Positions 1 to 64,000 of a stretch of DNA of 64,000 bases are shown here, in pieces (the stretch's first letter is position 1; each line of letters starts with the position of its first letter). The DNA comes from an uncultured Thermoplasmata archaeon (lineage in GTDB: Archaea > Thermoplasmatota > Thermoplasmata > Lutacidiplasmatales > UBA184). The stretch is from NCBI GenBank assembly GCA_963787975.1, contig CAWBEU010000008.1, positions 221,583 through 285,582 on the forward strand, written 5' to 3'. The notes beneath the pieces are model-generated. The model was not told where the DNA came from. It searched no databases and saw nothing but the letters and a program-made list of their open reading frames with translations. A program made the position numbers and the translations under genes.

Positions 1-743
1 CATGGCCATCAGGATGGCAAAGCCCGCCTCCCGGGAGCGCCAGATGGTGGCCCGCGGTCGGGCTTGGCCCGCCACCAGGCGCTCGCCCGAACGAGCTTGA
101 CGACTCGACTGGTCGCGAGCACGGCGACGAGGAACGCCCCGACGGAGAGGATCGCCACGGACACCGCATAGACATCCGAACGGCCCGAGAGCGTCAGCTG
201 GAGGAGGATTGCAAAGACGGTCACCGCCGTCAGCTCGTTGACGAGCGCCGAGCCCATCACGAAGTTCCCGAGCCGCTTCCCCGTGAGCCCGAACTCCGAC
301 ACCATGATTCCCATCACCGGGAGCGCCGTGATCGACAACGTGAGGGCCATGAACAGGTCCGTCGTCGATGACAGACTGGGCTCCACCCAGGCGACGACGC
401 CGGTGCCCACGCCGAAGGGAATCGCGAAGATCGCCACGCCCACGAGGGCGGTCTTTGCCGGCATCCGGGCGATCTCGTCCGGATCGACGTGGAGCCCGGC
501 CATGAACATGATGAAGAACGTCGCGAGGAACTGGATCCCGACGAGTTCGGGCGGGAGCGTGGTCGACCCGAGACCTATGTACGGGCCGAGGAGCGTCGGC
601 CCGAGGATGATCCCGACGATCAGCTGACCGACGAGCGGCACGAAGCCGAGGCGGCTCGCGATCTCGCCGGCGACGATGGCGGAGGTGAGCAGGAGGAACA
701 GGTCAATGAGGAAATCATCCGAGGGGGGGATGAGAAAGGCCAT
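1..743 (-). CDS. Cation:proton antiporter (CPA2/Kef-type Na+/H+ exchanger family), N-terminal part; continues past the window start
   Basis: ORF 9..743 begins MAFLIPPSDDFLIDLFLLLTSAIVAGEIASRLGFVPLVGQLIVGIILGP and has many hydrophobic helices typical of the Na_H exchanger fold. The last ~25 aa of the listed ORF look out of frame. Another minus frame reads ...TIWRSREAGFAILMAM to the window edge, implying a 1-nt indel near 49-53. Confidence 0.7.
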
Positions 744-817
744 CTCGCGGAGGAATCACGAAGGAAGGCCTGCTTAAGCTACGCGGCGCGGCGGCAGGGC
801 CCCGGCGCCCACGGGGG

Positions 818-1354
818 CTACACGAAACGCGCGTGGTGGGCCGTGATCGGCCGGAACCCGCACTTGGCGTAGAACCGGCTCGCGATCTCGTTTTGCGCCG
901 GGAACTCGACGGTCACGATGCCGGCGCCGCGCTCCTTCAGTTGTTGGATTGTGTGCTCGACCAGGTACCGGCCGTCGCCGTGTCGCCGATAGAGCGGGAG
1001 CAGATAGATGTCGAGGATGACTCCCTCGGCTTCCGGCGTGTAGAAGGTCCGTTCGCGGATCGCGGCCCGGACGACCCCGATGATCTTGTCCTTGTCGGGT
1101 CCGGTCCCCTCGGCGGCGATCACGAGCGACTTTGGGTTCTTGATCTCGGCCCGGAGGACCGCCTCGGCCTGCGCGTCGACATCCGGCCGGACCTTCAGCA
1201 TCGGGTCGAATTCCTCGTTCAGCCGCTTCAGGCGGACGATGAGGGAGGCGAGGGCCGGAATGTCCGCCTCGCGGGCCGGTCGCGCGTGGACCGGGGCGCT
1301 GGATTCTCGGCTATCGGGGCGATGCTCGCTTCCGGGGGCGTTCGTACGCTTCAT
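818..1354 (-). CDS. GNAT-family N-acetyltransferase
   Basis: 178 aa. GNAT-like core seen: IGVVRAAI..., ILDIYLLPLYRRHGDGRYLVEHTIQQLKERGAGIVTVEF, NEIASRFYAKCGF. Confidence 0.75.
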   Translation of the reverse strand: MKRTNAPGSEHRPDSRESSAPVHARPAREADIPALASLIVRLKRLNEEFDPMLKVRPDVDAQAEAVLRAEIKNPKSLVIAAEGTGPDKDKIIGVVRAAIRERTFYTPEAEGVILDIYLLPLYRRHGDGRYLVEHTIQQLKERGAGIVTVEFPAQNEIASRFYAKCGFRPITAHHARFV

Positions 1355-2781
1355 CGGTGTTTCCTGGATGGAATGGGTTCATCGGGCATCGGGTCCACAA
1401 GTCCGGCATTCCGCAATGCTTCGGTCAGCGCGGCGGGCCGCGCCATCAGCCGCCGAGCCCGTTCGTAGAACTCCTCGCGCGAGGCCCGGACCCGGGCGAT
1501 GCCCAGCCGGACGGTGCAGTCGGCCACCGCCGCGGCGACGTGGGGGAAGACCTCGCGTTCGTCCATCGTCGGGAGGAGGTGATGGTCGCTCAGTCCCTTC
1601 ATCGAGGCGTAATGGGCCAGCTCCTGGGCCGCGGCGATCACGATGTCATCCGGTATCGACTGGGCACGGGCATCGAGGACGCCCCGGAACACGCAGGGGA
1701 AGATCAACGAGTTGTTGACCTGGTTGGGGAAGTCGCTCCGCCCCGTCGCCACGACGGCGGCCCCGGCGGCCCGGGCGTCGGCGGGCCAGATCTCGGGTAA
1801 CGGGTTCGCGAGCGCGAAGACGATCGGATGGGGCGCCATCGACCGGACCCATTCGGGGCGAATCGTGCCGGGCACCGGCGTGGACGCCGCGAGGATTACG
1901 TCGGCTCCGGTCATCGCGTCGGCGAGCGTTCCCCTCCGGCCCCCTCCATTGGTCTCGAGGGCGACCCGGTACTTCCACCGGTTCCGGAGCTGCATCTCGT
2001 CGAGGTCCTCGCGGTCCGCATGGAGGACCCCGTGGTGGTCCACCACCGTGAGCTGGTGCGGGTCTTGACCCATCCGAATCAGCAGCCGCACCGTCGCCAG
2101 GTTCGCGGCACCGGCCCCGAGCATCACGGTCCGGGTGGTCGACAGCTTCCGTCCGGTGAGCTCGAGGGCGTTGATCAGGCCCGCGAGCGTCGCGGCGGCC
2201 GTGCCGAGCTGGTCGTCGTGCCAGACCGGAATCGGAAGACGGCGCTGGAGTTCCTCGAGCACCTGGAAGCATTTCGGCGACGCGATGTCCTCGAGGTTAA
2301 TCCCCCCGAACGCGGGCGCGATCCGGAGCGCGGTCTCGATGAGGGCCTCCGGTGTCGACACGTCGACCGGCAGCGGGACCGCGTCGACCCCGCCGAGATA
2401 CTTGAACAGCAGGGCCTTGCCCTCCATGACGGGGAGCGCCGCCTGGGGACCGATGTTCCCCAAGCCCAGCACCCGGCTTCCGTCTGTCAGGATGGCGATC
2501 GTGTTCCATCGGCCGGTGAGGTCGAAGGCACGGGCGGGATTGTGCTCTATCTCCCGGGACACCGCCGCGATCCCGGGCGTGTACCAGAGAGAAAAGTCGC
2601 GGAGACTGCGCACGGGCACCTTGGGAACGGTCTCGATCTTACCACGGTAGAACTCGGCGAGGCGCACCGCCCGCTCGCTCAGGGCCTGGGTCTGGCTGAC
2701 GTCGGCCTCGGCCGTTTCCTCTTCCGGAGAGGGGGGAGGAGGCGCCGGCCGGCGAGTGCGCGAGCGCGCCGCCTCGACCAT
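1351..2781 (-). CDS. NAD(P)-dependent malic enzyme
   Basis: Motifs FYRGKIETVPKVPV, LWYTPGIAAVSREI, ILTDGSRVLGLGNIGPQAALPVMEGKALLFKYLGGVDAVP, VMLGAGAAN. The listed ORF starts at GTG 2796. I prefer ATG 2781 (MVEAARS) because an A/T-rich box (2807-2820) lies ~27 nt upstream of it. Confidence 0.9.
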   Translation of the reverse strand: MVEAARSRTRRPAPPPPSPEEETAEADVSQTQALSERAVRLAEFYRGKIETVPKVPVRSLRDFSLWYTPGIAAVSREIEHNPARAFDLTGRWNTIAILTDGSRVLGLGNIGPQAALPVMEGKALLFKYLGGVDAVPLPVDVSTPEALIETALRIAPAFGGINLEDIASPKCFQVLEELQRRLPIPVWHDDQLGTAAATLAGLINALELTGRKLSTTRTVMLGAGAANLATVRLLIRMGQDPHQLTVVDHHGVLHADREDLDEMQLRNRWKYRVALETNGGGRRGTLADAMTGADVILAASTPVPGTIRPEWVRSMAPHPIVFALANPLPEIWPADARAAGAAVVATGRSDFPNQVNNSLIFPCVFRGVLDARAQSIPDDIVIAAAQELAHYASMKGLSDHHLLPTMDEREVFPHVAAAVADCTVRLGIARVRASREEFYERARRLMARPAALTEALRNAGLVDPMPDEPIPSRKHR

Positions 2782-2886
2782 GCTAGAGGCCAGCACCCTG
2801 GCTCCGCTTTAATCATTTTGTCAAGAACGAACCCTTCTATCGACAAATGCCGACTAGGAGGGAGTCCGGGGGACGCGCCACCGAGG

Positions 2887-4344
2887 CTAGGCGGCGGTCG
2901 TCCGTGATTCCGACGGTCCCCGAGGAGGTTGATTCTCCCGGGGGCGCAAGGCCGCCGGTATCAGCGCCAGGAGGAGCAGGATGGCCGACAGCTCGAAGAC
3001 GCTGTGCGTGGCGTCGATGAAACGGCCGATCCCGCCCGGACCGAGCGTCGCGTGGGCGGTTCCGAGAAAGATGGCGGTCAGCGAACCGAGCGGGAGCGCC
3101 TTGGCCATGACGACGATGGCCAGCCCCAGGCTGAGCGTCGTTCCGCTGTTGACGAGCGTCGTGCCGATGCCACTCGCGACGCCTCGACGAGTCGCGGGTA
3201 CCGAGCTCATCATCGACGCGCGGTTCGGCGCGGCGAAGAGCCCCATGCCCAGCCCGACGAGGATGAACGGACCCACGAGCCCCAGGAAGCCGGTCGTTGG
3301 GCCGATCTGGGTCAGCCACAAGAACCCGGCGGCGGAAACCAATAGGCCGAGGACCGCGAACGGCCGGGAACCGTACCGGTCGGAGAGCGCTCCGCTGATC
3401 GGCCCGATCGCCGCTAACGAGGCGGAGACAGGGATGAGGTAGAGTCCAGCGTTCAGCGGGGAGAGGTAGTGAGGGGGGCCCTGAAGGTAGAAGACCATCA
3501 CGAACGAGAAGGCGCCCCGAGCCAGCGCGTTGAGGAAAATGGCCGTGATCGACGCGGAGAACATCCGGATCTTGAGGAGCGACAGGTCGAACATCGGGTG
3601 CCGGACCCGTTGCTCGATCCAGAGGAAGAGAACCAGCAGCGCGACCCCCGTGCCGAGGAGGGCTCCGAACTCCACGGCCGGCAGACTTCCGAGAGCGTAC
3701 AGCGTGACGGCCAGCAGGATGGACGCGAGGCCCCCGGCGAACGTGAGGTTCCCCACCCAGTCGAGGCGGTGCTCCTTCTGGGGCCGGTGGAGCTCGCGGA
3801 GCCCGGCAAAGGACCGCCAGGTGGCGAGGATACCGATGGGGACGTTCACGTAGAAGATCGACCTCCAGCCCAGCAGCGAGGTCAGCACTCCCCCGAGAAC
3901 GAGACCCGTGACCGCGCCGACAACGATAGAGACCTGATTGATCCCGAGGGCCCGGCCCCGTTCGTTCGGCCCGAAGGCGTCGGTGATGATCGCCGCGGCG
4001 TTGGCGAAGAGGAACGCCGCACCCACCGCCTGCACCAGCCGGAACAGCACGAGCTCGGTGCCCGTCTGGGAGAACCCGCAAAGCGCCGAGCCCACGGTGA
4101 AGATCGCGAAGCCCAGGGTGTAGAGTCGCACCCGGCCGTACATGTCGCCGAGCCGGCCGAAGTTGAGGAGAACGACCGACGTGAGCAGCGAGTATCCGAG
4201 GAGGATCCAGAGCAGGGTGAAGACCGAGGTATCGGGGAGCTGCTTCGCGATCGTCGGAAGCGCGATGAGCACGATATTCGAGTCGAGGGAGGCCATCAGC
4301 GTCCCGATGGTCGTGTTCGACAGGACGACCCACTTGTACTGCAC
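2887..4344 (-). CDS. MFS transporter (DHA2/EmrB-QacA-like, ~14 TM)
   Basis: 485 aa. N-terminus MQYKWVVLSNTTIGTLMASLDSNIVLIALPTIAKQL, then GRLGDMYGRVRLYTLGFAIFTVGSALCGF. Hydrophobic helices throughout. Confidence 0.85.
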   Translation of the reverse strand: MQYKWVVLSNTTIGTLMASLDSNIVLIALPTIAKQLPDTSVFTLLWILLGYSLLTSVVLLNFGRLGDMYGRVRLYTLGFAIFTVGSALCGFSQTGTELVLFRLVQAVGAAFLFANAAAIITDAFGPNERGRALGINQVSIVVGAVTGLVLGGVLTSLLGWRSIFYVNVPIGILATWRSFAGLRELHRPQKEHRLDWVGNLTFAGGLASILLAVTLYALGSLPAVEFGALLGTGVALLVLFLWIEQRVRHPMFDLSLLKIRMFSASITAIFLNALARGAFSFVMVFYLQGPPHYLSPLNAGLYLIPVSASLAAIGPISGALSDRYGSRPFAVLGLLVSAAGFLWLTQIGPTTGFLGLVGPFILVGLGMGLFAAPNRASMMSSVPATRRGVASGIGTTLVNSGTTLSLGLAIVVMAKALPLGSLTAIFLGTAHATLGPGGIGRFIDATHSVFELSAILLLLALIPAALRPRENQPPRGPSESRTTAA

Positions 4345-4455
4345 TACGGACGCCTCAGGAATCCCTCCCCGGCGGCGGAGGATTGAGCGCGGGGACCCCG
4401 TGGAGGTTCAAGTCGTCCCGGTTCCTTCGACCTCCGCCGCTCCTCGCCCCGCGGC

Positions 4456-4884
4456 TCACGGTAGCGAGGGTTGGAGCCGAGAAATATCGGCCGAGATCTT
4501 GTCGACATACGGCTTGAACGCCTGGATCACGTCCTTCGACGTGATCATGCCCACCACTCGTCCCCCGTGGGTCACGACCATGCGCCGGATCCCTTCCCGT
4601 GCCATGCGCTCGACGACCTCATCGGTTGGGGTGTCCGCATCGCAGGACGCCACCGGGGCTGTGGCCAGCGACGCCACGGGGGTGGTTGCGGGATCAACGC
4701 CGCGGGCAACCACCTTCGCGAGGAAGTCCCATTCGGTCACGATGCCTTCCATTCGTTCGTCCTTCAGGAGAATCGCGTAGCCCTTGTGGGCCTCGGTCAT
4801 TCGCCGTGCGCAGTCGAGCGCGGTCGTCGCGGGGTCCATGGTCAGGACATCGGCGTGCATGATCTCTCGAGCCTTGACGACCAC
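4456..4884 (-). CDS. CBS-domain pair protein
   Basis: 142 aa with two CBS-like repeats (AREIMHADVLTMDP..., IRRMVVTHGGRVVGMITSKDVIQAF). Confidence 0.8.
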   Translation of the reverse strand: MVVKAREIMHADVLTMDPATTALDCARRMTEAHKGYAILLKDERMEGIVTEWDFLAKVVARGVDPATTPVASLATAPVASCDADTPTDEVVERMAREGIRRMVVTHGGRVVGMITSKDVIQAFKPYVDKISADISRLQPSLP

Positions 4885-5141
4885 GCTGTGCGGAAGGGTA
4901 CCGGGGGTCTAAATCTCTCGCTCGCGACTCACCGGTCCGCGCCAGGGGATACGAACCTTCCTTTGGCCGCAAGCTCCGGCGCCGGGTCGGAGGCATGCCG
5001 GCGGACTTCGACCGGATCGTGGACGCAAACCTCCCATGGGCCGGCCGCCGGTTTCCCGGAACGCAACCGATTTTCTCTCGATGCAGAGCCGCCCCGGACG
5101 ACATAGCTAAAGTGCGCGTCCCGCTCGCGGGAGGTTCCCCC

Positions 5142-6116
5142 ATGCAGACCGTCACGAGCCTTACCGGTGCGTTTCCGCGCTCGGAGGCCCTGGTCGAGGC
5201 GACCCGTGATCTCGACCGGGGCCGGACGACCCCCGAGGCGGTTCAGGAGCTCGTTCTCCGTACGGAGGCCGAGGTCGCCCGGTTGGAAGAGCGCCTGGGC
5301 CTTGAGCCACCGACCGGCGGCTACCTGCGCTGGCAAGACCTGTTCCGACCGTTCGCGGAGACCTGGGAAGGCTTCACGGTCGGTCCCCTCACGCGATGGT
5401 TCGAAACGAACCAGTTCTACCGCCAACCGATCCTCCACGCGCCTCCCGCTCGGGTCGCGGGCGCCATCGCGAGCTGGCTTCCGCCGGCGGGGAAGAGCGG
5501 CCCGCATCCACGCAAGGCGATCTTGCCCGGTCCGTACACTTTCTCGGGCCTCGTGGACAACCGCTCGGGCGAGACCTCCGAGGCGCTCACCCATCGACTC
5601 GGTCGTCTACTCGGGGAGGAAGTGCACGAGTTGCACTTGGCCGGCTACACGGCGTTCCAGTTCCAAGAGCCGCTCCTCGTGAGTCACCCTCCCGAAGGCG
5701 CTCGTGCCGAGGCCGTCGTCGCGGCGTACAAGGCCATCGAGACCGCCGCCGCGGGCGCCACGACCGCCGTGTGGACCTTCTTCGGCGATGCCCAACCGGC
5801 GTGGCCTCTCCTCACCCGCCTTCCGGTCTCTCTCGTGGGCGTGGATCTATCGGAGACCGACGCGCTGAAGCTCGCCCCTTCGGCGGAACGACGCGGACTC
5901 GGCCTCGGCGTCATCGACCCGCGGACGAGCCTCGTCGAGGACCCGGCGGAAGTCGTCCGCCTCGCGCGCTCCATCGCCGAACGGCACCGGCCGACCACCC
6001 TGTGGATCGGCCCGGGCGCGCCCCTCGACCTTCTTCCGTGGGAACCGGCGACACGAAAGCTCCACGGCCTTCCGGCCGTCCGCCAGGGACTCGAATCCTC
6101 GGGAGGCGGCTCGTGA
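5142..6116 (+). CDS. MetE N-terminal-barrel-like protein (non-catalytic half of cobalamin-independent methionine synthase)
   Basis: ATG 5142 is preceded by GGGAGGT. The 324-aa protein resembles the UROD/MetE-like barrel, but no H-x-C / Cys zinc ligands were seen. Its TGA overlaps the GTG start of the next gene (GTGA at 6113-6116). Confidence 0.65.
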   Translation: MQTVTSLTGAFPRSEALVEATRDLDRGRTTPEAVQELVLRTEAEVARLEERLGLEPPTGGYLRWQDLFRPFAETWEGFTVGPLTRWFETNQFYRQPILHAPPARVAGAIASWLPPAGKSGPHPRKAILPGPYTFSGLVDNRSGETSEALTHRLGRLLGEEVHELHLAGYTAFQFQEPLLVSHPPEGARAEAVVAAYKAIETAAAGATTAVWTFFGDAQPAWPLLTRLPVSLVGVDLSETDALKLAPSAERRGLGLGVIDPRTSLVEDPAEVVRLARSIAERHRPTTLWIGPGAPLDLLPWEPATRKLHGLPAVRQGLESSGGGS

Positions 6117-7255
6117 CGGACCGACTGTTCCCGACCCAGGAGATCGGAAGCCTGATGAAACCCCGGTGGCAGCTCCTCGGCCAGCGCGGCGAGCCGCTCG
6201 ACACCGCGGCGCAGACCGACTTCGCTCGATGGAACGACCTTCTTCACTTCGTCCCCGGGGACGACCCGATGGTTCGCAAGTTCCTCGGCGACCGCTCCCG
6301 CGAGGTCGGAGCCGATACCGTCCGGGACTGGGCCGCGCTGTTCATGCTCCGGTACCTGGAGTCGACGGGGCTCGACCGGGTCTACGACGGCGAAGCCCGC
6401 CGGATCGAGATGTACCAGTACCCGGTCCGCCAGATGCGCGGGTTCCAGTTCCTGGGGCATGTCCGGTCGTTCGACAACAAGTACTACCTCAAGGCCGCCG
6501 GGACCGGCGAGGTCCGGCTCGACCGGCCGTACCATGTCGAGGAGTTCGAGTTCGTCCGCGACCACGCGAAGGCGACCCCGAAGCTCCCGATCACCGGCCC
6601 GTACACGCTGGCCGACTGGTCGTACAACGAGTACTATCTCCGCCGGCACGAGGGATGGAAGGGCCCGGAGGTTCGTCGTAGCGCCCAACGAGACTTCGTG
6701 GTCGAGATCGCGAAGCAGGCGATCCGACCCACTCTCGCGGCACTGATCGAGAAGGGCTGTAAGGTCATCCAGATCGACGAGCCCGCCGCGGGGACGCACC
6801 CCCGGGAGGCCGAGATCGTGGCCGAGGGCTTCAACGCCGCGACGGAGGGGCTCGACGCGGAGTTCTCGATGCACATCTGCTTCTCCGATTACCGGCCCCT
6901 CTTCCCCGCGTTGCTCGAGGCGAAGCGATGCACGCAATGGGCCTGGGAATTCGCCAACCGCGACACCGACGGCCGGGACGGCTACGAGATCCTCAAGATG
7001 TTCAACGAGTACGGCGACACCCGCCAGATCGGTCTGGGCGTGCTCGACCCCCATCGCGACGAGGTCGAGTCGCCGGAGCGCGTCAAGGACCGCATCCTTC
7101 GGGCCGTGAAGATCCTGGGAGACCCGCGACGAATCTGGGTCAACCCCGACTGCGGACTACGTACCCGTCGGCTCGACATCGCCTACGCGAAGCTCCAGAA
7201 CATGGACCGGGGCGCGAAGCTCGCTCGCGCCGAGTTCGCTGGCGGCGCCGACTGA
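6113..7255 (+). CDS. metE: Cobalamin-independent methionine synthase, catalytic barrel (short archaeal MetE type)
   Basis: GTG 6113 is in frame with listed ORF 5396..7255, whose first 239 aa are out-of-frame shadow. Motifs IQIDEPAAG, SMHICFSDY (His/Cys Zn ligands), WEFANRD, VNPDCGLRTR. Confidence 0.85.
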   Translation: MTDRLFPTQEIGSLMKPRWQLLGQRGEPLDTAAQTDFARWNDLLHFVPGDDPMVRKFLGDRSREVGADTVRDWAALFMLRYLESTGLDRVYDGEARRIEMYQYPVRQMRGFQFLGHVRSFDNKYYLKAAGTGEVRLDRPYHVEEFEFVRDHAKATPKLPITGPYTLADWSYNEYYLRRHEGWKGPEVRRSAQRDFVVEIAKQAIRPTLAALIEKGCKVIQIDEPAAGTHPREAEIVAEGFNAATEGLDAEFSMHICFSDYRPLFPALLEAKRCTQWAWEFANRDTDGRDGYEILKMFNEYGDTRQIGLGVLDPHRDEVESPERVKDRILRAVKILGDPRRIWVNPDCGLRTRRLDIAYAKLQNMDRGAKLARAEFAGGAD

Positions 7256-7262
7256 CCTCGCG

Positions 7263-8141
7263 CTAGGCCGCGGTCAGGACTTCCGCGCCGGTCGGGCCGA
7301 CCAGAACGGTGTGCTCCGCTTGGGCAACCCACCCGCGGCCGGTCTCGATGAACACGGGATAGGCTTGGAGGAGCCGTCGGGCGCGCTTGAGCGCGGCCTT
7401 CTCCTCGGGGTCGGTGACCCACCGGGTCGTGAACGGAAGGGTTCGGAACCGGGCGAAGGCGCGGGCCAGGAACGGGTCTTTCTTTCCCGGGTCGGCCCGG
7501 AACCGGACGATGTTCCCGAACGGACCGTCCTCGATGTGGCCCTCTCCGTTGGTGACGAACGGCTCGATGGCGACCACTTCTCCCTCCTCGAGGGAGGCCG
7601 TACTGTACCCGCCGACGTTCGGAATCGACTTTCCAGCATGCAACAGGTAGGACTCGATGGTATGCCCGGTCAGGTCGACCACCGGCTTGAACCCCTGGGC
7701 ATGGATCGCAGCCTCGATCGCCCGGGACACGACGTCAACGGATCCGCCGGGGCGAACCGCCTGGATCCCCGCCCCGAGGGCGTCGCGCACTGCCTTCACG
7801 AGGCGGTCGTGCCGGTGCGTGTCTCCGACCTCGACGGTTCCCGCGGTATCCGCGATCGCTCCGCCGATATGCGCCCCGACGTCGACCTTCAGAAGGTCGC
7901 CGGGCGCGAGGAGCTCGACGTCGGCTTCAGAGGGAGTATAGTGCGCCGCCTCCCAGTTACGGGAGAGGTTCGTGGGAAAGGCCGGCTCGGCGCCTTGGTC
8001 CCGGATGAACGCCTCGATCCGCTCCGCCAGCTCTCGGCGAGCCGTCCCCGGTTGGGCCAGGCGAAGTCCGAGCTCGCGAGCCTGTCCGGCGATTCGGCCG
8101 GCTCGGCGCCAGTGATCGAGGTCGGTCGGATACCGAGCCAC
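7263..8141 (-). CDS. map: Methionine aminopeptidase, type 2 (archaeal)
   Basis: 292 aa. Motifs FPTNLSRNWEAAHYTP, GDLLKVDVGAHIGGAIADTAGTV, GHTIESYLLHAGKSIPNV, VVAIEPF, AQAEHTVLV. Confidence 0.9.
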   Translation of the reverse strand: MARYPTDLDHWRRAGRIAGQARELGLRLAQPGTARRELAERIEAFIRDQGAEPAFPTNLSRNWEAAHYTPSEADVELLAPGDLLKVDVGAHIGGAIADTAGTVEVGDTHRHDRLVKAVRDALGAGIQAVRPGGSVDVVSRAIEAAIHAQGFKPVVDLTGHTIESYLLHAGKSIPNVGGYSTASLEEGEVVAIEPFVTNGEGHIEDGPFGNIVRFRADPGKKDPFLARAFARFRTLPFTTRWVTDPEEKAALKRARRLLQAYPVFIETGRGWVAQAEHTVLVGPTGAEVLTAA

Positions 8142-8147
8142 CCAGCC

Positions 8148-8714
8148 TCAGCTCCGGCGGACGATGTGCGGGCGAGGGCCAGTGAGCGCTACGAGGGTCG
8201 AGGGACGACCCGAGGGCGGATCTCCCCCGGTCAGGTACGCGCCAACGCGCCGGCCGAACGCTCGGCGCGCCGCGACCGCGGTACGACAGGGAGAGTGACC
8301 GTGCCGGTTGGCCGATGTGGTCGTCAACGGACCGGTCCGCGCCAAAAGGGCGCGTGCGAAGGGATGGTCGGGAATCCGGACCCCGATGGTCCGGGATTCT
8401 CCGAGGACCCCTGGAGCCCACTTGCGCCGCGCCCTGGCGCTCGCGCGCAGGAGAAAGGTGAACGGCCCCGGCAGCCAGCGCCGGATCGTCGCCCTGCTCA
8501 CGGAGGAAAGATGGACGAACGGCTCCATCTCCTCGTAGGAGGAGAAGGCCACGGACACGGGCATGCCTTCCGGACGTTCCTTCAAGGCATACAGTCGGCG
8601 GACCGCTTCCCGATCGTCGGGCCGGACGCCGAGACCCCACAGCGTGTCGGTCGGGTAGAATATCGGTCGACCGCGACGGACCGCTCGGACCGCCGCGGCG
8701 AGAGAGTCGGCCAT
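8148..8714 (-). CDS. tsaC: L-threonylcarbamoyladenylate synthase (YrdC/TsaC-type, no Sua5 C-domain)
   Basis: Start ATG 8714 (MADSLAAAVRAVRRG), chosen because ndk ends at 8719. Motifs PIFYPTDTLWGLGV, LYALKERPEGMPVSV, PGPFTFLL, IGVRIPDHPFARALL, GPLTTTSANRHG. Confidence 0.85.
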   Translation of the reverse strand: MADSLAAAVRAVRRGRPIFYPTDTLWGLGVRPDDREAVRRLYALKERPEGMPVSVAFSSYEEMEPFVHLSSVSRATIRRWLPGPFTFLLRASARARRKWAPGVLGESRTIGVRIPDHPFARALLARTGPLTTTSANRHGHSPCRTAVAARRAFGRRVGAYLTGGDPPSGRPSTLVALTGPRPHIVRRS

Positions 8715-8718
8715 CGAC

Positions 8719-9177
8719 TCAGAAAAACTCCTGATCGGCCCGCGTGTAGTCCTGGTAGTCGTCCGGTTGGAAGAAGAGCCCGAGCTCGCGCTTCGCCGAC
8801 ACGGGCGAATCCGAGGCATGGATCAGGTTCGGCGTCATCGCGATTGCCAGGTCACCGCGCACCGTTCCCGGCGCGGCGGTTTCGGGATTCGTCGCGCCGA
8901 TCAACAAGCGAACGACCGCGATCGCCGAGCGGCCCTCGACGGCCAGCGCGAGGACGGGCCCGCTCGTGATGTGGCGGACGAGGCCGTCGTAGAACGGCTT
9001 CCCCTTGTGCTCGAAGTAGTGTCGTCCCGCGAGCTCGGGCGTCACGCGCATCATGCGGGCCGCCACGATGGTGAGCCCCTTCCGTTCGATCCGCTGCAAG
9101 ATCTCGCCGGAGAGGCCCCGCTTGACCGCGTCCGGCTTCAGTAGGACCAGGGTCCGCTCCGTCGCGTCTTCCGCCAT
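8719..9177 (-). CDS. ndk: Nucleoside diphosphate kinase
   Basis: Internal ATG 9177 gives 152 aa starting [22 protein letters not shown]. Motifs [26 protein letters not shown]. Sequence upstream of this Met in the listed ORF is R/P-rich shadow. Confidence 0.95.
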
Positions 9178-9235
9178 CGCCGGCGGTAGCGGGTCGGCGA
9201 CAAAAGCTTTGAGAACCAGGTGGCCGGAGGACCCC

Positions 9236-10012
9236 ATGCCCCTCGAGCCGACTGCCCGGGTTGGATTCCAGCGAGCGGCGGGGCGGTACGAGCGCGGACG
9301 TCCGGAGGCTCCCGTGGCGGCTATCGATGCCCTGGTCCGATCCCTAGCGATCTCGAACCGGTCCACCGTGCTCGAGCTCGGGGCCGGAACCGGAAAGCTC
9401 TCGCGGCATCTGGCGCCTCGAACGGGCCGCTACGTCGCGCTCGAGCCGGTGTCGGCGATGCGAGACCAGTTTCGACGGGCCCTCCCCGACGTTCAGCTCG
9501 TCGCGGGCCTCGCCGAGATGCTGCCGCTCCAAGGGTCGAGTGTCGACGCCGTGGTGGCGGCCCAGGCCTTCCACTGGTTCGACATACCGCGGGCGATGGG
9601 CGAGATGCACCGGGTGCTCCGTCCGGGGGGTACCGTGGGACTGCTCTGGAACGTGCGGGACGAATCGGTCGACTTGGTCCACCAAGTAACCGAAATTCTG
9701 GACCGGTACGATGCCCGGGGACCGCGGTACCGCCACGGCGCGTGGCGCGAGGCGTGGAACCGAACGCCGGGGTTTGCCCCGCTCGAGGGGCAATCGTTTC
9801 CGTTCGTGCAGCGGATGGACCGCGACACGGCGCTCGACCGTTTCACGTCGGTGAGCTTCATCGCGAGCCTGGACGAAACTCGGTTCGCCGAGGCGGAGGC
9901 GGCCTTCAAGGGTCTGCTCGACACGCATCCGCAGACCGCCGGGCGAACGGAAATCGAACTGCCGTATCAGTGCGAGATCTACATCTCGCGATGGACCGCG
10001 CTGCCGGACTAG
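9236..10012 (+). CDS. Class I SAM-dependent methyltransferase
   Basis: Start ATG 9236 ([11 protein letters not shown]). Motif [17 protein letters not shown], then [26 protein letters not shown]. Confidence 0.8.
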
Positions 10013-10524
10013 ACCGCCGCCCGGTCGCACGACCGTCGCCACGCACACCCCGAGCATCGTCCCGGACTCGGAAGTGCGCGACCATCGTAGGGAGCCGCCA
10101 CCTCGCGGCGCAGGTCGAGAACACGGTGCCGGAGTTCCGAAGTCCAATCGATACGGAACTCGCCTCCGTCTCCGTACCGGAGAAGGCCGTAGGGAGGGGC
10201 CCGTCCGGTCGTCTCCTCCACGAGGAGGCAGTACGTGGCGATCTGGATCTGGTGAGAGGCAGGCGGTCCGGCCCGGGGCGTGGCGCGGCTCTTGAGCTCC
10301 ACGGGCACCCATCGTCCATCCGGCAGCACCCGGAGCTCGTCGGGTCGTCCGGCGATCCGGAAGCGCGGAGAGCGCAACAGCATCCCCGGATGGCTCGGTA
10401 GGTCGGCCCGGAGCAGGCGGCCGGCCCGCTGCTGCTGACGCCGCCGGGCCAGTGCCACGACCCCTGCTGCAAAAATGATGCCTCCGGCGGTGAGAGTCAC
10501 GAGGATCCACGGTGGAGGGATCAT
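10009..10524 (-). CDS. Cas4/RecB-family PD-(D/E)xK nuclease core with N-terminal TM helix (C-terminal piece)
   Basis: ATG 10524 overlaps the upstream stop (ATGA at 10521-10524). TM helix PPPWILVTLTAGGIIFAAGVVAL, then GRPDELRV, VPVELKS (ExK), HQIQIATY (QxxxY), and C-terminal CSGCAWRRSC (Cx2Cx5C). Confidence 0.75.
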   Translation of the reverse strand: MIPPPWILVTLTAGGIIFAAGVVALARRRQQQRAGRLLRADLPSHPGMLLRSPRFRIAGRPDELRVLPDGRWVPVELKSRATPRAGPPASHQIQIATYCLLVEETTGRAPPYGLLRYGDGGEFRIDWTSELRHRVLDLRREVAAPYDGRALPSPGRCSGCAWRRSCDRAAV

Positions 10525-10799
10525 AGGACTCCGACCTGAGCGAGCGCGAGCAGGCAGAGGAGCCCACCGGCCACCACGAGAATCCACCACACGATCGACC
10601 ACCGCTCGCGCCGGTATCGCGTCGTCAGAGTACGCGCATGGAATCGTTCCCCCCCGGCGAGAGCGGCCACGCTCGAAGGCGCGGGACCCTCGGGTGGGGG
10701 GTGCGCCCGGTACCAGTGGGCGCGGGGACAGAAGGCGTACTCCGCGAGCTGGCTCGCGGTCACCCATCCGGCGGACGGGTCCTCCGAGGGGCGGACCAC
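10521..10799 (-). CDS. Cas4-family N-terminal piece (first Fe-S cysteine) ending in a TM helix
   Basis: 92 aa. Motifs ASQLAEYAFCPRAHWY and GERFHAR, then TM helix WSIVWWILVVAGGLLCLLALA. It is either a genuine split gene or the 5' part of one gene broken by a 1-nt deletion near 10526. Confidence 0.65.
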   Translation of the reverse strand: MVRPSEDPSAGWVTASQLAEYAFCPRAHWYRAHPPPEGPAPSSVAALAGGERFHARTLTTRYRRERWSIVWWILVVAGGLLCLLALAQVGVL

Positions 10800-12160
10800 G
10801 GGGGACGGTCGTGTCCTTCCTCGGCTTCAAACCGAGGGACGGAGTGGAATGCGCTCGACGGCGCCTCGGACACCACGGACTCTGTCGGCGGCTTCGTCGG
10901 AGTCAACGCCGAGACCGCACCGGGGTGGGCGCCTACGGACCGGGACCCCTCGCGCAAGATCAGCACCAACAGGAGGAGGAGCAGTAGTCCGAACACTCCC
11001 CCGAACCCCTGCGACAGCGTGCAGGCCCCCTGGTTCATGCAGGCCGGGAGCGCGATCGTCGCGTCCGCGAAGCCGATGGCGCCGAGCGCGAAGAGCCACC
11101 GGGCATAGACCGGACCGAGAAGGGCGACGGGAAGAAGCCAGATCATGAAGTTCTCCGTGAACCGCTGCGCCACGAGCGCGACCACGACCGTGAGGAGCGC
11201 GATCGCGGGAACGGCGGGCCACTTTCGGAGATGGACGAAGGCGAGTGCGCCGAGGAGCGATACTCCCTGGATGGCCTCCAGCACGAGCGCCGGCGGCATC
11301 GCTCCGATCGGGATCAGCACACCGAACTCGTTAATCGAGAAGTCCGCTCTCGTGAGCTGCGTGGCGAAGAGGAGGTTGTAGGCGTTGCCGCCCCAGATCG
11401 CTATGACGAGGAGGCTCAGACCCGCGAAGACGACCACGGAGAGGACGAACGCTCGCCACCGTTCGGCTCCCACGCCGGAGAGACCGCCCCAGAAGGGGAA
11501 GAGCGACGGAAATTTCACCGTCGACAGGAATCCCGCCACGACGCCGGCCGCCGGATTGCGGCGGAGCGCGAGCCAGATGCCGAGCAGGGCCGTGACTGGC
11601 ACGACCGCGCTGTGGCCTCCCTGGATCGAGCCGACGACGAGCGGCGCGTAGAGCATCGACGTCGCGACGAAGATCGTCGTGTACCATCGCTGGGCCCCGG
11701 CGAGAATCCAGATGAGCGGGATCAGCAGGAGCGCCAGCAAGTTCCAGACCAGCCAGATTCCCACGCGACCGCCCAGACTGCCGAGGGCATCGAACAGCAC
11801 ACTCGCCAACCCATAGGGGACCAGGACCCAGTGCCCGCACTGAGACGTTACGAGCGGATTTCCCCCCGATAAGAAATTTCGTGCGGACTGGAGCAGGGCA
11901 AGCGTGTCGTCCTCGCCCGCCGAACAGGGGACCGGAGCCGACTGGACGAAGGCGGCGGCCACGAACACCACGCCCAGGACGAGCGCCACGACCCGCCAGT
12001 CCCAACGCACCGCGGAGATTCCCCCGAGTCGGCGGACCAGGTTCCGGTCGATCCAGGCCTGGAAGGCGGGGGCGCCCGGCCACCCATACAGGACGACCAG
12101 ACCACTGACGACGAAGGCCACCAGCTCCGGGGCCGCGGACTCGAGCAGGGAAGTTGTCAA
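10760..12160 (-). CDS. Polytopic membrane protein, GT-C / DUF2029-like putative glycosyltransferase
   Basis: 466 aa with >10 hydrophobic helices. An early loop EDDTLALLQSARNFLSGGNPL resembles the DUF2029/GT87 signature. The 3' end overlaps the next ORF by 40 nt. Confidence 0.5.
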   Translation of the reverse strand: MTTSLLESAAPELVAFVVSGLVVLYGWPGAPAFQAWIDRNLVRRLGGISAVRWDWRVVALVLGVVFVAAAFVQSAPVPCSAGEDDTLALLQSARNFLSGGNPLVTSQCGHWVLVPYGLASVLFDALGSLGGRVGIWLVWNLLALLLIPLIWILAGAQRWYTTIFVATSMLYAPLVVGSIQGGHSAVVPVTALLGIWLALRRNPAAGVVAGFLSTVKFPSLFPFWGGLSGVGAERWRAFVLSVVVFAGLSLLVIAIWGGNAYNLLFATQLTRADFSINEFGVLIPIGAMPPALVLEAIQGVSLLGALAFVHLRKWPAVPAIALLTVVVALVAQRFTENFMIWLLPVALLGPVYARWLFALGAIGFADATIALPACMNQGACTLSQGFGGVFGLLLLLLLVLILREGSRSVGAHPGAVSALTPTKPPTESVVSEAPSSAFHSVPRFEAEEGHDRPPWSAPRRTRPPDG

Positions 12161-12233
12161 CGAGCGCCGAGCGGCCGCTTCAGCAATACGATTTCCGTCC
12201 GCGCAGGCCCCCGGTCTTTCCGACCTGAGGGGG

Positions 12234-12641
12234 CTACGTGGAGGCGGGCGGCGACACGGACTTCTTCGTCCGGGGTTTCTTGGGCGCCGCGTCGGCGCCC
12301 TCCGTCGTGGCGGGAACGTCGTCCGCTGGCGGGGCCTTGGGCGGCTTCTTGGAGGCTCCCGGCGTGGCGGACTCCGTGGACGCGGCCTTCGGCTTGCCGC
12401 CCTCCGCCTTCGGGGTCGGCGTTTCGGTGGCCGCCGGCTGACGGCGCTGTTCGGCGAGCCGCTTCAGTTCGTGGGCTCGGGTCCAACGGAGGCGGTGGCC
12501 GACGCGGCCGAGGCCCATCTGTTGCTTGCGGCACGACGAGGAGCAGAACGAGTACAGCGAGCCGTCGCGCTTGACGAACAGCTGGCCGGTGCCGGGCTCG
12601 ATCTCCCCGGCGCAGAACGAACAGGTGCGGTGGACGACCAT
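12234..12641 (-). CDS. rpl24e: 50S ribosomal protein L24e with long low-complexity C-terminal extension
   Basis: N-terminus MVVHRTCSFCAGEIEPGTGQLFVKRDGSLYSFCSSSCRK is the L24e zinc ribbon. It is followed by ~70 aa rich in K/P/A/T. Confidence 0.9.
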   Translation of the reverse strand: MVVHRTCSFCAGEIEPGTGQLFVKRDGSLYSFCSSSCRKQQMGLGRVGHRLRWTRAHELKRLAEQRRQPAATETPTPKAEGGKPKAASTESATPGASKKPPKAPPADDVPATTEGADAAPKKPRTKKSVSPPAST

Positions 12642-12654
12642 GGACGGGGTGCCC

Positions 12655-12869
12655 TCAACGCACCGACAGCTTTCGCGCTTCTCGGGCCGTCTCGCGGAGG
12701 ACGAGCACGTCGCCGACGCGGATCGGTCCCATCACGTTGCGGGCGATGATCTTCCCCGGTCCCGGCCGGCGAGCACCCGGACCTTGACCTGGGTGGCCTC
12801 TCCGGCCATCCCGGTCCGTCCGACGAGCTCCACGACCTCTGCCGGGGAACCCTTGTCCTCTTCCGCCAT
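12655..12869 (-). CDS. rps28e: 30S ribosomal protein S28e, interrupted by an apparent 1-nt deletion
   Basis: ATG 12869 is preceded by AGGAG. Frame A reads [39 protein letters not shown]. Listed ORF 12655..12876 supplies [33 protein letters not shown]. The frames join if the C4 run at 12754-12757 were C5, giving 71 aa. Confidence 0.8.
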
Positions 12870-12897
12870 CGTCCACTCCTAGGATCGCCGGGGTCGG

Positions 12898-13269
12898 TTA
12901 CTTCTTCAGCGTTGTGTAGGCGCCGGTGAGTTCCTCGAGGATGCTCTTCCCTTCGCCCGCCTCGACGACGGCGACGCTCGCCGCCGACTTGGAAAGGCCG
13001 GCCGACTGGCCGAGGCGTTGCTTCTTCGGTACGTAGACGTACGGGATCCGCTTCTCCTCGCAGAGCATGGGGATGTGGGCGAGGATCTCGATCGGGTCGA
13101 CGTCCTCGGCCATGACCACGAGCTTGGCTTCCGCCCGCTCGCTCGCCTTGGTCACTTCGTTCGTGCCGACGCGCAACTTGCCCGTCTCGCGGGCGATCTG
13201 CACGAGCTGCAGCGCCTTGTCGGCAATTTCGGTCGGGGTCTCAAACCGGATGTAAATCGCTCGCGCCAT
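12898..13269 (-). CDS. rpl7ae: 50S ribosomal protein L7Ae (kink-turn binding)
   Basis: 123 aa. Motifs GKLRVGTNEVTKASERAEAKLVVMAEDVDPIEILAHIPMLCEEKRIPYVYVPKKQRLG. Confidence 0.95.
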   Translation of the reverse strand: MARAIYIRFETPTEIADKALQLVQIARETGKLRVGTNEVTKASERAEAKLVVMAEDVDPIEILAHIPMLCEEKRIPYVYVPKKQRLGQSAGLSKSAASVAVVEAGEGKSILEELTGAYTTLKK

Positions 13270-13386
13270 TGTTTCCTCGCGTCAGCGGAAACCCCAGCGG
13301 GGTCCCTCGGCTCACGGGTGGACCCGTGGCTACGGACGACGGTATTTAGCCCTACCTGCGCGGGGTCGCGGTCCTTTCGCCCTAAC

Positions 13387-14454
13387 CTAGGCGGAGCCCG
13401 CCCTGGCCGCTTGGAGGAAGGGTGGAACGGCTTCCGGATGGCTCTGGAAGAACCGTGTGGCGGGTTCCGTGATCCGGGTGAGGGCCGCCGTTACGGCCGC
13501 CTTCAGGTCCTGAGGGTGCAACGACCCGGCCTTCCACGTGGTCAGGAACTCCTCCTCGGTGGCAAGCACGAGCGGACCTCCGTGTTTTGCGGCGCGCTCG
13601 ACCGAGAGCTTGCCCTCCCAGGGGAAAATCACGAAGCGAACCAGTTCGACCACCGGATTGCCGTCGACCTCCTTCGCGGGGCAGTACGCCGCCTCGATGC
13701 GCGATGCGATGACCTCCGGATCCGAAGGAATAGGGATGCCGGCCGTCGGGTCGGACTTCGACATCTTCCGCTCGACGGTCTGGGCCTCCGGGTCCATGCG
13801 TCCCCCGCCCTTGAGGGACGAGATGAGCGGAGTATGGACAGCGACCGGCACGGGCCAGTGGTAATGGTGTGCAACTTCGCGCGCCAGCACGTGGGCCCGT
13901 CGCTGGTCGATGCCGGCGTAGGCGATCTCGACCGGTAGCTCGAAGATATCGGCCGCCTGCATCGACGGATAGAACAGCTTCGCCGTGTCCATGTTGGCGT
14001 CGTCCTCGGCGCGTCCCATGATCGGCAACGCCCGACGCGACCGGGCCAGCGAGGTCGCCTTCGCGACCCGGACGACACGGTCCCAGTATCCTTTCTGAGC
14101 CTGGAGGTCCTTAGCCCACCGGAACTCGGTCCGGTCCGGGTCCACCCCGAGCGCGAGGAACCCGCTCTGCATGTACTGCCCGCACTCACGGATCTTCTCG
14201 AGCGAGCCGCCGAGCTTGTCGTTGATCCACGCGTGCCAGTCCGCGAGGAACACCGTGACGCGGCAACCGGCGTCGGTCAGGTCGCGTATCTTCCGGGTCG
14301 GGATCAGATGACCGACATGGAGCAGACCCGAGGGCTCGAATCCGATGTACGCCCGGGGCGCCGACTCGCGCTCGAAGAGCGGTCGGACCTCTTCGGGCGT
14401 CAGGACCTCGGCAGTGTTCCGGGTCACCAGGGCGACGCGTTCCCCGAGGTCCAC
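13387..14454 (-). CDS. tyrS: Tyrosine--tRNA ligase (archaeal type)
   Basis: GTG 14454 (VDLGERVALVTRNTAEVLTPEEV) is the only plausible start before the conserved N-terminus. Motifs YIGFEPSGLLHVGH (HIGH), FLADWHAWIN, KMSKSDP (KMSKS). The upstream 102 aa of the listed ORF are shadow. Confidence 0.9.
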   Translation of the reverse strand: MDLGERVALVTRNTAEVLTPEEVRPLFERESAPRAYIGFEPSGLLHVGHLIPTRKIRDLTDAGCRVTVFLADWHAWINDKLGGSLEKIRECGQYMQSGFLALGVDPDRTEFRWAKDLQAQKGYWDRVVRVAKATSLARSRRALPIMGRAEDDANMDTAKLFYPSMQAADIFELPVEIAYAGIDQRRAHVLAREVAHHYHWPVPVAVHTPLISSLKGGGRMDPEAQTVERKMSKSDPTAGIPIPSDPEVIASRIEAAYCPAKEVDGNPVVELVRFVIFPWEGKLSVERAAKHGGPLVLATEEEFLTTWKAGSLHPQDLKAAVTAALTRITEPATRFFQSHPEAVPPFLQAARAGSA

Positions 14455-14477
14455 GCCTGCGCGAGGAACCGCGGCTC

Positions 14478-14484
14478 TATTTAT
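14478..14484. promoter_or_regulatory. TATA-like box (TATTTAT) shared by divergent tyrS and the metallopeptidase-like gene
   Basis: This is the only A/T-rich element in the 52-bp spacer. Its centre lies ~27 nt from GTG 14454 (minus) and ~26 nt from ATG 14507 (plus). Confidence 0.45.
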
Positions 14485-14506
14485 GCCCCCATGTTCGAAA
14501 CCCTCG

Positions 14507-15064
14507 ATGGGAGCTGACCTCTCGCCCACGCGCCGACTGCAGCGCTGGCCGCAGGCGACGGAGCTGCTCGGAACCGTCGCACAGGTAGCGGAGGCGTTTC
14601 CGGAGTTGTCCGGCCTACGGGTCCGGGTAGACCTTCTTCCGTCGGGTTCGCGGCGCCTCGGCACCGCATCGATCCTCGAACGGCCCCCGCGAGTGGCCTT
14701 CCACCCGCGTCTGGCCGGGCGTCCGGGCGAGCTCGCCGCGACGGCGGCCCACGAGTTCATGCACCTGCTGCAGTGGCCGCTCCACCAGGTACCGAACGGC
14801 GAGCGGGCCTGCGACCTCTACGTTCTGGCCCGGTTCGGCACCCGATTCCAGGGACCTCCCTACTATCTCGATGTCCCCCGGAAGGCGCGGGACCATTGGG
14901 ACTCCTGGGCCCTTCTGGCGAGCGACCTGGCCCGGCAGGCTCTCGAAGAACGCCGGCAAGGACGGCGACAGTACCTCCGCTGGTGGGAGGATGAGTTCCG
15001 CTCCCGGGTCCCGGGATCGGTCTCTACGGGCTGGGGCCCGGAGATGGCGACGAGCGCCCCCTGA
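14507..15064 (+). CDS. Putative HExxH zinc metallopeptidase (SprT/DUF45-like)
   Basis: ATG 14507 (MGADLSPTRRL). The motif AAHEFMHLLQW follows a segment resembling the SprT-type fold. No closer family assignment is possible by eye. Confidence 0.5.
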   Translation: MGADLSPTRRLQRWPQATELLGTVAQVAEAFPELSGLRVRVDLLPSGSRRLGTASILERPPRVAFHPRLAGRPGELAATAAHEFMHLLQWPLHQVPNGERACDLYVLARFGTRFQGPPYYLDVPRKARDHWDSWALLASDLARQALEERRQGRRQYLRWWEDEFRSRVPGSVSTGWGPEMATSAP

Positions 15065-15124
15065 CGGGGCCGCCGGCCGCCCACAGGACTTAAGCTCGCT
15101 TGCCCCCCTTGTAACAGGGCCCCG

Positions 15125-17263
15125 ATGACGGACTCGACGGACGCTTCGGCCGAGAGAGCCCCTCCCCGGGACGAAGCGACCCCGAACCAACCCAAGGAGC
15201 GGAAGCCCGGGTCGGACGCACCGGAACCGACCTCGCCCAGCGGCGAGCGGATCGTCGAGAGGTGGATGGCGTCGGTCAGCAAGGCCGAGCGGCCGAAGCG
15301 CCTCAAGATCAGCACCCCCACGAAAGGCTCGGCGGATGTCCTCCGCAAGTGGGTCGAGGGCGACGACTCCGTTCTGGAATCCTGGATCCAATCCTCGGAA
15401 CCGGCCCCCCCTCGGGCCACCCCGTCGACCACTCTCCCGGAGGAGCTCGGTCTGCCCTCGACCGTCCCCGGAGGCCCGAGCCCGCCTACCCTCCCACCTT
15501 CGGATCGTTCGGTGCCCCCCGGCTCGGCCGCCGTCGGGGAGCGAGAAGCCACGCTCGTGCGCTGGCTCACCGACCTCCTGGACCGAGTGAAGTCCGACCA
15601 GTTCGAGCCCCACTCGCTGGTGCAGGAGCTACAGGACATCCAACGACAGCTCTACGACGAGCGCCAGAAGCGGAAGCAGATGGAGGAGGAGCTCGAGCAC
15701 GTCAAGCGGGGCTCGATCGCCGTCATCAAGTACGTCCGGAACCGGGAAGCCAAGGCCCGGGAGCAACTCGTCCAGGAGATGGAGGGCCGGATATCGGAAC
15801 TCCAGATGGCCCTCGACCGGGCCGGCACCGAGATCGCTCCGGCCGCGGCCGCCCCGGTCGCCCCCGAGCCGAGCGAAGGGATGGCCGGGTCGCCGAACGG
15901 GCCCGAGGGCGTGTCCCGGGAGTCCGATGCCCGGGTCCGACTCGAGTTCGCCGAACGGGAGCACGGCTACATCGAGCGAGAGACAGAATTGCGCCGGCGT
16001 CAAATCCAGCTCGAGGAAGAGATCCGGAACCTGCGTTCCGAGCTCGAGCTGTCGAAGAAACGATTCGAAACCGTGGGCGCGGACGAGCGTTCCCTTACCG
16101 AGGCCCTGCAATCCCGCATGAACACCGCCGACATGCGGGAGCGCGAGCTCGCCCGACGCGAGAACGAGCTGCGGACCAAGTTCGAGGAGATCCGTCTCCA
16201 GACGGAAGAAATCGAGCGACGCCGCACGCCGCTCGAGTACAAGGAAAAGGAGCTCCAGGCCTGGGAACAGGAGCTGCGGATCCAGAAGGAATCCGTCGCG
16301 CTCCAGATGCGTCGGGTCGAGGAGGCGAAGCTCACCGGCGGGTCGCTCGACTCGGCCGAGAAGAAAAAGCACCTCACCGACCTCCAGATGGAGGTCACCA
16401 AGCGGGAGGAGGAGCTCCGGACACGGGAACAATTCCTCAGCCAGCGGATGCAGGAGCTGGAGGGACTCGAGGGCAAGGCCGCCGAGGCCGAGGCCGAGAA
16501 GGCGCAGGCCGACGTCGCGGCCACGAGCTCGGCCAAGAAGGTCCGCACGGGGGTACGCCGGTTGGACGACCTCCTGTTCGGCGGCATCCCCATCGGCTCC
16601 CAGCTGCTGGTCAACGGACCGGCCCACACGGGCAAGGACGTCGTGGCCCGGGCGTTCATGACGGAGGGGCTCCGGAACGGCGCCGGCGCGATCTGGGTCC
16701 TTACGGACAAGACCTACCAGACGGTCCGCGAGGAAGCGACCGGCTTCCTGCCCAACTATCTCGAGCTCGAGCAGAAGGGCCTCGTCAAGTACATCGACCT
16801 CTACTCGCGGAGCCTCGGCCTCACCGAGGGAGAGCGGAACGCCGTCCTGTTCTCGATGACCGACAAGGGGGCCATGGAAGGCCTCACGGCCAAGGTCAAC
16901 GAGTTCGCCCTCGAGTTTCGGCAGAAGGGGATCCCGTACCGGCTCGTCTTCGAATCGGTCTCGACAATCACGGCCTACCTCGACACCGCCGCGACGTTCC
17001 GGTTCCTCCAGCCGTTCGTCGGCCGGCGGAAGGTCGACGGGGCCGCCGGCTACTACCTCATCGAGACCGGCATGCACAGCGAGGCCGACATCCGGACCCT
17101 CGAGCACATGATGGACGGGTCGATCAACCTCAAGATCGACCAGTTGAAGAATTTCCTGTCGGTGCGGGGCATCACCGACGTGCAATCTCGGGCCTGGGTC
17201 GGGTACACGTTCACGAAGCGCGCCTTCTCGCTCGGTTCCTTCTCGCTCGACCACATCCGGTAG
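15125..17263 (+). CDS. Long coiled-coil protein with C-terminal KaiC/RecA-superfamily ATPase-like domain (degenerate Walker A)
   Basis: 712 aa. P/S/E-rich N-terminus, ~350 aa of E/R/K/L heptad-like sequence, then RRLDDLLFGGIPIGSQLLVNGPAHTGKDVV...YRLVFESVS...GYYLIETGMH (KaiC/COG0467-like). Confidence 0.75.
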   Translation: MTDSTDASAERAPPRDEATPNQPKERKPGSDAPEPTSPSGERIVERWMASVSKAERPKRLKISTPTKGSADVLRKWVEGDDSVLESWIQSSEPAPPRATPSTTLPEELGLPSTVPGGPSPPTLPPSDRSVPPGSAAVGEREATLVRWLTDLLDRVKSDQFEPHSLVQELQDIQRQLYDERQKRKQMEEELEHVKRGSIAVIKYVRNREAKAREQLVQEMEGRISELQMALDRAGTEIAPAAAAPVAPEPSEGMAGSPNGPEGVSRESDARVRLEFAEREHGYIERETELRRRQIQLEEEIRNLRSELELSKKRFETVGADERSLTEALQSRMNTADMRERELARRENELRTKFEEIRLQTEEIERRRTPLEYKEKELQAWEQELRIQKESVALQMRRVEEAKLTGGSLDSAEKKKHLTDLQMEVTKREEELRTREQFLSQRMQELEGLEGKAAEAEAEKAQADVAATSSAKKVRTGVRRLDDLLFGGIPIGSQLLVNGPAHTGKDVVARAFMTEGLRNGAGAIWVLTDKTYQTVREEATGFLPNYLELEQKGLVKYIDLYSRSLGLTEGERNAVLFSMTDKGAMEGLTAKVNEFALEFRQKGIPYRLVFESVSTITAYLDTAATFRFLQPFVGRRKVDGAAGYYLIETGMHSEADIRTLEHMMDGSINLKIDQLKNFLSVRGITDVQSRAWVGYTFTKRAFSLGSFSLDHIR

Positions 17264-17277
17264 GTGGGGGGCGGCCG

Positions 17278-18447
17278 ATGCCGCAGGTTGTGACCTCGCG
17301 CATCGAAATGGCCACGCGACCCGGTCGATGGTCGGGTCGCGCGGTGGGCCACTCAGCCCTCGTCGTGGTGGTGGGGCTTCTGCTTTGCACCGTCGGGGAG
17401 GCCCACGGGGAGCGCAGCATCGACGGCCTCGCCCGACCCGCGCAGCCGCCGGTGCCTCTTGTCGCGTGGGCCAACGCGACGCCCGGTGGGGCCAGCGTGA
17501 TTTCGGCTCCCCCCTCGATCTACCAGCCCCCTCTGTTGCTCAACCTGAGCGCGGAGGTAACGGGGGGTTCCCCGCCGTACCACGCACTCTGGATGCCGGG
17601 TGACGGAAGCTCGGATGGAGGCCTGACCGTACCGTACGTGTTGATCACCCCGCCGGGGTTCTACCGAGTCGCGCTCACCCTCACCGACTCGGCCACGTGG
17701 ACGACGATTGCCACGACCGCGCCGTTCGTCGCGGTGCAGAGTCTCATCGAGACCGGTGTCGAGGCCAATGCCAATGTGACGTTCGGTCCGGCACCCCTCG
17801 CCGTGGGGTTCACGGGAAGGCCGTACAGCGGCTCCGCAGATCACCCGGCCTGGAATTTCAGTGATGGCGCCCCTGCCATGGCCGGCTGGAATGTGAGCCA
17901 CACCTACGCCCGGCCGGGCAGCTACGCCGCCGTCCTCAATGCCACGACCCCCGGCGGTTCGCCCGTCACCTACACCACCACCATCCTTGTCGCCGGCACT
18001 TCGGAGCCACCGATCGTCGTGGCGAACGCCACCGCCACTTCGGGCGGATGCGGTCCGGGCGACACCCGGTTCTTCAAGGTCAATCTATCCAGCGAGGCCG
18101 CAGGCGGGGCAGCGCCCTACCAGTACGAATGGTTCTTTGGCGACGGATTCACCGGAACGGGCGCTACGGTTACTCACCAGTACACCAACGACCTCGCGTC
18201 GACGATCGTTCCTCGGGTCCGGGTTGTGGACAGTCAAGGTGCGGTGAGTACGAGCTCCGTCCCGGTCCGGGCGTATGGGCCTGACTGTGGGCATCCTATC
18301 GGGTTTCCAATGGATGCTTGGCTGCTGGAACTGAGCCTGGGCTATCTTGGCCTCCTCGGCGCCACCACCATCGCGGTGGGCGTGTGGCTCTGGAGACGAT
18401 CTCGGCCACCTCGCCCATCGTCGGGAAGTCCCATCCACTCGCCCTAG
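17278..18447 (+). CDS. Secreted/anchored surface protein with ~3 PKD-like repeats, C-terminal TM anchor
   Basis: ATG 17278 is in frame with the tail of listed ORF 15262..18447. Signal/TM HSALVVVVGLLLCTVGEA. PKD-like WNFSDGAPAMAGWNVSHTYARPGSY and YEWFFGDGFTGTGATVTHQY. Eight N-x-S/T sequons. C-terminal TM LGLLGATTIAVGVWLW. Confidence 0.8.
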   Translation: MPQVVTSRIEMATRPGRWSGRAVGHSALVVVVGLLLCTVGEAHGERSIDGLARPAQPPVPLVAWANATPGGASVISAPPSIYQPPLLLNLSAEVTGGSPPYHALWMPGDGSSDGGLTVPYVLITPPGFYRVALTLTDSATWTTIATTAPFVAVQSLIETGVEANANVTFGPAPLAVGFTGRPYSGSADHPAWNFSDGAPAMAGWNVSHTYARPGSYAAVLNATTPGGSPVTYTTTILVAGTSEPPIVVANATATSGGCGPGDTRFFKVNLSSEAAGGAAPYQYEWFFGDGFTGTGATVTHQYTNDLASTIVPRVRVVDSQGAVSTSSVPVRAYGPDCGHPIGFPMDAWLLELSLGYLGLLGATTIAVGVWLWRRSRPPRPSSGSPIHSP

Positions 18448-18501
18448 AGCCGGCGAGCCCCTCGGCGAGAGCGGCGGCGATCCCTTTGCTTTGGTGACAA
18501 G

Positions 18502-18508
18502 TATATAT
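18502..18508 (+). promoter_or_regulatory. TATA box (TATATAT) for the SRP RNA gene
   Basis: Lies ~25-30 nt upstream of the inferred SRP RNA 5' end. Confidence 0.5.
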
Positions 18509-18530
18509 CCCGACGCTCCGTGGATTTCGA

Positions 18531-18845
18531 TGCTAGGCTAGACCGGGGGGTTGGGCGTCCCCTTTTACACCGAAACCGTCCTTAGCGGGGGTGACAGGCA
18601 GGAGCGACGCGCACCGAGGGAATCCGTCTCGTTTGTCTTCGTCGACGCTCTGTTCCACTGGGCCGCGGGCACCGCGACGAGCGCTCGGAGGAGCGCCCTA
18701 GCGGTTACCCATCACGGGAACCGGGTCAGGTCCTGACGGGAGCAGCCTTACCGTGACCCGACGACGCTGGTGGGGCGACGGGGCTGAGGAGCGAACGGGG
18801 TCTCCGGATTCTTTCGATGCGCGGCCACCCTGCTGGCCTAGCACC
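18531..18845 (+). ncRNA. Signal recognition particle RNA (archaeal 7S)
   Basis: Helix-8-like motif CCGGGUCAGGUCCUGACGGGAGCAGCC at ~18720-18748. The 5' GCUAGGC (18532-18538) pairs with the 3' GCCUAGC (18836-18842). ~315 nt in a coding gap. Ends are approximate. Confidence 0.8.
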
Positions 18846-18865
18846 GTCTCGTCCTCGAATACCAT

Positions 18866-18890
18866 AGAAAAAGAAGAGAAGGAAAGGGTT
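18866..18890 (-). terminator. Pyrimidine/oligo-T tract downstream of the Kelch/PKD surface-protein gene
   Basis: The minus strand reads CCCTTTCCTTCTCTTCTTTTTCT ~25-50 nt after the TAG at 18914-18916. Archaeal terminators are oligo-T tracts. Confidence 0.3.
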
Positions 18891-18913
18891 CGCGGCGTTC
18901 CTGACGCTCGGCT

Positions 18914-21172
18914 CTAGGAGGGCGGCGGTGGGGGAGGCGATTCTCCCACTCCGGGTGGGGCCTCACCCATGGCTCCTGAGGGAGGCGCTCCGGCGGGAGG
19001 CGCCCCCGCTTGCCAGGGCTGCGCGGTCGCCGGCTTCTTCCGGCGCCGCATCAACAGGAGAGCGGTGAGGATCGCCAGCACGACGACCACGACGCCGATG
19101 ATCAGGTAGGTTCCGGTGTTGCCGAGGTTGAGGCCGTTGGACGGCTTCGCGTTCACGGCGATCGTGACGTTCCTCTTGACCGCCACGCCGAGAGAATCGG
19201 TAACCGTCAGGTTCACCGTGTAGGTGCCGGCTTTGGCGAAGGTGTGGGCCGGGGGGCCTTGCGCGGTGCTGGTCGTACTGTCCCCGAAGCTCCACGCATA
19301 GGTGTACGTCCCGCTGCCGCCCGTCGGGTTCGTCGTGAACGTGACCGCTCCGCCCGCCGTGATGGTCGTCGCCGAGGCGGTAATCGTGGCGACCAGCGCC
19401 GGGTTCACCGTCAGGGAGACCGTCGACTTAGCGGAGCTGACGTAGAAGAAGTCCGACCAGGTCGCGTTCGCGGTGAACGTACCGGCGCTGCCGTACGTGT
19501 ACGGGAAGGCCTTCGTGTACGCGGTGGAGCTGTTCTGTCCTGCGCCGGCGCGCACCACGCTGGAGTGGCCATTGCCGTACGAGAGGTTCCATCCGGCGTA
19601 CCATCCCGTGCCGGTGCCGGCGACCCAGCCGGCCGTGAACGTAACCGCTGTCCCGAGGTCGATCGGGTGCGGGGTCTCGGTCAGGGTCGCCTGCGGCGGC
19701 GTCTCGAAGACCCACTCGTTCTGGGAGCCGTAGTCGGGGCCCGGGGCCCCGGCGTAGAAGCCTCCGACTATGAACACGCCAATGTCCGTGGAGTTCACCG
19801 CGAGGGCGCCTCCGATCATCGGGCCGAAGGCGTCCGGAGCGCCGGGAGTGAGCGTGTGCCAGTGTCCACCGAGGAACGTCCAGGTATCGTTGTACACACT
19901 ATCGAGCGAGTTGTTGAACCCACCGGTCATGAAGACCGCACCGAGCTGAGCGTCCCACGTGATCGAGGGATCGTCGCGCCCGACTGGGGTGCATCCCGGG
20001 CTGCAGACCGCATCGTTCGCGCTGATGTTCACCCAGTTGTTCCCGTAGTCCGCGCCGCCCGCGTAGGTATAGGTATAGTTCTGATCGTACCCCGAGTCGT
20101 AGTCGTAGCCGCCAAAGAGGACCAGATAGCCATCAACGGGGTCGTACGCCATGTGCGTGGTGCCGAGCCAGGTTAACGAACCGAAGCCGGGCCCATAATC
20201 GATCGTTTGCCACCCGGTCGCGGTCAAGAGCCACGTGAGCGACCACGCGTCCAGGCTGCATGCCGAGTCGGAGCATCCGTCGGTGAGAACGAAGCCGTCG
20301 AGGGCTGGGTCCCAGGCGCCGGCGCTGCCGCCGATTCCACCGTAGTCCAGGTAAGCTCCCGTGTCGGTGAGCAGGAGCCCGACCGTCGTGGAGATGTTCG
20401 TCCAGGTGCCGGTGAACAGCCACGTGTCGTTGAGCCCCAGGCCGTCGGCCTGCCACCCTCCGACGAGGATGACGCCGCCGAAGGTTGGGTCATAATCGAA
20501 TCCAGAGTACCATCGCACCGAGGGAGCGGTGGTGAGGGTGCTCGTCAGGTCGGTCCACGTCACACCGTTGTAGGTCCAGGTTTCGTTCACGAAGGGGCCG
20601 TCGGCGGTGACGGTAGTTCCGGCGAACAGCACGACTTCGCCCAGCAGAGGGTCGAACGCGATTCCGCTACCTTGTCCGACTGCGGGAATCACGCCGCCGG
20701 ACGCGGTGGTCAGTTGGGTCGTCACGTTGTACCACGTTGGGTCGGGGGAGGTTGGGACGGAGGAATGAGAGGGAACGGTAGGCGCCGATGAGGAGGCCGC
20801 GCGCACGGTCGAGGCCGGCGCCACAACGGGGTTCGCGTGGGCGCCGACGTGAGGCCCAGAGAGGGTGGGGGGAATTGATCCGCCACAGGTGGCGGCCGTT
20901 GCGGAGGTAACCGAGCACGTCACAGGGGATCCCGAGCGCGGCGTCGCTGCGTTGATGCTCGCCACCGCCTGCTTGAGGAGGGAGGTCCCAGCCGGCGTCA
21001 CATCGGATGCCGTCGCCGCCGCATGCGCCGGCGCCCTGGCGACGGCGCCAACTCCGCCCGACGCGGTGGACGCGAGCCCGCCTCCGAGGATGGCTACGAT
21101 TGCAATGGCTACCACGGCGGTCAGGAATACGGCCCGCGACATCCGCTGACGGTGGATGCTCGCGTATTTCAA
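18914..21172 (-). CDS. Large surface protein: signal/TM, Kelch-like beta-propeller repeats, PKD domains, C-terminal TM and Pro-rich tail
   Basis: 752 aa. Hydrophobic N-terminus (AVFLTAVVAIAIVAILGG; the true start may be the Met at 21142). Repeated ...GG...D.W.. blades (LVLFGGYDYDSGYDQNYTY, AVFMTGGFNNSLDSVYNDTWTF). PKD YAWSFGDSTTSTAQGPPAHTFAKAGTYTVNLTVTD. TM IIGVVVVVLAILTALLL. Confidence 0.8.
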   Translation of the reverse strand: MKYASIHRQRMSRAVFLTAVVAIAIVAILGGGLASTASGGVGAVARAPAHAAATASDVTPAGTSLLKQAVASINAATPRSGSPVTCSVTSATAATCGGSIPPTLSGPHVGAHANPVVAPASTVRAASSSAPTVPSHSSVPTSPDPTWYNVTTQLTTASGGVIPAVGQGSGIAFDPLLGEVVLFAGTTVTADGPFVNETWTYNGVTWTDLTSTLTTAPSVRWYSGFDYDPTFGGVILVGGWQADGLGLNDTWLFTGTWTNISTTVGLLLTDTGAYLDYGGIGGSAGAWDPALDGFVLTDGCSDSACSLDAWSLTWLLTATGWQTIDYGPGFGSLTWLGTTHMAYDPVDGYLVLFGGYDYDSGYDQNYTYTYAGGADYGNNWVNISANDAVCSPGCTPVGRDDPSITWDAQLGAVFMTGGFNNSLDSVYNDTWTFLGGHWHTLTPGAPDAFGPMIGGALAVNSTDIGVFIVGGFYAGAPGPDYGSQNEWVFETPPQATLTETPHPIDLGTAVTFTAGWVAGTGTGWYAGWNLSYGNGHSSVVRAGAGQNSSTAYTKAFPYTYGSAGTFTANATWSDFFYVSSAKSTVSLTVNPALVATITASATTITAGGAVTFTTNPTGGSGTYTYAWSFGDSTTSTAQGPPAHTFAKAGTYTVNLTVTDSLGVAVKRNVTIAVNAKPSNGLNLGNTGTYLIIGVVVVVLAILTALLLMRRRKKPATAQPWQAGAPPAGAPPSGAMGEAPPGVGESPPPPPPS

Positions 21173-21264
21173 CCTCCCTGTCGAATAGGTTCGGAGCGCC
21201 GCGGCGGCTCCGGTCCCGCGACCGGCTTAAATAGCCAGTCCACGCAATCTCGCGAGGGGCGAGT

Positions 21265-21570
21265 ATGCACACATACGTGGACCTCTACTTCTCGCCCGAC
21301 GGCATCTCCCCGCTGCTCATCGCGGAGCGGCTGCGGGAGCATGCCGGCCTCTCGTTCATCGTCGGCACCCATGACCTCGTGTTCGAGTGGTCCAGCGTGA
21401 AACAGTTCCGCGAGCGCCTCCAGAAGCTGCACGACGCTCTCCAGGGGACCGGCGTGACGTACCGGCTCGAGTCGGTGGTCGACGATCCCACGTTCATCGA
21501 ACCCACTCCCTGGCCTCCGCCGCTCCCGGGCGTTGCGCGCGAGAACCCGGGCTACACGCCGGAAACCTAG
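21265..21570 (+). CDS. Hypothetical protein (101 aa)
   Basis: ATG 21265 lies ~35 nt after a TTAAATA box (21226-21233). Composition is protein-like (MHTYVDLYFSPDGISPLLIAERLREHAGLSFIVGTHDLVFEW). No motif recognised. Confidence 0.5.
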   Translation: MHTYVDLYFSPDGISPLLIAERLREHAGLSFIVGTHDLVFEWSSVKQFRERLQKLHDALQGTGVTYRLESVVDDPTFIEPTPWPPPLPGVARENPGYTPET

Positions 21571-21636
21571 TTCCTCGGACCGGCTCGGTGGGCCCCTGGA
21601 GACCCCTCCCACCCCCCCTCTGCGAGTGGAGCTATT

Positions 21637-22152
21637 CTACCAGCCTTCGGCCTTGGGGTCGACCGCGTCCCGCTCCAGCGCCGGGCGCACCGCGTCCGGG
21701 ATGGGCTTCTTGGATCCCTTCGAGTAATCGTAGGTCACGATTGCGGTGTGTCCTCGGGCCGTGACGAGCCGTTGTCGTTCGTCGGAGAAGCGATAGAGTA
21801 GCACAAAGCTCGTGCGTCCGACCGGGCGAGCCGGGGCGACTTCCCCGACGAGCTCGGTCGCGTACTGGACCGGAGCGAGGAACCGGCAGCGAGCTTCGGC
21901 GATGATGATGTCGAGACCGGTAGGGTCGGCGGTGTGACGGAGGCTGAGGTAGTACTCGCAGCGGAGGGTTTCCATGAACCGGAAGTAGACGGCGTGGTTG
22001 AGATGGTTGAGGACGTCGAGCTCTCCGTACTGAATTTTGAAACGGCGGGAGTGAGGCCAGGGTTGGGTAGGGTAGGAGGGAAGGTGGCGAAGGGAGGAGG
22101 AAGGTGGAGAGGAAGGTGAGGGAGGAAGGGTAGGAGAGGAGGTCGGAGACAT
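21637..22152 (-). CDS. Acyl-CoA thioesterase (4HBT/YbgC-like hotdog fold) with S/P-rich N-terminal tail
   Basis: Core FKIQYGELDVLNHLNHAVYFRFMETLRCEYY...IIIAEARCRFLAPV...TSFVLLYRF. The nearest in-frame start is ATG 22152, with a TTATAT box at 22179-22184. Confidence 0.8.
   Translation of the reverse strand: MSPTSSPTLPPSPSSPPSSSLRHLPSYPTQPWPHSRRFKIQYGELDVLNHLNHAVYFRFMETLRCEYYLSLRHTADPTGLDIIIAEARCRFLAPVQYATELVGEVAPARPVGRTSFVLLYRFSDERQRLVTARGHTAIVTYDYSKGSKKPIPDAVRPALERDAVDPKAEGW
22055..22148. repeat. Polypurine (GGA/GGT-rich) low-complexity tract with G-quadruplex-type motif
   Basis: Plus strand GGGTTGGGTAGGGTAGGAGGG (22060-22080), followed by GAAGGTGGCGAAGGGAGGAGGAAGGTGGAGAGGAAGGTGAGGGAGGAAGGGTAGGAGAGGAGG. 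Confidence 0.7.
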
Positions 22153-22326
22153 CTGAGGGGAGAGAGCGGTGGTCCGGATTATATGGTAATGGATGGTGGG
22201 ACGCCTTCGGGTTGGGGTCGACCTCTTGGGTAGGATCACGGGGGGCTTCCGGGCGGCTCGCGTCGGGGCGCGTGACGCGGTGAGCCCTTCGCGGGGTTCC
22301 ACTGGAAACAAGGGGGTGGGGGTCTA

Positions 22327-23661
22327 ATGGCCGACGTTCCGGCAGGCAGCCCCTCGGTGGAGACCGACATGGCCCAGACGGTGGAGCGGGTCCGGGACGC
22401 GGTTCGGCGGCATACCACCCGGTTCGAGCGCGCAATCCCGTTGATCGCGAGCGAGAACCTGCTCTCGCCGTACGCGAAGGAGCTGTTGATCAGCGATTTT
22501 CATTCTCGGTATGCCGAAGGTCTCCCGGGGGAGCGCTACTACGAGGGGAACGAGCAGGTCGATGAGGTGGAGACGCTCTGTCTCGACCTCGCAAAGCGGC
22601 TGTTCCGCTGTTCATTCGCCGACGTGCGTCCGATCTCCGGCACGGTAGCGAACTTCGCGGTGCTCAAGGCGATGGCCGAGCCCGGCGACCTCGTCGGCAC
22701 GTGCCGGCTCGCCGATGGCGCCCACATCTCGAGCGCGTCGTTCGGCGCCTTCGGCGTCCGGGGCGTGAAACCGGTCTACTATGCGTGGGACACCGAGCGG
22801 ATGACCATCGACGTCGCGCGCACGAAGGAGATCCTGCGCGCCGTGCGCCCCAAGCTTTGCCTGTTCGGCCTCTCGCTGTTCCTCTTCCCGCTGCCCGTCC
22901 AGGAGCTCTCCTCCACTCTCCAAGACATCGGCGCGCGTGGATGGTACGACGGCGCACACGTGCTCGGCCTGATCGCGGGCGGCGAGTTCCAGGACCCGCT
23001 CCACGAGGGATGTGTGGTGATCTCCGCGTCCACCCACAAGACGCTCCCCGGACCGCAGCACGGAATCCTGCTCGGGAACACCGACGACCCGGAGATCCCG
23101 AAGCGGCTCGCGTCGGCCGCGTTCCCCGGCGTCACGAGCAACCATCACCTCCACACGATGGCCGCGTTGGCCGTGAGCCTCGCCGAGCATCTCGCCTTCG
23201 GCCGGGCGTATGCGCGGCAGGTGATCGCGAACGCAAAGGCCCTGGGCGCGGCATTGCACGAGCGCGGTTTTGACGTGCTCGGGGAGAATCTCGGCTTCAC
23301 CGCCTCCCATACCCTGGCCGTTCGGGTCGCCCGGGAAGGGGGTGGGGAGGAGGTGGCCCGGCGGCTGGCCGCGGCGGGGATCATCACGAACAAGAACCTC
23401 TTGCCCGGCGACACGAGCTCGAAGCACCCCGGCGGGATCCGGCTGGGCACGCCGGAGGTGACCCGGGTGGGCATGACCGAAAAGGAGATGCTCCGGATCG
23501 CGGAGCTGATGGACGACCTTTTGCATCGCGGGAAGGCCCCCGAGTCGGTCGCGGCCGACGTCGCCGCGTTCAAGTCCGGTTTCACCGGCCTACGGTACTG
23601 CTTCGGCGCCGGTGAGGCGGCCTACCGGTACTACGACCTCGTCGGTCACCCGCCGCCCTGA
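22327..23661 (+). CDS. glyA: Serine hydroxymethyltransferase
   Basis: 444 aa. Motifs LIASENLLSPYAKELL, RYAEGLPGERYYEGNEQVDEVE, VVISASTHKTLPGPQHG (PLP lysine). An alternative start is the Met at 22369. Confidence 0.9.
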   Translation: MADVPAGSPSVETDMAQTVERVRDAVRRHTTRFERAIPLIASENLLSPYAKELLISDFHSRYAEGLPGERYYEGNEQVDEVETLCLDLAKRLFRCSFADVRPISGTVANFAVLKAMAEPGDLVGTCRLADGAHISSASFGAFGVRGVKPVYYAWDTERMTIDVARTKEILRAVRPKLCLFGLSLFLFPLPVQELSSTLQDIGARGWYDGAHVLGLIAGGEFQDPLHEGCVVISASTHKTLPGPQHGILLGNTDDPEIPKRLASAAFPGVTSNHHLHTMAALAVSLAEHLAFGRAYARQVIANAKALGAALHERGFDVLGENLGFTASHTLAVRVAREGGGEEVARRLAAAGIITNKNLLPGDTSSKHPGGIRLGTPEVTRVGMTEKEMLRIAELMDDLLHRGKAPESVAADVAAFKSGFTGLRYCFGAGEAAYRYYDLVGHPPP

Positions 23662-25826
23662 TGGCCCCGGGGCTCCGTCGTCGGGTCCTCTTCCTCGAGC
23701 GGGTCCGGCGTCGCCGGCAGCATCGTCGGGTCGAACTGGATGGTCGGCGCAGATGGGCGGGGCGCCGCGCGACGGTACACCAGACGGCGGTCGGGGGCGC
23801 GGCTCGGGATCAGGCTGCCGTCGGCCACCAGGGCGGCGATCCATTCGGCCCATTCCTCGGGCGCCACCGGCGGACCGGTCCAGCCCGCCACGAGCTCGTC
23901 GGGTCGACGGGGAGTAACGGGGTCGGCTTGCGCGAGCAGGTGGTCTCGGCCCCGGGCCATGCGCTCGAGCTCGTTCTCCTCGACCCGATCCCCGCGCGTG
24001 TCGGTGGCCGGGGTCCTACCCCGCCGTCGAACATCCCACGCGACCAGGAGAACGCCGACGGCGAGTGCGGTCAGGAAGCCGAAGAGGATCCGGCCCGAGG
24101 TCCCCGCGAAGACGGAACCGCTCGGGGTTCCCGGGCGGACGGGCGTGGAGGTGACGTTGAGTCGGAACACCACCGTGGTCTCGCTACCGAGGGCGTCCCG
24201 CAGCGTCACGGTCAGGTTGGCGGAGCCCGTTGACGAGGGTTGATACGGGCAGGTCACCGGGCCGTCGGAATCGACGTAGTCAGGGCAGGAAAAGACGGCG
24301 GACCGGGAGGAGTTCCACCATGCGCTGATCGGCAATGCCCCTCCCGCGACGACCACGGACAGTGCCGCGGTCTCGTTGGCGAAGAGCGTGATCGATGAGC
24401 TCCCGTTGACCCGTGCCGTGAGGATCGGCACAACCACTATGGCGGCGGACGACGAGACGTTCTCGCCGAACCGATCGACGACGGAGGCCCGGAGCTCGTA
24501 CTCGCCCGGCGCAGGAAAGGTCACGTCGAAGATCCACGCCGTTGAGTTCTGGGAGAGGCAAGTTAGGGTCCGGACGCCGTTCACGGTGAGGCAGGCCGGA
24601 CCGTAGGGGGCGCTCCCGGTTCCGTTAGTCACGTTCAATGCGAGCTCAATCGTTCGGTTCGGGTAGGTAACGGGCGTCGGCGCGGTGAGGGTCACCTGCT
24701 CGACGGGATGCACTGACACCGGGCCGAGGGAGAGCTGGCCGTCGGAGTAGCCGTTCGAGATCGAGGCGGTCGGGAGGGCGGTGCCCGCCGCGGGATAGGC
24801 TGCCTGGACCTGACAGGTGAGGTTGGCCGTACCGTTCGGGAGGCGGGTGCTGTCGCAGGAGCCGCTCACCGAGCCCGCGCCGAGGCCCGGATCGATCGTG
24901 GCCGAGTAGGCGTATCCGGCGGCCCCGGAGCCCATCACGTAAAATGTGACCGGCGCGCCCGGGTCCACCGGCGTGGGCGACGCGGTGGCGGAGAGAACTC
25001 TCGTGGAAACGGGTAAGAGGGAGAGCACAGCGGATTGGGCCGACTCCGTCGTCGTACCGTAGGTGGCCGCGACGGTCACCGAGAGGGATCCGGTCCAGCC
25101 GCTGTCCGTGCCTACGACCGTGACATTGGGTCCGGTCTGTGACCAGATGCCCCATTGGAGCCCGGCCAGGTTGAAGACGTACGTCAGCGGACCGGGTGCG
25201 GGATTGCCCACGGAGTTCCACGCCGTGGCCGATAGATCGACGTGCGCGTTGGTGCTGACGACCTCGGTGCCGGTTACGTTCAGTCTCGCTTCCGAGAGCT
25301 CGGCGTACCAGCCGATCGCTCCCGGGCTCGTACCACCCCCTGGATCGCGCTCAAAAAATCCTGCCGGTGCGCCGGAGGTGGCGTAGCCGAGGGGCCCGAA
25401 GGGGCCCGAATACAGGGTGCACACGGCCGGAATGCACCGATCGGAAGGGACCGGCAGCGCGATGGAAAAATTCCCACCGGCCGCGGTGGTTCCGTAGGCC
25501 ACGGTCGGCACGCAGCTCTCGGCCGTCGAGTTGTTAACTTTTTGGACCTCGGTGTAGAAGTAATCGGCCCGGACTGACACGCCGACGACCGAAGGAAGAG
25601 GCGTCGAGTTGCCGACGAGGATCAGGGTTCCGGTCGCGGCTGTCGGAACCGCGGCACCGAGACACGCCCCGCTAACGGTGGGTGTGGGGCGCGCGTTCGT
25701 CGGGGGCCCGACCGGAACGGCGGCCAGTCCGACGGCCGACAAGAGCAGTGCCAAGGCCGTGGCCACCAGGATCCGGGCGGCCGCGGGCGCGAGGCGGGCC
25801 ACCGGAAGGGGGGTCGAGCGTCGCAT
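23646..25826 (-). CDS. Large sequon-rich surface glycoprotein-like protein (Ig/PKD-like repeats), TM anchor and ~125-aa cytoplasmic tail
   Basis: 726 aa. Signal ARILVATALALLLSAVGLAAV. More than 15 N-x-S/T sequons. TM ILFGFLTALAVGVLLVAW, then an acidic tail. The 3' end overlaps glyA by 16 nt (convergent). Confidence 0.75.
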   Translation of the reverse strand: MRRSTPLPVARLAPAAARILVATALALLLSAVGLAAVPVGPPTNARPTPTVSGACLGAAVPTAATGTLILVGNSTPLPSVVGVSVRADYFYTEVQKVNNSTAESCVPTVAYGTTAAGGNFSIALPVPSDRCIPAVCTLYSGPFGPLGYATSGAPAGFFERDPGGGTSPGAIGWYAELSEARLNVTGTEVVSTNAHVDLSATAWNSVGNPAPGPLTYVFNLAGLQWGIWSQTGPNVTVVGTDSGWTGSLSVTVAATYGTTTESAQSAVLSLLPVSTRVLSATASPTPVDPGAPVTFYVMGSGAAGYAYSATIDPGLGAGSVSGSCDSTRLPNGTANLTCQVQAAYPAAGTALPTASISNGYSDGQLSLGPVSVHPVEQVTLTAPTPVTYPNRTIELALNVTNGTGSAPYGPACLTVNGVRTLTCLSQNSTAWIFDVTFPAPGEYELRASVVDRFGENVSSSAAIVVVPILTARVNGSSSITLFANETAALSVVVAGGALPISAWWNSSRSAVFSCPDYVDSDGPVTCPYQPSSTGSANLTVTLRDALGSETTVVFRLNVTSTPVRPGTPSGSVFAGTSGRILFGFLTALAVGVLLVAWDVRRRGRTPATDTRGDRVEENELERMARGRDHLLAQADPVTPRRPDELVAGWTGPPVAPEEWAEWIAALVADGSLIPSRAPDRRLVYRRAAPRPSAPTIQFDPTMLPATPDPLEEEDPTTEPRGHQGGG

Positions 25827-25948
25827 ACATCCGCTCCTTGTTCCGGGAGTACCGGAACACGGGAGGAGCGACTCCCCAGAGCGTGAGAGGGGGTCTTAAT
25901 CCGTCCGGCGCCGGGCCGGAGGTGAGAGAGTCCCCTGACCCACTCGGG

Positions 25949-26494
25949 CTAGGGTCCCGCCGGCGGCCGGGGGAGTCGTCCGAGCGGCACGCGGTCCCGG
26001 ACGAGGTGCCGAGCGCCCGTCGGGAGAAGCTCGCTCTCCTTGAGAACGATCTCCGATACCGTCGTCCGAGTCCAGACCCGGGCGGCGTTTTCCGGTTCGG
26101 CCAGGAACCGGCTCGCCCATGCGGTGTCTCGTGGGGACCGGGTCCGGGCGAGGGTGAGATGCGGAACGAAAGGTCGGTGTTCCGTGGGAAATCCTCGGGA
26201 GGACAGGGCGGCGCGCAACCGGTCCACCAACGAGCGGACCGCCACGGTTCCGTCGCCCACGCCGGCCCAGACCACGCGAGGTCGCTGGGTCGTGGGGAAC
26301 GCTCCGATCCCGCGGACCTCGAGGTCGAACGGACCGGCTCCACCGGCCACCTCCGCCATCGCCTCGACCACGGCCGGGATCCGGTCGACCGGGAGCTCCT
26401 CGAAGAAATGGAGCGTGAGGTGGTCTTCCGGCCGGAGTCCGACCGGGAGTGGTCCGTCGAGCGCGGGCAGGTCGATGGCCACGAACGCTCGCAT
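25949..26494 (-). CDS. thpR: RNA 2',3'-cyclic phosphodiesterase (2H phosphoesterase, LigT/ThpR)
   Basis: 181 aa with two H-x-T-x motifs, HLTLHF and HLTLAR. Confidence 0.85.
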   Translation of the reverse strand: MRAFVAIDLPALDGPLPVGLRPEDHLTLHFFEELPVDRIPAVVEAMAEVAGGAGPFDLEVRGIGAFPTTQRPRVVWAGVGDGTVAVRSLVDRLRAALSSRGFPTEHRPFVPHLTLARTRSPRDTAWASRFLAEPENAARVWTRTTVSEIVLKESELLPTGARHLVRDRVPLGRLPRPPAGP

Positions 26495-26529
26495 CGGGGG
26501 TCGAACCTCTCCTCAGGCGAGGGGCGGTA

Positions 26530-29201
26530 TCAGGTTACGGAGGGCTCGGGGGCGAGGTCCCGGACCGTCCGGAGTGTCCAGACCGTGGCCCGGGTCCGCG
26601 GAACGTTGACCCGGGTCAGGAACCGGCGGACCGACCGGGCCCGGCCGGCGTCGCCCACGAGACAGAGTAGGAACGCCCCGGCGTCGCGGGCCTTGGCCCA
26701 ATCCCGCTCGATCCGTTCTCGCCGCGTGGCTCCCGAGACCTCCGCCTCGACGTGCACGTCCCGGCCCCCGAAGGCGCGCCACATCCACTCCCCCTGGCGG
26801 CGGTCCAGATAGGTGGCGAGGTCCGCGGGCCCCCAGCGCCGGTGGTCCCGGGGCAGCACCGTGACGCGGCCGTCCGGAAGCCGGGTGTCGAACCGACCCT
26901 GCCGCAGAATCTCGAGCCGCTCGTGGTGCCGGGCGAAGATGCGCAGGGCCGCTACCAGGAGGGCTCGATGCTCGGCGCTCTCCGGCCGCGCGCCGGTACG
27001 GGCGGTCAGCCCGACCCGGTCGGCGCCGGCGGGCGACAGGAGCAGCTCTTCTCCGTTCGCGCGGACCCATCCGCGTCGTCCGAGCGTCTCGAGGGTCTGG
27101 AGGCCGATGACGGGGTCGAACGCGTCGCCCTCGTCGAGCCATCGGAAGAGCCGGGGGCGTGTCGTGATCCCTCCCTCAGCCTCGAGGGCCACCAGGCCGA
27201 GCAGGAGATCCTCTTCCAGGGAATCGGAGGATAGGGCCGCGGCTCCGTCCCGGTACGGAACCGGAGAACCGTAGCCGGCGGTCGTTCGACGCACCAATTC
27301 CTGCCAGCCCAGGAGGTCCGAGGGCGGAGCGAGCGGCATCCCGACGAGTCGACGGTCGGCGCGGGAGCCGGTGGAGCTCACCATCGCCCAGCCCGGTGGA
27401 AGGGACGGCAGGATATTTTGCGCGGTGTCGGGACCGAGACCGGCCCACGCGCCGGTCGCCACCGCCGACGCCCACGGTACCCGGAAGAGGTAGACGGTGC
27501 CGGCCGCACCGGTGAGAGCGTCCCTCAGCTCCGGCGCCAGCCGAGCCGGGTACTGCGTCGCGACGACGAGTCCGAGGCCGAATTTCCGGCCCTCCGCGAC
27601 GATCTCGCTCAACAGCCGGGCGGGGAACAGGTGCGCCTCATCCAGGACGAACAGCACCCGGAGGTCGTCGGCCGGCTCCTCCCGCGCGGCGCGCCGGACC
27701 TCCTCCAGGTAGATCCGGGTCAAGAGGAGCGTTACGGCGAAAGTGACGCCCTCCGGCCCGAGCTCGCCCATCGGCAACCGCCAGATCACCGATTCCCCCG
27801 CGCGGAGACGGGGCCCCAGCTCCACTGACCGTTCGCGCGGGGCGAGGAGGGCGGTAAGCAGGGGCGAGCCCACGACCTTGGCCACCCGAGAGGCCGCCGG
27901 CCACAGGAACTCCGGTTGCCGGCGAACTATTCCGTCCAACTCTTCGAGGAACTGTACGATCTCCGGCCGCCCCGTGGTGAGCCGGGCCGCGTCGCGGCGC
28001 CGGGGGTCCGTGAGCAGGCTCCACAGGTCGACGAGGTCGCCGCCCTGTTCCTGGACGACGTGGAGAAACGTCTCGAACAGCCGTTCGAGCCGGAATCCCC
28101 AGAATGTCTCTCCGTTCTCGGTCGATAGTCGCTTGAAGGCGGCCACGAGGTGCGCGACGAGCGCCTCTCGGTCGGCCAGCGGGACCGGGCCGAAGACCGA
28201 CAGGCCCGGGATCGCTGCCGGAGTGCCCACGACGTCGATGCCGAGCAATCGGTCCCGGGTCTCGGGGGAAGCCCGGCCACGACCCGGGGGGCCAGGTCGC
28301 CGTGCACGTCGAAGAGGACCACCGAGCGGCGCTCCGCGAGCGCCTCCCGAGCCAGGTGGGCGAGGGCGGCGGTCTTGCCGGAACCCGAGGCGCCCAACAC
28401 CACCGCATGCCGGAGGCGAGGCTCGTCGTGAAGGTCGGGGCCGAGGGGGAACGGAGCCGCCAGGCCCACCAGTTCTCGGCGGAGCCGGTGCGGTCGGGCG
28501 CCTCCCCATCGGGGTCGAGCGCCCGAAGTCCATGCGCGTCGTAGGCGGCCCCAAGGGCGAATCTCCCGCACGACGAGTTCGACGCCCGGCTCCGGGTTCG
28601 CTACGCGGCGTAGGTGTACCTCGAGCGCTGACTCGAGCGCCCGGAGCGCTTCGGGTGTGGTCGCGGCGATGCGCCCCCGGACGGTCATCCAGACGTTCCC
28701 GTCGGAGCCGACGGTCCAGTGCGTCTGGGCACCTACCCAATAAGCAAGGCCCGACGGGAGGAGGTCGCAAGCGGGGGCCAGGAGATCCTTGGGAGGCGCG
28801 CGGTCGGCTCGACCCTCGGGTCGGCCCCCCGGGGAACGGGAAGGCGCAGGATCCTCGTTCGCATCGGCCGGGACTTGCGCTCGCGCGTCCAGGTCGATAC
28901 GAACCCAGGTCTCCACGAGTCCGGGGGGTGGCCCGCAGGCCCGGTCGCAGAGATTCCGCGACCAGTGGAGGGGAATCCCCTCGCGGAGGGTGTCCATCGC
29001 AAGCACGAGCGGGTCGGAGAAGGGAAGGAGGCGCACCTCCCCCCGCTGGCCGTCCCACCATTGCTCGATGAGCAACGCGTCCCCGGGGGAGGCCGAACGG
29101 AGGTGCTCGGCCACCCGGGACAGAAAAACGCCGAGCCAGTGCGGACCGGTCTGTGGCTCGACTCGGAGGGCCGGAATCGCCGTCGAGGGAGCCGGTGTCA
29201 C
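26530..29201 (-). CDS. FtsK/HerA/TraD-type P-loop ATPase fused to wHTH and restriction-endonuclease-like C-terminus (~890 aa; one frameshift)
   Basis: The N-part lies in the frame of ORF 27927..29384, starting at GTG 29201 (GTGA overlap with the upstream gene): ...HAVVLGASGSGKTAALAHL...VVLFDVHGDLAPRVVAGLP. The C-part lies in the frame of ORF 26530..29061: PETRDRLLGIDVVG...LRVLFVLDEAHLF...GRKFGLGLVVATQ...wHTH...ESAEHRALL..LPDGRV..DVHVEAEVSG. The frames join if the G5 run at 28264-28268 (plus strand) were G6. Confidence 0.75.
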
Positions 29202-29551
29202 GCGCCGCTCCGGCCCCGTCGGTCCAGTGTCCGCACCCGAGCGGCCACCGCCGGGAGTTGGTTGAGTCGGGCGAACTCGAGCAGGGCAGGGGTAGACGCT
29301 ACCCGCCGTACCGCCCGATGACGGTCCCAGAGCCGGACGACCCACACGAGACGCAGGTCCGGAAGTCGGTACAGCCGGGCCCATGGACGGTACGGTCCGG
29401 CGATCGGCACGCGCAGTCGACCGACGTACTCGACCCGGGGATCCGTGTCGAGCTCCTCAGGAATCGGGTAGGCGGTCTCGTCGAGCCAGCGAAGGGGTTC
29501 GGCGGGAACGGGTTGTCTCGATGCCGTTGAGAGGGCCACAGTGGGCTCCAT
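29198..29551 (-). CDS. Hypothetical protein (117 aa) translationally coupled to the ATPase gene
   Basis: ATG 29551 is preceded by GGAGGGAGG. Sequence begins MEPTVALSTASRQPVPAEPLRWLDETAYPIPEELD. Its stop overlaps the GTG of the next gene. No motif recognised. Confidence 0.5.
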   Translation of the reverse strand: MEPTVALSTASRQPVPAEPLRWLDETAYPIPEELDTDPRVEYVGRLRVPIAGPYRPWARLYRLPDLRLVWVVRLWDRHRAVRRVASTPALLEFARLNQLPAVAARVRTLDRRGRSGA

Positions 29552-30294
29552 TTTGCACACCTGGACCTCCCTCCGCCGGGCGGACCCACCGGAGAAGGGA
29601 GGGGGCGGTGGGTCCGGCGACATCGTCGGACGAGGACGTACCTCGCGCGACGGGAACGGCTCCGAAGGGGATCCGCGGCGGCAACGGGACCGCTGCCACG
29701 CCCCTCGATCGCCGGGGCCGGTCGAGAACGACCGGGAAGAGCTGCGCCGCCTCGTCCTCGGAGCGGGGGTCCGCCGGCGCCCGGTCCCGGTAGCCGGTCG
29801 GCTCCTCACGCTCCGGCGGTCGAGCCCGCCCAGGGCCTCGAACCGGACGCTAGCGGCGCAGGGTTGGAGCGCGGGTGACGACGGGGATCCGGGACGGGGT
29901 TCTCCCCGATCCGGAGGGGCGTCGAGCGACGCTCAATTCTCGGGTGCCGAGACCAGCGAGCATGCGACGGGGCAACGTTCCCAACGAACAGAACGCGGCG
30001 GGGTCGATGCGTGGGCGTGGCCAGGGACCGTACATGACGAACGGGAGAGAATCTCGTCGGGGGGTCCCATGGTTTCGGGTCTCGACGGAGGGTGAAGAAT
30101 GCCTTACTCACGGAGGGGCGCTGAAAAGTACAAGGGTGAAGGTCCCCCCCGCACGCGAGAGACGCGGTGCCGTCTCTCCTTTGCGATGTAGGGCGGGACC
30201 CTCGGGGTGGTGTGCAGAAGGAGCATCCGGGCCCGGGCTATTTGAGGCACCGAGGGAGGGGGACTGAAACACCCTCCCGAGAGGGCGTTCCGTC

Positions 30295-30762
30295 CTAGCG
30301 GCGTCGACCGGCGGAGGGAGCGGCGAGCGCCGGGGGAACGGCGGGCGGGCCCGTGGCCGGAGCGGCGCTCGCGGCTTTTCCCTTCAACCGGGGCAGGACC
30401 CACCGCTCGCCCCAGGCGCGAAGTTCGCGCGTGGCCGGAGCGAGACCGAGTCCCATCTCGGTCAACGAATAGACGACGCTGAATGGCCGGGTGCTGACGA
30501 CGGTGCGCTGGACGACGCCCGCGTTCTCGAGATATTTCAGGGTCGCGCTGAGGGTCTTGGCGTTCAAGCGGGCGTTGGAGCGCAAGAGCTCGCTGAATCG
30601 CTGCGGTCCATCCAGCAGCCGGTGCGCGATGGCGAGCCGCCATTCGGTACCGATGATCGAGATCGCCGCCATGACAGGGCAGAGTGCCCGTCCTTCGGCG
30701 GTGTAGGCTTCCTTGCCGGTGTGACCGTCCCCGGGGTGCGTGCGAGCGCTAGCGGACACCAT
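30295..30762 (-). CDS. HxlR-family winged-helix transcriptional regulator
   Basis: Motifs CPVMAAISIIGTEWRLAIAHRLLDGPQRFSELLRSNARLNAKTLSATLKYLENAGVVQR. ATG 30762 is preferred over GTG 30804 because an ATATATA box (30793-30799) lies between them. Confidence 0.8.
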   Translation of the reverse strand: MVSASARTHPGDGHTGKEAYTAEGRALCPVMAAISIIGTEWRLAIAHRLLDGPQRFSELLRSNARLNAKTLSATLKYLENAGVVQRTVVSTRPFSVVYSLTEMGLGLAPATRELRAWGERWVLPRLKGKAASAAPATGPPAVPPALAAPSAGRRR

Positions 30763-30940
30763 GTGCGCCGGGCGCAACCAGAGGCTGGCCGAATATATAC
30801 TCACCCATCTCTATCGAGTAACCAGGTTTTACCTCAGTGCGGACGGACCGCGTAGAGGGCCTCGGGCTACTCAACGCACCTTCCACTCACGCCCGCCCTC
30901 GGTCGGAGTACTTTTCTCCCGGACGCTCTCCGGCCCACCG

Positions 30941-31527
30941 ATGGCGCCGCGCCGAAAGGAGTACGAGCTCGCCGTGGAGCAGGAGCTGCCGGCGGCCGCG
31001 GACGGCGCACCCCGACGGGCCCGGCTGACGGCCCGGTTTACCGGCGAGTCGGGCGAAGCCGACTTGGACGACGCCGAGCTGGCCCGGTCGCTCCGGGAGC
31101 TCGCCGATCGATTGGCGCGTGCGTCGGAGGCCGCCGGCGTGGGGAGGGGTCCCGCTGCCGGGCCCCGTCCGGATCGGGCCCTGGGGGAGCTTCTCGAGAC
31201 CTATCGGCCTCGGCAGATGGAGCTCGTGGAACTTCTCCATGCCGATGGGGAGTTGACCGACGGGGAGTACGCGGTGCTGCGCGCCCGGGTGACGGAACGT
31301 CCCGCCGAGGTCGAGGAGCCGAGGACGCCGGCCGCGCCACCGGTGGCGGCTCCGAGGACCGGGGGCCGATCGGTGGAGGAGCTGCTGCGCACCTATCAGA
31401 TCGCGTCGTTGCGCCAAGCGGGTGCCGTCCGCGCCCGGCGGCAGATCTCTTTGAGGAGTACATGTCGCTCAAACGGCACTTCGCGGCCTCCGAGCCCGGA
31501 ACACCCGACCCCGGCCCGACGACCTAG
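30941..31527 (+). CDS. Hypothetical acidic/Arg-rich protein (~195 aa), apparent 1-nt deletion near the 3' end
   Basis: ATG 30941 (MAPRRKEYELAVEQEL). After ...AVRARRQIS the protein-like reading continues in another frame (FEEYMSLKRHFAASEPGTPDPGPTT, stop 31525-31527). The frames join if the T3 run at 31450-31452 were T4. Confidence 0.45.
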
Positions 31528-32858
31528 CGGGCGACCCACGGGACAAAGCCGACGAGCATCGTGCCCACGTCGGTGAAGCCGGCCCGCACCGCGAAGGTCT
31601 CGATTACTGGCTCGGCCGAGGGGTCGGCCCCTACCCGGCGACCGAGCCAGCTTCCGGCGCCTCCACCGCGACCCGAGATCTCACCCGCGGTCCGCAGCGC
31701 GCCGACGTAGGCCTCGCGGCGGACCGACTGCCGGGAGACCGCCCGAAGGAAGGCGCGGATCTCGTCGGCTCGTTCACCTCCCTCGACGCTGTTGAACGTA
31801 GCGCTTGCGAAGACGGCGAGGCCCCTCGATTCTGGCCGAGCAGCAGGGGTCGCCGTCGTGGGCATGGGAATGGACGGGAGCGCGGTCTCGGACTCCCGCT
31901 CCTCGGCGTCCGTAGCGAGCCGGCGCGGTTCGGCGACCTGCTCGCGTCGGATGGTCTCCATCCCCTCGACGAACTGGGACGCGACCTCGTCCGGCGATCC
32001 GGGGAGGTGCAGCGATACCATCCGGCTGATCCAGCCCTGACCGGCCAGCAGATTGCCGGCAGCCTCCACCGCATCGGCGGGGCCGGTCACGACCACGGGG
32101 CGCTGAACATTCCGCCCGACGAGCACGCTAGGGTCCCGGGGGCTATCCACGGTCATGGTGTCGGAGACGAGATTCTTCACCACCGACGATTCCTCCGGTC
32201 GGAGGGGAACGGTGGGCCCGCCCCCGACCCACTCGGGTCCCTCGCCCCGGTCGACCACCAGCGTCACGACGAGAGGTTCTCTGGCCGCCGCGCCCAAGCG
32301 ACCCCCGGCCGCGCCCGTGCCGAGCACCCGGGCTACGCGTACGGCGTCGACCGGTCCGGAGCGGGACGCTACCCGCTGCAGCAGGTCCCGCCACCGGCCC
32401 GGGTCCCATCCGGTCGGGGGACCGGCCGTGATCGAGAACGCTCCCGGCGACAGCAGGAGTAGCAACAGATCCTGGTCGTGCAGGTCGCTGACCAGCTCGA
32501 GCACGCTGGCCAGCGCCGCGGCGGATCCCGAGGAGCCCGGCCACGCGTCCGGCACGGCCATGCTCTGGAACTGGAGCACGTCCGGTGGCGGAACGGCACC
32601 GGCGGTCAGTCCCTGGGTGAGCCGCTCGCCCAGCATCTCCTGCGCGGCGAGTGCCATCGCCCCGGCGGCGTTTCCCAGCGCGACGAAGGCGATCTCCCGA
32701 AACCGGTCCACGGAGACGAACCGGTTCCCGATACGAAGGATATCGTCGTGCAGCCGGAGGCCGGCCCGGACCGCCCGATAGGCATCCGCGCCCTCGATCG
32801 CCGTGCGGAAGGCCGTCTGGAAGGGGGGGCGGGGTTCGAATGCGGGCGCATCCGGCAC
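31524..32858 (-). CDS. DUF4147/MOFRL (glycerate 2-kinase-like) domain protein, divergent
   Basis: 444 aa. IAFVALGNAAGAMALAAQEMLGERLTQG and DLLLLLLSPGAFSI resemble the glycerate-kinase N-domain pattern but with substitutions. Family call is by eye only. Confidence 0.45.
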   Translation of the reverse strand: MPDAPAFEPRPPFQTAFRTAIEGADAYRAVRAGLRLHDDILRIGNRFVSVDRFREIAFVALGNAAGAMALAAQEMLGERLTQGLTAGAVPPPDVLQFQSMAVPDAWPGSSGSAAALASVLELVSDLHDQDLLLLLLSPGAFSITAGPPTGWDPGRWRDLLQRVASRSGPVDAVRVARVLGTGAAGGRLGAAAREPLVVTLVVDRGEGPEWVGGGPTVPLRPEESSVVKNLVSDTMTVDSPRDPSVLVGRNVQRPVVVTGPADAVEAAGNLLAGQGWISRMVSLHLPGSPDEVASQFVEGMETIRREQVAEPRRLATDAEERESETALPSIPMPTTATPAARPESRGLAVFASATFNSVEGGERADEIRAFLRAVSRQSVRREAYVGALRTAGEISGRGGGAGSWLGRRVGADPSAEPVIETFAVRAGFTDVGTMLVGFVPWVAR

Positions 32859-32913
32859 GAGGAAGACTCCGCCGCTCGGGAGTCGCTCGGGGAGATATCC
32901 TTGGGGTGGACCG

Positions 32914-34081
32914 TCAACCGAGCTGAAGGCGCTCGACAGGCCGCCCCGCCCCGGGCGTCAGGAACCGGTCGATCGAGAACAGTCCGGGGTCCAGGTCGGA
33001 TTTCTCTCGGAGCACCGCTTGGGCTACGCGCCGGGAAGCGGCGGGGGCGAGCATGAATCCGTGGCCGCCGAAGCCGTTGGCGTGGACGAACCCGCGGAGC
33101 CGGGGATCCTCTCCGATCACGGGGAGGCCATCGTGGGTGTCGTCGTAGAAGCCCGACCAGGCGCGCAGGACCCCCAGATGCCGGGTCGAGGGCAGGATGC
33201 CCACGAGGGCGCGTGCCATCGCCCGCAGGAAGGCCGGAGAGCTCGGCATGCCCTGCCGCGTTCCGGTGGGATGCGCCAGCGAAAGCCCGCCCACGATCTC
33301 GCCGCGCATCGTTTGGCTGAAGTAGAGGCCGTCCCGAAGACGCGTGACCATCGGGTCGAGGAACGGCTTGAGCGGCTCCGTGGCGAGGATCTCGTGACGC
33401 GAGGCTCGATTCGGGACCGTAAGTCCGGCGAGGGCCGACAGATTGCTCGACCAACCGCCCGCCGCGTTCACGACCACGGTCGCGGCGAGGGGGCCCGCGG
33501 CCGTCGCAAGCCCGGCCACCTGTCCGTTCTCGACCCGGACCCCGGTCACTTCGGTACCCAACTGGAGCTCCACCCCCTGCCGGAGGATCGCCTCCTGGAG
33601 GGCCCACAGGGCCGGGAAGGGGTAGAGGGTCCCGTCGGAGTTCAGGTAGCTGCCGCCTACCATACCCTGGGTCTCGAGTCCGGGGGCGTACCGCGAGATC
33701 TCCTCCCGGTCGCACAAGCGTCCCGTCGAGGCCCTCGGACCGGACGGTCGAGATGACCTGAGCGAGATGTCGCTGTTCGGCCTCCGTCTCGGCGAGGAAG
33801 AGATAGCCTCCCTGCCGGAACCAGATGTTGTAGCCGAAGTCCCGGCCGAACCGGCGGTACGCCTCGACGGATTCACGAGCGAGGCGCACCGTCGCGCGCG
33901 TCTCCCATTGTTGACGGACGCCGCCGCCGTTTCGCCCGGAGGCGCCGTTCGAGAGCCAGCCGCGGTCGACGACCGTGATCGGGCCGGCCCCGGCCTGGGC
34001 GAGATGATACGCGGTGAACAATCCAAGAATGCCGGCCCCCACGATGACGATCCGGTCCGGGGGCTGGGGGGCGTGGATCAT
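32914..34081 (-). CDS. FAD-dependent oxidoreductase, DAO family (sarcosine oxidase beta / HcnC / proline dehydrogenase beta-like); one frameshift
   Basis: N-part (ORF 32606..34081 frame) reads RIVIVGAGILGLFTAYHLAQAG...GASGRNGGGV. C-part (ORF 32914..34026 frame) reads RLCDREEISRYAPGL...VVVNAAGGWS...GFGGHGFMLAP. The frames join at ~33722-33726, where the sequence appears to carry one extra base. Confidence 0.8.
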
Positions 34082-35748
34082 GGTCCCCCCGGCGTGGAAA
34101 TTTCCGGGAGCGGCTCCGGAAGCTCGGCTAGGGCGGAGAGGGGGGTCGGGATCACCGGCGGACGCTGCCGAATGTATCCGACCTCAGGAGGAGGCCGCCC
34201 TTCCAGGATCGACAGGAGGAGCAAGGCATCAGGCAGACAATAGCGGCCCTGGCAGAGCCCGGTGCCCAGCCCCGTGTACCGCTTTACCACCTCAAGGCCG
34301 CGGTACCCGCGCCCGACCGCGTCCCGGAGCTCATGGAGTAGCACGTCCTCGCACGCGCACGCGACCTGTTTGCCTCGGCCGGCCGGGAACCGGAGCCACT
34401 CCCGATAGTACCCTTCGAGCTCGTGCGGTCCATCCGGAGCGCGGACGGCGGCCGGGGGGACGTCGCGACCCAGGATCGCGTCGGCCGCCGCGAGCGCGCT
34501 CGCCTCTGCCGCTACCCCGTCGACGAACCCCGCGACTTCCCCAACGGCGAACAGTCCGGGGACACTGGTTCGACTCCCGGCCCCCAGGACAGGGAAGTAG
34601 CTCCCCGCGGTCCCCCGCCATTCCATCTGCGCGCCGGCCTGGAAGAGGAGCTGGGTATGCGGCACGCGGCGATGCGCGAGCACGATGGCGTCCACGGGCA
34701 CCGAGAACTCGGAGCCCCCGCCGCGAGCGTGGAGTTGTGCCCGCCGCACTCGGCCGCGCCCGGAGGCGGACAACAACAGGGTTCGCGGATACAGGTCGAT
34801 GGACAGGTCGGCGGCGCGTCGGGTCACCTCCGGGGAGATCGAGCCCGGGGCAACGATCGCCTCGGTACGGACGCCGAACCGATCCAGCATCTCGGCCGCC
34901 CGAGGGCCACCCCCGACGATCAGCGCTCGATGGAAAGGAGGTGCGCGGTCGCCGGGAGCCATCGCGACCGCTCCCTCGGCGGTCATCACCCCGGGACGGT
35001 CGTTCCCGCTGAACAACAACGACGCGTCATATGCCCCGGAAGCGACCACGACGGCGCGAGACCGGAACAGGCGACCCCGGTCGGGGTCCTCGAGCACGAC
35101 CGTTTCGAACCCTCGGTCCTGCCCCGGACCGGGAGGAGGCAGGAACACCGCCGTCGCCTGGGGGAACAGGACAACCCCCGGCGGGGGCGCGGGGATGGCT
35201 CCCCGATCGAGGAGACCCACCGAGCGGCCGCCTTCGACGAGTCGCTGGCTGGCCTGCCGACCGGCGGGTCCGGCCCCTATCACTAGAACGTCGAGCTCGA
35301 CAGGAGCGGACTCGGCCGGGGAGTCGGTGACCGCGGTCGAGGCAATCGAACCGTATCCCGCCATCCGGCGAACGACCCGCTGCATCCACGGGGTTGCCCA
35401 CGCCGGCCAGCGAAAGCCATGGAGCATGTCGAGCCCGCGCGGGAGGAGGAAATCGAGGATTCCCATCAGATCGTGCTGCGGCGAGGGCCAGGCGTTGGAG
35501 GTGGTGACCGTATCCCCAGAGCGAGGCACGTAGCGGCAGGCCCGGACGTTCGGCTCTCCGTTCACCCGAACTAGGCAATTCGCACAGTGACCGATGCCGC
35601 AGAACGGCGCGCGAGGCCGATGGTAACGGATCGAGCGCTGGAGTATGGGGAGTCCCCTTCGGGCGAGGTGCTGGAGGAGGGTTTCGTCGGCCTCCGCCGA
35701 CTCCGGCCGCCCGCGGAAAGTGAACGGAGTCGGCGGGGAGGAATCCAT
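34078..35748 (-). CDS. 2Fe-2S + FAD/NAD(P) oxidoreductase + BFD-like [2Fe-2S] fusion (SoxA/HcnA-HcnB/OoxA-like alpha subunit)
   Basis: 556 aa. N-terminal Cys cluster PFCGIGHCANCLVRVNGEPNVRAC, dinucleotide fold DVLVIGAGPAGRQAS and ALIVGGGPRAAE, BFD-like CACEDV...GLGTGLCQGRYC. ATGA overlap with the beta-subunit gene. Confidence 0.75.
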   Translation of the reverse strand: MDSSPPTPFTFRGRPESAEADETLLQHLARRGLPILQRSIRYHRPRAPFCGIGHCANCLVRVNGEPNVRACRYVPRSGDTVTTSNAWPSPQHDLMGILDFLLPRGLDMLHGFRWPAWATPWMQRVVRRMAGYGSIASTAVTDSPAESAPVELDVLVIGAGPAGRQASQRLVEGGRSVGLLDRGAIPAPPPGVVLFPQATAVFLPPPGPGQDRGFETVVLEDPDRGRLFRSRAVVVASGAYDASLLFSGNDRPGVMTAEGAVAMAPGDRAPPFHRALIVGGGPRAAEMLDRFGVRTEAIVAPGSISPEVTRRAADLSIDLYPRTLLLSASGRGRVRRAQLHARGGGSEFSVPVDAIVLAHRRVPHTQLLFQAGAQMEWRGTAGSYFPVLGAGSRTSVPGLFAVGEVAGFVDGVAAEASALAAADAILGRDVPPAAVRAPDGPHELEGYYREWLRFPAGRGKQVACACEDVLLHELRDAVGRGYRGLEVVKRYTGLGTGLCQGRYCLPDALLLLSILEGRPPPEVGYIRQRPPVIPTPLSALAELPEPLPEISTPGGP

Positions 35749-35882
35749 GAGAGAGACTAGCGGCGACGATGCGTGGGCCTATTTGAGGCGGCGCTCGGCG
35801 TTCCCTCGCCGAAAGTGGAGGGGTGCCCTCTCCTCATGATTTCGAGGAAAAAACCGCTCAAGCCGACGCGCGAACCAGCATC

Positions 35883-35889
35883 TATATAG
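35883..35889 (+). promoter_or_regulatory. TATA box (TATATAG) upstream of the PhoU/AbrB regulator gene
   Basis: Its centre lies ~31 nt upstream of ATG 35917. Confidence 0.45.
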
Positions 35890-35916
35890 ACTCAAGGTGG
35901 GTCCGACATTCTACCT

Positions 35917-36999
35917 ATGCGTACCGCAGACGGAGGAGAGGCCCGGCGCATCCAGAAGACGGGAGGTTCCACCTTCATCGTCTCGCTGCCGAAGACGTGG
36001 GTCGTGAGTCGGGGCCTCGGTTCCGGCGATGTGTTGCTGTTCCATGGCGCCCCCGACGGGTCCTTGATGCTCAGGGCCGAAGGCGGGACACACGGGGAGA
36101 ACCCTCGGCGCGAGCTGCGGGTGTCGAACGAGATGAATCCGGAGCATCTGTTCCGGCTACTCGTGGCCGAGTACATCGCCGGGGCTCCGCTCCTCGAGAT
36201 CCGGACCGAAGGACGGATGAATGCCCGGACCCGCGAGGTCGTCCGCGGCTTTGCCCAGCGGATGATTGGGCCCGAGATCCTCGAAGAGACGGCCGATGGG
36301 GTCGTCCTGCAGGACGTCATCGGCCCGAACCCTCTGCCGATCGCCTCCGTGATCCGGCGAATGTACCAGATGGTCCGCGCCATGCAGAGCGACGCGATGG
36401 CCGCGTTCCACGCCCGGGATTCGTCGATCGCCCGCGACGTCATCGAGCGCGACTGGGAGGTCGACCGGCTGCACTGGTTCATCGGCAAGCAGATCACGTC
36501 CGCGTTGCGCGACGGCCGAGTCCTGAGCTCCATCGGACTCACGCTGCCCGAGTGCGCCACGTATCTTCTCGCGTCCCGCGTCCTTGAGCGGATCGCGGAC
36601 CACGCGGTCCGGATCGCCGAGACGGTTCCTCTCCTCGGAAAGGAACCGATTCCGTCGGCGGTCCTCGCGGAACTCGACCGGCTGGCCCTCGCCGCGGCCG
36701 AGGGCCTCACGGGCGCCATCGATAGCTTGGCCAACGAGGACATCGCCAAGGCCAACGAGGTGCTCGACGCGGCGGCCCGGGTGACCCGGGAGCGGGAAAC
36801 GATCCTGAAGGAGCTCACGAAGAAGCGCGGACGGCTCGCCGTCGGGCTTGCCTACGTGCTCGAGAGCCTCGAACGAAGCGCGTTCTACGCGAGCGACCTG
36901 GCGGAGATCGCGATCAATCACACGGTGCAGCGAGCGGCCCAGGCCGCGGCCGCCACCGCCGCCACGTCGACGCCGTCTCCTGTCAAGGTGCCGGCGTAG
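35917..36999 (+). CDS. AbrB/SpoVT-domain + PhoU-domain regulator (archaeal phosphate-uptake-regulator-like)
   Basis: N-terminus RIQKTGGSTFIVSLPKTWVVSRGLGSGDVLLF (SpoVT/AbrB swapped hairpin), followed by two PhoU-like helical repeats (VIERDWEVDRLHWFI..., LERIADHAVRIAE..., LERSAFYASDLAEIAIN). Confidence 0.8.
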   Translation: MRTADGGEARRIQKTGGSTFIVSLPKTWVVSRGLGSGDVLLFHGAPDGSLMLRAEGGTHGENPRRELRVSNEMNPEHLFRLLVAEYIAGAPLLEIRTEGRMNARTREVVRGFAQRMIGPEILEETADGVVLQDVIGPNPLPIASVIRRMYQMVRAMQSDAMAAFHARDSSIARDVIERDWEVDRLHWFIGKQITSALRDGRVLSSIGLTLPECATYLLASRVLERIADHAVRIAETVPLLGKEPIPSAVLAELDRLALAAAEGLTGAIDSLANEDIAKANEVLDAAARVTRERETILKELTKKRGRLAVGLAYVLESLERSAFYASDLAEIAINHTVQRAAQAAAATAATSTPSPVKVPA

Positions 37000-37064
37000 C
37001 ACGAATCTCTCGTGGGGCCCGTCGCCCCGCGACCTATAGTCCTCTATAGAGGAGCTTGCCGTCT

Positions 37065-38201
37065 CTATCCGGACGCCCGCGCGAGGAGGGTGGCCAGCTC
37101 TTCCGACGACGGGATCCGAGGATTCGCCCCGAACGATGTGGCGCTCTGCACGTAGGGGAGCCAGTCCGCGATCTGGTCTCGGAGCGCCCGGACGTCGACC
37201 CCGGCCGCCGCCAGCGTTGGCGGGACGCCGACCCGGGCGTTGAACTGGCGGAACCACTCCGCGAAGGGCGTCGCGTGCTGGACGGCCGCCGCTCCAAGGA
37301 TTCCGCCCAGTGATATGTACGCCTCACGCGCGGCGGGGAAATTGAACTCGAGAACCCACGGAAGCAGGATCGCGACAAGGCGCCCGTGGGAGAGACCGGT
37401 CCGCGGCCCGAGGGCGTGGACGATGGCATGGACCAATCCGCTCTGCGCGTTCGAGATGGCGAGTCCTGCCATCGTGGCGGCGGAATGGATCGTCCCTCGT
37501 AGTTCGAGGTCGTCAGGGTGGTCGAGCGACTCAGGAACCCGTCGCGTCAGCGTGGCCACCGCCTCCCGCGCGAGCCCGTCGGAAAAGGACGTGGCCCACG
37601 ACGAGGCGAGCGCCTCGAGGGCGTGGGCCAGCGCGTCCATCGCGCTGTCCACGGCCACGGCTGGGGGCATGGTGACCGGGAGCGTCGGGTCGAGCAAGGC
37701 CCAGTCTGGGATCAGTTCGCGCGAAGCGATCTCGACCGGTCGACCGTGCGCGTCCCAGAAGTGGGCCATCCAGGTCGCCTCGCTTCCGCTCCCGCTGGTC
37801 GTCGGCACGGCCACCAGTCGAGCCCGGTCGCGTAGCCGAAGTTCGGTCAGTGGCGTGAGCGAACTCACCTCGAGTTCCGGCCGCGCGTATCGCACCCAGA
37901 TTCCTTTCGCGGTGTCGATCGTGCTGCCGCCCCCCACCGCGACGATCCAATCGGGAGAGAATTCGGAGGCTGTGCGGGCCCCCGCCGCCAGGGAGTCGAG
38001 CGTCGGGCCGATGTGCACGGAGTGCGAGACCTCGATCTGGGCACCTTCTTTCAGCAATTCCTCTCGGATCCGTCGATCGCCGCCGAGTTTCGCGACGGCG
38101 GGATCGACGAGGACCAGCGCCCGGCGCGCGCCCAACGAGCTCAGTAGTTCGATGCTGCCCGGACCGAGGCAGATGCGCGGCGACGTGAAAAACCCCATCA
38201 T
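37065..38201 (-). CDS. Iron-containing alcohol dehydrogenase
   Basis: 378 aa. Motifs DWIVAVGGGSTIDTAKG, VAVPTTSGSGSE, DSAMDALAHALE, GLVHAIVHALG. Confidence 0.85.
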   Translation of the reverse strand: MMGFFTSPRICLGPGSIELLSSLGARRALVLVDPAVAKLGGDRRIREELLKEGAQIEVSHSVHIGPTLDSLAAGARTASEFSPDWIVAVGGGSTIDTAKGIWVRYARPELEVSSLTPLTELRLRDRARLVAVPTTSGSGSEATWMAHFWDAHGRPVEIASRELIPDWALLDPTLPVTMPPAVAVDSAMDALAHALEALASSWATSFSDGLAREAVATLTRRVPESLDHPDDLELRGTIHSAATMAGLAISNAQSGLVHAIVHALGPRTGLSHGRLVAILLPWVLEFNFPAAREAYISLGGILGAAAVQHATPFAEWFRQFNARVGVPPTLAAAGVDVRALRDQIADWLPYVQSATSFGANPRIPSSEELATLLARASG

Positions 38202-38268
38202 GGGGAGGGACCCGAGTGCACGACGTATCGTCCGACGCCGCCCCGCACAACGGAACGATCGCCGGGGG

Positions 38269-38619
38269 CTAGCGAGCTTTCTTGCGACATCCGGGGCACG
38301 TTCCGGTCAGGGAGAAGGTGACCCCATCGATCTCCCAACCGTCCGGACGCCGGCGGGAGGTCTCCATCAGGAGGTGGCGATCGAGCTCGGTGAGCTCCAG
38401 CTCGGCGATGCGGCCGCAGCGACGACAGATGAGGTGACCGTGGGGTGTCTCCGGCGGGGGAGAGGTGAGCGCGACCCCCTCCGGAACGCTGCCAGGGACG
38501 ACCGGGGCGGGCGCTCGGTGGCGATGAGGATGGGGAGCAGCAGCGGACTTCGAAGCCGGAGTGCTGGTGCGGCCGTCGCGGGACGGGTGGGAGCTTTTCG
38601 ACGCCATCGGAGAACTCAA
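38269..38619 (-). CDS. Fur-family C-terminal (metal-binding/dimerisation) domain protein lacking the wHTH
   Basis: 116 aa. A low-complexity N-terminus is followed by HGHLICRRCGRIAELE...GVTFSLTGTCPGCRKK (CxxC...CxxC Fur-like). There is no room upstream for a DNA-binding domain. Confidence 0.5.
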   Translation of the reverse strand: MSSPMASKSSHPSRDGRTSTPASKSAAAPHPHRHRAPAPVVPGSVPEGVALTSPPPETPHGHLICRRCGRIAELELTELDRHLLMETSRRRPDGWEIDGVTFSLTGTCPGCRKKAR

Positions 38620-38734
38620 CGGCGCCGACGCCCTCCGATTATTTACGGAGTGGCCGACCGTCGGGGGCCGGCGCTAAGGGGGTTTCCCGGGGGCCACCCA
38701 CGGTCTAAATCCTCGGCCTTCCTCCGTGATCCTA

Positions 38735-39100
38735 ATGCCGAAGACGGTCCCGGACTCCCAGCCCTCGCGTCTTACCATCGTACTCGCGGACTGGTGTCCG
38801 CATTGCGTCCCACTGTCGGAAGACAAGGTCCGCGAGTTGGGAGAGCGCCTCGGTGTTCCGGTGCGTCGGCTAGACATCGAGGACACGGCGCAGGAACGAG
38901 AGGCGGATGCATTGGTCGAGGCCCACGGGGACTGGTCGCCGGATTACCTGATCCCCCAGGTATTCCTTCAATGGACGGACGGGCGCGTCGATCACATTCT
39001 GACCGGCTTCCCGGAGGGCGTCTCCCGGACCCGTCGGGCGTGGGACGAGCTGTTCCAGAGCGAATGGGTACGACATCTCGCGTCGGCTCGAGAAGCATGA
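38735..39100 (+). CDS. Thioredoxin-fold protein with WCPHC active site
   Basis: ATG 38735 lies ~25 nt after a TCTAAAT box; the listed ORF begins at GTG 38726. Sequence reads LTIVLADWCPHCVPL. Confidence 0.6.
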   Translation: MPKTVPDSQPSRLTIVLADWCPHCVPLSEDKVRELGERLGVPVRRLDIEDTAQEREADALVEAHGDWSPDYLIPQVFLQWTDGRVDHILTGFPEGVSRTRRAWDELFQSEWVRHLASAREA

Positions 39101-39591
39101 GCCCCTCCCCGACAGGTCCGGAGCAGTTCGTCCTCGTACCGTCCGGCAGTTGTCTCTACCACTGCTCGGGTCGGACCCGACCTCACGCGATCGCGAACGC
39201 GCGGGGACCCATCGGTTGGGTCTACACCTGCCCCGGAGGAACCGTGTCGGCCGTGGCGTTCCTCGGCGGAACTCGCCGTCCTTCGCCCGCCCGGGTTCGC
39301 CGGTACCTTCAGTCGCGCACGGACCGGTCCGAACACGTCCGCCCGCGGGACCTGAGGGCGGCCACTCGCCACGGTCCGGAACTAGGACCGGCCGCGGAAC
39401 GGTGGGTAGCGGGACCCGGGGGTCGCCAGCCGATCTACCTGCTCTACTGGCGACGGTACCCCCGCAAGGTGGGGCGCAGTTACTCCTACCTGTACGCGTG
39501 CTTCCGGCACGGCGCCGGAGAGGTCAGATTCTACCCCGCTCCCGGCTCTCGCAAAGCCCGCCAGTGCCCGTTCTGTGTTGCCAAGATTTAA
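39097..39591 (+). CDS. Hypothetical Cys-containing protein (164 aa), ATGA-coupled to the thioredoxin-like gene
   Basis: ATG 39097 is in frame with the tail of listed ORF 37240..39591. Contains SCLYHC, YTCPGG and a C-terminal QCPFC. Confidence 0.45.
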   Translation: MSPSPTGPEQFVLVPSGSCLYHCSGRTRPHAIANARGPIGWVYTCPGGTVSAVAFLGGTRRPSPARVRRYLQSRTDRSEHVRPRDLRAATRHGPELGPAAERWVAGPGGRQPIYLLYWRRYPRKVGRSYSYLYACFRHGAGEVRFYPAPGSRKARQCPFCVAKI

Positions 39592-39748
39592 CCGAATAAA
39601 CCCGGTTCCCTCTCAAAGGCCCCACGAGGACGGGGCGTGCCCGTCCACTCTCAGCGATGACGCCCGCGTCCCGGTCGGTCCCCGATGGCCCCGGCGAGTC
39701 GAGCGGACCCTCTCGTTGAACAGGCAGGAACCGGCGCCCGCGCGATCC

Positions 39749-41866
39749 TCAGGGAACGGTTCCGTCGGGAACCAACGGCAGTGAACGCAGACGCTGCCCC
39801 GTCGCGTTGTAGATGGCGTTCGCGATGGCCGGGGCGACGGCGATGAGCGGGGTCTCCCCCGCTCCCTGCGACGGAAGGTCCCGCCGGTCCAGCAAGACCA
39901 CGTCGATCGGGGGCGCGTCGTGGAATCGGGGGACCGGGTACTCCGAGAGCCTCGGATTGAGAATGCGGCCGTTCTCGAAGTGGATGGCTTCGAAGAGCGC
40001 GCCCCCGAGGGCCATGACCGTAGCTCCGGCGACCTGGCTCCGGAGGTTAGCCGGATGAACGATGGCGCCGCACTCGAGTCCGGTTACGATGCGAACGATA
40101 TTCAGACGTCGGTCCGCGCCCACCTGAACCTCGGCGAAGGTAGCGACCCGGCCGCCTTTCTCTAGTCCCACCGCAATTCCTTGGCCGCGCCCTTCGGAGC
40201 GGCGCGCGATGGGGCCCGGGCGAGGGACCCACCCGGCCCGTTCGGCGACGGCCTGCAGCACCGCGACGAGTCGGTCGTCTGCCAGGTGACGCAGCCGATA
40301 CTCTACCGGGTCCGCCTCGACTCGGGCGGCGAGCTCGTCCATGTGCGATTCCCGAGCGAAATTATTCGCCGTCGCCGCCAGGGCCCGGTAGGGGCCCTGA
40401 GCCAGCGGCGAGTCGGTAGGTTGGTTGTCGATTTTCTGATTCGCCACCCGGTAAGGGATGCGAGCGGCCGCGGAACCGCCGTTGAGATTGTGAAACTCCC
40501 AGGCCGTGAGTCCTCCGTCCTTCTCCGTTCCCGATCGAATGTCGATGACCGACATGGGCCGGAGGTAGGCTTGGGTGAACTCTTCCTCGCGGGAGTACAC
40601 GATGCGGACCGGGCGGCCGGCGGCCTTGGCGAGGCGGGCGGCTCCCACGGCGAGCTCCCCCGCATGCTTACCCCCGAAACCGGAACCCGTGGGTGGGACG
40701 ATGACGTGCACGTTGGATTCGTGCATGCCCAACGAATCCGACAGCGTATCCCGGGCGCGAAACGGGGTCTGGCTTCCCATCGCGACCGTGAGCCGATCCC
40801 CCTCCCACGTCGCCAGGACAGCGTGGGTCTCCAACGGGACGTGGGCGATGTACGCGGTCGTGTACGTAGCGTGGAGCGAGATTGGAGCGGAGCCTAACGC
40901 CGCCGCGACGTCTCCGGCCTCGTGGTGGAGCACATCCCAGAAGTCTTCCCCTTCGGCGGGGTGTTGGCGGAGATAATCGACGATCTCTTTCTCGGAGGGT
41001 TGAGGGGTGGTTTCCCAGTCGGCTCGGATTGCCTTCACTGCGGCTTGGGCCGTGGGGAGGTCCGGGGCGGCGACACCGACGAAATCCCCCTCGTGCACCG
41101 CCGTGACCCCGGGCAGGGCCTGGGCGCGAGAGAGGTCCACGCGGAGGAGCTTCGACCCGTAGGAAGGGGCGAAGAGCATCTTTCCGTACAGCATGCCCGG
41201 GGGATGGAGATCCGAGGTGTACTGGCGTGCGCCCGTGACCACCTCTCGAGAGCCGATGTCCGCCACCGGATGGCCCGCGAGTGACCAGTCCGAGGGAGCG
41301 ATCGGTTGGGTGGAAGGAGGTACCATCTCCAAGCGGCGGAGGCTCTTCACAAGGTCGCCGTACCCGATCGAGTTCGCCCCTTGCGCCCCCTTTGCCCGCG
41401 CCTGTCCGTCTGATAGCTCCACGTCCCCGGGCGCGATGCCGAGCTTGGCGGCGGAGATCTCGACAAGGACTGCTCTCACGGCCGCCCCCGTGATACGGAG
41501 GTGCTGCGCCGCATCGGGCATGGAGCGGCTGCCGAACGTTCCCATATCCCAGGGGCACACGTCGGTGTCTCCCATGGTGAGCTCGACCGAAGAGAGCGGC
41601 AGGCGGAGCTCCTCCGCAACGAGGAGAGTTAGGGCGGTTCGAGTCCCTTGCCCGACCTCCACCTTGCCGGTGAACGCGCGGGCCCTTCCATCCTGCCCCA
41701 AATGGATCCACGCGCCCCCGTGGGGGGGACCGCCCCGGCCCCATTCCGAAGGACCGGGTCGTTGGGCCGGGAGAACCACCACGAGGCCGTTGCCGAACCG
41801 CCCGAAGTAATCACGCTCGCTCGGCGGAAGAAGGTCGAAGGGGCGGACGCCCTCCAGCGTGCTCAT
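39749..41866 (-). CDS. Molybdopterin-dependent hydroxylase large subunit (xanthine dehydrogenase/aldehyde oxidase family, IorB-like)
   Basis: 705 aa. Motifs KVEVGQGTRTALTLLVAEEL, MGDTDVCPWDMGTFGSRS, GSGFGGK, GLECGAIVHP, GAGETP. Confidence 0.85.
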   Translation of the reverse strand: MSTLEGVRPFDLLPPSERDYFGRFGNGLVVVLPAQRPGPSEWGRGGPPHGGAWIHLGQDGRARAFTGKVEVGQGTRTALTLLVAEELRLPLSSVELTMGDTDVCPWDMGTFGSRSMPDAAQHLRITGAAVRAVLVEISAAKLGIAPGDVELSDGQARAKGAQGANSIGYGDLVKSLRRLEMVPPSTQPIAPSDWSLAGHPVADIGSREVVTGARQYTSDLHPPGMLYGKMLFAPSYGSKLLRVDLSRAQALPGVTAVHEGDFVGVAAPDLPTAQAAVKAIRADWETTPQPSEKEIVDYLRQHPAEGEDFWDVLHHEAGDVAAALGSAPISLHATYTTAYIAHVPLETHAVLATWEGDRLTVAMGSQTPFRARDTLSDSLGMHESNVHVIVPPTGSGFGGKHAGELAVGAARLAKAAGRPVRIVYSREEEFTQAYLRPMSVIDIRSGTEKDGGLTAWEFHNLNGGSAAARIPYRVANQKIDNQPTDSPLAQGPYRALAATANNFARESHMDELAARVEADPVEYRLRHLADDRLVAVLQAVAERAGWVPRPGPIARRSEGRGQGIAVGLEKGGRVATFAEVQVGADRRLNIVRIVTGLECGAIVHPANLRSQVAGATVMALGGALFEAIHFENGRILNPRLSEYPVPRFHDAPPIDVVLLDRRDLPSQGAGETPLIAVAPAIANAIYNATGQRLRSLPLVPDGTVP

Positions 41867-42414
41867 GGCGTTCCCCCATCCGTTCCACCGGGGACCTGGG
41901 CAGCTTGCTGAATCGCTTCGACAATCCGCAGGTAGCCCCCGCAGCGGCAGATGTTACCGTCCATGGCGGCTCGAATCTCCCCGTCATTGGGATGGGGATT
42001 CCGGGCCAGCAGAGAGACGGTGGCCAGGATCATACCCGGGGTGCAGAACCCGCATTGGAAGGCGCCCGCGTCGATGAACGCCTGCTGGACAGGGTGCAGG
42101 CGGCCTCCCTCGGCGAGTCCCTCGATCGTCGTGATCGATCGACCGACCGCCTCTCCCACGGGCGTAACACAGGAGCGAACGGCGACCCCGTCCACGAGAA
42201 CCTTGCACGCGCCGCACTCGCCCTCCCCGCAGCCGTACTTCGTGCCGGTGAGCCCTAGCTCATCCCGAAGAACATGCAGCAGGCTTCTATCCCGGTCGAG
42301 CGAGATTGGATGATCGATTCCGTTCACCCTAAGCCGGGCGACCGTTCGAGGGGACGTGGTGGATTCTGTGGAGGACATGGAAGATACCGGCCTCGACTCG
42401 CGGAGGGTCCCCAC
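41863..42414 (-). CDS. [2Fe-2S]-binding small subunit of Mo-hydroxylase (CoxS/IorA-like)
   Basis: Motifs GCGEGECGACKVLVDG, FQCGFCTPGMI, NICRCGGY. ATGA overlap with the large subunit. No FAD-subunit gene is adjacent. Confidence 0.9.
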   Translation of the reverse strand: MGTLRESRPVSSMSSTESTTSPRTVARLRVNGIDHPISLDRDRSLLHVLRDELGLTGTKYGCGEGECGACKVLVDGVAVRSCVTPVGEAVGRSITTIEGLAEGGRLHPVQQAFIDAGAFQCGFCTPGMILATVSLLARNPHPNDGEIRAAMDGNICRCGGYLRIVEAIQQAAQVPGGTDGGTP

Positions 42415-42484
42415 ACGGCGCCGGCCGCGTTTATGGCTATCTCGGTCTTGGGAGATTCATCAGGAAGGGGAGGGACCGGAAGAA

Positions 42485-43477
42485 GTGCGAGCGATGGTGC
42501 TTGAGGCGGTGGGGTCCCCTCTCAAGGAAGATGAGCGTCGGGAGCTGCCTAAATTGGACCCCCACGACGTCTTGATCCGGGTCGCAGCATGCGGCGTGTG
42601 CCGAACCGACCTCCACATCGTGGACGGTGAACTCAGGCATCCGAAGCTCCCGTTGATTCCGGGCCACGAAATCGTAGGAACGGTTGCCGCCGTGGGGTCG
42701 GACGTCGCCCGAGCGCGCGAGGGGGACCGGGTAGGTGTCCCGTGGCTAGGCTGGACGTGCGGCGAGTGCACCTTCTGCCGGTCGGACCGCGAGAATCTCT
42801 GCGACCGCGCGAAGTTCACAGGGTACGACATCGACGGCGGGTACACGGAGTTCACCGCCGCGGACGAGCGGTTCACATTTCCGATCCCGACTGGTTATGG
42901 GGACGCGGAGGCCGCCCCGCTCCTGTGTGCGGGACTGATCGGATTCCGCGCGCTACGAATGGCGGGAGACGTCGAGCGGGTCGGGTTCTACGGTTTCGGC
43001 GCCTCCGCTCACATTGCGGTTCAAGTGGCCCGATTCCGGGGGCAGAAGGTCTACGCCTTCACGCGGCCGTCGGACACCCAGGGTCAGAAATTCGCACGAG
43101 GTCTGGGGGCGGTTTGGGCGGGTGGCTCCGACGAACCTCCACCGGAACCCCTCGATGCGGCCCTGATCTTTGCCCCAGTCGGCGCGCTCGTTCCGATGGC
43201 CCTGGCTGCGGTGGTGAAGGGCGGCTCGGTGGTATGTGCCGGCATCCACATGAGCGACCTCCCGAGCTTTCCCTACGAGATTCTGTGGGGCGAACGCGTC
43301 CTTCGGTCCGTGGCTAACCTGACGAGAAAGGACGGGGAGGAATTCTTCGCGATCGCCGAGAAGGCCCGGGTGCGGACCGTAATCACGCGTTTTCCGCTCG
43401 GGAAGGCCAACGAGGCACTGGACCAGTTTCGGGCGGGCCGGCTCGAGGGTGCGGCTGTGCTCGTACCGACCGGATAG
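42485..43477 (+). CDS. Zinc-dependent alcohol dehydrogenase (MDR family)
   Basis: GTG 42485 (V/M-RAMVLEAVG) lies 12 nt after GGAGGG; ATG 42494 is an alternative. Motifs ACGVCRTDLHIVDG, GHEIVGTV, CGECTFCRSDRENLC, GFYGFGASAH. Confidence 0.85.
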   Translation: MRAMVLEAVGSPLKEDERRELPKLDPHDVLIRVAACGVCRTDLHIVDGELRHPKLPLIPGHEIVGTVAAVGSDVARAREGDRVGVPWLGWTCGECTFCRSDRENLCDRAKFTGYDIDGGYTEFTAADERFTFPIPTGYGDAEAAPLLCAGLIGFRALRMAGDVERVGFYGFGASAHIAVQVARFRGQKVYAFTRPSDTQGQKFARGLGAVWAGGSDEPPPEPLDAALIFAPVGALVPMALAAVVKGGSVVCAGIHMSDLPSFPYEILWGERVLRSVANLTRKDGEEFFAIAEKARVRTVITRFPLGKANEALDQFRAGRLEGAAVLVPTG

Positions 43478-43551
43478 GCGCGGAGTGGGCGACCCCGTGG
43501 GATGGAGGGGTAGCGCTTGTTCGATTCCCCTCGATCCCGAGATCGGAGAGG

Positions 43552-43920
43552 TCAGTGATCCTTCGGCTTCCAGTGTTCCTCGTAGACTTCCTGGTGGTTC
43601 GGGGATTGTTGGAAGTCCCAGCGGGTCCGGAAGTGGAGCGAATGGGTCGGGTCCAGGGCGAGAAGATCGGCGGCTAGCTGACGGTGCAGGGTTTCCGGTG
43701 TGGTCCCCTCGATGAACGGGACCACCGCTCGCCATTCGGCCGGGTGCTCGAGGCTCGCATGGCCCGGCACGTTGACGTCCCACTCGACCGGCCACCGGCG
43801 GGAGAGAACGGCGCCAATTTTCTCCGAGAGCGCCGCGGGAAGCACTCCGTCGGAATAGACCTCTACGCGCAATTCGAGGGGAGAATCAGACCACACAGGA
43901 GGCGGATGCCTCGGACGCAT
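43552..43920 (-). CDS. Hypothetical protein (122 aa)
   Basis: Internal ATG 43920 (MRPRHPPPVWSDSPLELRVEVYSDG). Composition is protein-like. No motif recognised. Confidence 0.4.
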   Translation of the reverse strand: MRPRHPPPVWSDSPLELRVEVYSDGVLPAALSEKIGAVLSRRWPVEWDVNVPGHASLEHPAEWRAVVPFIEGTTPETLHRQLAADLLALDPTHSLHFRTRWDFQQSPNHQEVYEEHWKPKDH

Positions 43921-44245
43921 GATAAAGACGCGCCGGGATTCCGAATGGTCGAGGTGCGTACGCCCATCCCCGGGGAGGGTGCGGGGAGAGGACACGGCTG
44001 AATTGTTCAAACCTCCCGTATGACGGCCATGGGGGGGACCGGACCCTCCCCTGCGGGAGATCCCCCCATTACACAACCCCGTCGTTAGAAATCGTTCGAA
44101 GGATCAACGGTTTGCCCTCTCGTCAGAAAACGAGCCCGTTACGAACAGCGAGCGAGCGGTAGCGGGGCGAATCGAGGGAGTAGCCGGCCGACATTACGGC
44201 CCCTTAATATCTCGAAACATTCACCCTCGAGCGGAGCGGTCGCCC

Positions 44246-44857
44246 ATGAGGAAAGTGCTGATTCTGATGTTCATGACCCTTGACGGTGTCGCCGAGTATC
44301 CCGACTACGTCGAGGACGCCGATTCGAACTCTGCTGGCGAGGGACCACCGATGTGGGACTCCCTAATGGATTCAATAGATACCCTGCTCCTGGGTCGTCG
44401 AACCTACGAAAAGTGGGCGGGGTTCTGGCCTGGAAAGAAGAGCGACTCGTCCGCGACGGCGTGGATGAAGAAGTTCTCCCGCTTCGCCGACGAGGCGGAG
44501 AAGGTCGTTTTTTCGAAAACGCTGAAGTCGGCGGATTGGCCAAACTCAAGAATTGTGCGGGGCGACATCGCACAGGAGGTCGCCCGCCTCAAGGCCCAGC
44601 CAGGAAAGGACATGACCGTGGGCGGGCCCCGACTTGCTCAGTCGTTCCTCGCCGCGGATCTGGCGGATGAGCTCCTCCTCGATATTTTCCCCAGCATCGT
44701 GGGTCGGGGGAAGCCACTCTTCCGGGTCGTCGGTGACCCCGATCACGACGAAGACCTCGTCCCACTTGGGGCCCCGGGCCGGCACGACTTCAAGCTGCTC
44801 GAGTGTAAGCCACTCAAGGACGGAACGGCGTTCCTCCACTACCGGCGGAGCAAGTAG
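44246..44857 (+). CDS. RibD C-terminal domain / dihydrofolate-reductase-like family protein
   Basis: Motifs MRKVLILMFMTLDGV, LLLGRRTYEKWAGFWP, KVVFSKTL, DMTVGGPRLAQSFLAADLADELLLDIFPSIVGRGKPLF. Confidence 0.8.
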   Translation: MRKVLILMFMTLDGVAEYPDYVEDADSNSAGEGPPMWDSLMDSIDTLLLGRRTYEKWAGFWPGKKSDSSATAWMKKFSRFADEAEKVVFSKTLKSADWPNSRIVRGDIAQEVARLKAQPGKDMTVGGPRLAQSFLAADLADELLLDIFPSIVGRGKPLFRVVGDPDHDEDLVPLGAPGRHDFKLLECKPLKDGTAFLHYRRSK

Positions 44858-45097
44858 ATCGGAAAGGGCCGCCGATCCAATTACCGGTTTCGCGAGAAAC
44901 GCTGCTGGCGGGGTGCAACCCGGGTTGCATCTTGGGCGACGCGGGCGCCGCGGAGGGGCTCTTGATTCCTCAAGACTCGAGACCCGGGGCTTTGTCGACT
45001 GTCCCCTCCGAGGATGGGTGGGCAACCTTTGCCAAGGGACCCGATGTGGAGCCCACCGGCACGGGACCGCTCCAAGGTCCGGCAGCCTCAGCTTCCG

Positions 45098-46024
45098 TCA
45101 GGGGTTCCGAGGCGAGAAGGGCGAACCACCGGACCGTAGGTAGGCAACATAGGCGAGGAGCAGTTCCTTCGCCACCTGGGTCATTTGACCCAGTGATGCA
45201 GACGCCTGCCTGGCTCGTTCCAACTGGGTGTCGTAGTGAGCCACGTCGTAGTCGTTTCGGACGTCGGTGAGCGGTTGAACCTTCGACTTGTAGTAGTCCG
45301 CGCCGAGACCCAGTCGACGTCCGCGCTCATCGGTGGTGTCCCCTTTGGTTCGGTCACCAATGACCGCCGTCGCGGCCTTCCAGTAGTTGAGAAACGACTC
45401 GGAGTCGAACAGAACCGCTTGAATGGATTTGGGCGACTCGTCATCCCACGCACGTGAAACCGAGCTGTCCCTGAGGATCGCGCCGTGACGATAGTAGGTC
45501 AGCGCCTTCTCGAGTGTAGGATCCCGGAGGTTCGCAAGATCCACGCTCTCTCGGACCTTCTCCGACAGCTCACGGAGGTTGTACGCAGAGACTGTCCCGC
45601 CGATCTGCGCCGAACGAAGATGCTTCTGAGCGCCTTCGAGCTGCTGAAGCGATACGAGCTCGAAGTCGACCGGAGTATCGGTAAGCAGCGTCAGAGGTCT
45701 GCAAATCGCAATAGTGATGTCCCGCGCGAGATCCCACGGCGAATTCTTCACCGGGTCGTCCGAGTCGAACTCAACCGTCAGGTAGTTGTCCGTTAGGGCC
45801 GCACGCGCTCCGCGGACCTGTGATTCGACCTTGACCGCATCCTTGTCTTCCCGGTAGCGAGAAATGGTTCCCCAGCTCGTTTTCTCAAGGGTCGTGCTAT
45901 CGATCGAAGGGAAGGAGACAGTGGTCTCCCTTCCCGAGGGTTCTGCCGGAAAGACGATGGCGTCCTCGCCGGGAAGACCGAAGAGGTGGGTTGGGTGGAG
46001 AAAGAAAACGGCTCTGTACCTCAC
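45098..46024 (-). CDS. Hypothetical protein (308 aa) with C-terminal HEPN-like Rx6H motif
   Basis: Single long ORF in a visibly lower-GC stretch. RNDYDVAH is encoded at 45236-45259, inside a helical-looking C-terminal third. Confidence 0.55.
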   Translation of the reverse strand: MRYRAVFFLHPTHLFGLPGEDAIVFPAEPSGRETTVSFPSIDSTTLEKTSWGTISRYREDKDAVKVESQVRGARAALTDNYLTVEFDSDDPVKNSPWDLARDITIAICRPLTLLTDTPVDFELVSLQQLEGAQKHLRSAQIGGTVSAYNLRELSEKVRESVDLANLRDPTLEKALTYYRHGAILRDSSVSRAWDDESPKSIQAVLFDSESFLNYWKAATAVIGDRTKGDTTDERGRRLGLGADYYKSKVQPLTDVRNDYDVAHYDTQLERARQASASLGQMTQVAKELLLAYVAYLRSGGSPFSPRNP

Positions 46025-46301
46025 AGCTTAAGGCAGCTCCAACTAGCCAAGCGGCTCGCGTACTAAACCCATCTCCGCGGAAGGCGCGAAGCGACCTCGG
46101 GCGGGCGCGATCCGCCGGCAGCTGAGACGACGTGGCCATCGACCACTTCATGATCGAGAAAAAGAGGACCCGTTCTCAACAGGTGCGAAGATTAGTTTGG
46201 AACCGCGGAACGTCGGACCAGGCCCGACCGTCACGTGAAATAGAGCTGCGAGGTATGATGTCGAGGTCGTCGTCGGGGCTCGATGCGTTCCCGGACCTGA
46301 T

Positions 46302-46529
46302 TTGTCAATGGGATGGGGCCCAAGACAATCTGGGGGCGGGGAGTGGGTCAAGGAGACTCAGGCTGAGAAGGCCGACGATTACGTCCCTCCCATTCCTGAT
46401 AACCCGCCCCCGGAGGCGTCGACCGCCGACGTGCACCGGCGCAAGACCCTTTCCATCCGCCTCGTCGTGGTCGTCGCCCTCGTCGCGACCGCGGTTCTCG
46501 CAATCCTGCTGCTCGCAGGGATCCTCTGA
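46302..46529 (+). CDS. Possible small tail-anchored membrane protein (75 aa)
   Basis: Polar N-terminus followed by one hydrophobic helix (LSIRLVVVVALVATAVLAILLLAGIL). No other support. Confidence 0.3.
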   Translation: MSMGWGPRQSGGGEWVKETQAEKADDYVPPIPDNPPPEASTADVHRRKTLSIRLVVVVALVATAVLAILLLAGIL

Positions 46530-46570
46530 AACGGACGCGTTTCGGGTGATCAGAAGGGGACCGTTCTGCC

Positions 46571-46873
46571 TCAGGACCTCGCGTCCCCGGCGACGCGGGC
46601 GAGCACGCGGTCGAATAGTTGGTCCCGAGTGCCTTCCGTAGGCAGACCGTTCTCGCCGGATACTTCGACCAGCTCACGGTGGTCAAGGTACTCGACCGCT
46701 TCGGCGGGGTCAAAGTTCTCGAGGGCCAGGACCCGCTCGACGAGCTCTGCCTTCGTGCCGCCCGTCGGCTCTTCGTGTTCGTCACACAGCTCCCGGAGCT
46801 CTTCCGGGAGCAGGTATCGATCCAGAATATGACGGAGCAGCTTCTCGTCCATGAACCCGGGTAGCCCTCTCAC
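46571..46873 (-). CDS. Small acidic protein with two SAP-like helix-extended-helix motifs
   Basis: LRELCDEHEEPTGGTKAELVERVL and ELVEVSGENGLPTEGTRDQLFDRVL fit the SAP pattern (L..L....gL...G.K.eLi.Rl). The start may be the Met at 46852. Confidence 0.5.
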   Translation of the reverse strand: MRGLPGFMDEKLLRHILDRYLLPEELRELCDEHEEPTGGTKAELVERVLALENFDPAEAVEYLDHRELVEVSGENGLPTEGTRDQLFDRVLARVAGDARS

Positions 46874-47097
46874 GCCTTTTCGACTATCCTCGTTTCGGTC
46901 GGCGGGGCCGTTCCTGGAGGTCTCGGGGCCGGCCTCAAAACCAGCAGTTCAGTCACAACTTGTGGGACGCTTGGGGCCTCACTTCATCCTCCGAGGGGGG
47001 AATTGGGTCCCGTCAGAAACGGGCCCATTGATGGAAGGCGCTCGGCCGATGGCGGGACCTCAATTAGCGCAGGGGACCGAAGAGCTTCGGTGTGGTC

Positions 47098-48000
47098 CTA
47101 CCTTGTCGGCCTCGGCGCCGATGCTCGATCGACCGCAGCGAACTCCTCTTCGCTGAGGTCCAACGAGAGAGCGCCTGCGTTCTCGCGAACGTGGTCGGGC
47201 CTGGTCGCTCCCGGGATCGGGATTACATGATGGTCTCGCTTCAAAAGCCAGGCGAGCGCCACCTGGGCAGTAGTTGCGTTGTGAGCCCCCGCCACCTGTC
47301 GTAGCGTGCCAGCAAGGGCCGACCGATCAGAACCTCGGGCCGAGTCAGAGACGACCGCTCCTCCGCCGATCGGCCGGTAGGCGACCAGTGCCACGTCCAT
47401 CTGGCGGCAGGCGTCGAGGACTCCATCGGTCTCGGGAGTGCGATGCAGGAGGCTATACTGAACCTCGTTGGCCGCGAGCGGTATGCCTTCGCGAGCCAGC
47501 GCGTCGGCCGCCTCGCGCATCTGCGCCACGTTGCAGTTGCTGACTCCCACGGCCCGGATCTTCCCGGCCTTGACGGACTTCGCCATCTGCCTCATCCACG
47601 TGTCCATACCGAGCATGGAGTAGGGGAAGTGCAGGTAGTACAGGTCGAGCGAGCCGCGGCCCAGTCGCTTCAGCGTCTTCTCCAGCGCCGAGACGAACCG
47701 GGCCGGGGTGACGCGATAGGGGAGCGGGGCGAACTTGCTGGCCACGAGGATCGGCCGGCCATCTGCTCGGGCAGCCTGGCCTATGGCTGACTCCGATTGG
47801 CCGAAGCCGTAGACCTCGGCGGTGTCGAAGAAGCCTACCCCTGCATCAATCGCCGCAGCCAACGTGTCCCTGAGGCGGGCCTGCTTCGACGCGTCGGTAT
47901 TCCACCGGTTAGTGCCGACTCCAAGCGCTGGCACCTTGATGCCCGATCTGCCAAGCGGCCGTTCGGTTGCTGATTGGAAGTCTGATGTCTGTTCGCCCAT
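47098..48000 (-). CDS. Aldo/keto reductase
   Basis: ATG 48000 (MGEQTSDF). Motifs LGRSGIKVPALGVGT, FFDTAEVYGFGQSE, LDLYYLHFP, GKIRAVGVSN, NEVQYSLL. Confidence 0.85.
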   Translation of the reverse strand: MGEQTSDFQSATERPLGRSGIKVPALGVGTNRWNTDASKQARLRDTLAAAIDAGVGFFDTAEVYGFGQSESAIGQAARADGRPILVASKFAPLPYRVTPARFVSALEKTLKRLGRGSLDLYYLHFPYSMLGMDTWMRQMAKSVKAGKIRAVGVSNCNVAQMREAADALAREGIPLAANEVQYSLLHRTPETDGVLDACRQMDVALVAYRPIGGGAVVSDSARGSDRSALAGTLRQVAGAHNATTAQVALAWLLKRDHHVIPIPGATRPDHVRENAGALSLDLSEEEFAAVDRASAPRPTR

Positions 48001-48045
48001 CGTTGATGTCCTCCGCTGTCGGGACCCGATTAAGTGGTCCACTCT

Positions 48046-48255
48046 CTATGAAAGCTGTAGCTGGTTGTGCTCTTCGGTCCAGGCGCTCGAGCACTCTGCA
48101 GGGCGGAGCATGCCAAGGGCACTGTGGAGCCTTGCATAGTTGTACTCGTCTCGCCGGTCCTCAACAAGGACCTTGGCTTCGAGCAGTGAGCCGAACTGAC
48201 AGATGTTCAATAGCTCGCCCAGGAGCCTGCCGTTAGAGTTTCGTGTTCGTCGCAC
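48046..48255 (-). mobile_element. Remnant of a DDE (rve/IS3-IS481-like) transposase C-terminus
   Basis: NGRLLGELLNICQFGSLLEAKVLVEDRRDEYNYARLHSALGMLRPAE matches the conserved tail of integrase-core transposases (..NG.lR.E.Ln...F.sl.EA...iE.WR..YN..RPHSaLG..tP.E). No catalytic core lies upstream. Confidence 0.6.
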
Positions 48256-48401
48256 GCGACCTTGATGCGGAAGCGCGCGGCCGATGACCCGACCGCAATC
48301 AGCGTCCGCGATCGGGAACCGCCTATGGGTGGGAAACCCACCCCTTTCCGTACGTCCCGCGGCCTGATTGTCCGCGGTAGGGATTTCCCAAGAAGTTCAG
48401 G

Positions 48402-48486
48402 TGCGGGGAGAGGGATTTGAACCCACGAACTCCTACGAGACCAGACCCTGAATCTGGCGCCTTTGACCAAGCTGGGCGATCCCCGC
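48402..48486 (-). tRNA. tRNA-Leu (anticodon CAG), long variable arm, no encoded CCA
   Basis: Folded by hand: GCGGGGA/UCCCCGC acceptor, anticodon stem CCAGA/UCUGG, loop UUCAGGG, variable arm UCUCGUAGGAGUUC, T-arm GUGGG-UUCAAAU-CCCUC (one U-U mismatch). A TATA-like TTTCATATCC lies ~25 nt upstream. Confidence 0.85.
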
Positions 48487-48575
48487 GCGACCTCCGCGTA
48501 TCGTTGACGGATATGAAAGCGACGCTAGAGGCGAGCCGTCTTCTTCCCACGGCGAGACGGCACGGGAAGGGCGAC

Positions 48576-49184
48576 TCACATCTCCTTTTCGAAATCCAGT
48601 ATCGTCGCGAACATTGAGGAGAAGAGATGGTTGGACCCGGGATTAAGCTCGAGCTCCCATACATCCCGGACGGCGAGGATCTTGTGCCGTACATGTCCCA
48701 TCTCGCGCCCATCGGGGCCCACAATCTCGTACGTTCGTCGAAGGATGCTCCCCTTGGTGGTCATGAGGGGCTGGCCTGCCGGGGCCACCCACGTGGCCGT
48801 TAGCCCCCCCATGAGGCTGCGCTTCAGCTCGATCATCCCTACCGACGTTCCGAGGAACGGGTCGACCACTTGGAACTGGGAATGATTCCCGCCCCCGGTC
48901 TTTCGGATCTCGAATCCCACGTTGCCAGCGGGGTCCTTCACCTTGTAGGTGTAGTTCACGCTCCGAGCCGCATACCGCCCGAGGTAGCCTCCGATGGCCC
49001 CTTCCAACATCTTGCCCTGCATGTTCTGGCCCGAGTCGAGTCCGATGCGGCAGAGGACCGTTTGACTCGGGTCCATCACATCGTAGTTCTTCCCGAAGGA
49101 AAGGATCTGCATTTTCATCACCAAGCTCGGCTGGTTGGACAGCGTTTGCATGATGTTCTGCGCCACGGGGTTGAGTCCGGCCAT
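48576..49184 (-). CDS. LURP-one-related/DUF567 (tubby-C/scramblase-like fold) family protein
   Basis: 202 aa. Pattern ...KMQILSFGKNYDVMDP..., ...HKILAVRDVWELELNPG... resembles DUF567 repeats. Call is by eye. Confidence 0.5.
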   Translation of the reverse strand: MAGLNPVAQNIMQTLSNQPSLVMKMQILSFGKNYDVMDPSQTVLCRIGLDSGQNMQGKMLEGAIGGYLGRYAARSVNYTYKVKDPAGNVGFEIRKTGGGNHSQFQVVDPFLGTSVGMIELKRSLMGGLTATWVAPAGQPLMTTKGSILRRTYEIVGPDGREMGHVRHKILAVRDVWELELNPGSNHLFSSMFATILDFEKEM

Positions 49185-49292
49185 GCGAGTGGAACCGGCC
49201 CGGCCTACATGTGTCTTCTGAGCCGTCGGACCAGCCAGGAAACGGGCTCCGTGTAGGGAAATAGGCCCAACGGGAGCCGGGTGGCGGAGGGC

Positions 49293-50111
49293 CTATGAGC
49301 GCACGGCGGCGACGGGTGCGGTCGCTTTCTTCGCAGCGTCCAAGACCTGCACCGCCTCCCGGACGGTGGCCTTCTCGTGGACGATCGCTCGGATGGCCTT
49401 CATCATCGCGACGGGGTGGTCGGATTGCCAGATGTTGCGGCCCATATCCACGCCGACGGCCCCTTTCTCGATGGCACCGGCACAGAGCTCGAGAACGGAT
49501 TGGTCCGTGTCGAGCTTCGGGCCGCCGGCGACGACCAACGGCACCGGACAGCCTTCTGCGACCTTCTCGAAATTCTCGCAGTAGTAGGTCTTGACCAAGT
49601 GGGCGCCGAGCTCGGCGGATACCCGACACGCGAGGGAGAGGTACCGGGCGTCGCGCTTTTCGAGCTCCTTCCCCACCGCCGTGATCGCCATGACCGGCAT
49701 GCCGAGGGCCTCCCCCTCATCGACGAGTTCGGCGAGGGAGACGAGGGATTGGTGCTCGTGCGGGGCCCCGACAAACACGGAGAGGGCCACGGCCGACACG
49801 TTGAGCCGAAGCGCCTCCTCCATCGAGGTGGTGATCGCCTCGTCACTGAGATCCTCCTTGAGCACGGTGACGCCGCCGGAAACACGCAGGACGACGGGCA
49901 CGTCGGTGGTCGCGGGGATGGAGCTTCGGAGGATCCCTCGAGTGACGGCGATGGCATCGGCGAAGGGGAGCAACGGGGCCAGGGTCGACCGGGGGTTCTC
50001 GATCCGCCGGGTCGGTCCCATGAAGTAGCCGTGGTCAGCGGCGAGCATCACCGTGTGGCCGGTGCGAGGCTTGATGAAGCGGGCCATCCGGTTCTGTAGT
50101 CCCCAGTCCAT
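49293..50111 (-). CDS. Class I aldolase of the DhnA/LsrF/ADH-synthase family (COG1830)
   Basis: ATG 50111 (MDWGLQNRMARFIKPRTGHTVMLAADHGYFMGP). Motifs VVLRVSGG, AHLVKTYY (Schiff-base Lys region), VVAGGPK, GVDMGRNIWQ. Confidence 0.8.
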   Translation of the reverse strand: MDWGLQNRMARFIKPRTGHTVMLAADHGYFMGPTRRIENPRSTLAPLLPFADAIAVTRGILRSSIPATTDVPVVLRVSGGVTVLKEDLSDEAITTSMEEALRLNVSAVALSVFVGAPHEHQSLVSLAELVDEGEALGMPVMAITAVGKELEKRDARYLSLACRVSAELGAHLVKTYYCENFEKVAEGCPVPLVVAGGPKLDTDQSVLELCAGAIEKGAVGVDMGRNIWQSDHPVAMMKAIRAIVHEKATVREAVQVLDAAKKATAPVAAVRS

Positions 50112-50210
50112 CGTGGTCCCCGCTGCCGATAGTCGGGACGATTCCTTAAAGCCGTTTCCGAGGAGCACGATGTGGTCCGTTCCCGGCCGGGCCGTCGATG
50201 ATTCCGTCGG

Positions 50211-50714
50211 TTAAGTGGGTCGGGCCGAGAGCGGAACCCGCCGGTCTTCCTTCACCCGGTTCAGCACGACCTGGGTACTGGTCCGCTCCACATAGGGGTC
50301 CTGGAGGGTGTGTTTGACGAACCGGTCCAGGTCTCGCCGGTCCCGGAACCGTCCGATGATGAGGGCATCGAAATCCCCGGTAACATCGTAGATGGCGTAG
50401 GCCCGGGGGTCCTTGGCCAGCCGCTCCTCCACCTCCCGGAGCTTTCCCTTCAGGATGCGGATCCCGATCGTCGCCCAGAGATCCCATCCGAGCAGCTCGT
50501 CATCGAGGAGCGGAATGTATCCGCGGACAATCCCGAGCTTCTCGAGTCGCTCGAGACGATGGCTGATCGTCGTGGGGGAGACGTGGAGACGCCGGGCGAT
50601 TTCCCGATCGCTCCGCCGGGCATTGATGTTGAGCTCCTGCAGCAGCGAGCGGTCGAGGTCATCCACGGCGGACGATTGACCCATGGAATACCCCATTGAG
50701 GTTACTATGTCCAT
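50211..50714 (-). CDS. Lrp/AsnC-family transcriptional regulator
   Basis: Motifs LDRSLLQELNINARRSDREIARRLHVSPTTISHRLERLEKLGIVRGY, followed by a RAM/ACT-like domain. Divergent from glnA. The start may be 50696 or 50684. Confidence 0.85.
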   Translation of the reverse strand: MDIVTSMGYSMGQSSAVDDLDRSLLQELNINARRSDREIARRLHVSPTTISHRLERLEKLGIVRGYIPLLDDELLGWDLWATIGIRILKGKLREVEERLAKDPRAYAIYDVTGDFDALIIGRFRDRRDLDRFVKHTLQDPYVERTSTQVVLNRVKEDRRVPLSARPT

Positions 50715-50842
50715 TCAATATTTCCCTCTTGGGATGATTGTCCAGTTCCATTGGCGCAGGGTTGATGTAGCGAAGCGCGGTCGGAGGGGGCGAGGACGGC
50801 ATGTCGGGGGCGGTCGGGTCGAGTGGCGGGGCGGGAACGACG

Positions 50843-52285
50843 ATGACAGAGGCACGCGGCGCGGAGATCCTCGCGGACCTGCGGGCGCACAAGCTCCGAT
50901 GGGTGGAGATCTTCTACACCGATATTCTGGGCGGGTTCAACCACCTCCATATGCCGGTCGACGCGCTCGAGCCCGACTCGTTCGTGACCGGGATCCCGAA
51001 GCTGGACGGCTCCTCGGTCCGCGGGTTCCGAGAGATTTACGAATCCGACATGGTTCTGCTCCCCGATCCGACCACCTTCGCGACCCTTCCGTGGGGCAGC
51101 GCCGGCTCCGGAAGCGCTCGCTTCATTGCCGACATCCTCGAGGGCGGTAGCCGTGCGCCCTATCCGCGGGACCCGCGAGGGATCGCCCGCCGGACCGTGC
51201 AGGTGCTCGAGTCGGCCGGATACGACCGGTCCTTCTGGGGGCCGGAGATCGAGTTCTTCGTTTTCGACGGCGTCCGGTTGATCCCTTCCGCCGTCGCGGT
51301 CCGCGACGCCTGGAGCGGCGCGGGGTATCTGATCGACAGCTCCGAGGCGCCGTGGCAGGAACAGGATGGCCTCGGCTCGATCCGGTTCAAGGAGGGGTAC
51401 CACCGGAGTGCCCCCGCCGACCAACTGCAAGATCTGCGAAGCGAGATGTGCAACATTCTGATGGACAATTTCCACATCAAGGTCGATGCGCACCACCACG
51501 AAGTGGGTACAGCGGGCCAAGCGGAGATCAACATCCGGTATGACGACCTGATCCCGGCCGCCGACCATGTGCAGGACGTCAGGTTCGTCATCAAGAACGT
51601 CGCGCGGCAGCACGGGAAGGTCGCGACCTTCATGCCGAAGCCCGTCTTCGGCGACAACGGCCTCGGTCTCCATACGAACCAGTCGCTCTGGACCAATGGA
51701 ACGAACGTCTTCTATGACGCGTCCGATCCCTACGCCGAGATCAGTCAGACCTGTCGATACTACATCGGGGGCCTTCTGGAGCACGCGCGCGGGCTCTGCG
51801 CGATCACGAACCCGATCACGAACTCGTACCGGCGGCTCGTGCCGGGATACGAAGCGCCGGTGTTCATCGCCTACAGCAAATCGAACCGGTCGGCCAACGT
51901 CCGGATTCCGTACTATCTGAAGGGACACCCGTCAGCCAAGCGGTTGGAGTACCGGACACCGGATTCCTCCTCGAACATCTACCTCGTCGAAGCGGCGCTC
52001 GCGTTGGCGGGCCTCGACGGGATCAAGCGCAAGATCGATCCGGGCAACCCCGTGGACACGGACATCTACAAACTCACCCCGGAGAAGCGCAAGGAGCTGG
52101 GCATCCGAGAACTGCCCGGATCGCTAGGGGAGGCCCTCGACTGCCTCGCGTCGGACCATGCCTTCCTGGCTCCGGTCTTCGCGAAGTCGTTCCTCGAGAC
52201 CTATCGGGAGCTCAAGATGGACGAGCAACTGCAGCTCAACCTGCGGCCTCACCCGTACGAGTTCTACCGGTACCTGGATGTCTAA
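50843..52285 (+). CDS. glnA: Glutamine synthetase, type I
   Basis: ATG 50843 (MTEARGAEILADLR). Motifs FTDILGG-like YTDILGGF, DGSSVRGF, FGPEIEFFVF, HHHEVGTAGQAEI, MPKPVFGDNGLGLHTNQSLW, NSYRRLVPGYEAP. Confidence 0.9.
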   Translation: MTEARGAEILADLRAHKLRWVEIFYTDILGGFNHLHMPVDALEPDSFVTGIPKLDGSSVRGFREIYESDMVLLPDPTTFATLPWGSAGSGSARFIADILEGGSRAPYPRDPRGIARRTVQVLESAGYDRSFWGPEIEFFVFDGVRLIPSAVAVRDAWSGAGYLIDSSEAPWQEQDGLGSIRFKEGYHRSAPADQLQDLRSEMCNILMDNFHIKVDAHHHEVGTAGQAEINIRYDDLIPAADHVQDVRFVIKNVARQHGKVATFMPKPVFGDNGLGLHTNQSLWTNGTNVFYDASDPYAEISQTCRYYIGGLLEHARGLCAITNPITNSYRRLVPGYEAPVFIAYSKSNRSANVRIPYYLKGHPSAKRLEYRTPDSSSNIYLVEAALALAGLDGIKRKIDPGNPVDTDIYKLTPEKRKELGIRELPGSLGEALDCLASDHAFLAPVFAKSFLETYRELKMDEQLQLNLRPHPYEFYRYLDV

Positions 52286-52330
52286 ACGTCGCGGGCGAGC
52301 GGATAAACCCACTCGCCGTCCGCATCGGCG

Positions 52331-53890
52331 ATGGGGTCGCCGGTCGACCGGGCCTGGGTCAACGGCCGGGTGTTCACGGGGACCGGCTTCGCCGAAGGGT
52401 TCCTGGTCGAAGGCGGTGAGGTTCGGGTGGTCGGCCCCGACGACGCGGTGCGCCGGGCGAAGGGGGCCGGGAGCGAAGTGGCGGACCTTCGGGGGCGCCT
52501 CGTACTGCCCGGGTTGATTGACCTTCACCTGCACCTGACCGACACTCTTCTCGAGCGGGAGGGCGTTGACCTGCGGGGGGCGAGGAGCCGGGACGAGCTC
52601 GCGGAACGCGTCCGGAGCCGCCTGACTCCCGGTTCCTCCGCTCCGCTGGTCGGAGTCGGATGGGACTCGTCCCTCTGGCCCGATGGGCGGGATCCGACCC
52701 GGGACGAGCTCGACCGAATCTCGTCGGAGCAGCCGTTGATTCTCCTTCAAGTCAGCATGCACGCGGCGGTGCTGAACTCGAGAGCGCTGGTGGAGTTCGG
52801 GATAGATGAGACGGTGACCGACCCTCCCGGGGGCCGGTTGGGGCGAGATGGGGCGGGGCGGCTAAACGGCCTGCTCTATGACTCAGCCCTCGACCGTCTT
52901 AGAACCTCGACCGCGAGCCAGCAGTGGGTCCGTGGGAACCTGCCCGCCTATCGGCGGTTGCTCGAACACGCGGCGGCACTGGGATTGACGACCATCTGTC
53001 CCGTCCTGGCAACCCCGGAGGAGGTCGACGCGGTGGCGACCCTCTCCGGGCAGGAGTTGCCGGTCCGGATGCGGTTCTACCTCGACCTCCGGAGCCTCGG
53101 TCGCTATGGCTCGTTGCCTACCCCTCGACCCGACTCCGGCTGGCGGGTCACCGGGGTCAAGGCGATCACCGATGGCGCGTTCGGGACCCGAACGGCCTGG
53201 CTCAGCGCGCCCTACACGGACGCGCCCGAAACGTCGGGATACCCCATCTGGGACGACGCTGAGCTGGAACAATCCCTCCAGAAAGCGAAGGAGCTCGGCC
53301 TGCCACCGGCGCTCCACGCCATCGGGGACCGGGCGATCGGCCGCGTCCTCACCCTGCTCGCGAAGCTGGAGACGGCGGGCATCCCCCGGGTCGAGCACGT
53401 TTCGCTGACGCCAGCGGCCCTCTGGCCCGCCCTCGCGAAAGTCCGTCCTCACTTGGTCATTCAACCCCATTTTGTGGAGACGGACCGCTGGGTGGTTCAG
53501 CGATTGGGTCCCGAGCGCGCCCGCTGGACGTACGCCTTCCGGACGCTCACGGACCAGGGCTTCCATCTCGGGGGAGCGAGCGATTCGCCGGTCGAACCGC
53601 TCGATCCGTGGACCGGCCTCCGCGCCGCGGTCTTTCGTGTTCCACAGTCGGAGTTCGGCCGCCTCACGTCGTCCGAGCGTTTAGCCCCGATCGAGGCCTT
53701 CCAACTGTACACGCGGAATGCCGGCCCTATCCTGGGAGAACCCGGGCTGGGACGTCTCGCCACCGGAGGCCCGGCCGATTTCGTGATCACGTCCACTCCT
53801 TCGCTCGACGCCGCCTTGGCCTCGGACCGAGCACCGGTCGTGGAAACCTGGGTGGGGGGCCGTCGAAGGTTCCCCGCGCCAGGGGCATAA
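52331..53890 (+). CDS. Amidohydrolase-family metal-dependent hydrolase (Amidohydro_3/YtcJ-like)
   Basis: 519 aa. Motifs VLPGLIDLHLHL, VSMHAAVLNS, HAIGDRA, VEHVSL, IQPHF, GGASDSPVEP. Confidence 0.8.
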   Translation: MGSPVDRAWVNGRVFTGTGFAEGFLVEGGEVRVVGPDDAVRRAKGAGSEVADLRGRLVLPGLIDLHLHLTDTLLEREGVDLRGARSRDELAERVRSRLTPGSSAPLVGVGWDSSLWPDGRDPTRDELDRISSEQPLILLQVSMHAAVLNSRALVEFGIDETVTDPPGGRLGRDGAGRLNGLLYDSALDRLRTSTASQQWVRGNLPAYRRLLEHAAALGLTTICPVLATPEEVDAVATLSGQELPVRMRFYLDLRSLGRYGSLPTPRPDSGWRVTGVKAITDGAFGTRTAWLSAPYTDAPETSGYPIWDDAELEQSLQKAKELGLPPALHAIGDRAIGRVLTLLAKLETAGIPRVEHVSLTPAALWPALAKVRPHLVIQPHFVETDRWVVQRLGPERARWTYAFRTLTDQGFHLGGASDSPVEPLDPWTGLRAAVFRVPQSEFGRLTSSERLAPIEAFQLYTRNAGPILGEPGLGRLATGGPADFVITSTPSLDAALASDRAPVVETWVGGRRRFPAPGA

Positions 53891-53923
53891 GCCCGCAGGA
53901 CTGGTGCAGGAGGGTTCAAGACG

Positions 53924-54496
53924 ATGAGTGCGGTCGCGCCCGTGCCGGCTTTCAAGACGTTCTCCCCGTCGATGCGCGTCGACGCCTTCCTCGGCGACTG
54001 GCGGGCCAACCTGCCGGTGGAGCTGACGCCGGAAGAACGAGAGGCCCAACTGTATGGAGAGGCCTGGCAGGAGTACCTGACCGGGGACTATGGGTTCGGA
54101 CTCTGGTGCTGGCACGAGACCGACCGGCTGACCAATTCGTTGGGTGGCGGCTTGAAGGAAGTGACCCGGGTGCTGGGGCCCGGCCGGTTTTTCGGATTCT
54201 CCCACCGGCGGGCGGTGGCAGAAAAGGTTCCGCTCGACCGGATCCATCGACCCCGCAAGGGCGAGATGAGCACTCCCCGGCCGGAGGCGATCGTGCTCGC
54301 CAACTATCAGCTGCTGTGCACGTATCTCGTCCACGCGAAGCTCGGGGACCCGAAAGCCAAGGCCCAGTACGAGATCGCCTTGCTGGACCTCGAGGACCGG
54401 CGTCGGACGGACCCCTATCTCAAGTTCTTCGAGACGTTCCGAGACCTCCTCGAGCGGTCTGCGAAAGCTCCGGTCGGTCCCGGGAAAGCCGGCTGA
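53924..54496 (+). CDS. Hypothetical protein (190 aa)
   Basis: Clean ORF with protein-like composition. No motif recognised. Confidence 0.5.
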   Translation: MSAVAPVPAFKTFSPSMRVDAFLGDWRANLPVELTPEEREAQLYGEAWQEYLTGDYGFGLWCWHETDRLTNSLGGGLKEVTRVLGPGRFFGFSHRRAVAEKVPLDRIHRPRKGEMSTPRPEAIVLANYQLLCTYLVHAKLGDPKAKAQYEIALLDLEDRRRTDPYLKFFETFRDLLERSAKAPVGPGKAG

Positions 54497-54527
54497 ATCG
54501 GTCTCGCCCGGTCCTTCCGAGGCATCG

Positions 54528-55361
54528 ATGTCGCGATGGCTGGTCAGGTTCGGATACGATGGGGCGGGGTTCGCCGGATGGGCCCGCCAGCCCGGGCTTC
54601 GGACGGTTGAGGGAGTCCTGCGCGAGGGTATTCCGAGGACCGGCGTGGTCCCGACGATAGAGGCGGCCGGCCTCGCCGTCGCGAGCCGGACTGACCGAGG
54701 GGTGAGCGCGCGGGGCAACGCCCTGACCCTCACCACCGCGCTGCCCGCGATGGCAGTGTTGCGCGCATTGAACGGGATCGCTCCGGAAATTTTCTTCACG
54801 GCCATTTCCCAGGTCCCTCTCGAGTTCTCGGCCCGGGCCGCCTCGGGTCGAAGGTACCGATACTTCGAGCCGGCGGGCGAACACCATCTCGAGCGATGGC
54901 AGGACGCGGCCGCGAAGTTCCGAGGGGAGGTGGATGTTCGATCGTTCGGCCGGGACCTGCCGGCGGAACGCCCTGCCGTTCGAACGATCGAGGCGGTTCG
55001 GGTGCACCGAGCCGGCGCCCGGTGGCTGGTCGTGGATGTACGGGCCCCTTCGTTCGTCTGGGGGATGGTCCGAAAGATCATCGCGGCCCTTCGGAAGGTC
55101 GACGAGGGTACCCTCAGCCTCGCGCGGCTCGAGGGCGCGCTGCGGGGGGAGCACCGCCTGACGCTGCCGCTCGCAGAACCAGAGGGACTGGTGCTCTGGG
55201 ACGTGACGTATCCGGTCCAATGGTCCCGCGAATGGGGAGGTCCCAACCGCGCTCAAGTGCGCTACTTGGCCGACCGGGTGCGACTCGCGCGCGTCCGAGA
55301 GGTTATCGGTCGCGAGCTGTCCCAACGACCGATAGGGGCGAAGGGACGCCGGGGGCGGTAG
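54528..55361 (+). CDS. truA: tRNA pseudouridine(38-40) synthase
   Basis: Motifs RFGYDGAGFAGWARQPG, VASRTDRGVSARGNAL (catalytic Asp), YRYF, DVRSF. Confidence 0.85.
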   Translation: MSRWLVRFGYDGAGFAGWARQPGLRTVEGVLREGIPRTGVVPTIEAAGLAVASRTDRGVSARGNALTLTTALPAMAVLRALNGIAPEIFFTAISQVPLEFSARAASGRRYRYFEPAGEHHLERWQDAAAKFRGEVDVRSFGRDLPAERPAVRTIEAVRVHRAGARWLVVDVRAPSFVWGMVRKIIAALRKVDEGTLSLARLEGALRGEHRLTLPLAEPEGLVLWDVTYPVQWSREWGGPNRAQVRYLADRVRLARVREVIGRELSQRPIGAKGRRGR

Positions 55362-55371
55362 GACCGTCGGG

Positions 55372-56256
55372 CTAGGCGGCCGCAAGGAGGCCGGGCCAGT
55401 CCTGTTCGGCGGCCCACTCCTCGAAGCGGTGCCAGCCGATATCCGGGTAATCACGACGGAGCCGTTCGATGTCGACGGTATATCCGTGCTGGCTCAGCCA
55501 CTCCGACATGAGGGCCAGATCGACGCTTCGCTGGCGGAGGGCGTCCAGCGGCACCTGCCGGTACTGGATCGAACGGCCCGTGCACCGGCTCAGAATCTCG
55601 GCCTCCTGAAGCCCCGTGAGCTCGTCGCTCGCGATCTCGATTCGCTGGCCCCGGAACTTGGGGGGGTTCTCGAGCACGAACGCGTCGAAGGCGCCCAAGT
55701 CCGCCAGGGCGATCATCTGGAGAGGCTTCTCGGGCGGAAGGCCGGCGCCGATTTGGCCCTGCCGAAGTCCGGGGAGCGAGAACGGCGCGATTGCGTTGTC
55801 CATGAAGGAGACGGGCGCGACGATCGTGAACGGAGTACCGGAGCTCCGTAGGTGATGCTCCACGGCGAACTTGCTGTCGAAGTGCGGAATTCCGGTGTGC
55901 TGGCTCGCTGAGGCCACAGAGGAATAGACGATGTACGGGACGTCCGCCGCCCGGAGGGCGTCGATCGCAGCGATGCCCTGCTGACGTTCACCGTCCGCCC
56001 CCTTTTCGAACGCGGTGCCCATCAGGAACGCAGCGTCGGCGAAGTGGGCGGCCTGCTCGATGGCGTGGGCGTCCTCGAAGTTCCCCTGGAACACCTCGAC
56101 GCCGAGTTTCTGCAACGCCTTGGAGGCCGGCTTGTTCTTGTCCCGGACGAGTGCCCGGAGGCGATGGCCTCGCGCCTTGAGGTGGCGCAGGACGCTGCCT
56201 CCCTGGTGACCGGCGGCACCGGTGACGAGGATGAGCAGCGACTTGTCAGCGAGCAT
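55372..56256 (-). CDS. NmrA-family NAD(P)-binding protein
   Basis: Start Met at 56256 (MLADKSLLILVTGAAGHQGGSVLRHL); 56283 is an alternative. Motifs YIVYSSV, PHFDSKFAVE. Confidence 0.8.
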   Translation of the reverse strand: MLADKSLLILVTGAAGHQGGSVLRHLKARGHRLRALVRDKNKPASKALQKLGVEVFQGNFEDAHAIEQAAHFADAAFLMGTAFEKGADGERQQGIAAIDALRAADVPYIVYSSVASASQHTGIPHFDSKFAVEHHLRSSGTPFTIVAPVSFMDNAIAPFSLPGLRQGQIGAGLPPEKPLQMIALADLGAFDAFVLENPPKFRGQRIEIASDELTGLQEAEILSRCTGRSIQYRQVPLDALRQRSVDLALMSEWLSQHGYTVDIERLRRDYPDIGWHRFEEWAAEQDWPGLLAAA

Positions 56257-56419
56257 GTGGACGGCCGACTTCGAGGATGGCATGAGTCCGGTCCACGCGC
56301 CTAGGGGGAAATCGTTGTCGTCGGTGGGAACCCACGGGGGAGGCCTGGGTTGGGCGCTCAAGGGAATCGGGTCGAGTTGATATACCACGGGCCAGAGAAA
56401 CGATCCCGCCGAGGGAAGA

Positions 56420-57502
56420 ATGAACTCCGGGGTCCCCCCTCACGTGGCTGGGCTCCCGTCTCCGGCGCCCCCTCCGCCGGCTCCCTCGACCCCTGCGGGC
56501 GGGTCCGCGGGACGACAGTGGTTTCGGGTCCATCGCCCGGCACTCGTCCTGGTCGGGCTTTCGATCCTGATCCCGGAACTCCTGACAGGATCCACACCGG
56601 TGGCCACGCTGCTGAATCCGGTCGGAGACTTCTTCCTGCTGGGGCTGTATGGTGGGGGAGTACTCGTCATCCGAGAGGTCGCCCTTCGATGGAACCGGGG
56701 CTGGGCTCCCGTCCTGCTCCTCGGCGCCGCCTACGGCATTGTCGAGGAGGGACTGGGGACCAAGACGTTCTTTGATTGGGTCGAGATCGGGCGACCGAAC
56801 TTCGGGCCGTACACGCACTGGGCGGGCGTGAACTGGGTCTGGGCCGGTGAGCTGACGCTGTTCCATGCGATCTTCAGCATCGCGTTACCGATCGCGCTGA
56901 CGGGCCTGCTCTACCCAGCATCGCGCGGCCAGCGTTTCCTGTCCAACCGGGGTCTGGGGTGGACCTTCGGGGCGTACCTTGTGACGGTGACGGCGATGTT
57001 CTTCCTGTTCGACAGGGGGTACGTCCTCGCTCCGTCGCTGGTGGCCGGGTGCTTGGTTGCCATCGCTGCGCTGGTAGGGGCCGCGTGGAAGATTCCCGCC
57101 GGCTGGCTCCGGCCCCGGACGCCCGTACCCACCGCCTCTCCGCGGGCCGAGTTCTTGCTGGGCGGCGGGTTCGTGTGGGGTTTCTTCATCGTGTTCCTGG
57201 GGCTTCCGGGCCTCCTGAAGGATCCCTTCCTCACCGTCGTTCTCGGGTTCGCCTTTTCAGCCGTCTGTCTGATGGTGGTGCGCGCCACGATTGGGAACTC
57301 CGCCAACGACTCCCAGGTAGCCTATCTGGCGTTGGGCCTCCTGACGTTCTCGGTGGCCTTCGCCACGCTGATGGAATTCCTTGGGGACGTCTTCGTTTTC
57401 CTCGCGGTCGCCGCCGTGCTGTGGTTGATGGTCCATCTTTACCGTCAGTACAGACCGACGATCCAGGCCACGCCCAGGCACACCGGTCTGCCTGTTGATT
57501 AG
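56420..57502 (+). CDS. Polytopic membrane protein, unknown function
   Basis: 360 aa. P-rich N-terminus followed by ~8 hydrophobic helices. Confidence 0.6.
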   Translation: MNSGVPPHVAGLPSPAPPPPAPSTPAGGSAGRQWFRVHRPALVLVGLSILIPELLTGSTPVATLLNPVGDFFLLGLYGGGVLVIREVALRWNRGWAPVLLLGAAYGIVEEGLGTKTFFDWVEIGRPNFGPYTHWAGVNWVWAGELTLFHAIFSIALPIALTGLLYPASRGQRFLSNRGLGWTFGAYLVTVTAMFFLFDRGYVLAPSLVAGCLVAIAALVGAAWKIPAGWLRPRTPVPTASPRAEFLLGGGFVWGFFIVFLGLPGLLKDPFLTVVLGFAFSAVCLMVVRATIGNSANDSQVAYLALGLLTFSVAFATLMEFLGDVFVFLAVAAVLWLMVHLYRQYRPTIQATPRHTGLPVD

Positions 57503-57609
57503 ATTTGACCGGTAATGGGATGAGGAGCCCCGAGCTGAGGGCCGAAAGGCAATAGCGGCTCCGAGAGGTGACTCGTGGACCGTGGTTGGGCGGGGCGGGG
57601 GGGCGAGAG

Positions 57610-57930
57610 ATGACGACCCTCGGTGAGGTGCTCATTGACGTGTGGCGTCAGGCACTGTCGGAGGGGAAGAGCCGTGTCGAACTCCCTACCGGTACCTACC
57701 CCGTGACTCAGAGCCGAAACCAAGGGTTGAAGATGGTCTACTTCGGGTATGGGGACGATCGAATCGAAGGGATCGAGCAGAATCCCCTGAAGGCTTCCAC
57801 CTGGGCGAAGCGGGCCAGCCAAGGCGAGCGAATCATGCAGTTCTCGGTTCACGGTCAGTACGTCGGGAACGTCGCGGAGGGCAAGCTCACTCGTTATCCG
57901 GCGTGGCAAAGACAGGGTCTGCCCGAATAG
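57610..57930 (+). CDS. Hypothetical protein (106 aa)
   Basis: ATG 57610 (MTTLGEVLIDVWRQALSEGKSRVELPTG). Composition is protein-like. Confidence 0.45.
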   Translation: MTTLGEVLIDVWRQALSEGKSRVELPTGTYPVTQSRNQGLKMVYFGYGDDRIEGIEQNPLKASTWAKRASQGERIMQFSVHGQYVGNVAEGKLTRYPAWQRQGLPE

Positions 57931-57937
57931 GAAGGGA

Positions 57938-58038
57938 TGCTCCCGCCGGGATTTGAACCCGGGTTGGAGGGTGTCCTCGGCGGGGAACGTTCCCGCCTCG
58001 AAGGCCCTCTATCCTTGACCGGACTAGACTACGGGAGC
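57938..58038 (-). tRNA. tRNA-Glu (anticodon UUC) with 26-nt intron (57973..57998) at canonical 37/38 position
   Basis: Hand fold: GCUCCCG/CGGGAGC acceptor, D-arm GUCUAGUCCGGUCAAGGAU, anticodon stem GAGGG/CCCUC, T-arm CCGGG-UUCAAAU-CCCGG. The intron forms helix CCUU/GAGG flanked by 3-nt bulges CGA and ACA, plus hairpin GGCGGG-AACGUUC-CCCGCC. Confidence 0.8.
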
Positions 58039-58088
58039 ACGCCTTCCCCGGAGCGCCAGAGCTTATTCGCCTTCGCGCCCGGCGGCGG

Positions 58089-59392
58089 TCAACCGACGCG
58101 TTCCCACCGTTCGAGCTTTTGCACCTGGCCCAGGGTGCTGCCGCGTCGGATCTCTTCGCGGACCCGGTTCTCGTGCTCGAGCACGTCCAACGACCGATTC
58201 GCGATCTCCTGGGCCCGCTCGCGGGGCACGACAACGAGCCCCGACAGGTCTCCCACGATCCAGTCCCCCGGCCGGACCCGCTGGCCGCCGACGGTCACCT
58301 CGACCCCAATCTCGCCATGGCCTTTGGGCTCACCGGCATTGGGCGAGATGGACCGGCTGAACACCGGGAAACCGAGCTCGAGTATCGTGTCAATGTCCCG
58401 GGCCGCGCCGTCGATCACTACCCCCGAGAGCTTCCGCATGTGGGCACTCCACGAAGCGAGCTCCCCCCACACCGCCGTCGTGCTGCTTCCCGCGTCCACC
58501 ACGAGCACATCGCCGGGTCCGGCCCGGTCGATCGCCTCCACCGGTTTCGCCCAGTCCCCATCCCGGGTGACGACGGTGACGGCCGGTCCGGCCATCCGGA
58601 AGTTGGGATCCTTGTGGTGGGCGAGCAGTCCGTGCAGCGCCCCTTTTCTCTGGAGAGCATCGCTGATGTTCGGAGTGGAGACCTTCAGGAACGCTTGGCG
58701 GATGCCCGCCTCACCGACGCGATGGAACAGCTCGGTCGCGACCTCCGTCTGGGTGGTCATGGCCTGGCGAATCCGACGCGTCGCCTCGGTGACGTTGGCG
58801 CTCTTCGTGATCGCTCCACCGACGATCAGGATCAACGCGCCGGCCCGGGTCGCCTGCGCTACGGTCTCGGAGTTGAGACCCCCGGCAACCGAAACCGGGA
58901 TCGGCGACGCACGGGCCAGCGCTTCGAGCGCGTCGAACGGGGTTCTTCCGGCCATCTGCATGTCGATGCCGATGTGCCAGCAGACCGCTCCGGCGCCCAG
59001 CTCCGCGGAGCGCTTCGCCCGAGCCACGGGGTCCGCAACATTCAGCAAGTCGACGACGATTTCGGCGCCGTACCTTCTCCGGCTCGGACCGCGTCCGCGA
59101 TCGTATCGTCGTCGGCGGCCCCGAGGACCGTTACAAGGTCCGCTCCGGCCTTGGCCGCGATCTCGACCTCAAACGCGCCGGTGTCCATCACCTTCAGATC
59201 GGCCACGATTCGATGGTTCGGGAACGCACGTTTCAGCTCCCGTACGGCGTCGAGCCCCTCGCTCTTGATGAGAGGGGTTCCGGCTTCGACCCAGTCCGCG
59301 CCTCCCTCGACGGCCTCCTTGGCGGCCTGAAGGGCCCGGGAAAGGTTCTCGAAATCGAGCGCTACCTGGAGAACCGGGCGGTCGAGCTTCAC
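58089..59392 (-). CDS. Bifunctional 3-hexulose-6-phosphate synthase / RraA-like (ribonuclease-regulator-like) fusion; one frameshift
   Basis: ORF 59042..59392 (GTG start) reads [14 protein letters not shown]...[13 protein letters not shown] 58089..59048 continues the HPS barrel (IGIDMQMAG...VSVAGGLN...LIVGGAITK), then the RraA-like part (ISDALQRKG...VVVDAGSS...GELAS...VIDGAARD). The frames join (..AGE[13 protein letters not shown]..) with one missing base near 59073-59078. Confidence 0.8.
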
Positions 59393-59414
59393 GCGCCTTC
59401 GAGGGCCGATGGGC

Positions 59415-59420
59415 TATAAA
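59415..59420. promoter_or_regulatory. TATA-like box (TATAAA) in the 30-bp spacer between the divergent HPS-RraA and methyltransferase genes
   Basis: Its centre lies ~26 nt from GTG 59392 (minus) and ~30 nt from an in-frame GTG at 59447 (plus). Confidence 0.35.
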
Positions 59421-59422
59421 CC

Positions 59423-60232
59423 GTGAGCCAACCTGCCCGGAACACTGTGGCTGCCCCGTGTTCGGTACGAGTCATCGCCGGGGACGCCCGGCGCATGCCC
59501 GGTGTCGCGCCGGACTCCGTGGCGCTGGTAGTGACGTCGCCGCCGTACCCCATGATCGCGCAGTGGGACGAGCTCTTCGCGAGCTGGGGAGCGACCGACT
59601 TCGAGACGATGCATCGGGAGCTCGACCGGGTCTGGGCGGCGTGCCACCGCGCCCTGATGACGGGTGGGATCCTCGCGGTCAACATCGGAGATGCGGTACG
59701 GAGCGTGTCGGGCGAGTTCCGGCTCTGGTCGAATCACACGCGGGTCGTCTCCGCGGCCGAAAAGCTCGGGTTTCGGTCCCTCCCCTACATCCTTTGGAAG
59801 AAGCCGACCAACAAGCCGAACGCCTTCCTGGGGTCCGGCTTCCTCCCCCCGAACGCCTACGTGACCTTGGACTGCGAGTTCATTCTGCTCTTCCGGAAGG
59901 GACCTCTTCGGCGGTTGTCGCCCGGTTCCTCCGCACGCTTGGCAAGCCGGTACCGGAAAGAGGAACGAGATGTGTGGTTCTCGCAGGTCTGGGAGGGGAT
60001 TCGAGGCGTACCCCAGTCGCACGAGGGCCGGCGCTCCGGCGCGTTCCCCCCGGAGATTCCACGTCGGCTGATCCGGATGTTCTCGGTTGTCGGGGACACC
60101 GTGCTCGATCCGTTTGCGGGCACCGGAACGACGCTGTGGGAGGCGTCGAGCCTCGGCCGGCACGCCATTGGGATTGAGGTCGACCCCGCGCGGGTCCACG
60201 AACTCGAGAAGGAACGACGGCGTCACGGGTAG
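59423..60232 (+). CDS. DNA methyltransferase, beta-class N4-cytosine/N6-adenine type (N6_N4_Mtase family)
   Basis: Motif IV VVTSPPYP comes before motif I VLDPFAGTGTTLWEA (the beta permutation). The start may be GTG 59447 if the transcript is leaderless. Confidence 0.85.
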   Translation: MSQPARNTVAAPCSVRVIAGDARRMPGVAPDSVALVVTSPPYPMIAQWDELFASWGATDFETMHRELDRVWAACHRALMTGGILAVNIGDAVRSVSGEFRLWSNHTRVVSAAEKLGFRSLPYILWKKPTNKPNAFLGSGFLPPNAYVTLDCEFILLFRKGPLRRLSPGSSARLASRYRKEERDVWFSQVWEGIRGVPQSHEGRRSGAFPPEIPRRLIRMFSVVGDTVLDPFAGTGTTLWEASSLGRHAIGIEVDPARVHELEKERRRHG

Positions 60233-60255
60233 ACCCCCGCCGCCGGGGGGGGCCG

Positions 60256-60795
60256 CTAGATTTGCCGGTGCTGGACTTCCTCTTCCACCGCCCGCTGGAG
60301 ATACTTGAGCGAGGAATCCGACAGCCGGTCCATGTGGAGCAGTAGATAGTGCAGATAGATTCGCTCCGGACGGCGCGACGGCCCGGGCGTGTGGGGCCGG
60401 GTTCCCGGCGACGGCGGCTCGGCCACGGTCGTCATCTCGTCCAGCGTGGGCTGATGGTGCTCGTGCGCGGAGCCGTGGAAGTTGCGGCCCGTCTCCCCGA
60501 CGAGGGGAGGGTGGACGCGTGCAACGGGGTCATCGGGGTCCTCCGCCTCCTCGACCGGGGCCGCCGGAACGCCGGTGGTGACCGACAGACGAGGGGGGGT
60601 GGAGGAGGAGGGTGGAACGGACTTCAGGAATGGATGCTCCGGCCGTCCGGGCTCCTGCATATCCTCGATCGAGCGGCCGGTGACGTCCTCGACGATATGC
60701 CGGAGGTTCCAGGAATCACGACGACGGCGGGCCGGACCCTCCTCGGTCGCGGGCGCTATCTCCGCCATCGGGGGAGGCTTCCCGGCCGAGCTCAC
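60256..60795 (-). CDS. Hypothetical protein (up to 179 aa)
   Basis: P/E-rich N-half, helical C-terminus ERIYLHYLLLHMDRLSDSSLKYLQRAVEEEV. The listed start is GTG; ATG 60768 is an alternative. The 5' end overlaps the 3' end of the VirB4-like gene. Confidence 0.45.
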   Translation of the reverse strand: MSSAGKPPPMAEIAPATEEGPARRRRDSWNLRHIVEDVTGRSIEDMQEPGRPEHPFLKSVPPSSSTPPRLSVTTGVPAAPVEEAEDPDDPVARVHPPLVGETGRNFHGSAHEHHQPTLDEMTTVAEPPSPGTRPHTPGPSRRPERIYLHYLLLHMDRLSDSSLKYLQRAVEEEVQHRQI

Positions 60796-62494
60796 TTAAA
60801 CGTGCCGTTCGAGGGGAACGGACCTCGGGCGGTTCGGGGGCTTCCCCGCGCCCGAGAAGAGACTCCAACCACTCGAATTCGGGGGTCGAGGCGACGATCG
60901 CAAGGGGGAGGTGCCCGGCCCCGAAGCGGAGCAGCCCCTCGGAATAGCCGGCTTCCCCAGGCAGCCGCGTTCTCGGCAACCATTCTGCCTCGGCGGCCGT
61001 GAGTTGGAAGAAGTCCCGGGTGTCCGTCGAGACCTCGGAGAGGCGTAGGAGCATCGTGGCCCGTAGGTTCCGGAGCAGCGACCGACCCGCCCCGGTCGTC
61101 AGGAAGTCGTCCGGGTTCTGGCTCAGCAGGAGAAGACCGGCCCGGTAATGGCGGACGTGACGAACCAACTGGTCGAGGAACTCTGCGGTGGCGGGATGGC
61201 GGACCAGGTAATGGGCTTCGTCCACGACCAACAGTTTAGGTCGATCGTCGGCGCGCACGCGGGCGGTGAGGGCGTCGAGCGCGTAGGTCAGATGGAACGG
61301 GAGCTGCTCGGGCGGTACCGCATGCAAGTCCAGAGTGAGGGGGGACCCCTCGAGGGATACGGTCGTAGGGCCATCGAGATACTGGAGGGAGCCGTGCCGG
61401 AACACTTCGAGGAGGTCGTTCAGCCGCTCGGCCCCGGGTCGGTGGGCGAGCGCGTCGAGGAGGTCGGACCAGACCGGAATCTCCCGGCCCTCTCGATACA
61501 ACTGGCTCAATCGGCCGTCGAGCAAGGCGCCCTCGGCATCGGTGAGGCTTGGGAAAAGCGCCCGAAGCATCGTCCCCACACGACCCGCTTTCGCGTCGCG
61601 ATCCCCACCCGTCGAGACTGGGTCCAACGGATTCAATCGCTCGTGGCCGCCAGGACCGACGGTGATGACCGACCCGCCGAGGGCCCGGGTGAGGCGTGCG
61701 AATTCCCCCAGGGGATCCACGAAGAGCAGCTGGGCTTCCGGACAATTCCACCGGGTCCGGAGAGACCACAGGGCGGCGGCGAACGACTTGCCCGAGCCCG
61801 TGCTCCCGAAAATCCCCCAAGAGTAGCTGCCGTGCGTCCAGCGGTTGAGAAAGACCGGGTTCGCGTCGTCTAGGAGGAGCCCCACTAGGATGCCCCCCGG
61901 TTCGTGCACGCTCTCGTCCACGAAAGGGAACAGGGCGGCAATCGCGTCGGTGGCGAGGGTATGCCAGTACCCCGTGGGCCGGGGGAGAGCTCGTTCGGGT
62001 CCGGGTCAGATGGGATGAGCCCGGTCTCGAAGGTCGGCAAGCGAGCCCGGAATCCGAGCTCGTGGAGGCGATGGATCAGATGTGAACGGGCTCGCTCGGC
62101 CCTTCCCCGTCCCCGACCGCGCGCGTGGAAGCTGAGGCCGACGCGCCATAGATCCTGGTCCCGTGCTGCGACGCGGGCCGCGAGTTCTCGAGCGCTGTCG
62201 GCGTCGTGCTGGAGTTCGGACGGACGAGCGCCCGGGCTGTTCACGCGGGTTTCGAGGTCCGCCTCCGCGACGGCCGCCGCCTTCTCGGCGACGTCTCAGC
62301 GCGGAGCTCCTCGAGAACTTGCGAAGCGTGAGCCGGAGCTCCACCGGCTCAGAGGTCGGGAGCACCTGCCCGAGGAAGCCGAAGGGGACCTCGGAAGGGA
62401 GGTCCGTCACGAGAACCGGGGCGTCGACCCGGATGCCGTGGGTTAGCCAGGATCGACCCTCCTCAGTGCCGGATCCGCTCCCGCGACGGGTCAT
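60716..62494 (-). CDS. VirB4/TrbE-like (AAA_10) DNA-transfer ATPase, broken into three frames by two indels
   Basis: Piece 1 (62494 down): MTRRGSG...VLVTDLPSEVPFGFLGQVL. Piece 2 (61885..62244 frame): DVAEKAAAVAEADLE..SELQHDADSARELAARVAARDQDLWRVGLSF. Piece 3: YWHTLATDAIAALFPFVDES..., Walker A GIFGSTGSGKSF, Walker B PKLLVVDEAHYL, LLLLSQNPDDF. Junctions are at ~62280-62296 and at the G5 run 61981-61985. Confidence 0.75.
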
Positions 62495-62495
62495 G

Positions 62496-62855
62496 TCAGA
62501 TCCCCGCCCAGGCGGACCGTGCGAGGAACCAGAGCCCTACTGAGACGCCCCCTAGGAGCAGCGCGCGTCCCGGCGGAAAGATTGGACCGAAGAGGACAGC
62601 GGCACTCCACCCGGCACCGCCGAGTGCGAGGAACGGAAGGAGGCGGACGGGTCGGTAACCCGTCGCCCGTCGCGTTCGTAGCGCACGAAGGGCCCGAATC
62701 CAAACGACGAAGCTCGCTACGGCGGCGAGACTGATGGCACCCGCGACCAGCTCAGGCCATACGAGCGACGCCGCGCCGGCCAGGGCGGTTCCAACGGACG
62801 AGGTCGAAAGGGGATCGAGGTCACGCGGGGACAATGCATCGGAGCCAGCGGTCAC
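62496..62855 (-). CDS. Small membrane protein (119 aa, ~3-4 TM)
   Basis: Hydrophobic helices (AASLVWPELVAGAISLAAVASFVVWI, LLPFLALGGAGWSAAVLFGPIF, LLLGGVSVGLWFLA). Its stop is 1 nt from the VirB4-like start, and its start overlaps the upstream gene. Confidence 0.5.
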   Translation of the reverse strand: MTAGSDALSPRDLDPLSTSSVGTALAGAASLVWPELVAGAISLAAVASFVVWIRALRALRTRRATGYRPVRLLPFLALGGAGWSAAVLFGPIFPPGRALLLGGVSVGLWFLARSAWAGI

Positions 62856-63607
62856 GAAGCGACTCCACAGGTCGAAGCGGGTCGTCCACGGTCCGCGGGA
62901 ATTCTCCGCGCCGGTATCCCTAGGCGGTCCAGCGCCCCCACGAGTTCGTCCAGTTGGGTGTCGAGATTGATTGTCCTCGGTCCTCGGTCAGAGGGATCGC
63001 TCCACACCGTGAGATCCACTACTCGGCGGTACCGGCGACGGAGCAGGAGGTGCACCAACTCTCGGTAGGATTGCAGGGCCGGTCGCTCCGCGTCGTGCGG
63101 GCTCGCGGAAACCGGTAGGAAGGGTAGCGGAGAGAACACTTCTCCCCGCATGCGACAGCCGATGGGGCGATCCAGCGTCGCGAGGATCGACCGCCACTCC
63201 TCGAACAGACGCTGGAGTTCGTGGGGGGGCAGGTAGGCGATAGGGATGCCACCAGCTTGTACCGAGGTGGAAGCTCCCCGTGAGGAGCCCGGGGAAGGAT
63301 GGGTCGGGGGCGAAGCGCCCGACCCGCGGCGAGATCCGACGGAGGATCGCCATTGGAATCGACAGTACCCCAGCGCGAAATCGTCCAGCGTCTGTCCTTC
63401 AACCCGTACGAAGGCGATCATCGCCCCGGCGGCAAGAAAGGGGAGCCACACGACGGCCGAGGTGACCGCCGCGATGGTCGCGCCGATGATGGCGAGACAG
63501 AGAAACTTGACCAGGTCGCGCCCTGACCCGAAGGGACCGAGGCGAAGCCGGCGGTATGCGAGGTGATGGATCGGTATTGCCGACAGGTCGGCGGGAGCGA
63601 AACCCAT
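62852..63607 (-). CDS. PrgI/VirB3-like two-TM protein with soluble C-terminal region
   Basis: ATG 63607. DLSAIPIHHLAYRRLRLGPFGSGRDLVKFLCLAIIGATIAAVTSAVVWLPFLAAGAMIAFVRVEGQTLDDFALGY resembles PrgI/TcpE-type proteins. The C-part (YLPPHELQRLFEEWRSILATLDRPI) resembles VirB4 N-domain starts. Confidence 0.45.
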   Translation of the reverse strand: MGFAPADLSAIPIHHLAYRRLRLGPFGSGRDLVKFLCLAIIGATIAAVTSAVVWLPFLAAGAMIAFVRVEGQTLDDFALGYCRFQWRSSVGSRRGSGASPPTHPSPGSSRGASTSVQAGGIPIAYLPPHELQRLFEEWRSILATLDRPIGCRMRGEVFSPLPFLPVSASPHDAERPALQSYRELVHLLLRRRYRRVVDLTVWSDPSDRGPRTINLDTQLDELVGALDRLGIPARRIPADRGRPASTCGVAS

Positions 63608-63619
63608 CCTTTTCTCCCG

Positions 63620-64000
63620 TTAGTGCGGATCTCCGGTCGAGGGCGGTTGTTGCAACCCGGTGGTGCGGGACGGGTGGCCCCGGACGGAGGTGTGAGCGGC
63701 CTGGAAGTGACGCAGATGTTGGAACAGCTGGCGAGACCCTTGGGTCACTAGGTGTCCGGCTCCCAACACCAGCCCACCCGGGAGCGGTGCCTTCCCCAGG
63801 TGATTCGCGAAGCTCCGCACCGCCGACCCCAGCTGAGCCGCGCGTCCCGTGGAGGCAGCGCCCGGTGCGGCCCCGCTGGCATTCCCCTGAGCCGTCAGCG
63901 CGGCCACCGTGAGCCCCCGCTGCAGGCCTCCGGTGAGCGCACCACCGGCGGAGGGGAACCCCATGCCTCCGAGCTGGGTCCGCGAGATCGAGATGAGATA
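63620..64000 (-). CDS. Gly/Ala-rich protein, C-terminal part only (frame open to the window edge)
   Basis: The frame of ORF 63620..63964 stays open upstream to position 64000 (..ISISRTQLGGMGFPSAGGALTGG..). Same strand and tight spacing with the transfer-like genes. Confidence 0.35.
   Translation of the reverse strand, partial: YLISISRTQLGGMGFPSAGGALTGGLQRGLTVAALTAQGNASGAAPGAASTGRAAQLGSAVRSFANHLGKAPLPGGLVLGAGHLVTQGSRQLFQHLRHFQAAHTSVRGHPSRTTGLQQPPSTGDPH

Follow-up and report, generated by a model that had tools for sequence, protein, structure and literature searches.

The window analyzed here, a 64,000-nucleotide stretch of DNA from a Thermoplasmata archaeon, carries on its minus strand a translationally coupled gene pair (29198..29551 and 26530..29201) followed by thpR, and near one end it carries a cluster of T4SS-like genes:

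25949..26494, minus strand: thpR, encoding a LigT-type 2H phosphoesterase, 35 nt downstream of the ATPase gene on the same strand
26530..29201, minus strand: the whole ATPase–winged-helix–nuclease-like gene, which codes for 890 aa after repair of a homopolymer by one extra C
28264..28268, minus strand: the frameshift site, a C5 homopolymer with a 1 nt deletion compared with relatives (C6)
29198..29551, minus strand: the small partner gene, 117 aa, whose stop overlaps the ATPase start (GTGA)
59423..60232, plus strand: a core N6_N4 DNA methyltransferase gene (Pfam, 2e-35) adjoining the T4SS-like cluster
60259..64000, minus strand: a conserved, chromosomal T4SS-like cluster, a candidate functional partner 31 kb from the ATPase gene

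The original prediction was that the large gene becomes a single reading frame after repair of one homopolymer frameshift, and comparison with relatives bears this out. As assembled, its halves lie in two minus-strand frames (27927..29384 and 26530..29061), and one C inserted into the C5 run (the frame is restored by adding a base, not by removing one) yields a single ORF of 2673 nt. The repaired junction VVAGLPPETRDRLLGIDVV gives a gap-free alignment to homologues, and a 93%-identical relative (L088) has C6 at this site (CTTCCCCCCG, versus CTTCCCCCG in the window). The repaired protein is collinear with more than 130 full-length homologues of 845–900 aa. Its GTG start (29201) shares bases with the stop codon, TGA, of the small ORF, and homologues are called from a GTG or ATG at this same position.

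If the frameshift were real, the ATPase gene would be a recently inactivated pseudogene in this one genome. Such a reading would suit the deposited record, which annotates only a 572 aa C-terminal part of the ATPase (P0019), and the disruption of the VirB4-like gene elsewhere in the window, but we regard it as very unlikely. The lesion is the loss of a single base in a homopolymer, the rest of the 2.67 kb has no other defect, and there is purifying selection on both sides of the shift (dN/dS relative to L088 of 0.35 upstream and 0.15 downstream, both below 0.4; 0.22 for the gene overall). An assembly error is the likelier explanation because two other conserved genes of the window, HPS-RraA (~59075) and the VirB4-like gene (~61990–62200), are also broken by indels yet intact in relatives; the former is an unrelated housekeeping gene, and the latter contains a compensating pair of shifts. 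Together they bear the signature of assembly indels. We conclude that the frameshift in the ATPase gene is most likely an assembly error.

An AlphaFold2 (AF2) model of the 890 aa protein (pLDDT 85.9, pTM 0.79) has four parts, namely an N-domain specific to the family, a P-loop motor resembling those of TrwB, HerA, and VirB4, a winged helix, and a C-terminal tail:

28437..29201, minus strand: N-terminal alpha/beta domain, residues 1–255, with a disordered loop at 108–139 (AF2)
27253..28436, minus strand: P-loop motor, residues 256–650, with Walker A, Walker B, GRKFG, and ATQ motifs
28371..28394, minus strand: Walker A sequence GASGSGKT within the motor
26998..27240, minus strand: winged-helix-like segment, residues 655–735, acidic (pI 4.4)
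26533..26997, minus strand: C-terminal nuclease-like domain, residues 736–890, pI 11.5
26872..26874, minus strand: conserved P776-D777 in the C-terminal domain
26740..26748, minus strand: conserved E819-A-E821 in the C-terminal domain

The N-domain has no match in Pfam or NCBIfam, no similarity to DUF8128, and no transmembrane helix, and a full-length profile alignment indicated that it is not common to the haloarchaeal T4CP relatives described below. No hydrophobic 19-mer scoring at least 1.6 was found in the window protein or in most of its relatives, and a hydrophobicity scan of the haloarchaeal TraG-family relatives likewise found no transmembrane anchor. The large protein is thus soluble and lacks a membrane anchor.

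The motor identifies the protein as a P-loop ATPase of the FtsK/HerA/T4CP class with intact Walker A and Walker B (LDEAH) motifs. Its invariant residues are G270, G273, G275, and K276; D298, H300, and G301; D521 and E522; R539–G542; and Q550, and AF2 predicts a helical block at ~342–467, between Walker A and Walker B. Pfam assigned TrwB_AAD_bind (33.3 bits against a cut-off of 20.5, with a matched stretch of only residues 264–306), as well as DUF87 and HerA_C; T4SS-DNA_transf scored below its Pfam cut-off, and TraG-D_C was unmatched. Profile matches in the PDB were to HerA and TrwB, and the best fold match found by Foldseek was HerA (4d2i, 5.8e-12), alongside VirB4/TrwK (8rtd, 3.5e-10) and TrwB (1e9s, TrwB-deltaN70; 3e-10, TMt ~0.59 over ~420 columns). 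The CedB and CedD models reached 24–35 bits against cut-offs of 600–700. In the segment after the motor (residues 655–735), AF2 places three helices and a beta hairpin; several family members weakly match the HVO_A0261_N and HemN_C wHTH models, and the best PDB match, also weak, is the wHTH protein SSO2273 (E 0.74).

The C-terminal domain is the most conserved portion of the protein, with invariant H745, Q768, D777, E819xE821, and K837. The model of the tail can be summarized as alpha-beta-beta-beta-alpha-beta, and its full element order is alpha1-beta1-beta2-(3 helices)-beta3-alpha2-beta4-alpha3-beta5. This predicted order fits the core of PD-(D/E)xK nucleases, in which a D opens beta2 and (D/E)xK is found in beta3: D777 precedes the strand at 778–780, E819-A-E821 lies in the strand at 816–820, and K837 is on the helix that comes next after the latter. 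The Lys position of the (D/E)xK motif is occupied by Glu, as in BamHI. The domain had no sequence match in Pfam, NCBIfam, or the PDB, and the sole nuclease among the fold matches, a phage “restriction endonuclease,” was not significant (E 0.098). For this domain a nuclease fold is a plausible prediction. The name-giving family libraries that we searched had no name for the ATPase family as a whole or for its C-terminal module. Current libraries contain neither this module nor the small partner protein, and both are candidates for new families. The sequence-based description that we started from thus proved accurate in its four-part anatomy including the winged helix, its unassigned N-terminal part, its FtsK/HerA/TraD-like core (the quoted motifs are present and invariant), and its PD-(D/E)xK-like C-terminal pattern.

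The small ORF, which had been noted for its GTGA overlap with the ATPase start, is a genuine conserved gene. It has 69 homologues, every one from the same Thermoplasmata lineage, its dN/dS is 0.09, and R47, G52, Y54, R55, P56, A58, R67, and A94 are invariant. In some homologues the gene call begins three codons earlier, equivalent to GTG 29560 of the window sequence, so the protein may have 120 aa. It is strongly basic (pI 11.1), and the AF2 model (pLDDT 79) has a disordered N-terminus, a four-stranded sheet, and two helices; this model had no significant fold match in the PDB, and the ORF had no match in PADLOC-DB. Tabulation across related genomes upheld the proposed linkage: the small ORF is directly upstream of the ATPase gene in 62 of 83 loci (~76 of them informative), with a 4 nt RTGA overlap in 33 loci and an overlap of 14–17 nt in 18, and it is missing from ~15 loci.

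Relatives of the ATPase are encoded in 147 species genomes of Lutacidiplasmatales-like Thermoplasmata. The housekeeping surroundings seen in the window recur: flanks are common to 79 loci, and the same ~15 kb of housekeeping synteny (Fer2_4/DAO, DUF4147, hxlR ... SHMT) is present even where the ATPases are only ~40% identical, with flank identities declining in step with ATPase identity. The small ORF–ATPase–thpR arrangement is therefore conserved and vertically inherited in this lineage, and the locus is core and syntenic, not island-like.

The strongest and most widespread neighbor of the ATPase gene is thpR. The 35 nt spacing that had been reported was confirmed, the window protein matches Pfam LigT_PEase in two stretches (1.7e-21), and both of its HxT motifs are intact (HLTL and HLTL). 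The gene is directly downstream of the ATPase gene in 72 of 79 loci, and the link persists in divergent clades with different flanking genes (L089, L090, L095). These observations, together with one natural ATPase–ThpR fusion (P0112) and the retention of the invariant His and Lys of the C-domain even in distant relatives, would suit a module that acts on RNA, in which the C-terminal domain is an RNA endonuclease and the co-operonic ThpR handles its 2',3'-cyclic-phosphate products or a cyclic nucleotide signal. We consider this the least probable of the functions discussed here, and remote. The motor is of a class that translocates DNA, its relatives are proteins of DNA transfer, and the invariant acidic residues (D..ExE) point to a metal-dependent mode of cleavage. 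Metal-dependent cleavage leaves 3'-OH ends, not cyclic phosphates. In addition, thpR is no longer linked to the ATPase gene in the Lutacidiplasma clade or in L093 and L094, and the fusion is a single case on one metagenomic contig.

The closest affinities of the large protein emerged from profile searches. A profile of the C-module finds proteins of 750–3000 aa that contain TraG-D_C, TrwB_AAD_bind, or T4SS-DNA_transf domains, some of them named “TraG family” by their sources, and the H..Q..D..ExE..K residues are kept in these distant proteins. With a full-length profile, both the motor (hmm 232–548) and the C-module (hmm 626–838) align collinearly, at E values of 1e-33 to 1e-49. Judged from these alignments, the motor and C-module are collinearly homologous to haloarchaeal TraG-family coupling proteins of conjugation-type loci, and three such proteins lie in loci with DUF8186, TrbL_3, PrgI-TraC-like, VirB4-like, and DUF8128 genes. 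The original prediction was to be contradicted if the protein proved homologous to coupling proteins that lie within complete T4SS loci; what we found is such homology for the motor and C-module, in proteins encoded beside VirB4-like, TrbL_3, and PrgI/TraC-like genes, and not for the N-domain.

A category of “archaea-type” T4CPs with a new, uncharacterized C-terminal domain has been described (PMC7434980). In haloarchaeal TraG-family proteins of this category, such as those of Halorhabdus tiamatea (WP_008526890) and Halovivax limisalsi (WP_247731769), the motor and the winged-helix/nuclease-like C-module are collinear with the window protein and carry the same H..Q..D..ExE..K residues, and neither they nor the window protein have a transmembrane helix. 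The haloarchaeal proteins are larger (950–1400 aa, some longer still), their N-termini differ (with DUF8128 fused or alongside), their C-termini have long extensions, and their genes lie inside VirB4/TrbL/PrgI-type loci of plasmid-like or integrated elements. The window family, in contrast, has its own N-domain, a coupled small gene, and a link to thpR, and it is encoded by a vertically inherited chromosomal core gene. The bacterial T4CPs TrwB, VirD4, and TraD have a similar nucleotide-binding domain, with a helical insertion to which the block predicted at ~342–467 may correspond, but they are only ~14%–16% identical to the window ATPase, possess an N-terminal membrane anchor that it lacks, and lack its extra N-domain, winged helix, and nuclease-like domain; unlike them, it is encoded outside any transfer operon.

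The same comparisons bear on whether the protein is a housekeeping motor for DNA repair or chromosome maintenance, that is, a single-chain analogue of HerA–NurA end resection or an FtsK-like motor with a DNA-recognition domain, acting independently of secretion. Its core, vertical distribution, the HerA fold match, the solubility of the protein, and the fusion of a nuclease-like domain to the motor are all compatible with such a role. FtsK has its gamma domain after its motor, a layout paralleled here by motor followed by winged helix. However, the NCBIfam HerA equivalog models score only 30–31 bits against cut-offs of 800–970 and FtsK_SpoIIIE (Pfam) only 13.9 bits against 24, no Mre11, Rad50, or NurA gene was found among the neighbors of the ATPase loci, and, among its specific relatives, those with the same C-module are coupling proteins encoded in loci of the conjugation type. 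We therefore hold a repair role to be decidedly unlikely.

A second set of observations concerns the T4SS-like cluster, which had been placed 32 kb away from an ATPase locus with no transfer genes nearby. The distance in the window is 31 kb, and in one sister clade, the only one where adjacency was seen, the cluster directly adjoins the ATPase gene (L013, L054, L063, L065, and L101); the genes there are convergent and not co-transcribed, and the adjacency probably reflects a single rearrangement. The cluster encodes a 165 aa protein, a VirB4-like ATPase (NCBIfam conju_CD1110, 9.6e-35), small proteins with three and two transmembrane segments, and an eight-transmembrane protein that runs off the window. 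L113 and L114 have the same cluster unbroken and in a syntenic position, and in the window and most genomes, these two included, it lies 31–46 kb from the ATPase gene. On the evidence of a few genomes examined for co-occurrence, the cluster is a conserved core locus in ATPase-bearing genomes.

The N6_N4 methyltransferase links both loci. It is conserved at 65%–94% identity on contigs that also carry ATPase homologues, and it adjoins the cluster in the main clade and the ATPase gene in L093 and L094, sister clades in which a homologue with 47% identity comes immediately after the ATPase gene. Such a gene directly follows the ATPase gene in four divergent loci in all (L089, L090, L093, and L094), and L094 has a second methyltransferase and a SWIM protein as well.

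These genes raise the question of a restriction-like, methylation-aware immunity or self/non-self system, in which an ATP-driven translocase-nuclease would cut unmodified DNA and the cognate N6/N4 methyltransferase would be encoded beside it (in sister clades) or at another place in the genome (in the main clade). The fusion of a translocase to a nuclease-like domain suits the logic of such systems, the homologous methyltransferase is a core gene in every main-clade genome examined, and there are weak PADLOC matches to mad8 (3.5e-11, 41 bits) and to HerA models (40 bits). The adjacency of the methyltransferase in four divergent loci suits this restriction-like logic as well as it suits a coupling ATPase. 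In the main clade, however, the methyltransferase is not linked to the ATPase gene. Beyond the generic ATPase core, no known system in PADLOC matches; the locus is core and syntenic rather than variable, the gene evolves about as fast as its neighbors and under purifying selection, no family member was found among the viral contigs of IMG/VR, and the C-module is common to conjugative coupling proteins. HerA–NurA and the HerA-effector defense complexes (HerA–DUF4297, HerA–Sir2, and TdpAB) do pair a ring ATPase of the same superclass with a nuclease function, but their nuclease is a separate subunit whereas the nuclease-like part is fused here, and the window locus has no NurA, Sir2, or DUF4297 partner and a core, not an island, context. 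We consider a restriction-like system unlikely, and the anti-mobile-element reading with which the locus was first put forward found no support in these results.

We tentatively prefer, as the likeliest single reading, that the large protein is a domesticated coupling ATPase that lacks a membrane anchor, has a built-in nuclease, and serves a chromosomal type-IV-like DNA-transfer system. A role as a built-in DNA-transfer motor may apply because the closest relatives are coupling ATPases of archaeal conjugation loci; this model offers no explanation for thpR. Several observations count against the reading: the VirB4-like cluster usually lies far from the ATPase gene and adjoins it in a single clade, the anchor typical of bacterial T4CPs is missing, and no nuclease matched the C-terminal domain significantly in sequence or fold. 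The protein would assemble on DNA as a ring translocase, positioned there by the winged helix, and the C-terminal domain would act as a metal-dependent nickase or nuclease of the PD-(D/E)xK type (a BamHI-like ExE variant) that prepares the substrate. The small basic protein might be an adaptor or a nucleic-acid-binding partner. The enzyme could then serve as the ATPase that couples and processes DNA in a domesticated chromosomal type-IV-like DNA-exchange apparatus, in a role comparable to those of Ced and Ted.

Ced and Ted of Crenarchaeota (PMC9905601, PMC11868833) resemble the arrangement in the window in that they consist of a chromosomal, vertically inherited VirB4-like ATPase with small and polytopic membrane proteins. 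A coupling-type ATPase carrying a nuclease-like domain is missing from both, and the role proposed here for another lineage, Thermoplasmata, would be analogous. Archaeal conjugative elements encode VirB4- and TraG-like ATPases and no recognizable relaxase (PMC9905601), which raises the question of how their DNA is nicked and enters the channel. It is conceivable, though on balance doubtful, that Lutacidiplasmatales-type Thermoplasmata have a third kind of archaeal DNA-exchange system encoded on the chromosome, in addition to Ced and Ted, whose coupling ATPase carries its own winged helix and PD-(D/E)xK-type nuclease, and that the same module on haloarchaeal conjugative coupling proteins is the missing functional counterpart of the relaxase. 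Coupling-type ATPases of archaea carry a conserved nuclease-like module that looks catalytic, in haloarchaeal loci of the conjugation type and also in what would be a domesticated chromosomal version; the latter is part of the core genome in a widespread order of uncultured soil archaea. The family is thus a concrete, testable candidate for the nicking and feeding of DNA in archaeal conjugation, and it suggests a Ced/Ted-like DNA-exchange system in Thermoplasmata.

The region upstream of the gene pair had been described as a ~740 bp stretch free of ORFs. The gap measures 743 bp and contains no convincing gene, as described, and it also harbors a conserved structured RNA.

The original prediction of a single minus-strand ATPase gene at 26530..29201, once a homopolymer frameshift is mended, was borne out. 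The ORF listing gives two long minus-strand frames here (27927..29384 and 26530..29061). We read the DNA and tested repairs: with one extra C in the C5 run at 28264-28268, the gene becomes one 2673-nt ORF (890 aa) that starts with GTG at 29201 and stops at 26530. Homologues align to the repaired junction (...VVAGLPPETRDRLLGIDVV...) with no gap, and their annotated starts are the equivalent GTG or ATG. A 93%-identical relative (locus L088) has C6 at the exact site of the frameshift. Against this relative, dN/dS is 0.35 5′ of the shift and 0.15 3′ of it; the small ORF upstream has a value of 0.09. Two further conserved genes of the window are broken by indels and whole in relatives:

58089..59392, minus strand: HPS (OMPdecase-family)-RraA fusion gene, in two frames split at ~59075; a single 434-aa ORF in relatives L113 and L114
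61990-62200: VirB4-like gene with an apparent compensating frameshift pair near these positions

The split HPS-RraA gene is additional evidence for indel errors in the assembly, and because other conserved genes are broken here and intact in relatives, assembly error is the likelier cause of the ATPase frameshift.

The small ORF (29198..29551, 117 aa) is a real gene. As predicted, it overlaps the ATPase start by GTGA, and 35 nt separate the ATPase gene from thpR, which encodes a 2H phosphoesterase. The linkage between the small ORF and the ATPase is conserved across relatives: a profile detects the small ORF in 62 of 83 loci, 33 loci have a 4-nt overlap (RTGA) between its stop and the start of the ATPase gene and 18 have one of 14–17 nt, and about 15 loci with sufficient upstream sequence are without it. 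The small protein has 69 homologues, a pI of 11.1, and eight invariant residues (R47, G52, Y54, R55, P56, A58, R67, and A94). Its AlphaFold2 model (pLDDT 79) has a disordered N terminus, a four-stranded sheet, and two helices. Searches of Pfam, NCBIfam, and PADLOC gave no match to the small ORF, and Foldseek found nothing significant for the model (best E 0.48) and no similar structure in the PDB.

The ATPase family has more than 130 members in a collection of 5.8 billion proteins; nearly all are 845–900 aa, and all named members come from Thermoplasmata MAGs. In a 99-member alignment, the Walker A residues G270, G273, G275, and K276, the D298/H300/G301 residues, the Walker B residues D521 and E522, and R539-G542 and Q550 are invariant, as are E741, H745, R746, Q768, G769, P776, D777, W808, G813, E819, E821, V822, R827, and K837 in a strikingly conserved C terminus. 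An AlphaFold2 model based on this alignment (pLDDT 85.9, pTM 0.79) agrees with the four-part layout that had been proposed for the large protein:

Residues 1-255: N-domain, alpha/beta, with a disordered loop at 108-139
Residues 256-650: P-loop core, carrying a helical insertion
Residues 655-735: winged-helix-like segment, three helices and a hairpin, pI 4.4
After the winged-helix-like segment: C-domain, alpha1-beta1-beta2-(three helices)-beta3-alpha2-beta4-alpha3-beta5, pI 11.5

In the predicted C-domain, D777 starts beta2, and E819-A-E821 lies within beta3.

The fold class of the ATPase was established by Foldseek comparison with the PDB, in which the best match was HerA (4d2i, E 5.8e-12), followed by TrwB (1e9s, E 3e-10, TMt ~0.59) and VirB4/TrwK (8rtd, E 3.5e-10, 872 columns). 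Only TrwB_AAD_bind, DUF87, AAA_22, and HerA_C reached the Pfam cut-off, with matches confined to the surroundings of the P-loop, whereas the NCBIfam equivalogs CedD, HerA, TraD, and CedB scored 24–35 bits against cut-offs of 500–970. The protein has no transmembrane segment. The strongest full-length structural matches overall, ahead of every PDB match, were large uncharacterized Bacillus phage ATPases in BFVD (phage G gp156, E 1.4e-22, 845 columns; also phages JL and Slash).

The proposal that the protein ends in a PD-(D/E)xK-like tail fared less evenly. The predicted topology and the conserved acidic pattern suggest such a domain, whereas a profile search of the C-terminal 236 residues against Pfam, NCBIfam, and the PDB matched no nuclease family. 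The best 50 matches of the full-length model in Foldseek were all ATPases, and the sole nuclease fold match was a phage “restriction endonuclease” (E 0.098).

More distant relatives link the C-terminal module (residues 655-890) to conjugative coupling proteins. A search of 1.84 billion representatives with a profile of this module detected ~90 clusters of the same family and then ~35 remoter proteins of 750–3000 aa. These bear TraG-D_C, TrwB_AAD_bind, or T4SS-DNA_transf domains, and the named ones among them come from haloarchaea and are called “TraG family” or “type IV secretory system conjugative DNA transfer family” proteins. In an hmmsearch with the full-length profile, the motor (hmm 232-548) and the C-terminal module (hmm 626-838) were collinear in the remoter proteins (E 1e-33 to 1e-49), and the N-domain was not common to them. 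The three whose genomic context we inspected all lie at the end of gene rows comprising DUF8186, TrbL_3, PrgI-TraC-like, VirB4-like, and DUF8128 genes. Residues H745, Q768, D777, E819xE821, and K837 are retained in the remoter proteins, which argues that they are functional; E741 is not. A review describes the acquisition of a new uncharacterized C-terminal domain by “Archaea-type” T4CPs (PMC7434980), and another paper reports that recognizable relaxases are missing from archaeal conjugative elements (PMC9905601). DUF8128 is a partner of, or fused to, haloarchaeal T4CPs, and neither the N-domain nor the small ORF showed similarity to it. The MADS literature offered no useful account of mad8.

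The locus was surveyed by scanning one genome per GTDB species. ATPase relatives were found in 147 genomes, and the best 79 loci are all from Thermoplasmata MAGs, including Candidatus Lutacidiplasma silvani; the GC content of the window (68–72%) is in keeping with the order to which that organism belongs (PMC9287336). Across these 79 loci, as in the window, the order is hxlR, gap, small ORF, ATPase, thpR, and a 726-aa membrane protein, flanked upstream by Fer2_4/DAO/DUF4147 and downstream by SHMT. The identity of the flanking genes declines in parallel with that of the ATPase, and no member of the family was found in IMG/VR. Because of this conserved order, the parallel flank identities, and the absence from IMG/VR, we conclude that the locus is core and vertically inherited rather than a variable island. 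Co-occurrence with thpR held up across relatives: thpR lies 3′ of the ATPase in 72 of the best 79 loci, and in divergent clades the link outlasts changes in the flanking genes. In a metagenome scan, the protein P0250 gave no match as a single-protein query, whereas an alignment query succeeded.

Fusion to ThpR is not a feature of the family as a whole, as the sole example is P0112, and P0103 and P0211 bear other extensions. P0112 (L004, 1373..4522, on a 7.3-kb metagenomic contig) joins the ATPase-nuclease-like protein and ThpR in one natural chain of 1049 aa, and it could be a true fusion or the product of a lost stop codon. The 726-aa protein of the window (23646..25826, minus strand) has a hydrophobic segment at its N terminus and a transmembrane segment late in the chain; it is kept 3′ of thpR in most loci at 28–69% identity, and its relatives have no Pfam match.

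The stretch upstream of the small ORF had been described as free of ORFs and ~740 bp long. The gap is 743 bp, and its first part holds three elements:

30268-30289, minus strand: GC-rich hairpin (AACGCCC...GGGTGTT) followed by TTTC, immediately past the stop codon of hxlR and showing compensatory changes between loci
30238-30246, minus strand: conserved TATA-like CTCAAATAG box, ~25 nt 5′ of the RNA
30126..30219, minus strand: structured RNA of ~94 nt, just 3′ of hxlR, followed by a T-rich tract

The hairpin looks like a terminator, and the CTCAAATAG box may be an archaeal TATA box. In the RNA, an internal loop separates a lower stem of 12 bp from an upper stem of 6 bp, which is capped by an invariant GGCACCGC loop; a 5′ ACCACCCC is conserved. 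Taking the RNA and hairpin as one set, compensatory changes are seen at 17 of 23 pairs, and 93.4% of cells are paired; shuffles gave 81.4%, with none of 500 as high as the real figure, and sliding the partners gave at most 52%. A covariance model built from 34 sequences found the RNA in 45 further loci, once in each and every time just 3′ of hxlR, and no copy in clades without hxlR; Rfam had no match in the gap. The RNA stays with hxlR when insertions split hxlR from the operon and is missing from divergent clades that retain the operon; it belongs with hxlR, not with the ATPase module. A 101-aa ORF (29806..30111, minus strand), which is annotated as a gene in one relative, was considered as a fourth gene and rejected: it is limited to the four closest loci, where its protein identity is 56–60% against a DNA identity of 77–79%. 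Judged by these identities, it is probably non-coding.

The far end of the window carries a type IV secretion-like cluster and a methyltransferase gene:

60259..64000, minus strand: T4SS-like cluster coding for a 165-aa protein, a VirB4-like ATPase, small proteins with 3 and 2 TM segments, and a protein with 8 TM segments that leaves the window
59423..60232, plus strand: N6_N4 DNA methyltransferase, preceding the VirB4-like cluster

An intact orthologue of the VirB4-like protein matches NCBIfam conju_CD1110 (9.6e-35) and VirB4_CagE (1.5e-14). The row from HPS-RraA to fibrillarin is whole and syntenic in L113 and L114, 31 kb and ~46 kb from the ATPase gene, and there the VirB4-like cluster is a conserved core locus between HPS-RraA/methyltransferase and fibrillarin. 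The cluster is present together with the ATPase, and in one clade the two are adjacent: in the Lutacidiplasma clade (L013, L054, L063, and L065), and also in L101, the whole cluster lies directly 3′ of the ATPase in convergent orientation and replaces thpR beside it. Divergent clades show other layouts:

L089, L090: small ORF, ATPase, N6_N4 methyltransferase, ThpR
L093, L094: ATPase, then a methyltransferase 47% identical to that of the window
L095: DnaJ, ATPase, ThpR, DAO

The divergent-clade and Lutacidiplasma layouts thus chain the ATPase, the methyltransferase, and the VirB4-like cluster by adjacency in differing lineages.

The best-supported interpretation is that the protein is a domesticated, anchor-less coupling-type ATPase for a chromosomal type IV-like DNA-exchange apparatus. 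It would assemble into a ring, presumably with DNA as its substrate, and would cooperate with the VirB4-like cluster; the winged helix and the nuclease-like domain would bind DNA and cut or nick it for the apparatus. We rank a restriction-like system as the strongest rival because methyltransferase adjacency to the ATPase recurs. The methyltransferase of the window is 65–94% identical across the lineage, is better conserved than the ATPase, and shares contigs with ATPase homologues; its behavior is that of an orphan core methyltransferase.

Elsewhere in the window, GC content dips to 0.61–0.64 at 44000..52000 (0.68 elsewhere) around tRNA-Leu(CAG) (48400..48486, minus strand), which could point to an integrated element or to a segment of distinct composition. 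An archaeal SRP RNA, which confirms that the window is archaeal, lies at 18531..18843 on the plus strand (Rfam RF01857, 148.8 bits).

Follow-up and report, generated by a model that had tools for sequence, protein, structure and literature searches.

Does the string of VirB4/PrgI-like genes in this chromosome of an uncultured soil archaeon (Thermoplasmata, Lutacidiplasmatales, UBA184) belong to a mobile conjugative element or to the host, and what might it transport? The stretch of DNA analyzed, here called the window, comprises 64,000 nt of contig CAWBEU010000008.1 (assembly GCA_963787975.1, positions 221,583 to 285,582 of the forward strand). All genes listed for this string in an earlier note are present, with correct coordinates, and they form the downstream part of a seven-gene operon on the minus strand. 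As judged by reading the contig beyond 64000, the operon extends ~2.7 kb past the window edge, continuing with the remainder of a VirB6-like gene, a pilin-like gene and a gene for a PKD protein. The complete order is: PKD-repeat protein, VirB2-like pilin, VirB6-like protein, PrgI/VirB3-like protein, small membrane protein, VirB4 ATPase and P/E-rich protein.

The ATPase gene (60716..62494, minus strand) has its true start at the ATG at 62494, and the Walker A (GSTGSGKS) and Walker B (LLVVDEAHY) motifs lie in the ORF 60716-61921 (minus strand). In profile comparisons with the PDB, VirB4 (4AG5) is matched over the whole C-terminal domain with an E-value of 1.3e-31, versus 6.5e-7 for the best HerA-type helicase. 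Among NCBIfam profiles, the VirB4-like CD1110 family ranks first (E 9.6e-39), followed by Mycoplasma ICE VirB4, VirB4/CagE and TraC; CedD gives a weak local match in the Walker B region only (E 1.6e-8). A tblastn search with the ATPase matched 2384 plasmids, 1688 of them predicted to be conjugative; the best matches are on haloarchaeal megaplasmids (~25% identity), with CD1110-type genes of Gram-positives next, and identity to any plasmid gene is ≤32%. By these profile scores the enzyme is a VirB4 and not a HerA, and the original assignment as a VirB4/TrbE-like ATPase is borne out.

The membrane components resemble type IV secretion system (T4SS) parts only weakly or structurally. The ORF at the window edge, previously taken for a partial Gly/Ala-rich protein, in fact forms the C-terminal end of a polytopic membrane protein of 389 aa (63620-64789, minus strand, full ORF from the contig; 63620..64000 in the window). 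Its sequence finds a match neither in Pfam nor in the PDB. The four best Foldseek PDB matches to its AlphaFold model (mean pLDDT 66, about 80 for the helical core, residues 1-270) are all TrwI/VirB6 of the R388 T4SS, led by 7o3v_F (probability 1.00, E 0.017, TM 0.32/0.43), and its gene is flanked by the pilin-like and PrgI-like genes in 61/61 loci. The modeled fold suggests a VirB6-like protein. The PrgI/VirB3-like protein (62852..63607, minus strand, 251-aa ORF) combines an N-terminal transmembrane hairpin with a conserved soluble domain. Its Pfam PrgI match is weak (E 0.0047, short of the curated cut-off, with matches in 5 of 15 homologues), and the NCBIfam SCO6880 family matches its N-terminus (E 1.1e-4), in keeping with the first annotation. 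In Thermoplasma volcanium and Ferroplasma, VirB4 itself carries an equivalent N-terminal transmembrane segment, as part of fusion proteins of 669-703 aa. The small multi-pass membrane protein (62496..62855, minus strand, 119-aa ORF) is encoded by a gene that overlaps the PrgI-like stop by 4 nt and ends 2 nt short of the VirB4 ATG. A domain-family search returned no match for it and sequence homologues were found within the genus only; positional counterparts of 108-136 aa are present in Aciduliprofundum boonei and in family f21. The pilin-like protein (64808-65188, minus strand, 126-aa ORF past the window end) has a signal peptide and two long hydrophobic helices (H47-82, H87-124) separated by a basic loop. 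This genome's own copy is without a Pfam match and its model returned nothing from Foldseek; PF18895 (T4SS_pilin) is found in 5 of 17 homologues, with a best E-value of 5.4e-5.

The remaining two proteins stand at the ends of the operon. The PKD-repeat surface protein (65185-66720, minus strand, 511-aa ORF past the window end) is anchored by a transmembrane segment and has a cytoplasmic tail; it is always encoded first and reaches ~1500 aa in some genera. The P/E-rich protein (60256..60795, minus strand, 171-179 aa), for which a domain-family search found no match, is probably translated from the ATG at 60768, in which case its gene overlaps the 3' end of VirB4. Conserved terminal motifs (N-terminal RRRxSWxLRxIVEDVTG and C-terminal ERIYLHYLLLHxDRL..ALKYL) enclose a disordered middle, and the gene is found in 71/71 loci. 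The PKD, small membrane and P/E-rich proteins are lineage-specific additions, the last of them cytoplasmic.

We compared 80 species-level loci, with counts limited to loci with enough flank. The operon occupies the same site in all 80 related species, between RidA-fibrillarin and the convergent methyltransferase plus HPS-RraA, and the core genes keep the same order in 61/61 loci with enough flank; the arrangement is therefore not a product of chance. The cluster is present in each of the family's seven genera. In family f1 the pilin profile matches 53 of 59 genomes, and in family f20 (Thermoplasmatales) 41 of 43, nearly always as a single copy. Homologous pilin/VirB6-like/VirB3-like/VirB4 clusters are present in T. 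volcanium, Ferroplasma and A. boonei, and the membrane ORFs accompany VirB4 homologues class-wide.

These comparisons bear on three other readings of the locus. It is scarcely credible that the ATPase is a HerA/FtsK-type enzyme without a transfer role, flanked by unrelated membrane ORFs: weak Pfam DUF87 (HerA central domain) matches and the name "DUF87 domain-containing" on numerous database entries are set against an E-value gap of ~25 orders of magnitude in favor of VirB4, and the membrane genes accompany the ATPase in four families drawn from several orders of the class. We consider it very improbable that a conjugative element integrated near a tRNA gene and that the operon is this element or what remains of it. 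Its T4SS-type gene content, the tRNA gene 1.4 kb from the methyltransferase and the broken ATPase frame, as often seen in decayed elements, would fit such an origin, but site and flanks are identical in the 80 species and the cluster is present throughout the family. As the earlier note had remarked, integrase and relaxase genes are not in evidence: the contig has no integrase, and neither of two relaxase families searched across the genome was matched. Searches for tRNA-derived or att-like repeats, including the repeats of the tRNA 3' half proposed there as a check, found none, and the GC content of the operon (0.66-0.69) equals that of its flanks, with no shift in composition. The operon is host-owned, vertically inherited and fixed in the chromosome, not mobile; of the two alternatives originally raised, a Ced/Ted-type system owned by the host is supported and an integrated conjugative element is rejected. 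Two compensating indels, unremarked at the time, interrupt the ATPase gene: one base is inserted near 62297 and one is lost near 61985, so that the gene is spread over three frames and meets an in-frame stop at 62006. Read literally, they would make the operon a decaying pseudogene cluster in this organism, which we regard as improbable. The middle segment, although out of frame, still translates to a sequence that shares 84% identity with the protein of a same-genus genome; relatives encode an intact 592-aa ATPase, and an intact copy in public data is 96% identical. The HPS-RraA gene next to the operon and the ATPase gene at 26530-29384 are likewise frame-broken; of 82 genes found intact in a same-genus genome, 21 are broken here. 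Since about a quarter of conserved genes are broken in this way in the assembly, the frameshifts are most likely assembly errors and not decay. Such genome-wide frame breakage is typical of unpolished long-read assemblies.

With regard to function, the machine is most likely a Ced/Ted-like pilus serving DNA exchange, as we infer from its parts. VirB4 would be the motor, anchored to the membrane by the VirB3-like protein, and would pull pilin out of the membrane and polymerize it, with the VirB6-like protein as platform, into a pilus or channel of the conjugative type; the PKD protein would provide cell-cell contact, and chromosomal DNA would be moved between conspecific cells, as by Ced/Ted in Crenarchaeota. 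A coupling-type (TraD/HerA-superfamily) ATPase of roughly 890 aa, encoded 31 kb from the operon (26530..29384, minus strand), may feed the machine; the earlier note saw no coupling protein in the window, and the operon itself has none. Its N-terminal ORF matches DUF87, HerA_C and TrwB_AAD_bind. Across families its distribution broadly tracks that of the cluster, and it is also present in family f10, where the pilin is absent; it is a possible partner. Two circumstantial observations point to a DNA cargo: (i) in family f34 a homologue of this ATPase (BLASTP E 3e-13) overlaps the VirB4 stop inside the operon, and (ii) homologous recombination is high in natural Ferroplasma populations (PMC2704941). 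A conjugative-type pilus or protein secretion system that carries no DNA and serves adhesion, biofilm formation or partner-cell contact is a possible but less likely explanation. It accords with the PKD-repeat protein heading every operon and with the situation in A. boonei, where five pilin-domain proteins with extensive extracellular regions are encoded in tandem. The absence from this lineage of a relaxase (two families searched) and of a coupling ATPase within the operon also favors it and counts against DNA exchange. On the other side, Ced and Ted, both characterized archaeal chromosomal T4SS derivatives, are linked to DNA transfer (PMC9905601), and the f34 operon includes a coupling-type ATPase. 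On balance, we propose with slightly better than even confidence that this is a host-owned operon derived from a T4SS and conjugation machine of the monoderm, MPF_FATA-like type, that it encodes a DNA-exchange pilus machine and that its frameshifts are assembly errors. It may represent a third system by which archaeal cells exchange DNA with one another, in which a soil archaeon keeps a reduced relative of the conjugation machine of bacteria as a chromosomal operon.

DNA import has been demonstrated for Ced; for Ted it has been proposed (PMC9905601). Ted of Thermoproteales consists of the TedC pilin, VirB6-like TedA and VirB4-like TedB (Beltran et al. 2023, PMC9905601). Like the present operon, it belongs to the host, lies on the chromosome and combines a VirB2-like pilin whose signal peptide is cleavable, a VirB6-like protein and a VirB4-like ATPase; the VirB6-like gene is directly downstream of the pilin gene, and there is no relaxase. 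The likeness, between Thermoproteota and Thermoplasmatota, is one of gene set; the operon here adds a separate PrgI/VirB3-like gene, the PKD surface protein and the P/E-rich protein, and lacks Ted's ParA/VirC1-like, HerA and Rad50 neighbors. Ced (Sulfolobales and Desulfurococcales; CedA, CedA1, CedA2, CedB and, later, CedD), which imports DNA between cells for repair, is also a domesticated chromosomal T4SS derivative, but its pilins escape signal peptidase processing (PMC9905601), whereas the pilin here carries a signal peptide; in sequence, nothing beyond the weak local CedD match noted above was seen. In sequence, the ATPase is closest to those of MPF_FATA systems of monoderm bacteria and archaeal plasmids (pCF10 PrgI/PrgJ/PrgH, CD1110-type VirB4, haloarchaeal megaplasmid T4SS), which share a PrgI-type VirB3 and the absence of outer-membrane components. 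Those systems are plasmid- or ICE-borne and come with a relaxase and a coupling protein, frequently with a cell-wall hydrolase as well, whereas this operon is chromosome-fixed and distant in sequence from every plasmid gene. The chromosomal T4SS of Patescibacteria (PMC12102498), in small genomes, is similarly vertically inherited, reduced and MPF_FATA-related, with VirB4, PrgI/VirB3, VirB6 and a VirB2-like pilin of the PF18895 type; it differs in being bacterial, commonly accompanied by TrsD and linked to an epibiotic lifestyle. For Cuniculiplasma divulgatum, an annotation list gives "Type IV secretion components" (arCOG05340, arCOG04034 VirB4, arCOG05369) and, separately, a VirD4-like ATPase, arCOG04816 (PMC5155288). 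By annotation these components fit the simpler Thermoplasmatales cluster form traced in Thermoplasma and Ferroplasma, to which the Lutacidiplasmatales form adds three conserved genes.

Finally, two neighbors of the operon deserve comment. The tRNA gene (57938-58038, minus strand, 26-nt intron), reported as tRNA-Glu 1.4 kb to the left, is real: it was found in Rfam E-value mode with 47.8 bits, having been missed by default ARAGORN and at the Rfam gathering threshold. Its isotype is ambiguous, with Glu(UUC) and C33 in the Rfam alignment versus Arg(UCG) in ARAGORN -i. The beta-class N4/N6 DNA methyltransferase (59423..60232, plus strand; TSPPY ... DPFAGTGTT), convergent with the operon, matches PF01555 (E 2e-35), and its nearest solved relative is the putative modification methylase 2ZIE (E 1.5e-41). 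It was rightly called an orphan, as a restriction partner is absent, and the genome encodes several such enzymes. Because it stands amid equally conserved housekeeping genes, adjacency alone does not prove a functional link; we regard it as a conserved solitary enzyme. It adjoins the operon in 62/65 loci, and in A. boonei a homologue with 29% identity is likewise convergent to VirB4.

We read contig C8 of the genome (2.14 Mb in 12 contigs, 85.7% complete), of which the window covers positions 221583-285582, past the end of the window, where 32 kb more sequence lies; coordinates above 64000 refer to this extension. All of the ORFs named in an earlier note on this DNA were found where it had placed them, and beyond position 64000, where it had pointed, the remainder of a VirB6-like gene and, upstream of it, pilin-like and PKD genes came to light. 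The Gly/Ala-rich ORF noted at the edge is real and was indeed partial there, but in the extended contig it proves to be the C-terminal end of a polytopic, VirB6-like protein of 389 aa (63620-64789, minus strand). Upstream on the same strand lie a 126-aa pilin-like protein with a signal peptide and two hydrophobic helices (64808-65188) and a 511-aa surface protein with PKD domains, a transmembrane anchor and a cytoplasmic tail (65185-66720); downstream follow a 251-aa PrgI-like ORF (62852-63607), a 119-aa small membrane protein, the VirB4 ATPase ORF (60716-61921) and a P/E-rich protein. Neighbouring genes overlap by 4 nt or are separated by fewer than 20 nt, and housekeeping genes stand on both sides, with fibrillarin and then a RidA-family gene beyond the PKD gene. 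The genes past the window edge and those inside it therefore make up a seven-gene minus-strand operon.

The ATPase carries Walker A (GSTGSGKS) and Walker B (LLVVDEAHY) motifs in a VirB4-type C-terminal domain, and AAA_10 and DUF87 both match it weakly. Searched against the PDB, a profile of 20 sequences matched the VirB4 C-terminal domain 4AG5 over 348 positions with an E value of 1.3e-31, whereas the best HerA-type helicase reached only 6.5e-7; a HerA-type reading is thereby ruled out, and the VirB4 assignment of the earlier note, which a better fit to HerA or FtsK families would have unseated, is upheld. The ranking in NCBIfam was similar: the CD1110-type VirB4 family came first (9.6e-39), followed by Mycoplasma ICE VirB4, VirB4/CagE and TraC, as against 0.015 for HerA_antiphage. 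The CD1110 match scores 133 bits, under its equivalog cut-off of 325, and the other NCBIfam matches are likewise under theirs, which places the protein as a divergent VirB4 outside every named bacterial subfamily. Among plasmids, 2384 records match by tblastn, 1688 of them predicted to be conjugative; the top matches are haloarchaeal megaplasmids at roughly 25% identity, with Gram-positive CD1110-type genes next. Judged by these sequence comparisons, the ATPase belongs with the VirB4 proteins of monoderm/archaeal (MPF_FATA-like) type, as a divergent member. Its family is large: a search of a representative library matched 7535 clusters at E <= 1e-3, of which 633 pass E <= 1e-30.

In genomes of the same genus the VirB4 open frame spans 595-624 aa, compared with 429 aa in the window. 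Alignment by tblastn and at the DNA level located an extra base near 62297 and, near 61985, a run of C that is one base short; between them lie approximately 100 codons that are frame-shifted, yet 84% identical to the relative. To judge the origin of such indels, we made a comparative estimate from 82 long genes intact in a same-genus genome (a sample of 200 kb of that genome): 21 of them change frame in the present assembly, a rate of about one indel per 4 kb of coding sequence. Two further examples lie in the window. An HPS-RraA fusion gene (58089-59392, minus strand; hexulose-phosphate synthase-like and RraA-like) has a frameshift near 59042-59048: positions 59392 and 59048 fall in different registers here, and the two parts form one frame in relatives. 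A large ATPase at 26530-29384 is likewise broken. Because 21 of 82 conserved genes are affected, these breaks point to an indel-rich assembly rather than to biology; we strongly infer that those in the VirB4 gene are most likely assembly errors, and the same count led us to turn down the reading of the ATPase as a pseudogene. With about a quarter of genes carrying an indel error, whatever looks like a pseudogene or a split ORF in this genome is best regarded as a probable assembly error.

The membrane proteins resemble T4SS components weakly, or in structure. The 126-aa protein was modeled as a signal helix followed by two long helices (residues 47-82 and 87-124) with a basic loop between them, which is the architecture of VirB2-type pilins, and the Pfam family T4SS_pilin (PF18895) matches 5 of its 17 homologues (best E 5.4e-5), the copy from the present genome not being among them. 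A PDB profile search with its alignment gave no match, and Foldseek returned only noise for the model, as expected of a helical hairpin. When the model of the 389-aa protein was searched with Foldseek, TrwI/VirB6 of plasmid R388 took the first four places (probability 1.00, E 0.017, TM-scores 0.32/0.43); the PDB profile search yielded no match, and Pfam searches of its homologues returned nothing relevant. The 251-aa protein matches PrgI below the cut-off (E 0.0047) and the SCO6880 family weakly, and PrgI matches 5 of its 15 homologues; its alignment found no match in the PDB profile search. Its topology and its position next to VirB4 agree with VirB3/PrgI, as does a fusion to VirB4 in Thermoplasmatales, all in line with the PrgI/VirB3-like identity proposed from sequence. 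The 119-aa and P/E-rich proteins are without known relatives, the latter having two sharply conserved end motifs. In the PKD protein (8185-9720 in the extracted locus L002), the cytoplasmic tail of roughly 90 residues that follows the membrane anchor has a weak match to DUF5817_CT (E 0.009); it resembles a small helical domain, possibly of the winged-helix type.

Of 24 genomes sampled from the window's own family (Lutacidiplasmatales/UBA184), 23 have VirB4, mostly in single copy, and the full gene order is retained across all seven genera. We counted each gene over 80 species-level loci, only where the flank was long enough: the pilin-like, VirB6-like and PrgI-like genes are present in 61/61 loci, the P/E-rich gene in 71/71, the HPS-RraA gene in 56/59, the PKD gene in 48/54 and a convergent methyltransferase in 62/65. 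Outside the family, the pilin profile matched 41 of 43 genomes of family f20 (Thermoplasmatales), 6/6 of f21 (weakly), 3/8 of f15 and also f34, and not one of 171 genomes from the large families f6, f8, f17 and f27. The shared core in these outer groups comprises the pilin, the VirB6-like protein, a PrgI-like protein of about 245 aa or its N-terminal fusion to VirB4, and VirB4 itself; a small membrane protein precedes VirB4 in only some loci. Counterparts of the membrane ORFs thus do stand beside VirB4 elsewhere. Cultured carriers of a homologous cluster are Thermoplasma volcanium GSS1 (BAB59779-BAB59781), Ferroplasma acidiphilum and Ferroplasma acidarmanus, as well as Aciduliprofundum boonei T469; a related-loci search with the T. 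volcanium VirB3-VirB4 protein gave no confirmed locus. Separately, two Lutacidiplasmatales genomes of other genera (G016 and G020) hold up to four VirB4 homologues each, some in ORFs of 867-1447 aa that are just 33-38% identical to the core copy, and these may belong to additional, perhaps mobile, T4SS-like systems.

The earlier note had left the choice between an integrated conjugative element and a DNA-import system of the Ced/Ted type. An integrative conjugative element is rejected: the operon stands at the same site in 80 species; contig C8 carries no integrase (tyrosine recombinases occur only on C7, C10 and C12); and the genome, at 85.7% completeness, contains no match to the relaxase families PF03432 or PF08751. 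The operon has the GC content of its flanks. Neither a relaxase nor a type IV coupling protein is encoded in the operon or its flanks, also when read past the window, in agreement with the first inspection, and coupling-type ATPases are found only elsewhere in the genome. A neighbouring tRNA had been considered as an insertion site, but no repeats of its 3' half lie nearby. This intron-containing tRNA (57938-58038, minus strand), which neither ARAGORN with default settings nor Rfam at its gathering threshold detects, is real as reported (47.8 bits in Rfam E-value mode); its identity is Glu by the Rfam alignment (anticodon loop CCUUCGA, anticodon UUC, with an unusual C at position 33) and Arg(UCG), with a mismatched stem, by ARAGORN -i. 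Of the two alternatives, the host-owned, Ced/Ted-like machine is the one supported, and a T4SS-derived, chromosomally fixed operon is well supported. Elsewhere in the genome, an ATPase of about 1000 aa (C10:311369-314503, minus strand) that matches TraG-D_C, DUF87 and TrwB sits some 0.9 kb away from a tyrosine integrase (C10:315380-315787, plus strand); together they may form a true integrated mobile element, distinct from the chromosomal operon. Another ATPase of this kind is encoded at C10:13250-16411.

Two candidate partners were evaluated. The coupling-type ATPase at 26530-29384 has matches to DUF87, HerA_C and TrwB, all weak, and bears a wHTH and a nuclease-like tail; in family f34 a homologue (BLASTP E 3e-13) lies inside the operon, overlapping the VirB4 stop. 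It is present in 56/59 genomes of family f1 (Lutacidiplasmatales), 31/43 of f20 (Thermoplasmatales), 4/6 of f21 and 8/10 of f10 and in few of f6, f8, f17 and f27, a distribution that broadly tracks the cluster, f10 excepted, and that is suggestive only because related genomes are not independent. The methyltransferase convergent to the operon (59423-60232, plus strand) is of the beta class as first described, with TSPPY (motif IV) upstream of DPFAGTGTT (motif I), a PF01555 match of 123 bits against a cut-off of 26.7 (E 2e-35) and a match to 2ZIE (E 1.5e-41). We considered whether it is functionally linked to the operon, as a homologue also convergent to VirB4 in A. boonei would suggest; however, the cluster lacks an adjacent methyltransferase in Thermoplasmatales and in the family's other genera.

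The only domesticated T4SS derivatives described in archaea, Ced and Ted, share no recognisable sequence similarity with each other and both come from hyperthermophilic Crenarchaeota; in 2023 the Ted authors wrote that no case of such domestication was known outside these groups (PMC9905601). In a December 2025 review, the part on archaea covers only conjugative plasmids, from Sulfolobus and a hyperthermophilic euryarchaeon (PMC12857230), and the cluster goes unmentioned in the Lutacidiplasmatales paper. For Cuniculiplasma, the genome paper lists, without analysis, “type IV secretion components” with a VirB4 (arCOG05340, arCOG04034, arCOG05369) and a separate VirD4-like ATPase (PMC5155288), and its component list would fit the Thermoplasmatales form of the cluster. 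A reduced T4SS that is analogous and vertically inherited has been described in Patescibacteria (PMC12102498).

Like Ced and Ted, the operon is a chromosomal, vertically inherited set of VirB2-like, VirB6-like and VirB4 genes without mobile-element genes, and we infer that its product forms a pilus and exchanges DNA. A more far-reaching reading, which we put forward tentatively and consider rather unlikely as a whole, is that the operon, the remote coupling-type ATPase and the solitary methyltransferase constitute, as three conserved parts, one more archaeal system, domesticated independently of Ced and Ted, through which cells exchange chromosomal DNA in a species-specific way; it would span Thermoplasmata, with the cultivable Thermoplasma, Ferroplasma and Aciduliprofundum among its carriers, and the methyltransferase would then mark self DNA. 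If correct, this reading would explain the high recombination documented in natural Ferroplasma populations (PMC2704941). A third host-owned system would in itself provide a mechanism for the frequent recombination of acid-mine Ferroplasma, and its retention across soil Lutacidiplasmatales, cultured Thermoplasmatales and A. boonei would imply that host capture of T4SS parts is recurrent in archaea. It would also be open to direct test in organisms that can be grown.

In A. boonei T469, the locus around Aboo_1058 (L039) additionally contains five tandem genes (8826-13685), each ending in a pilin-like two-helix domain. Four of the encoded proteins have large N-terminal extracellular domains of 320-405 aa, which suggests that they are pilin-fused adhesins or minor pilins.
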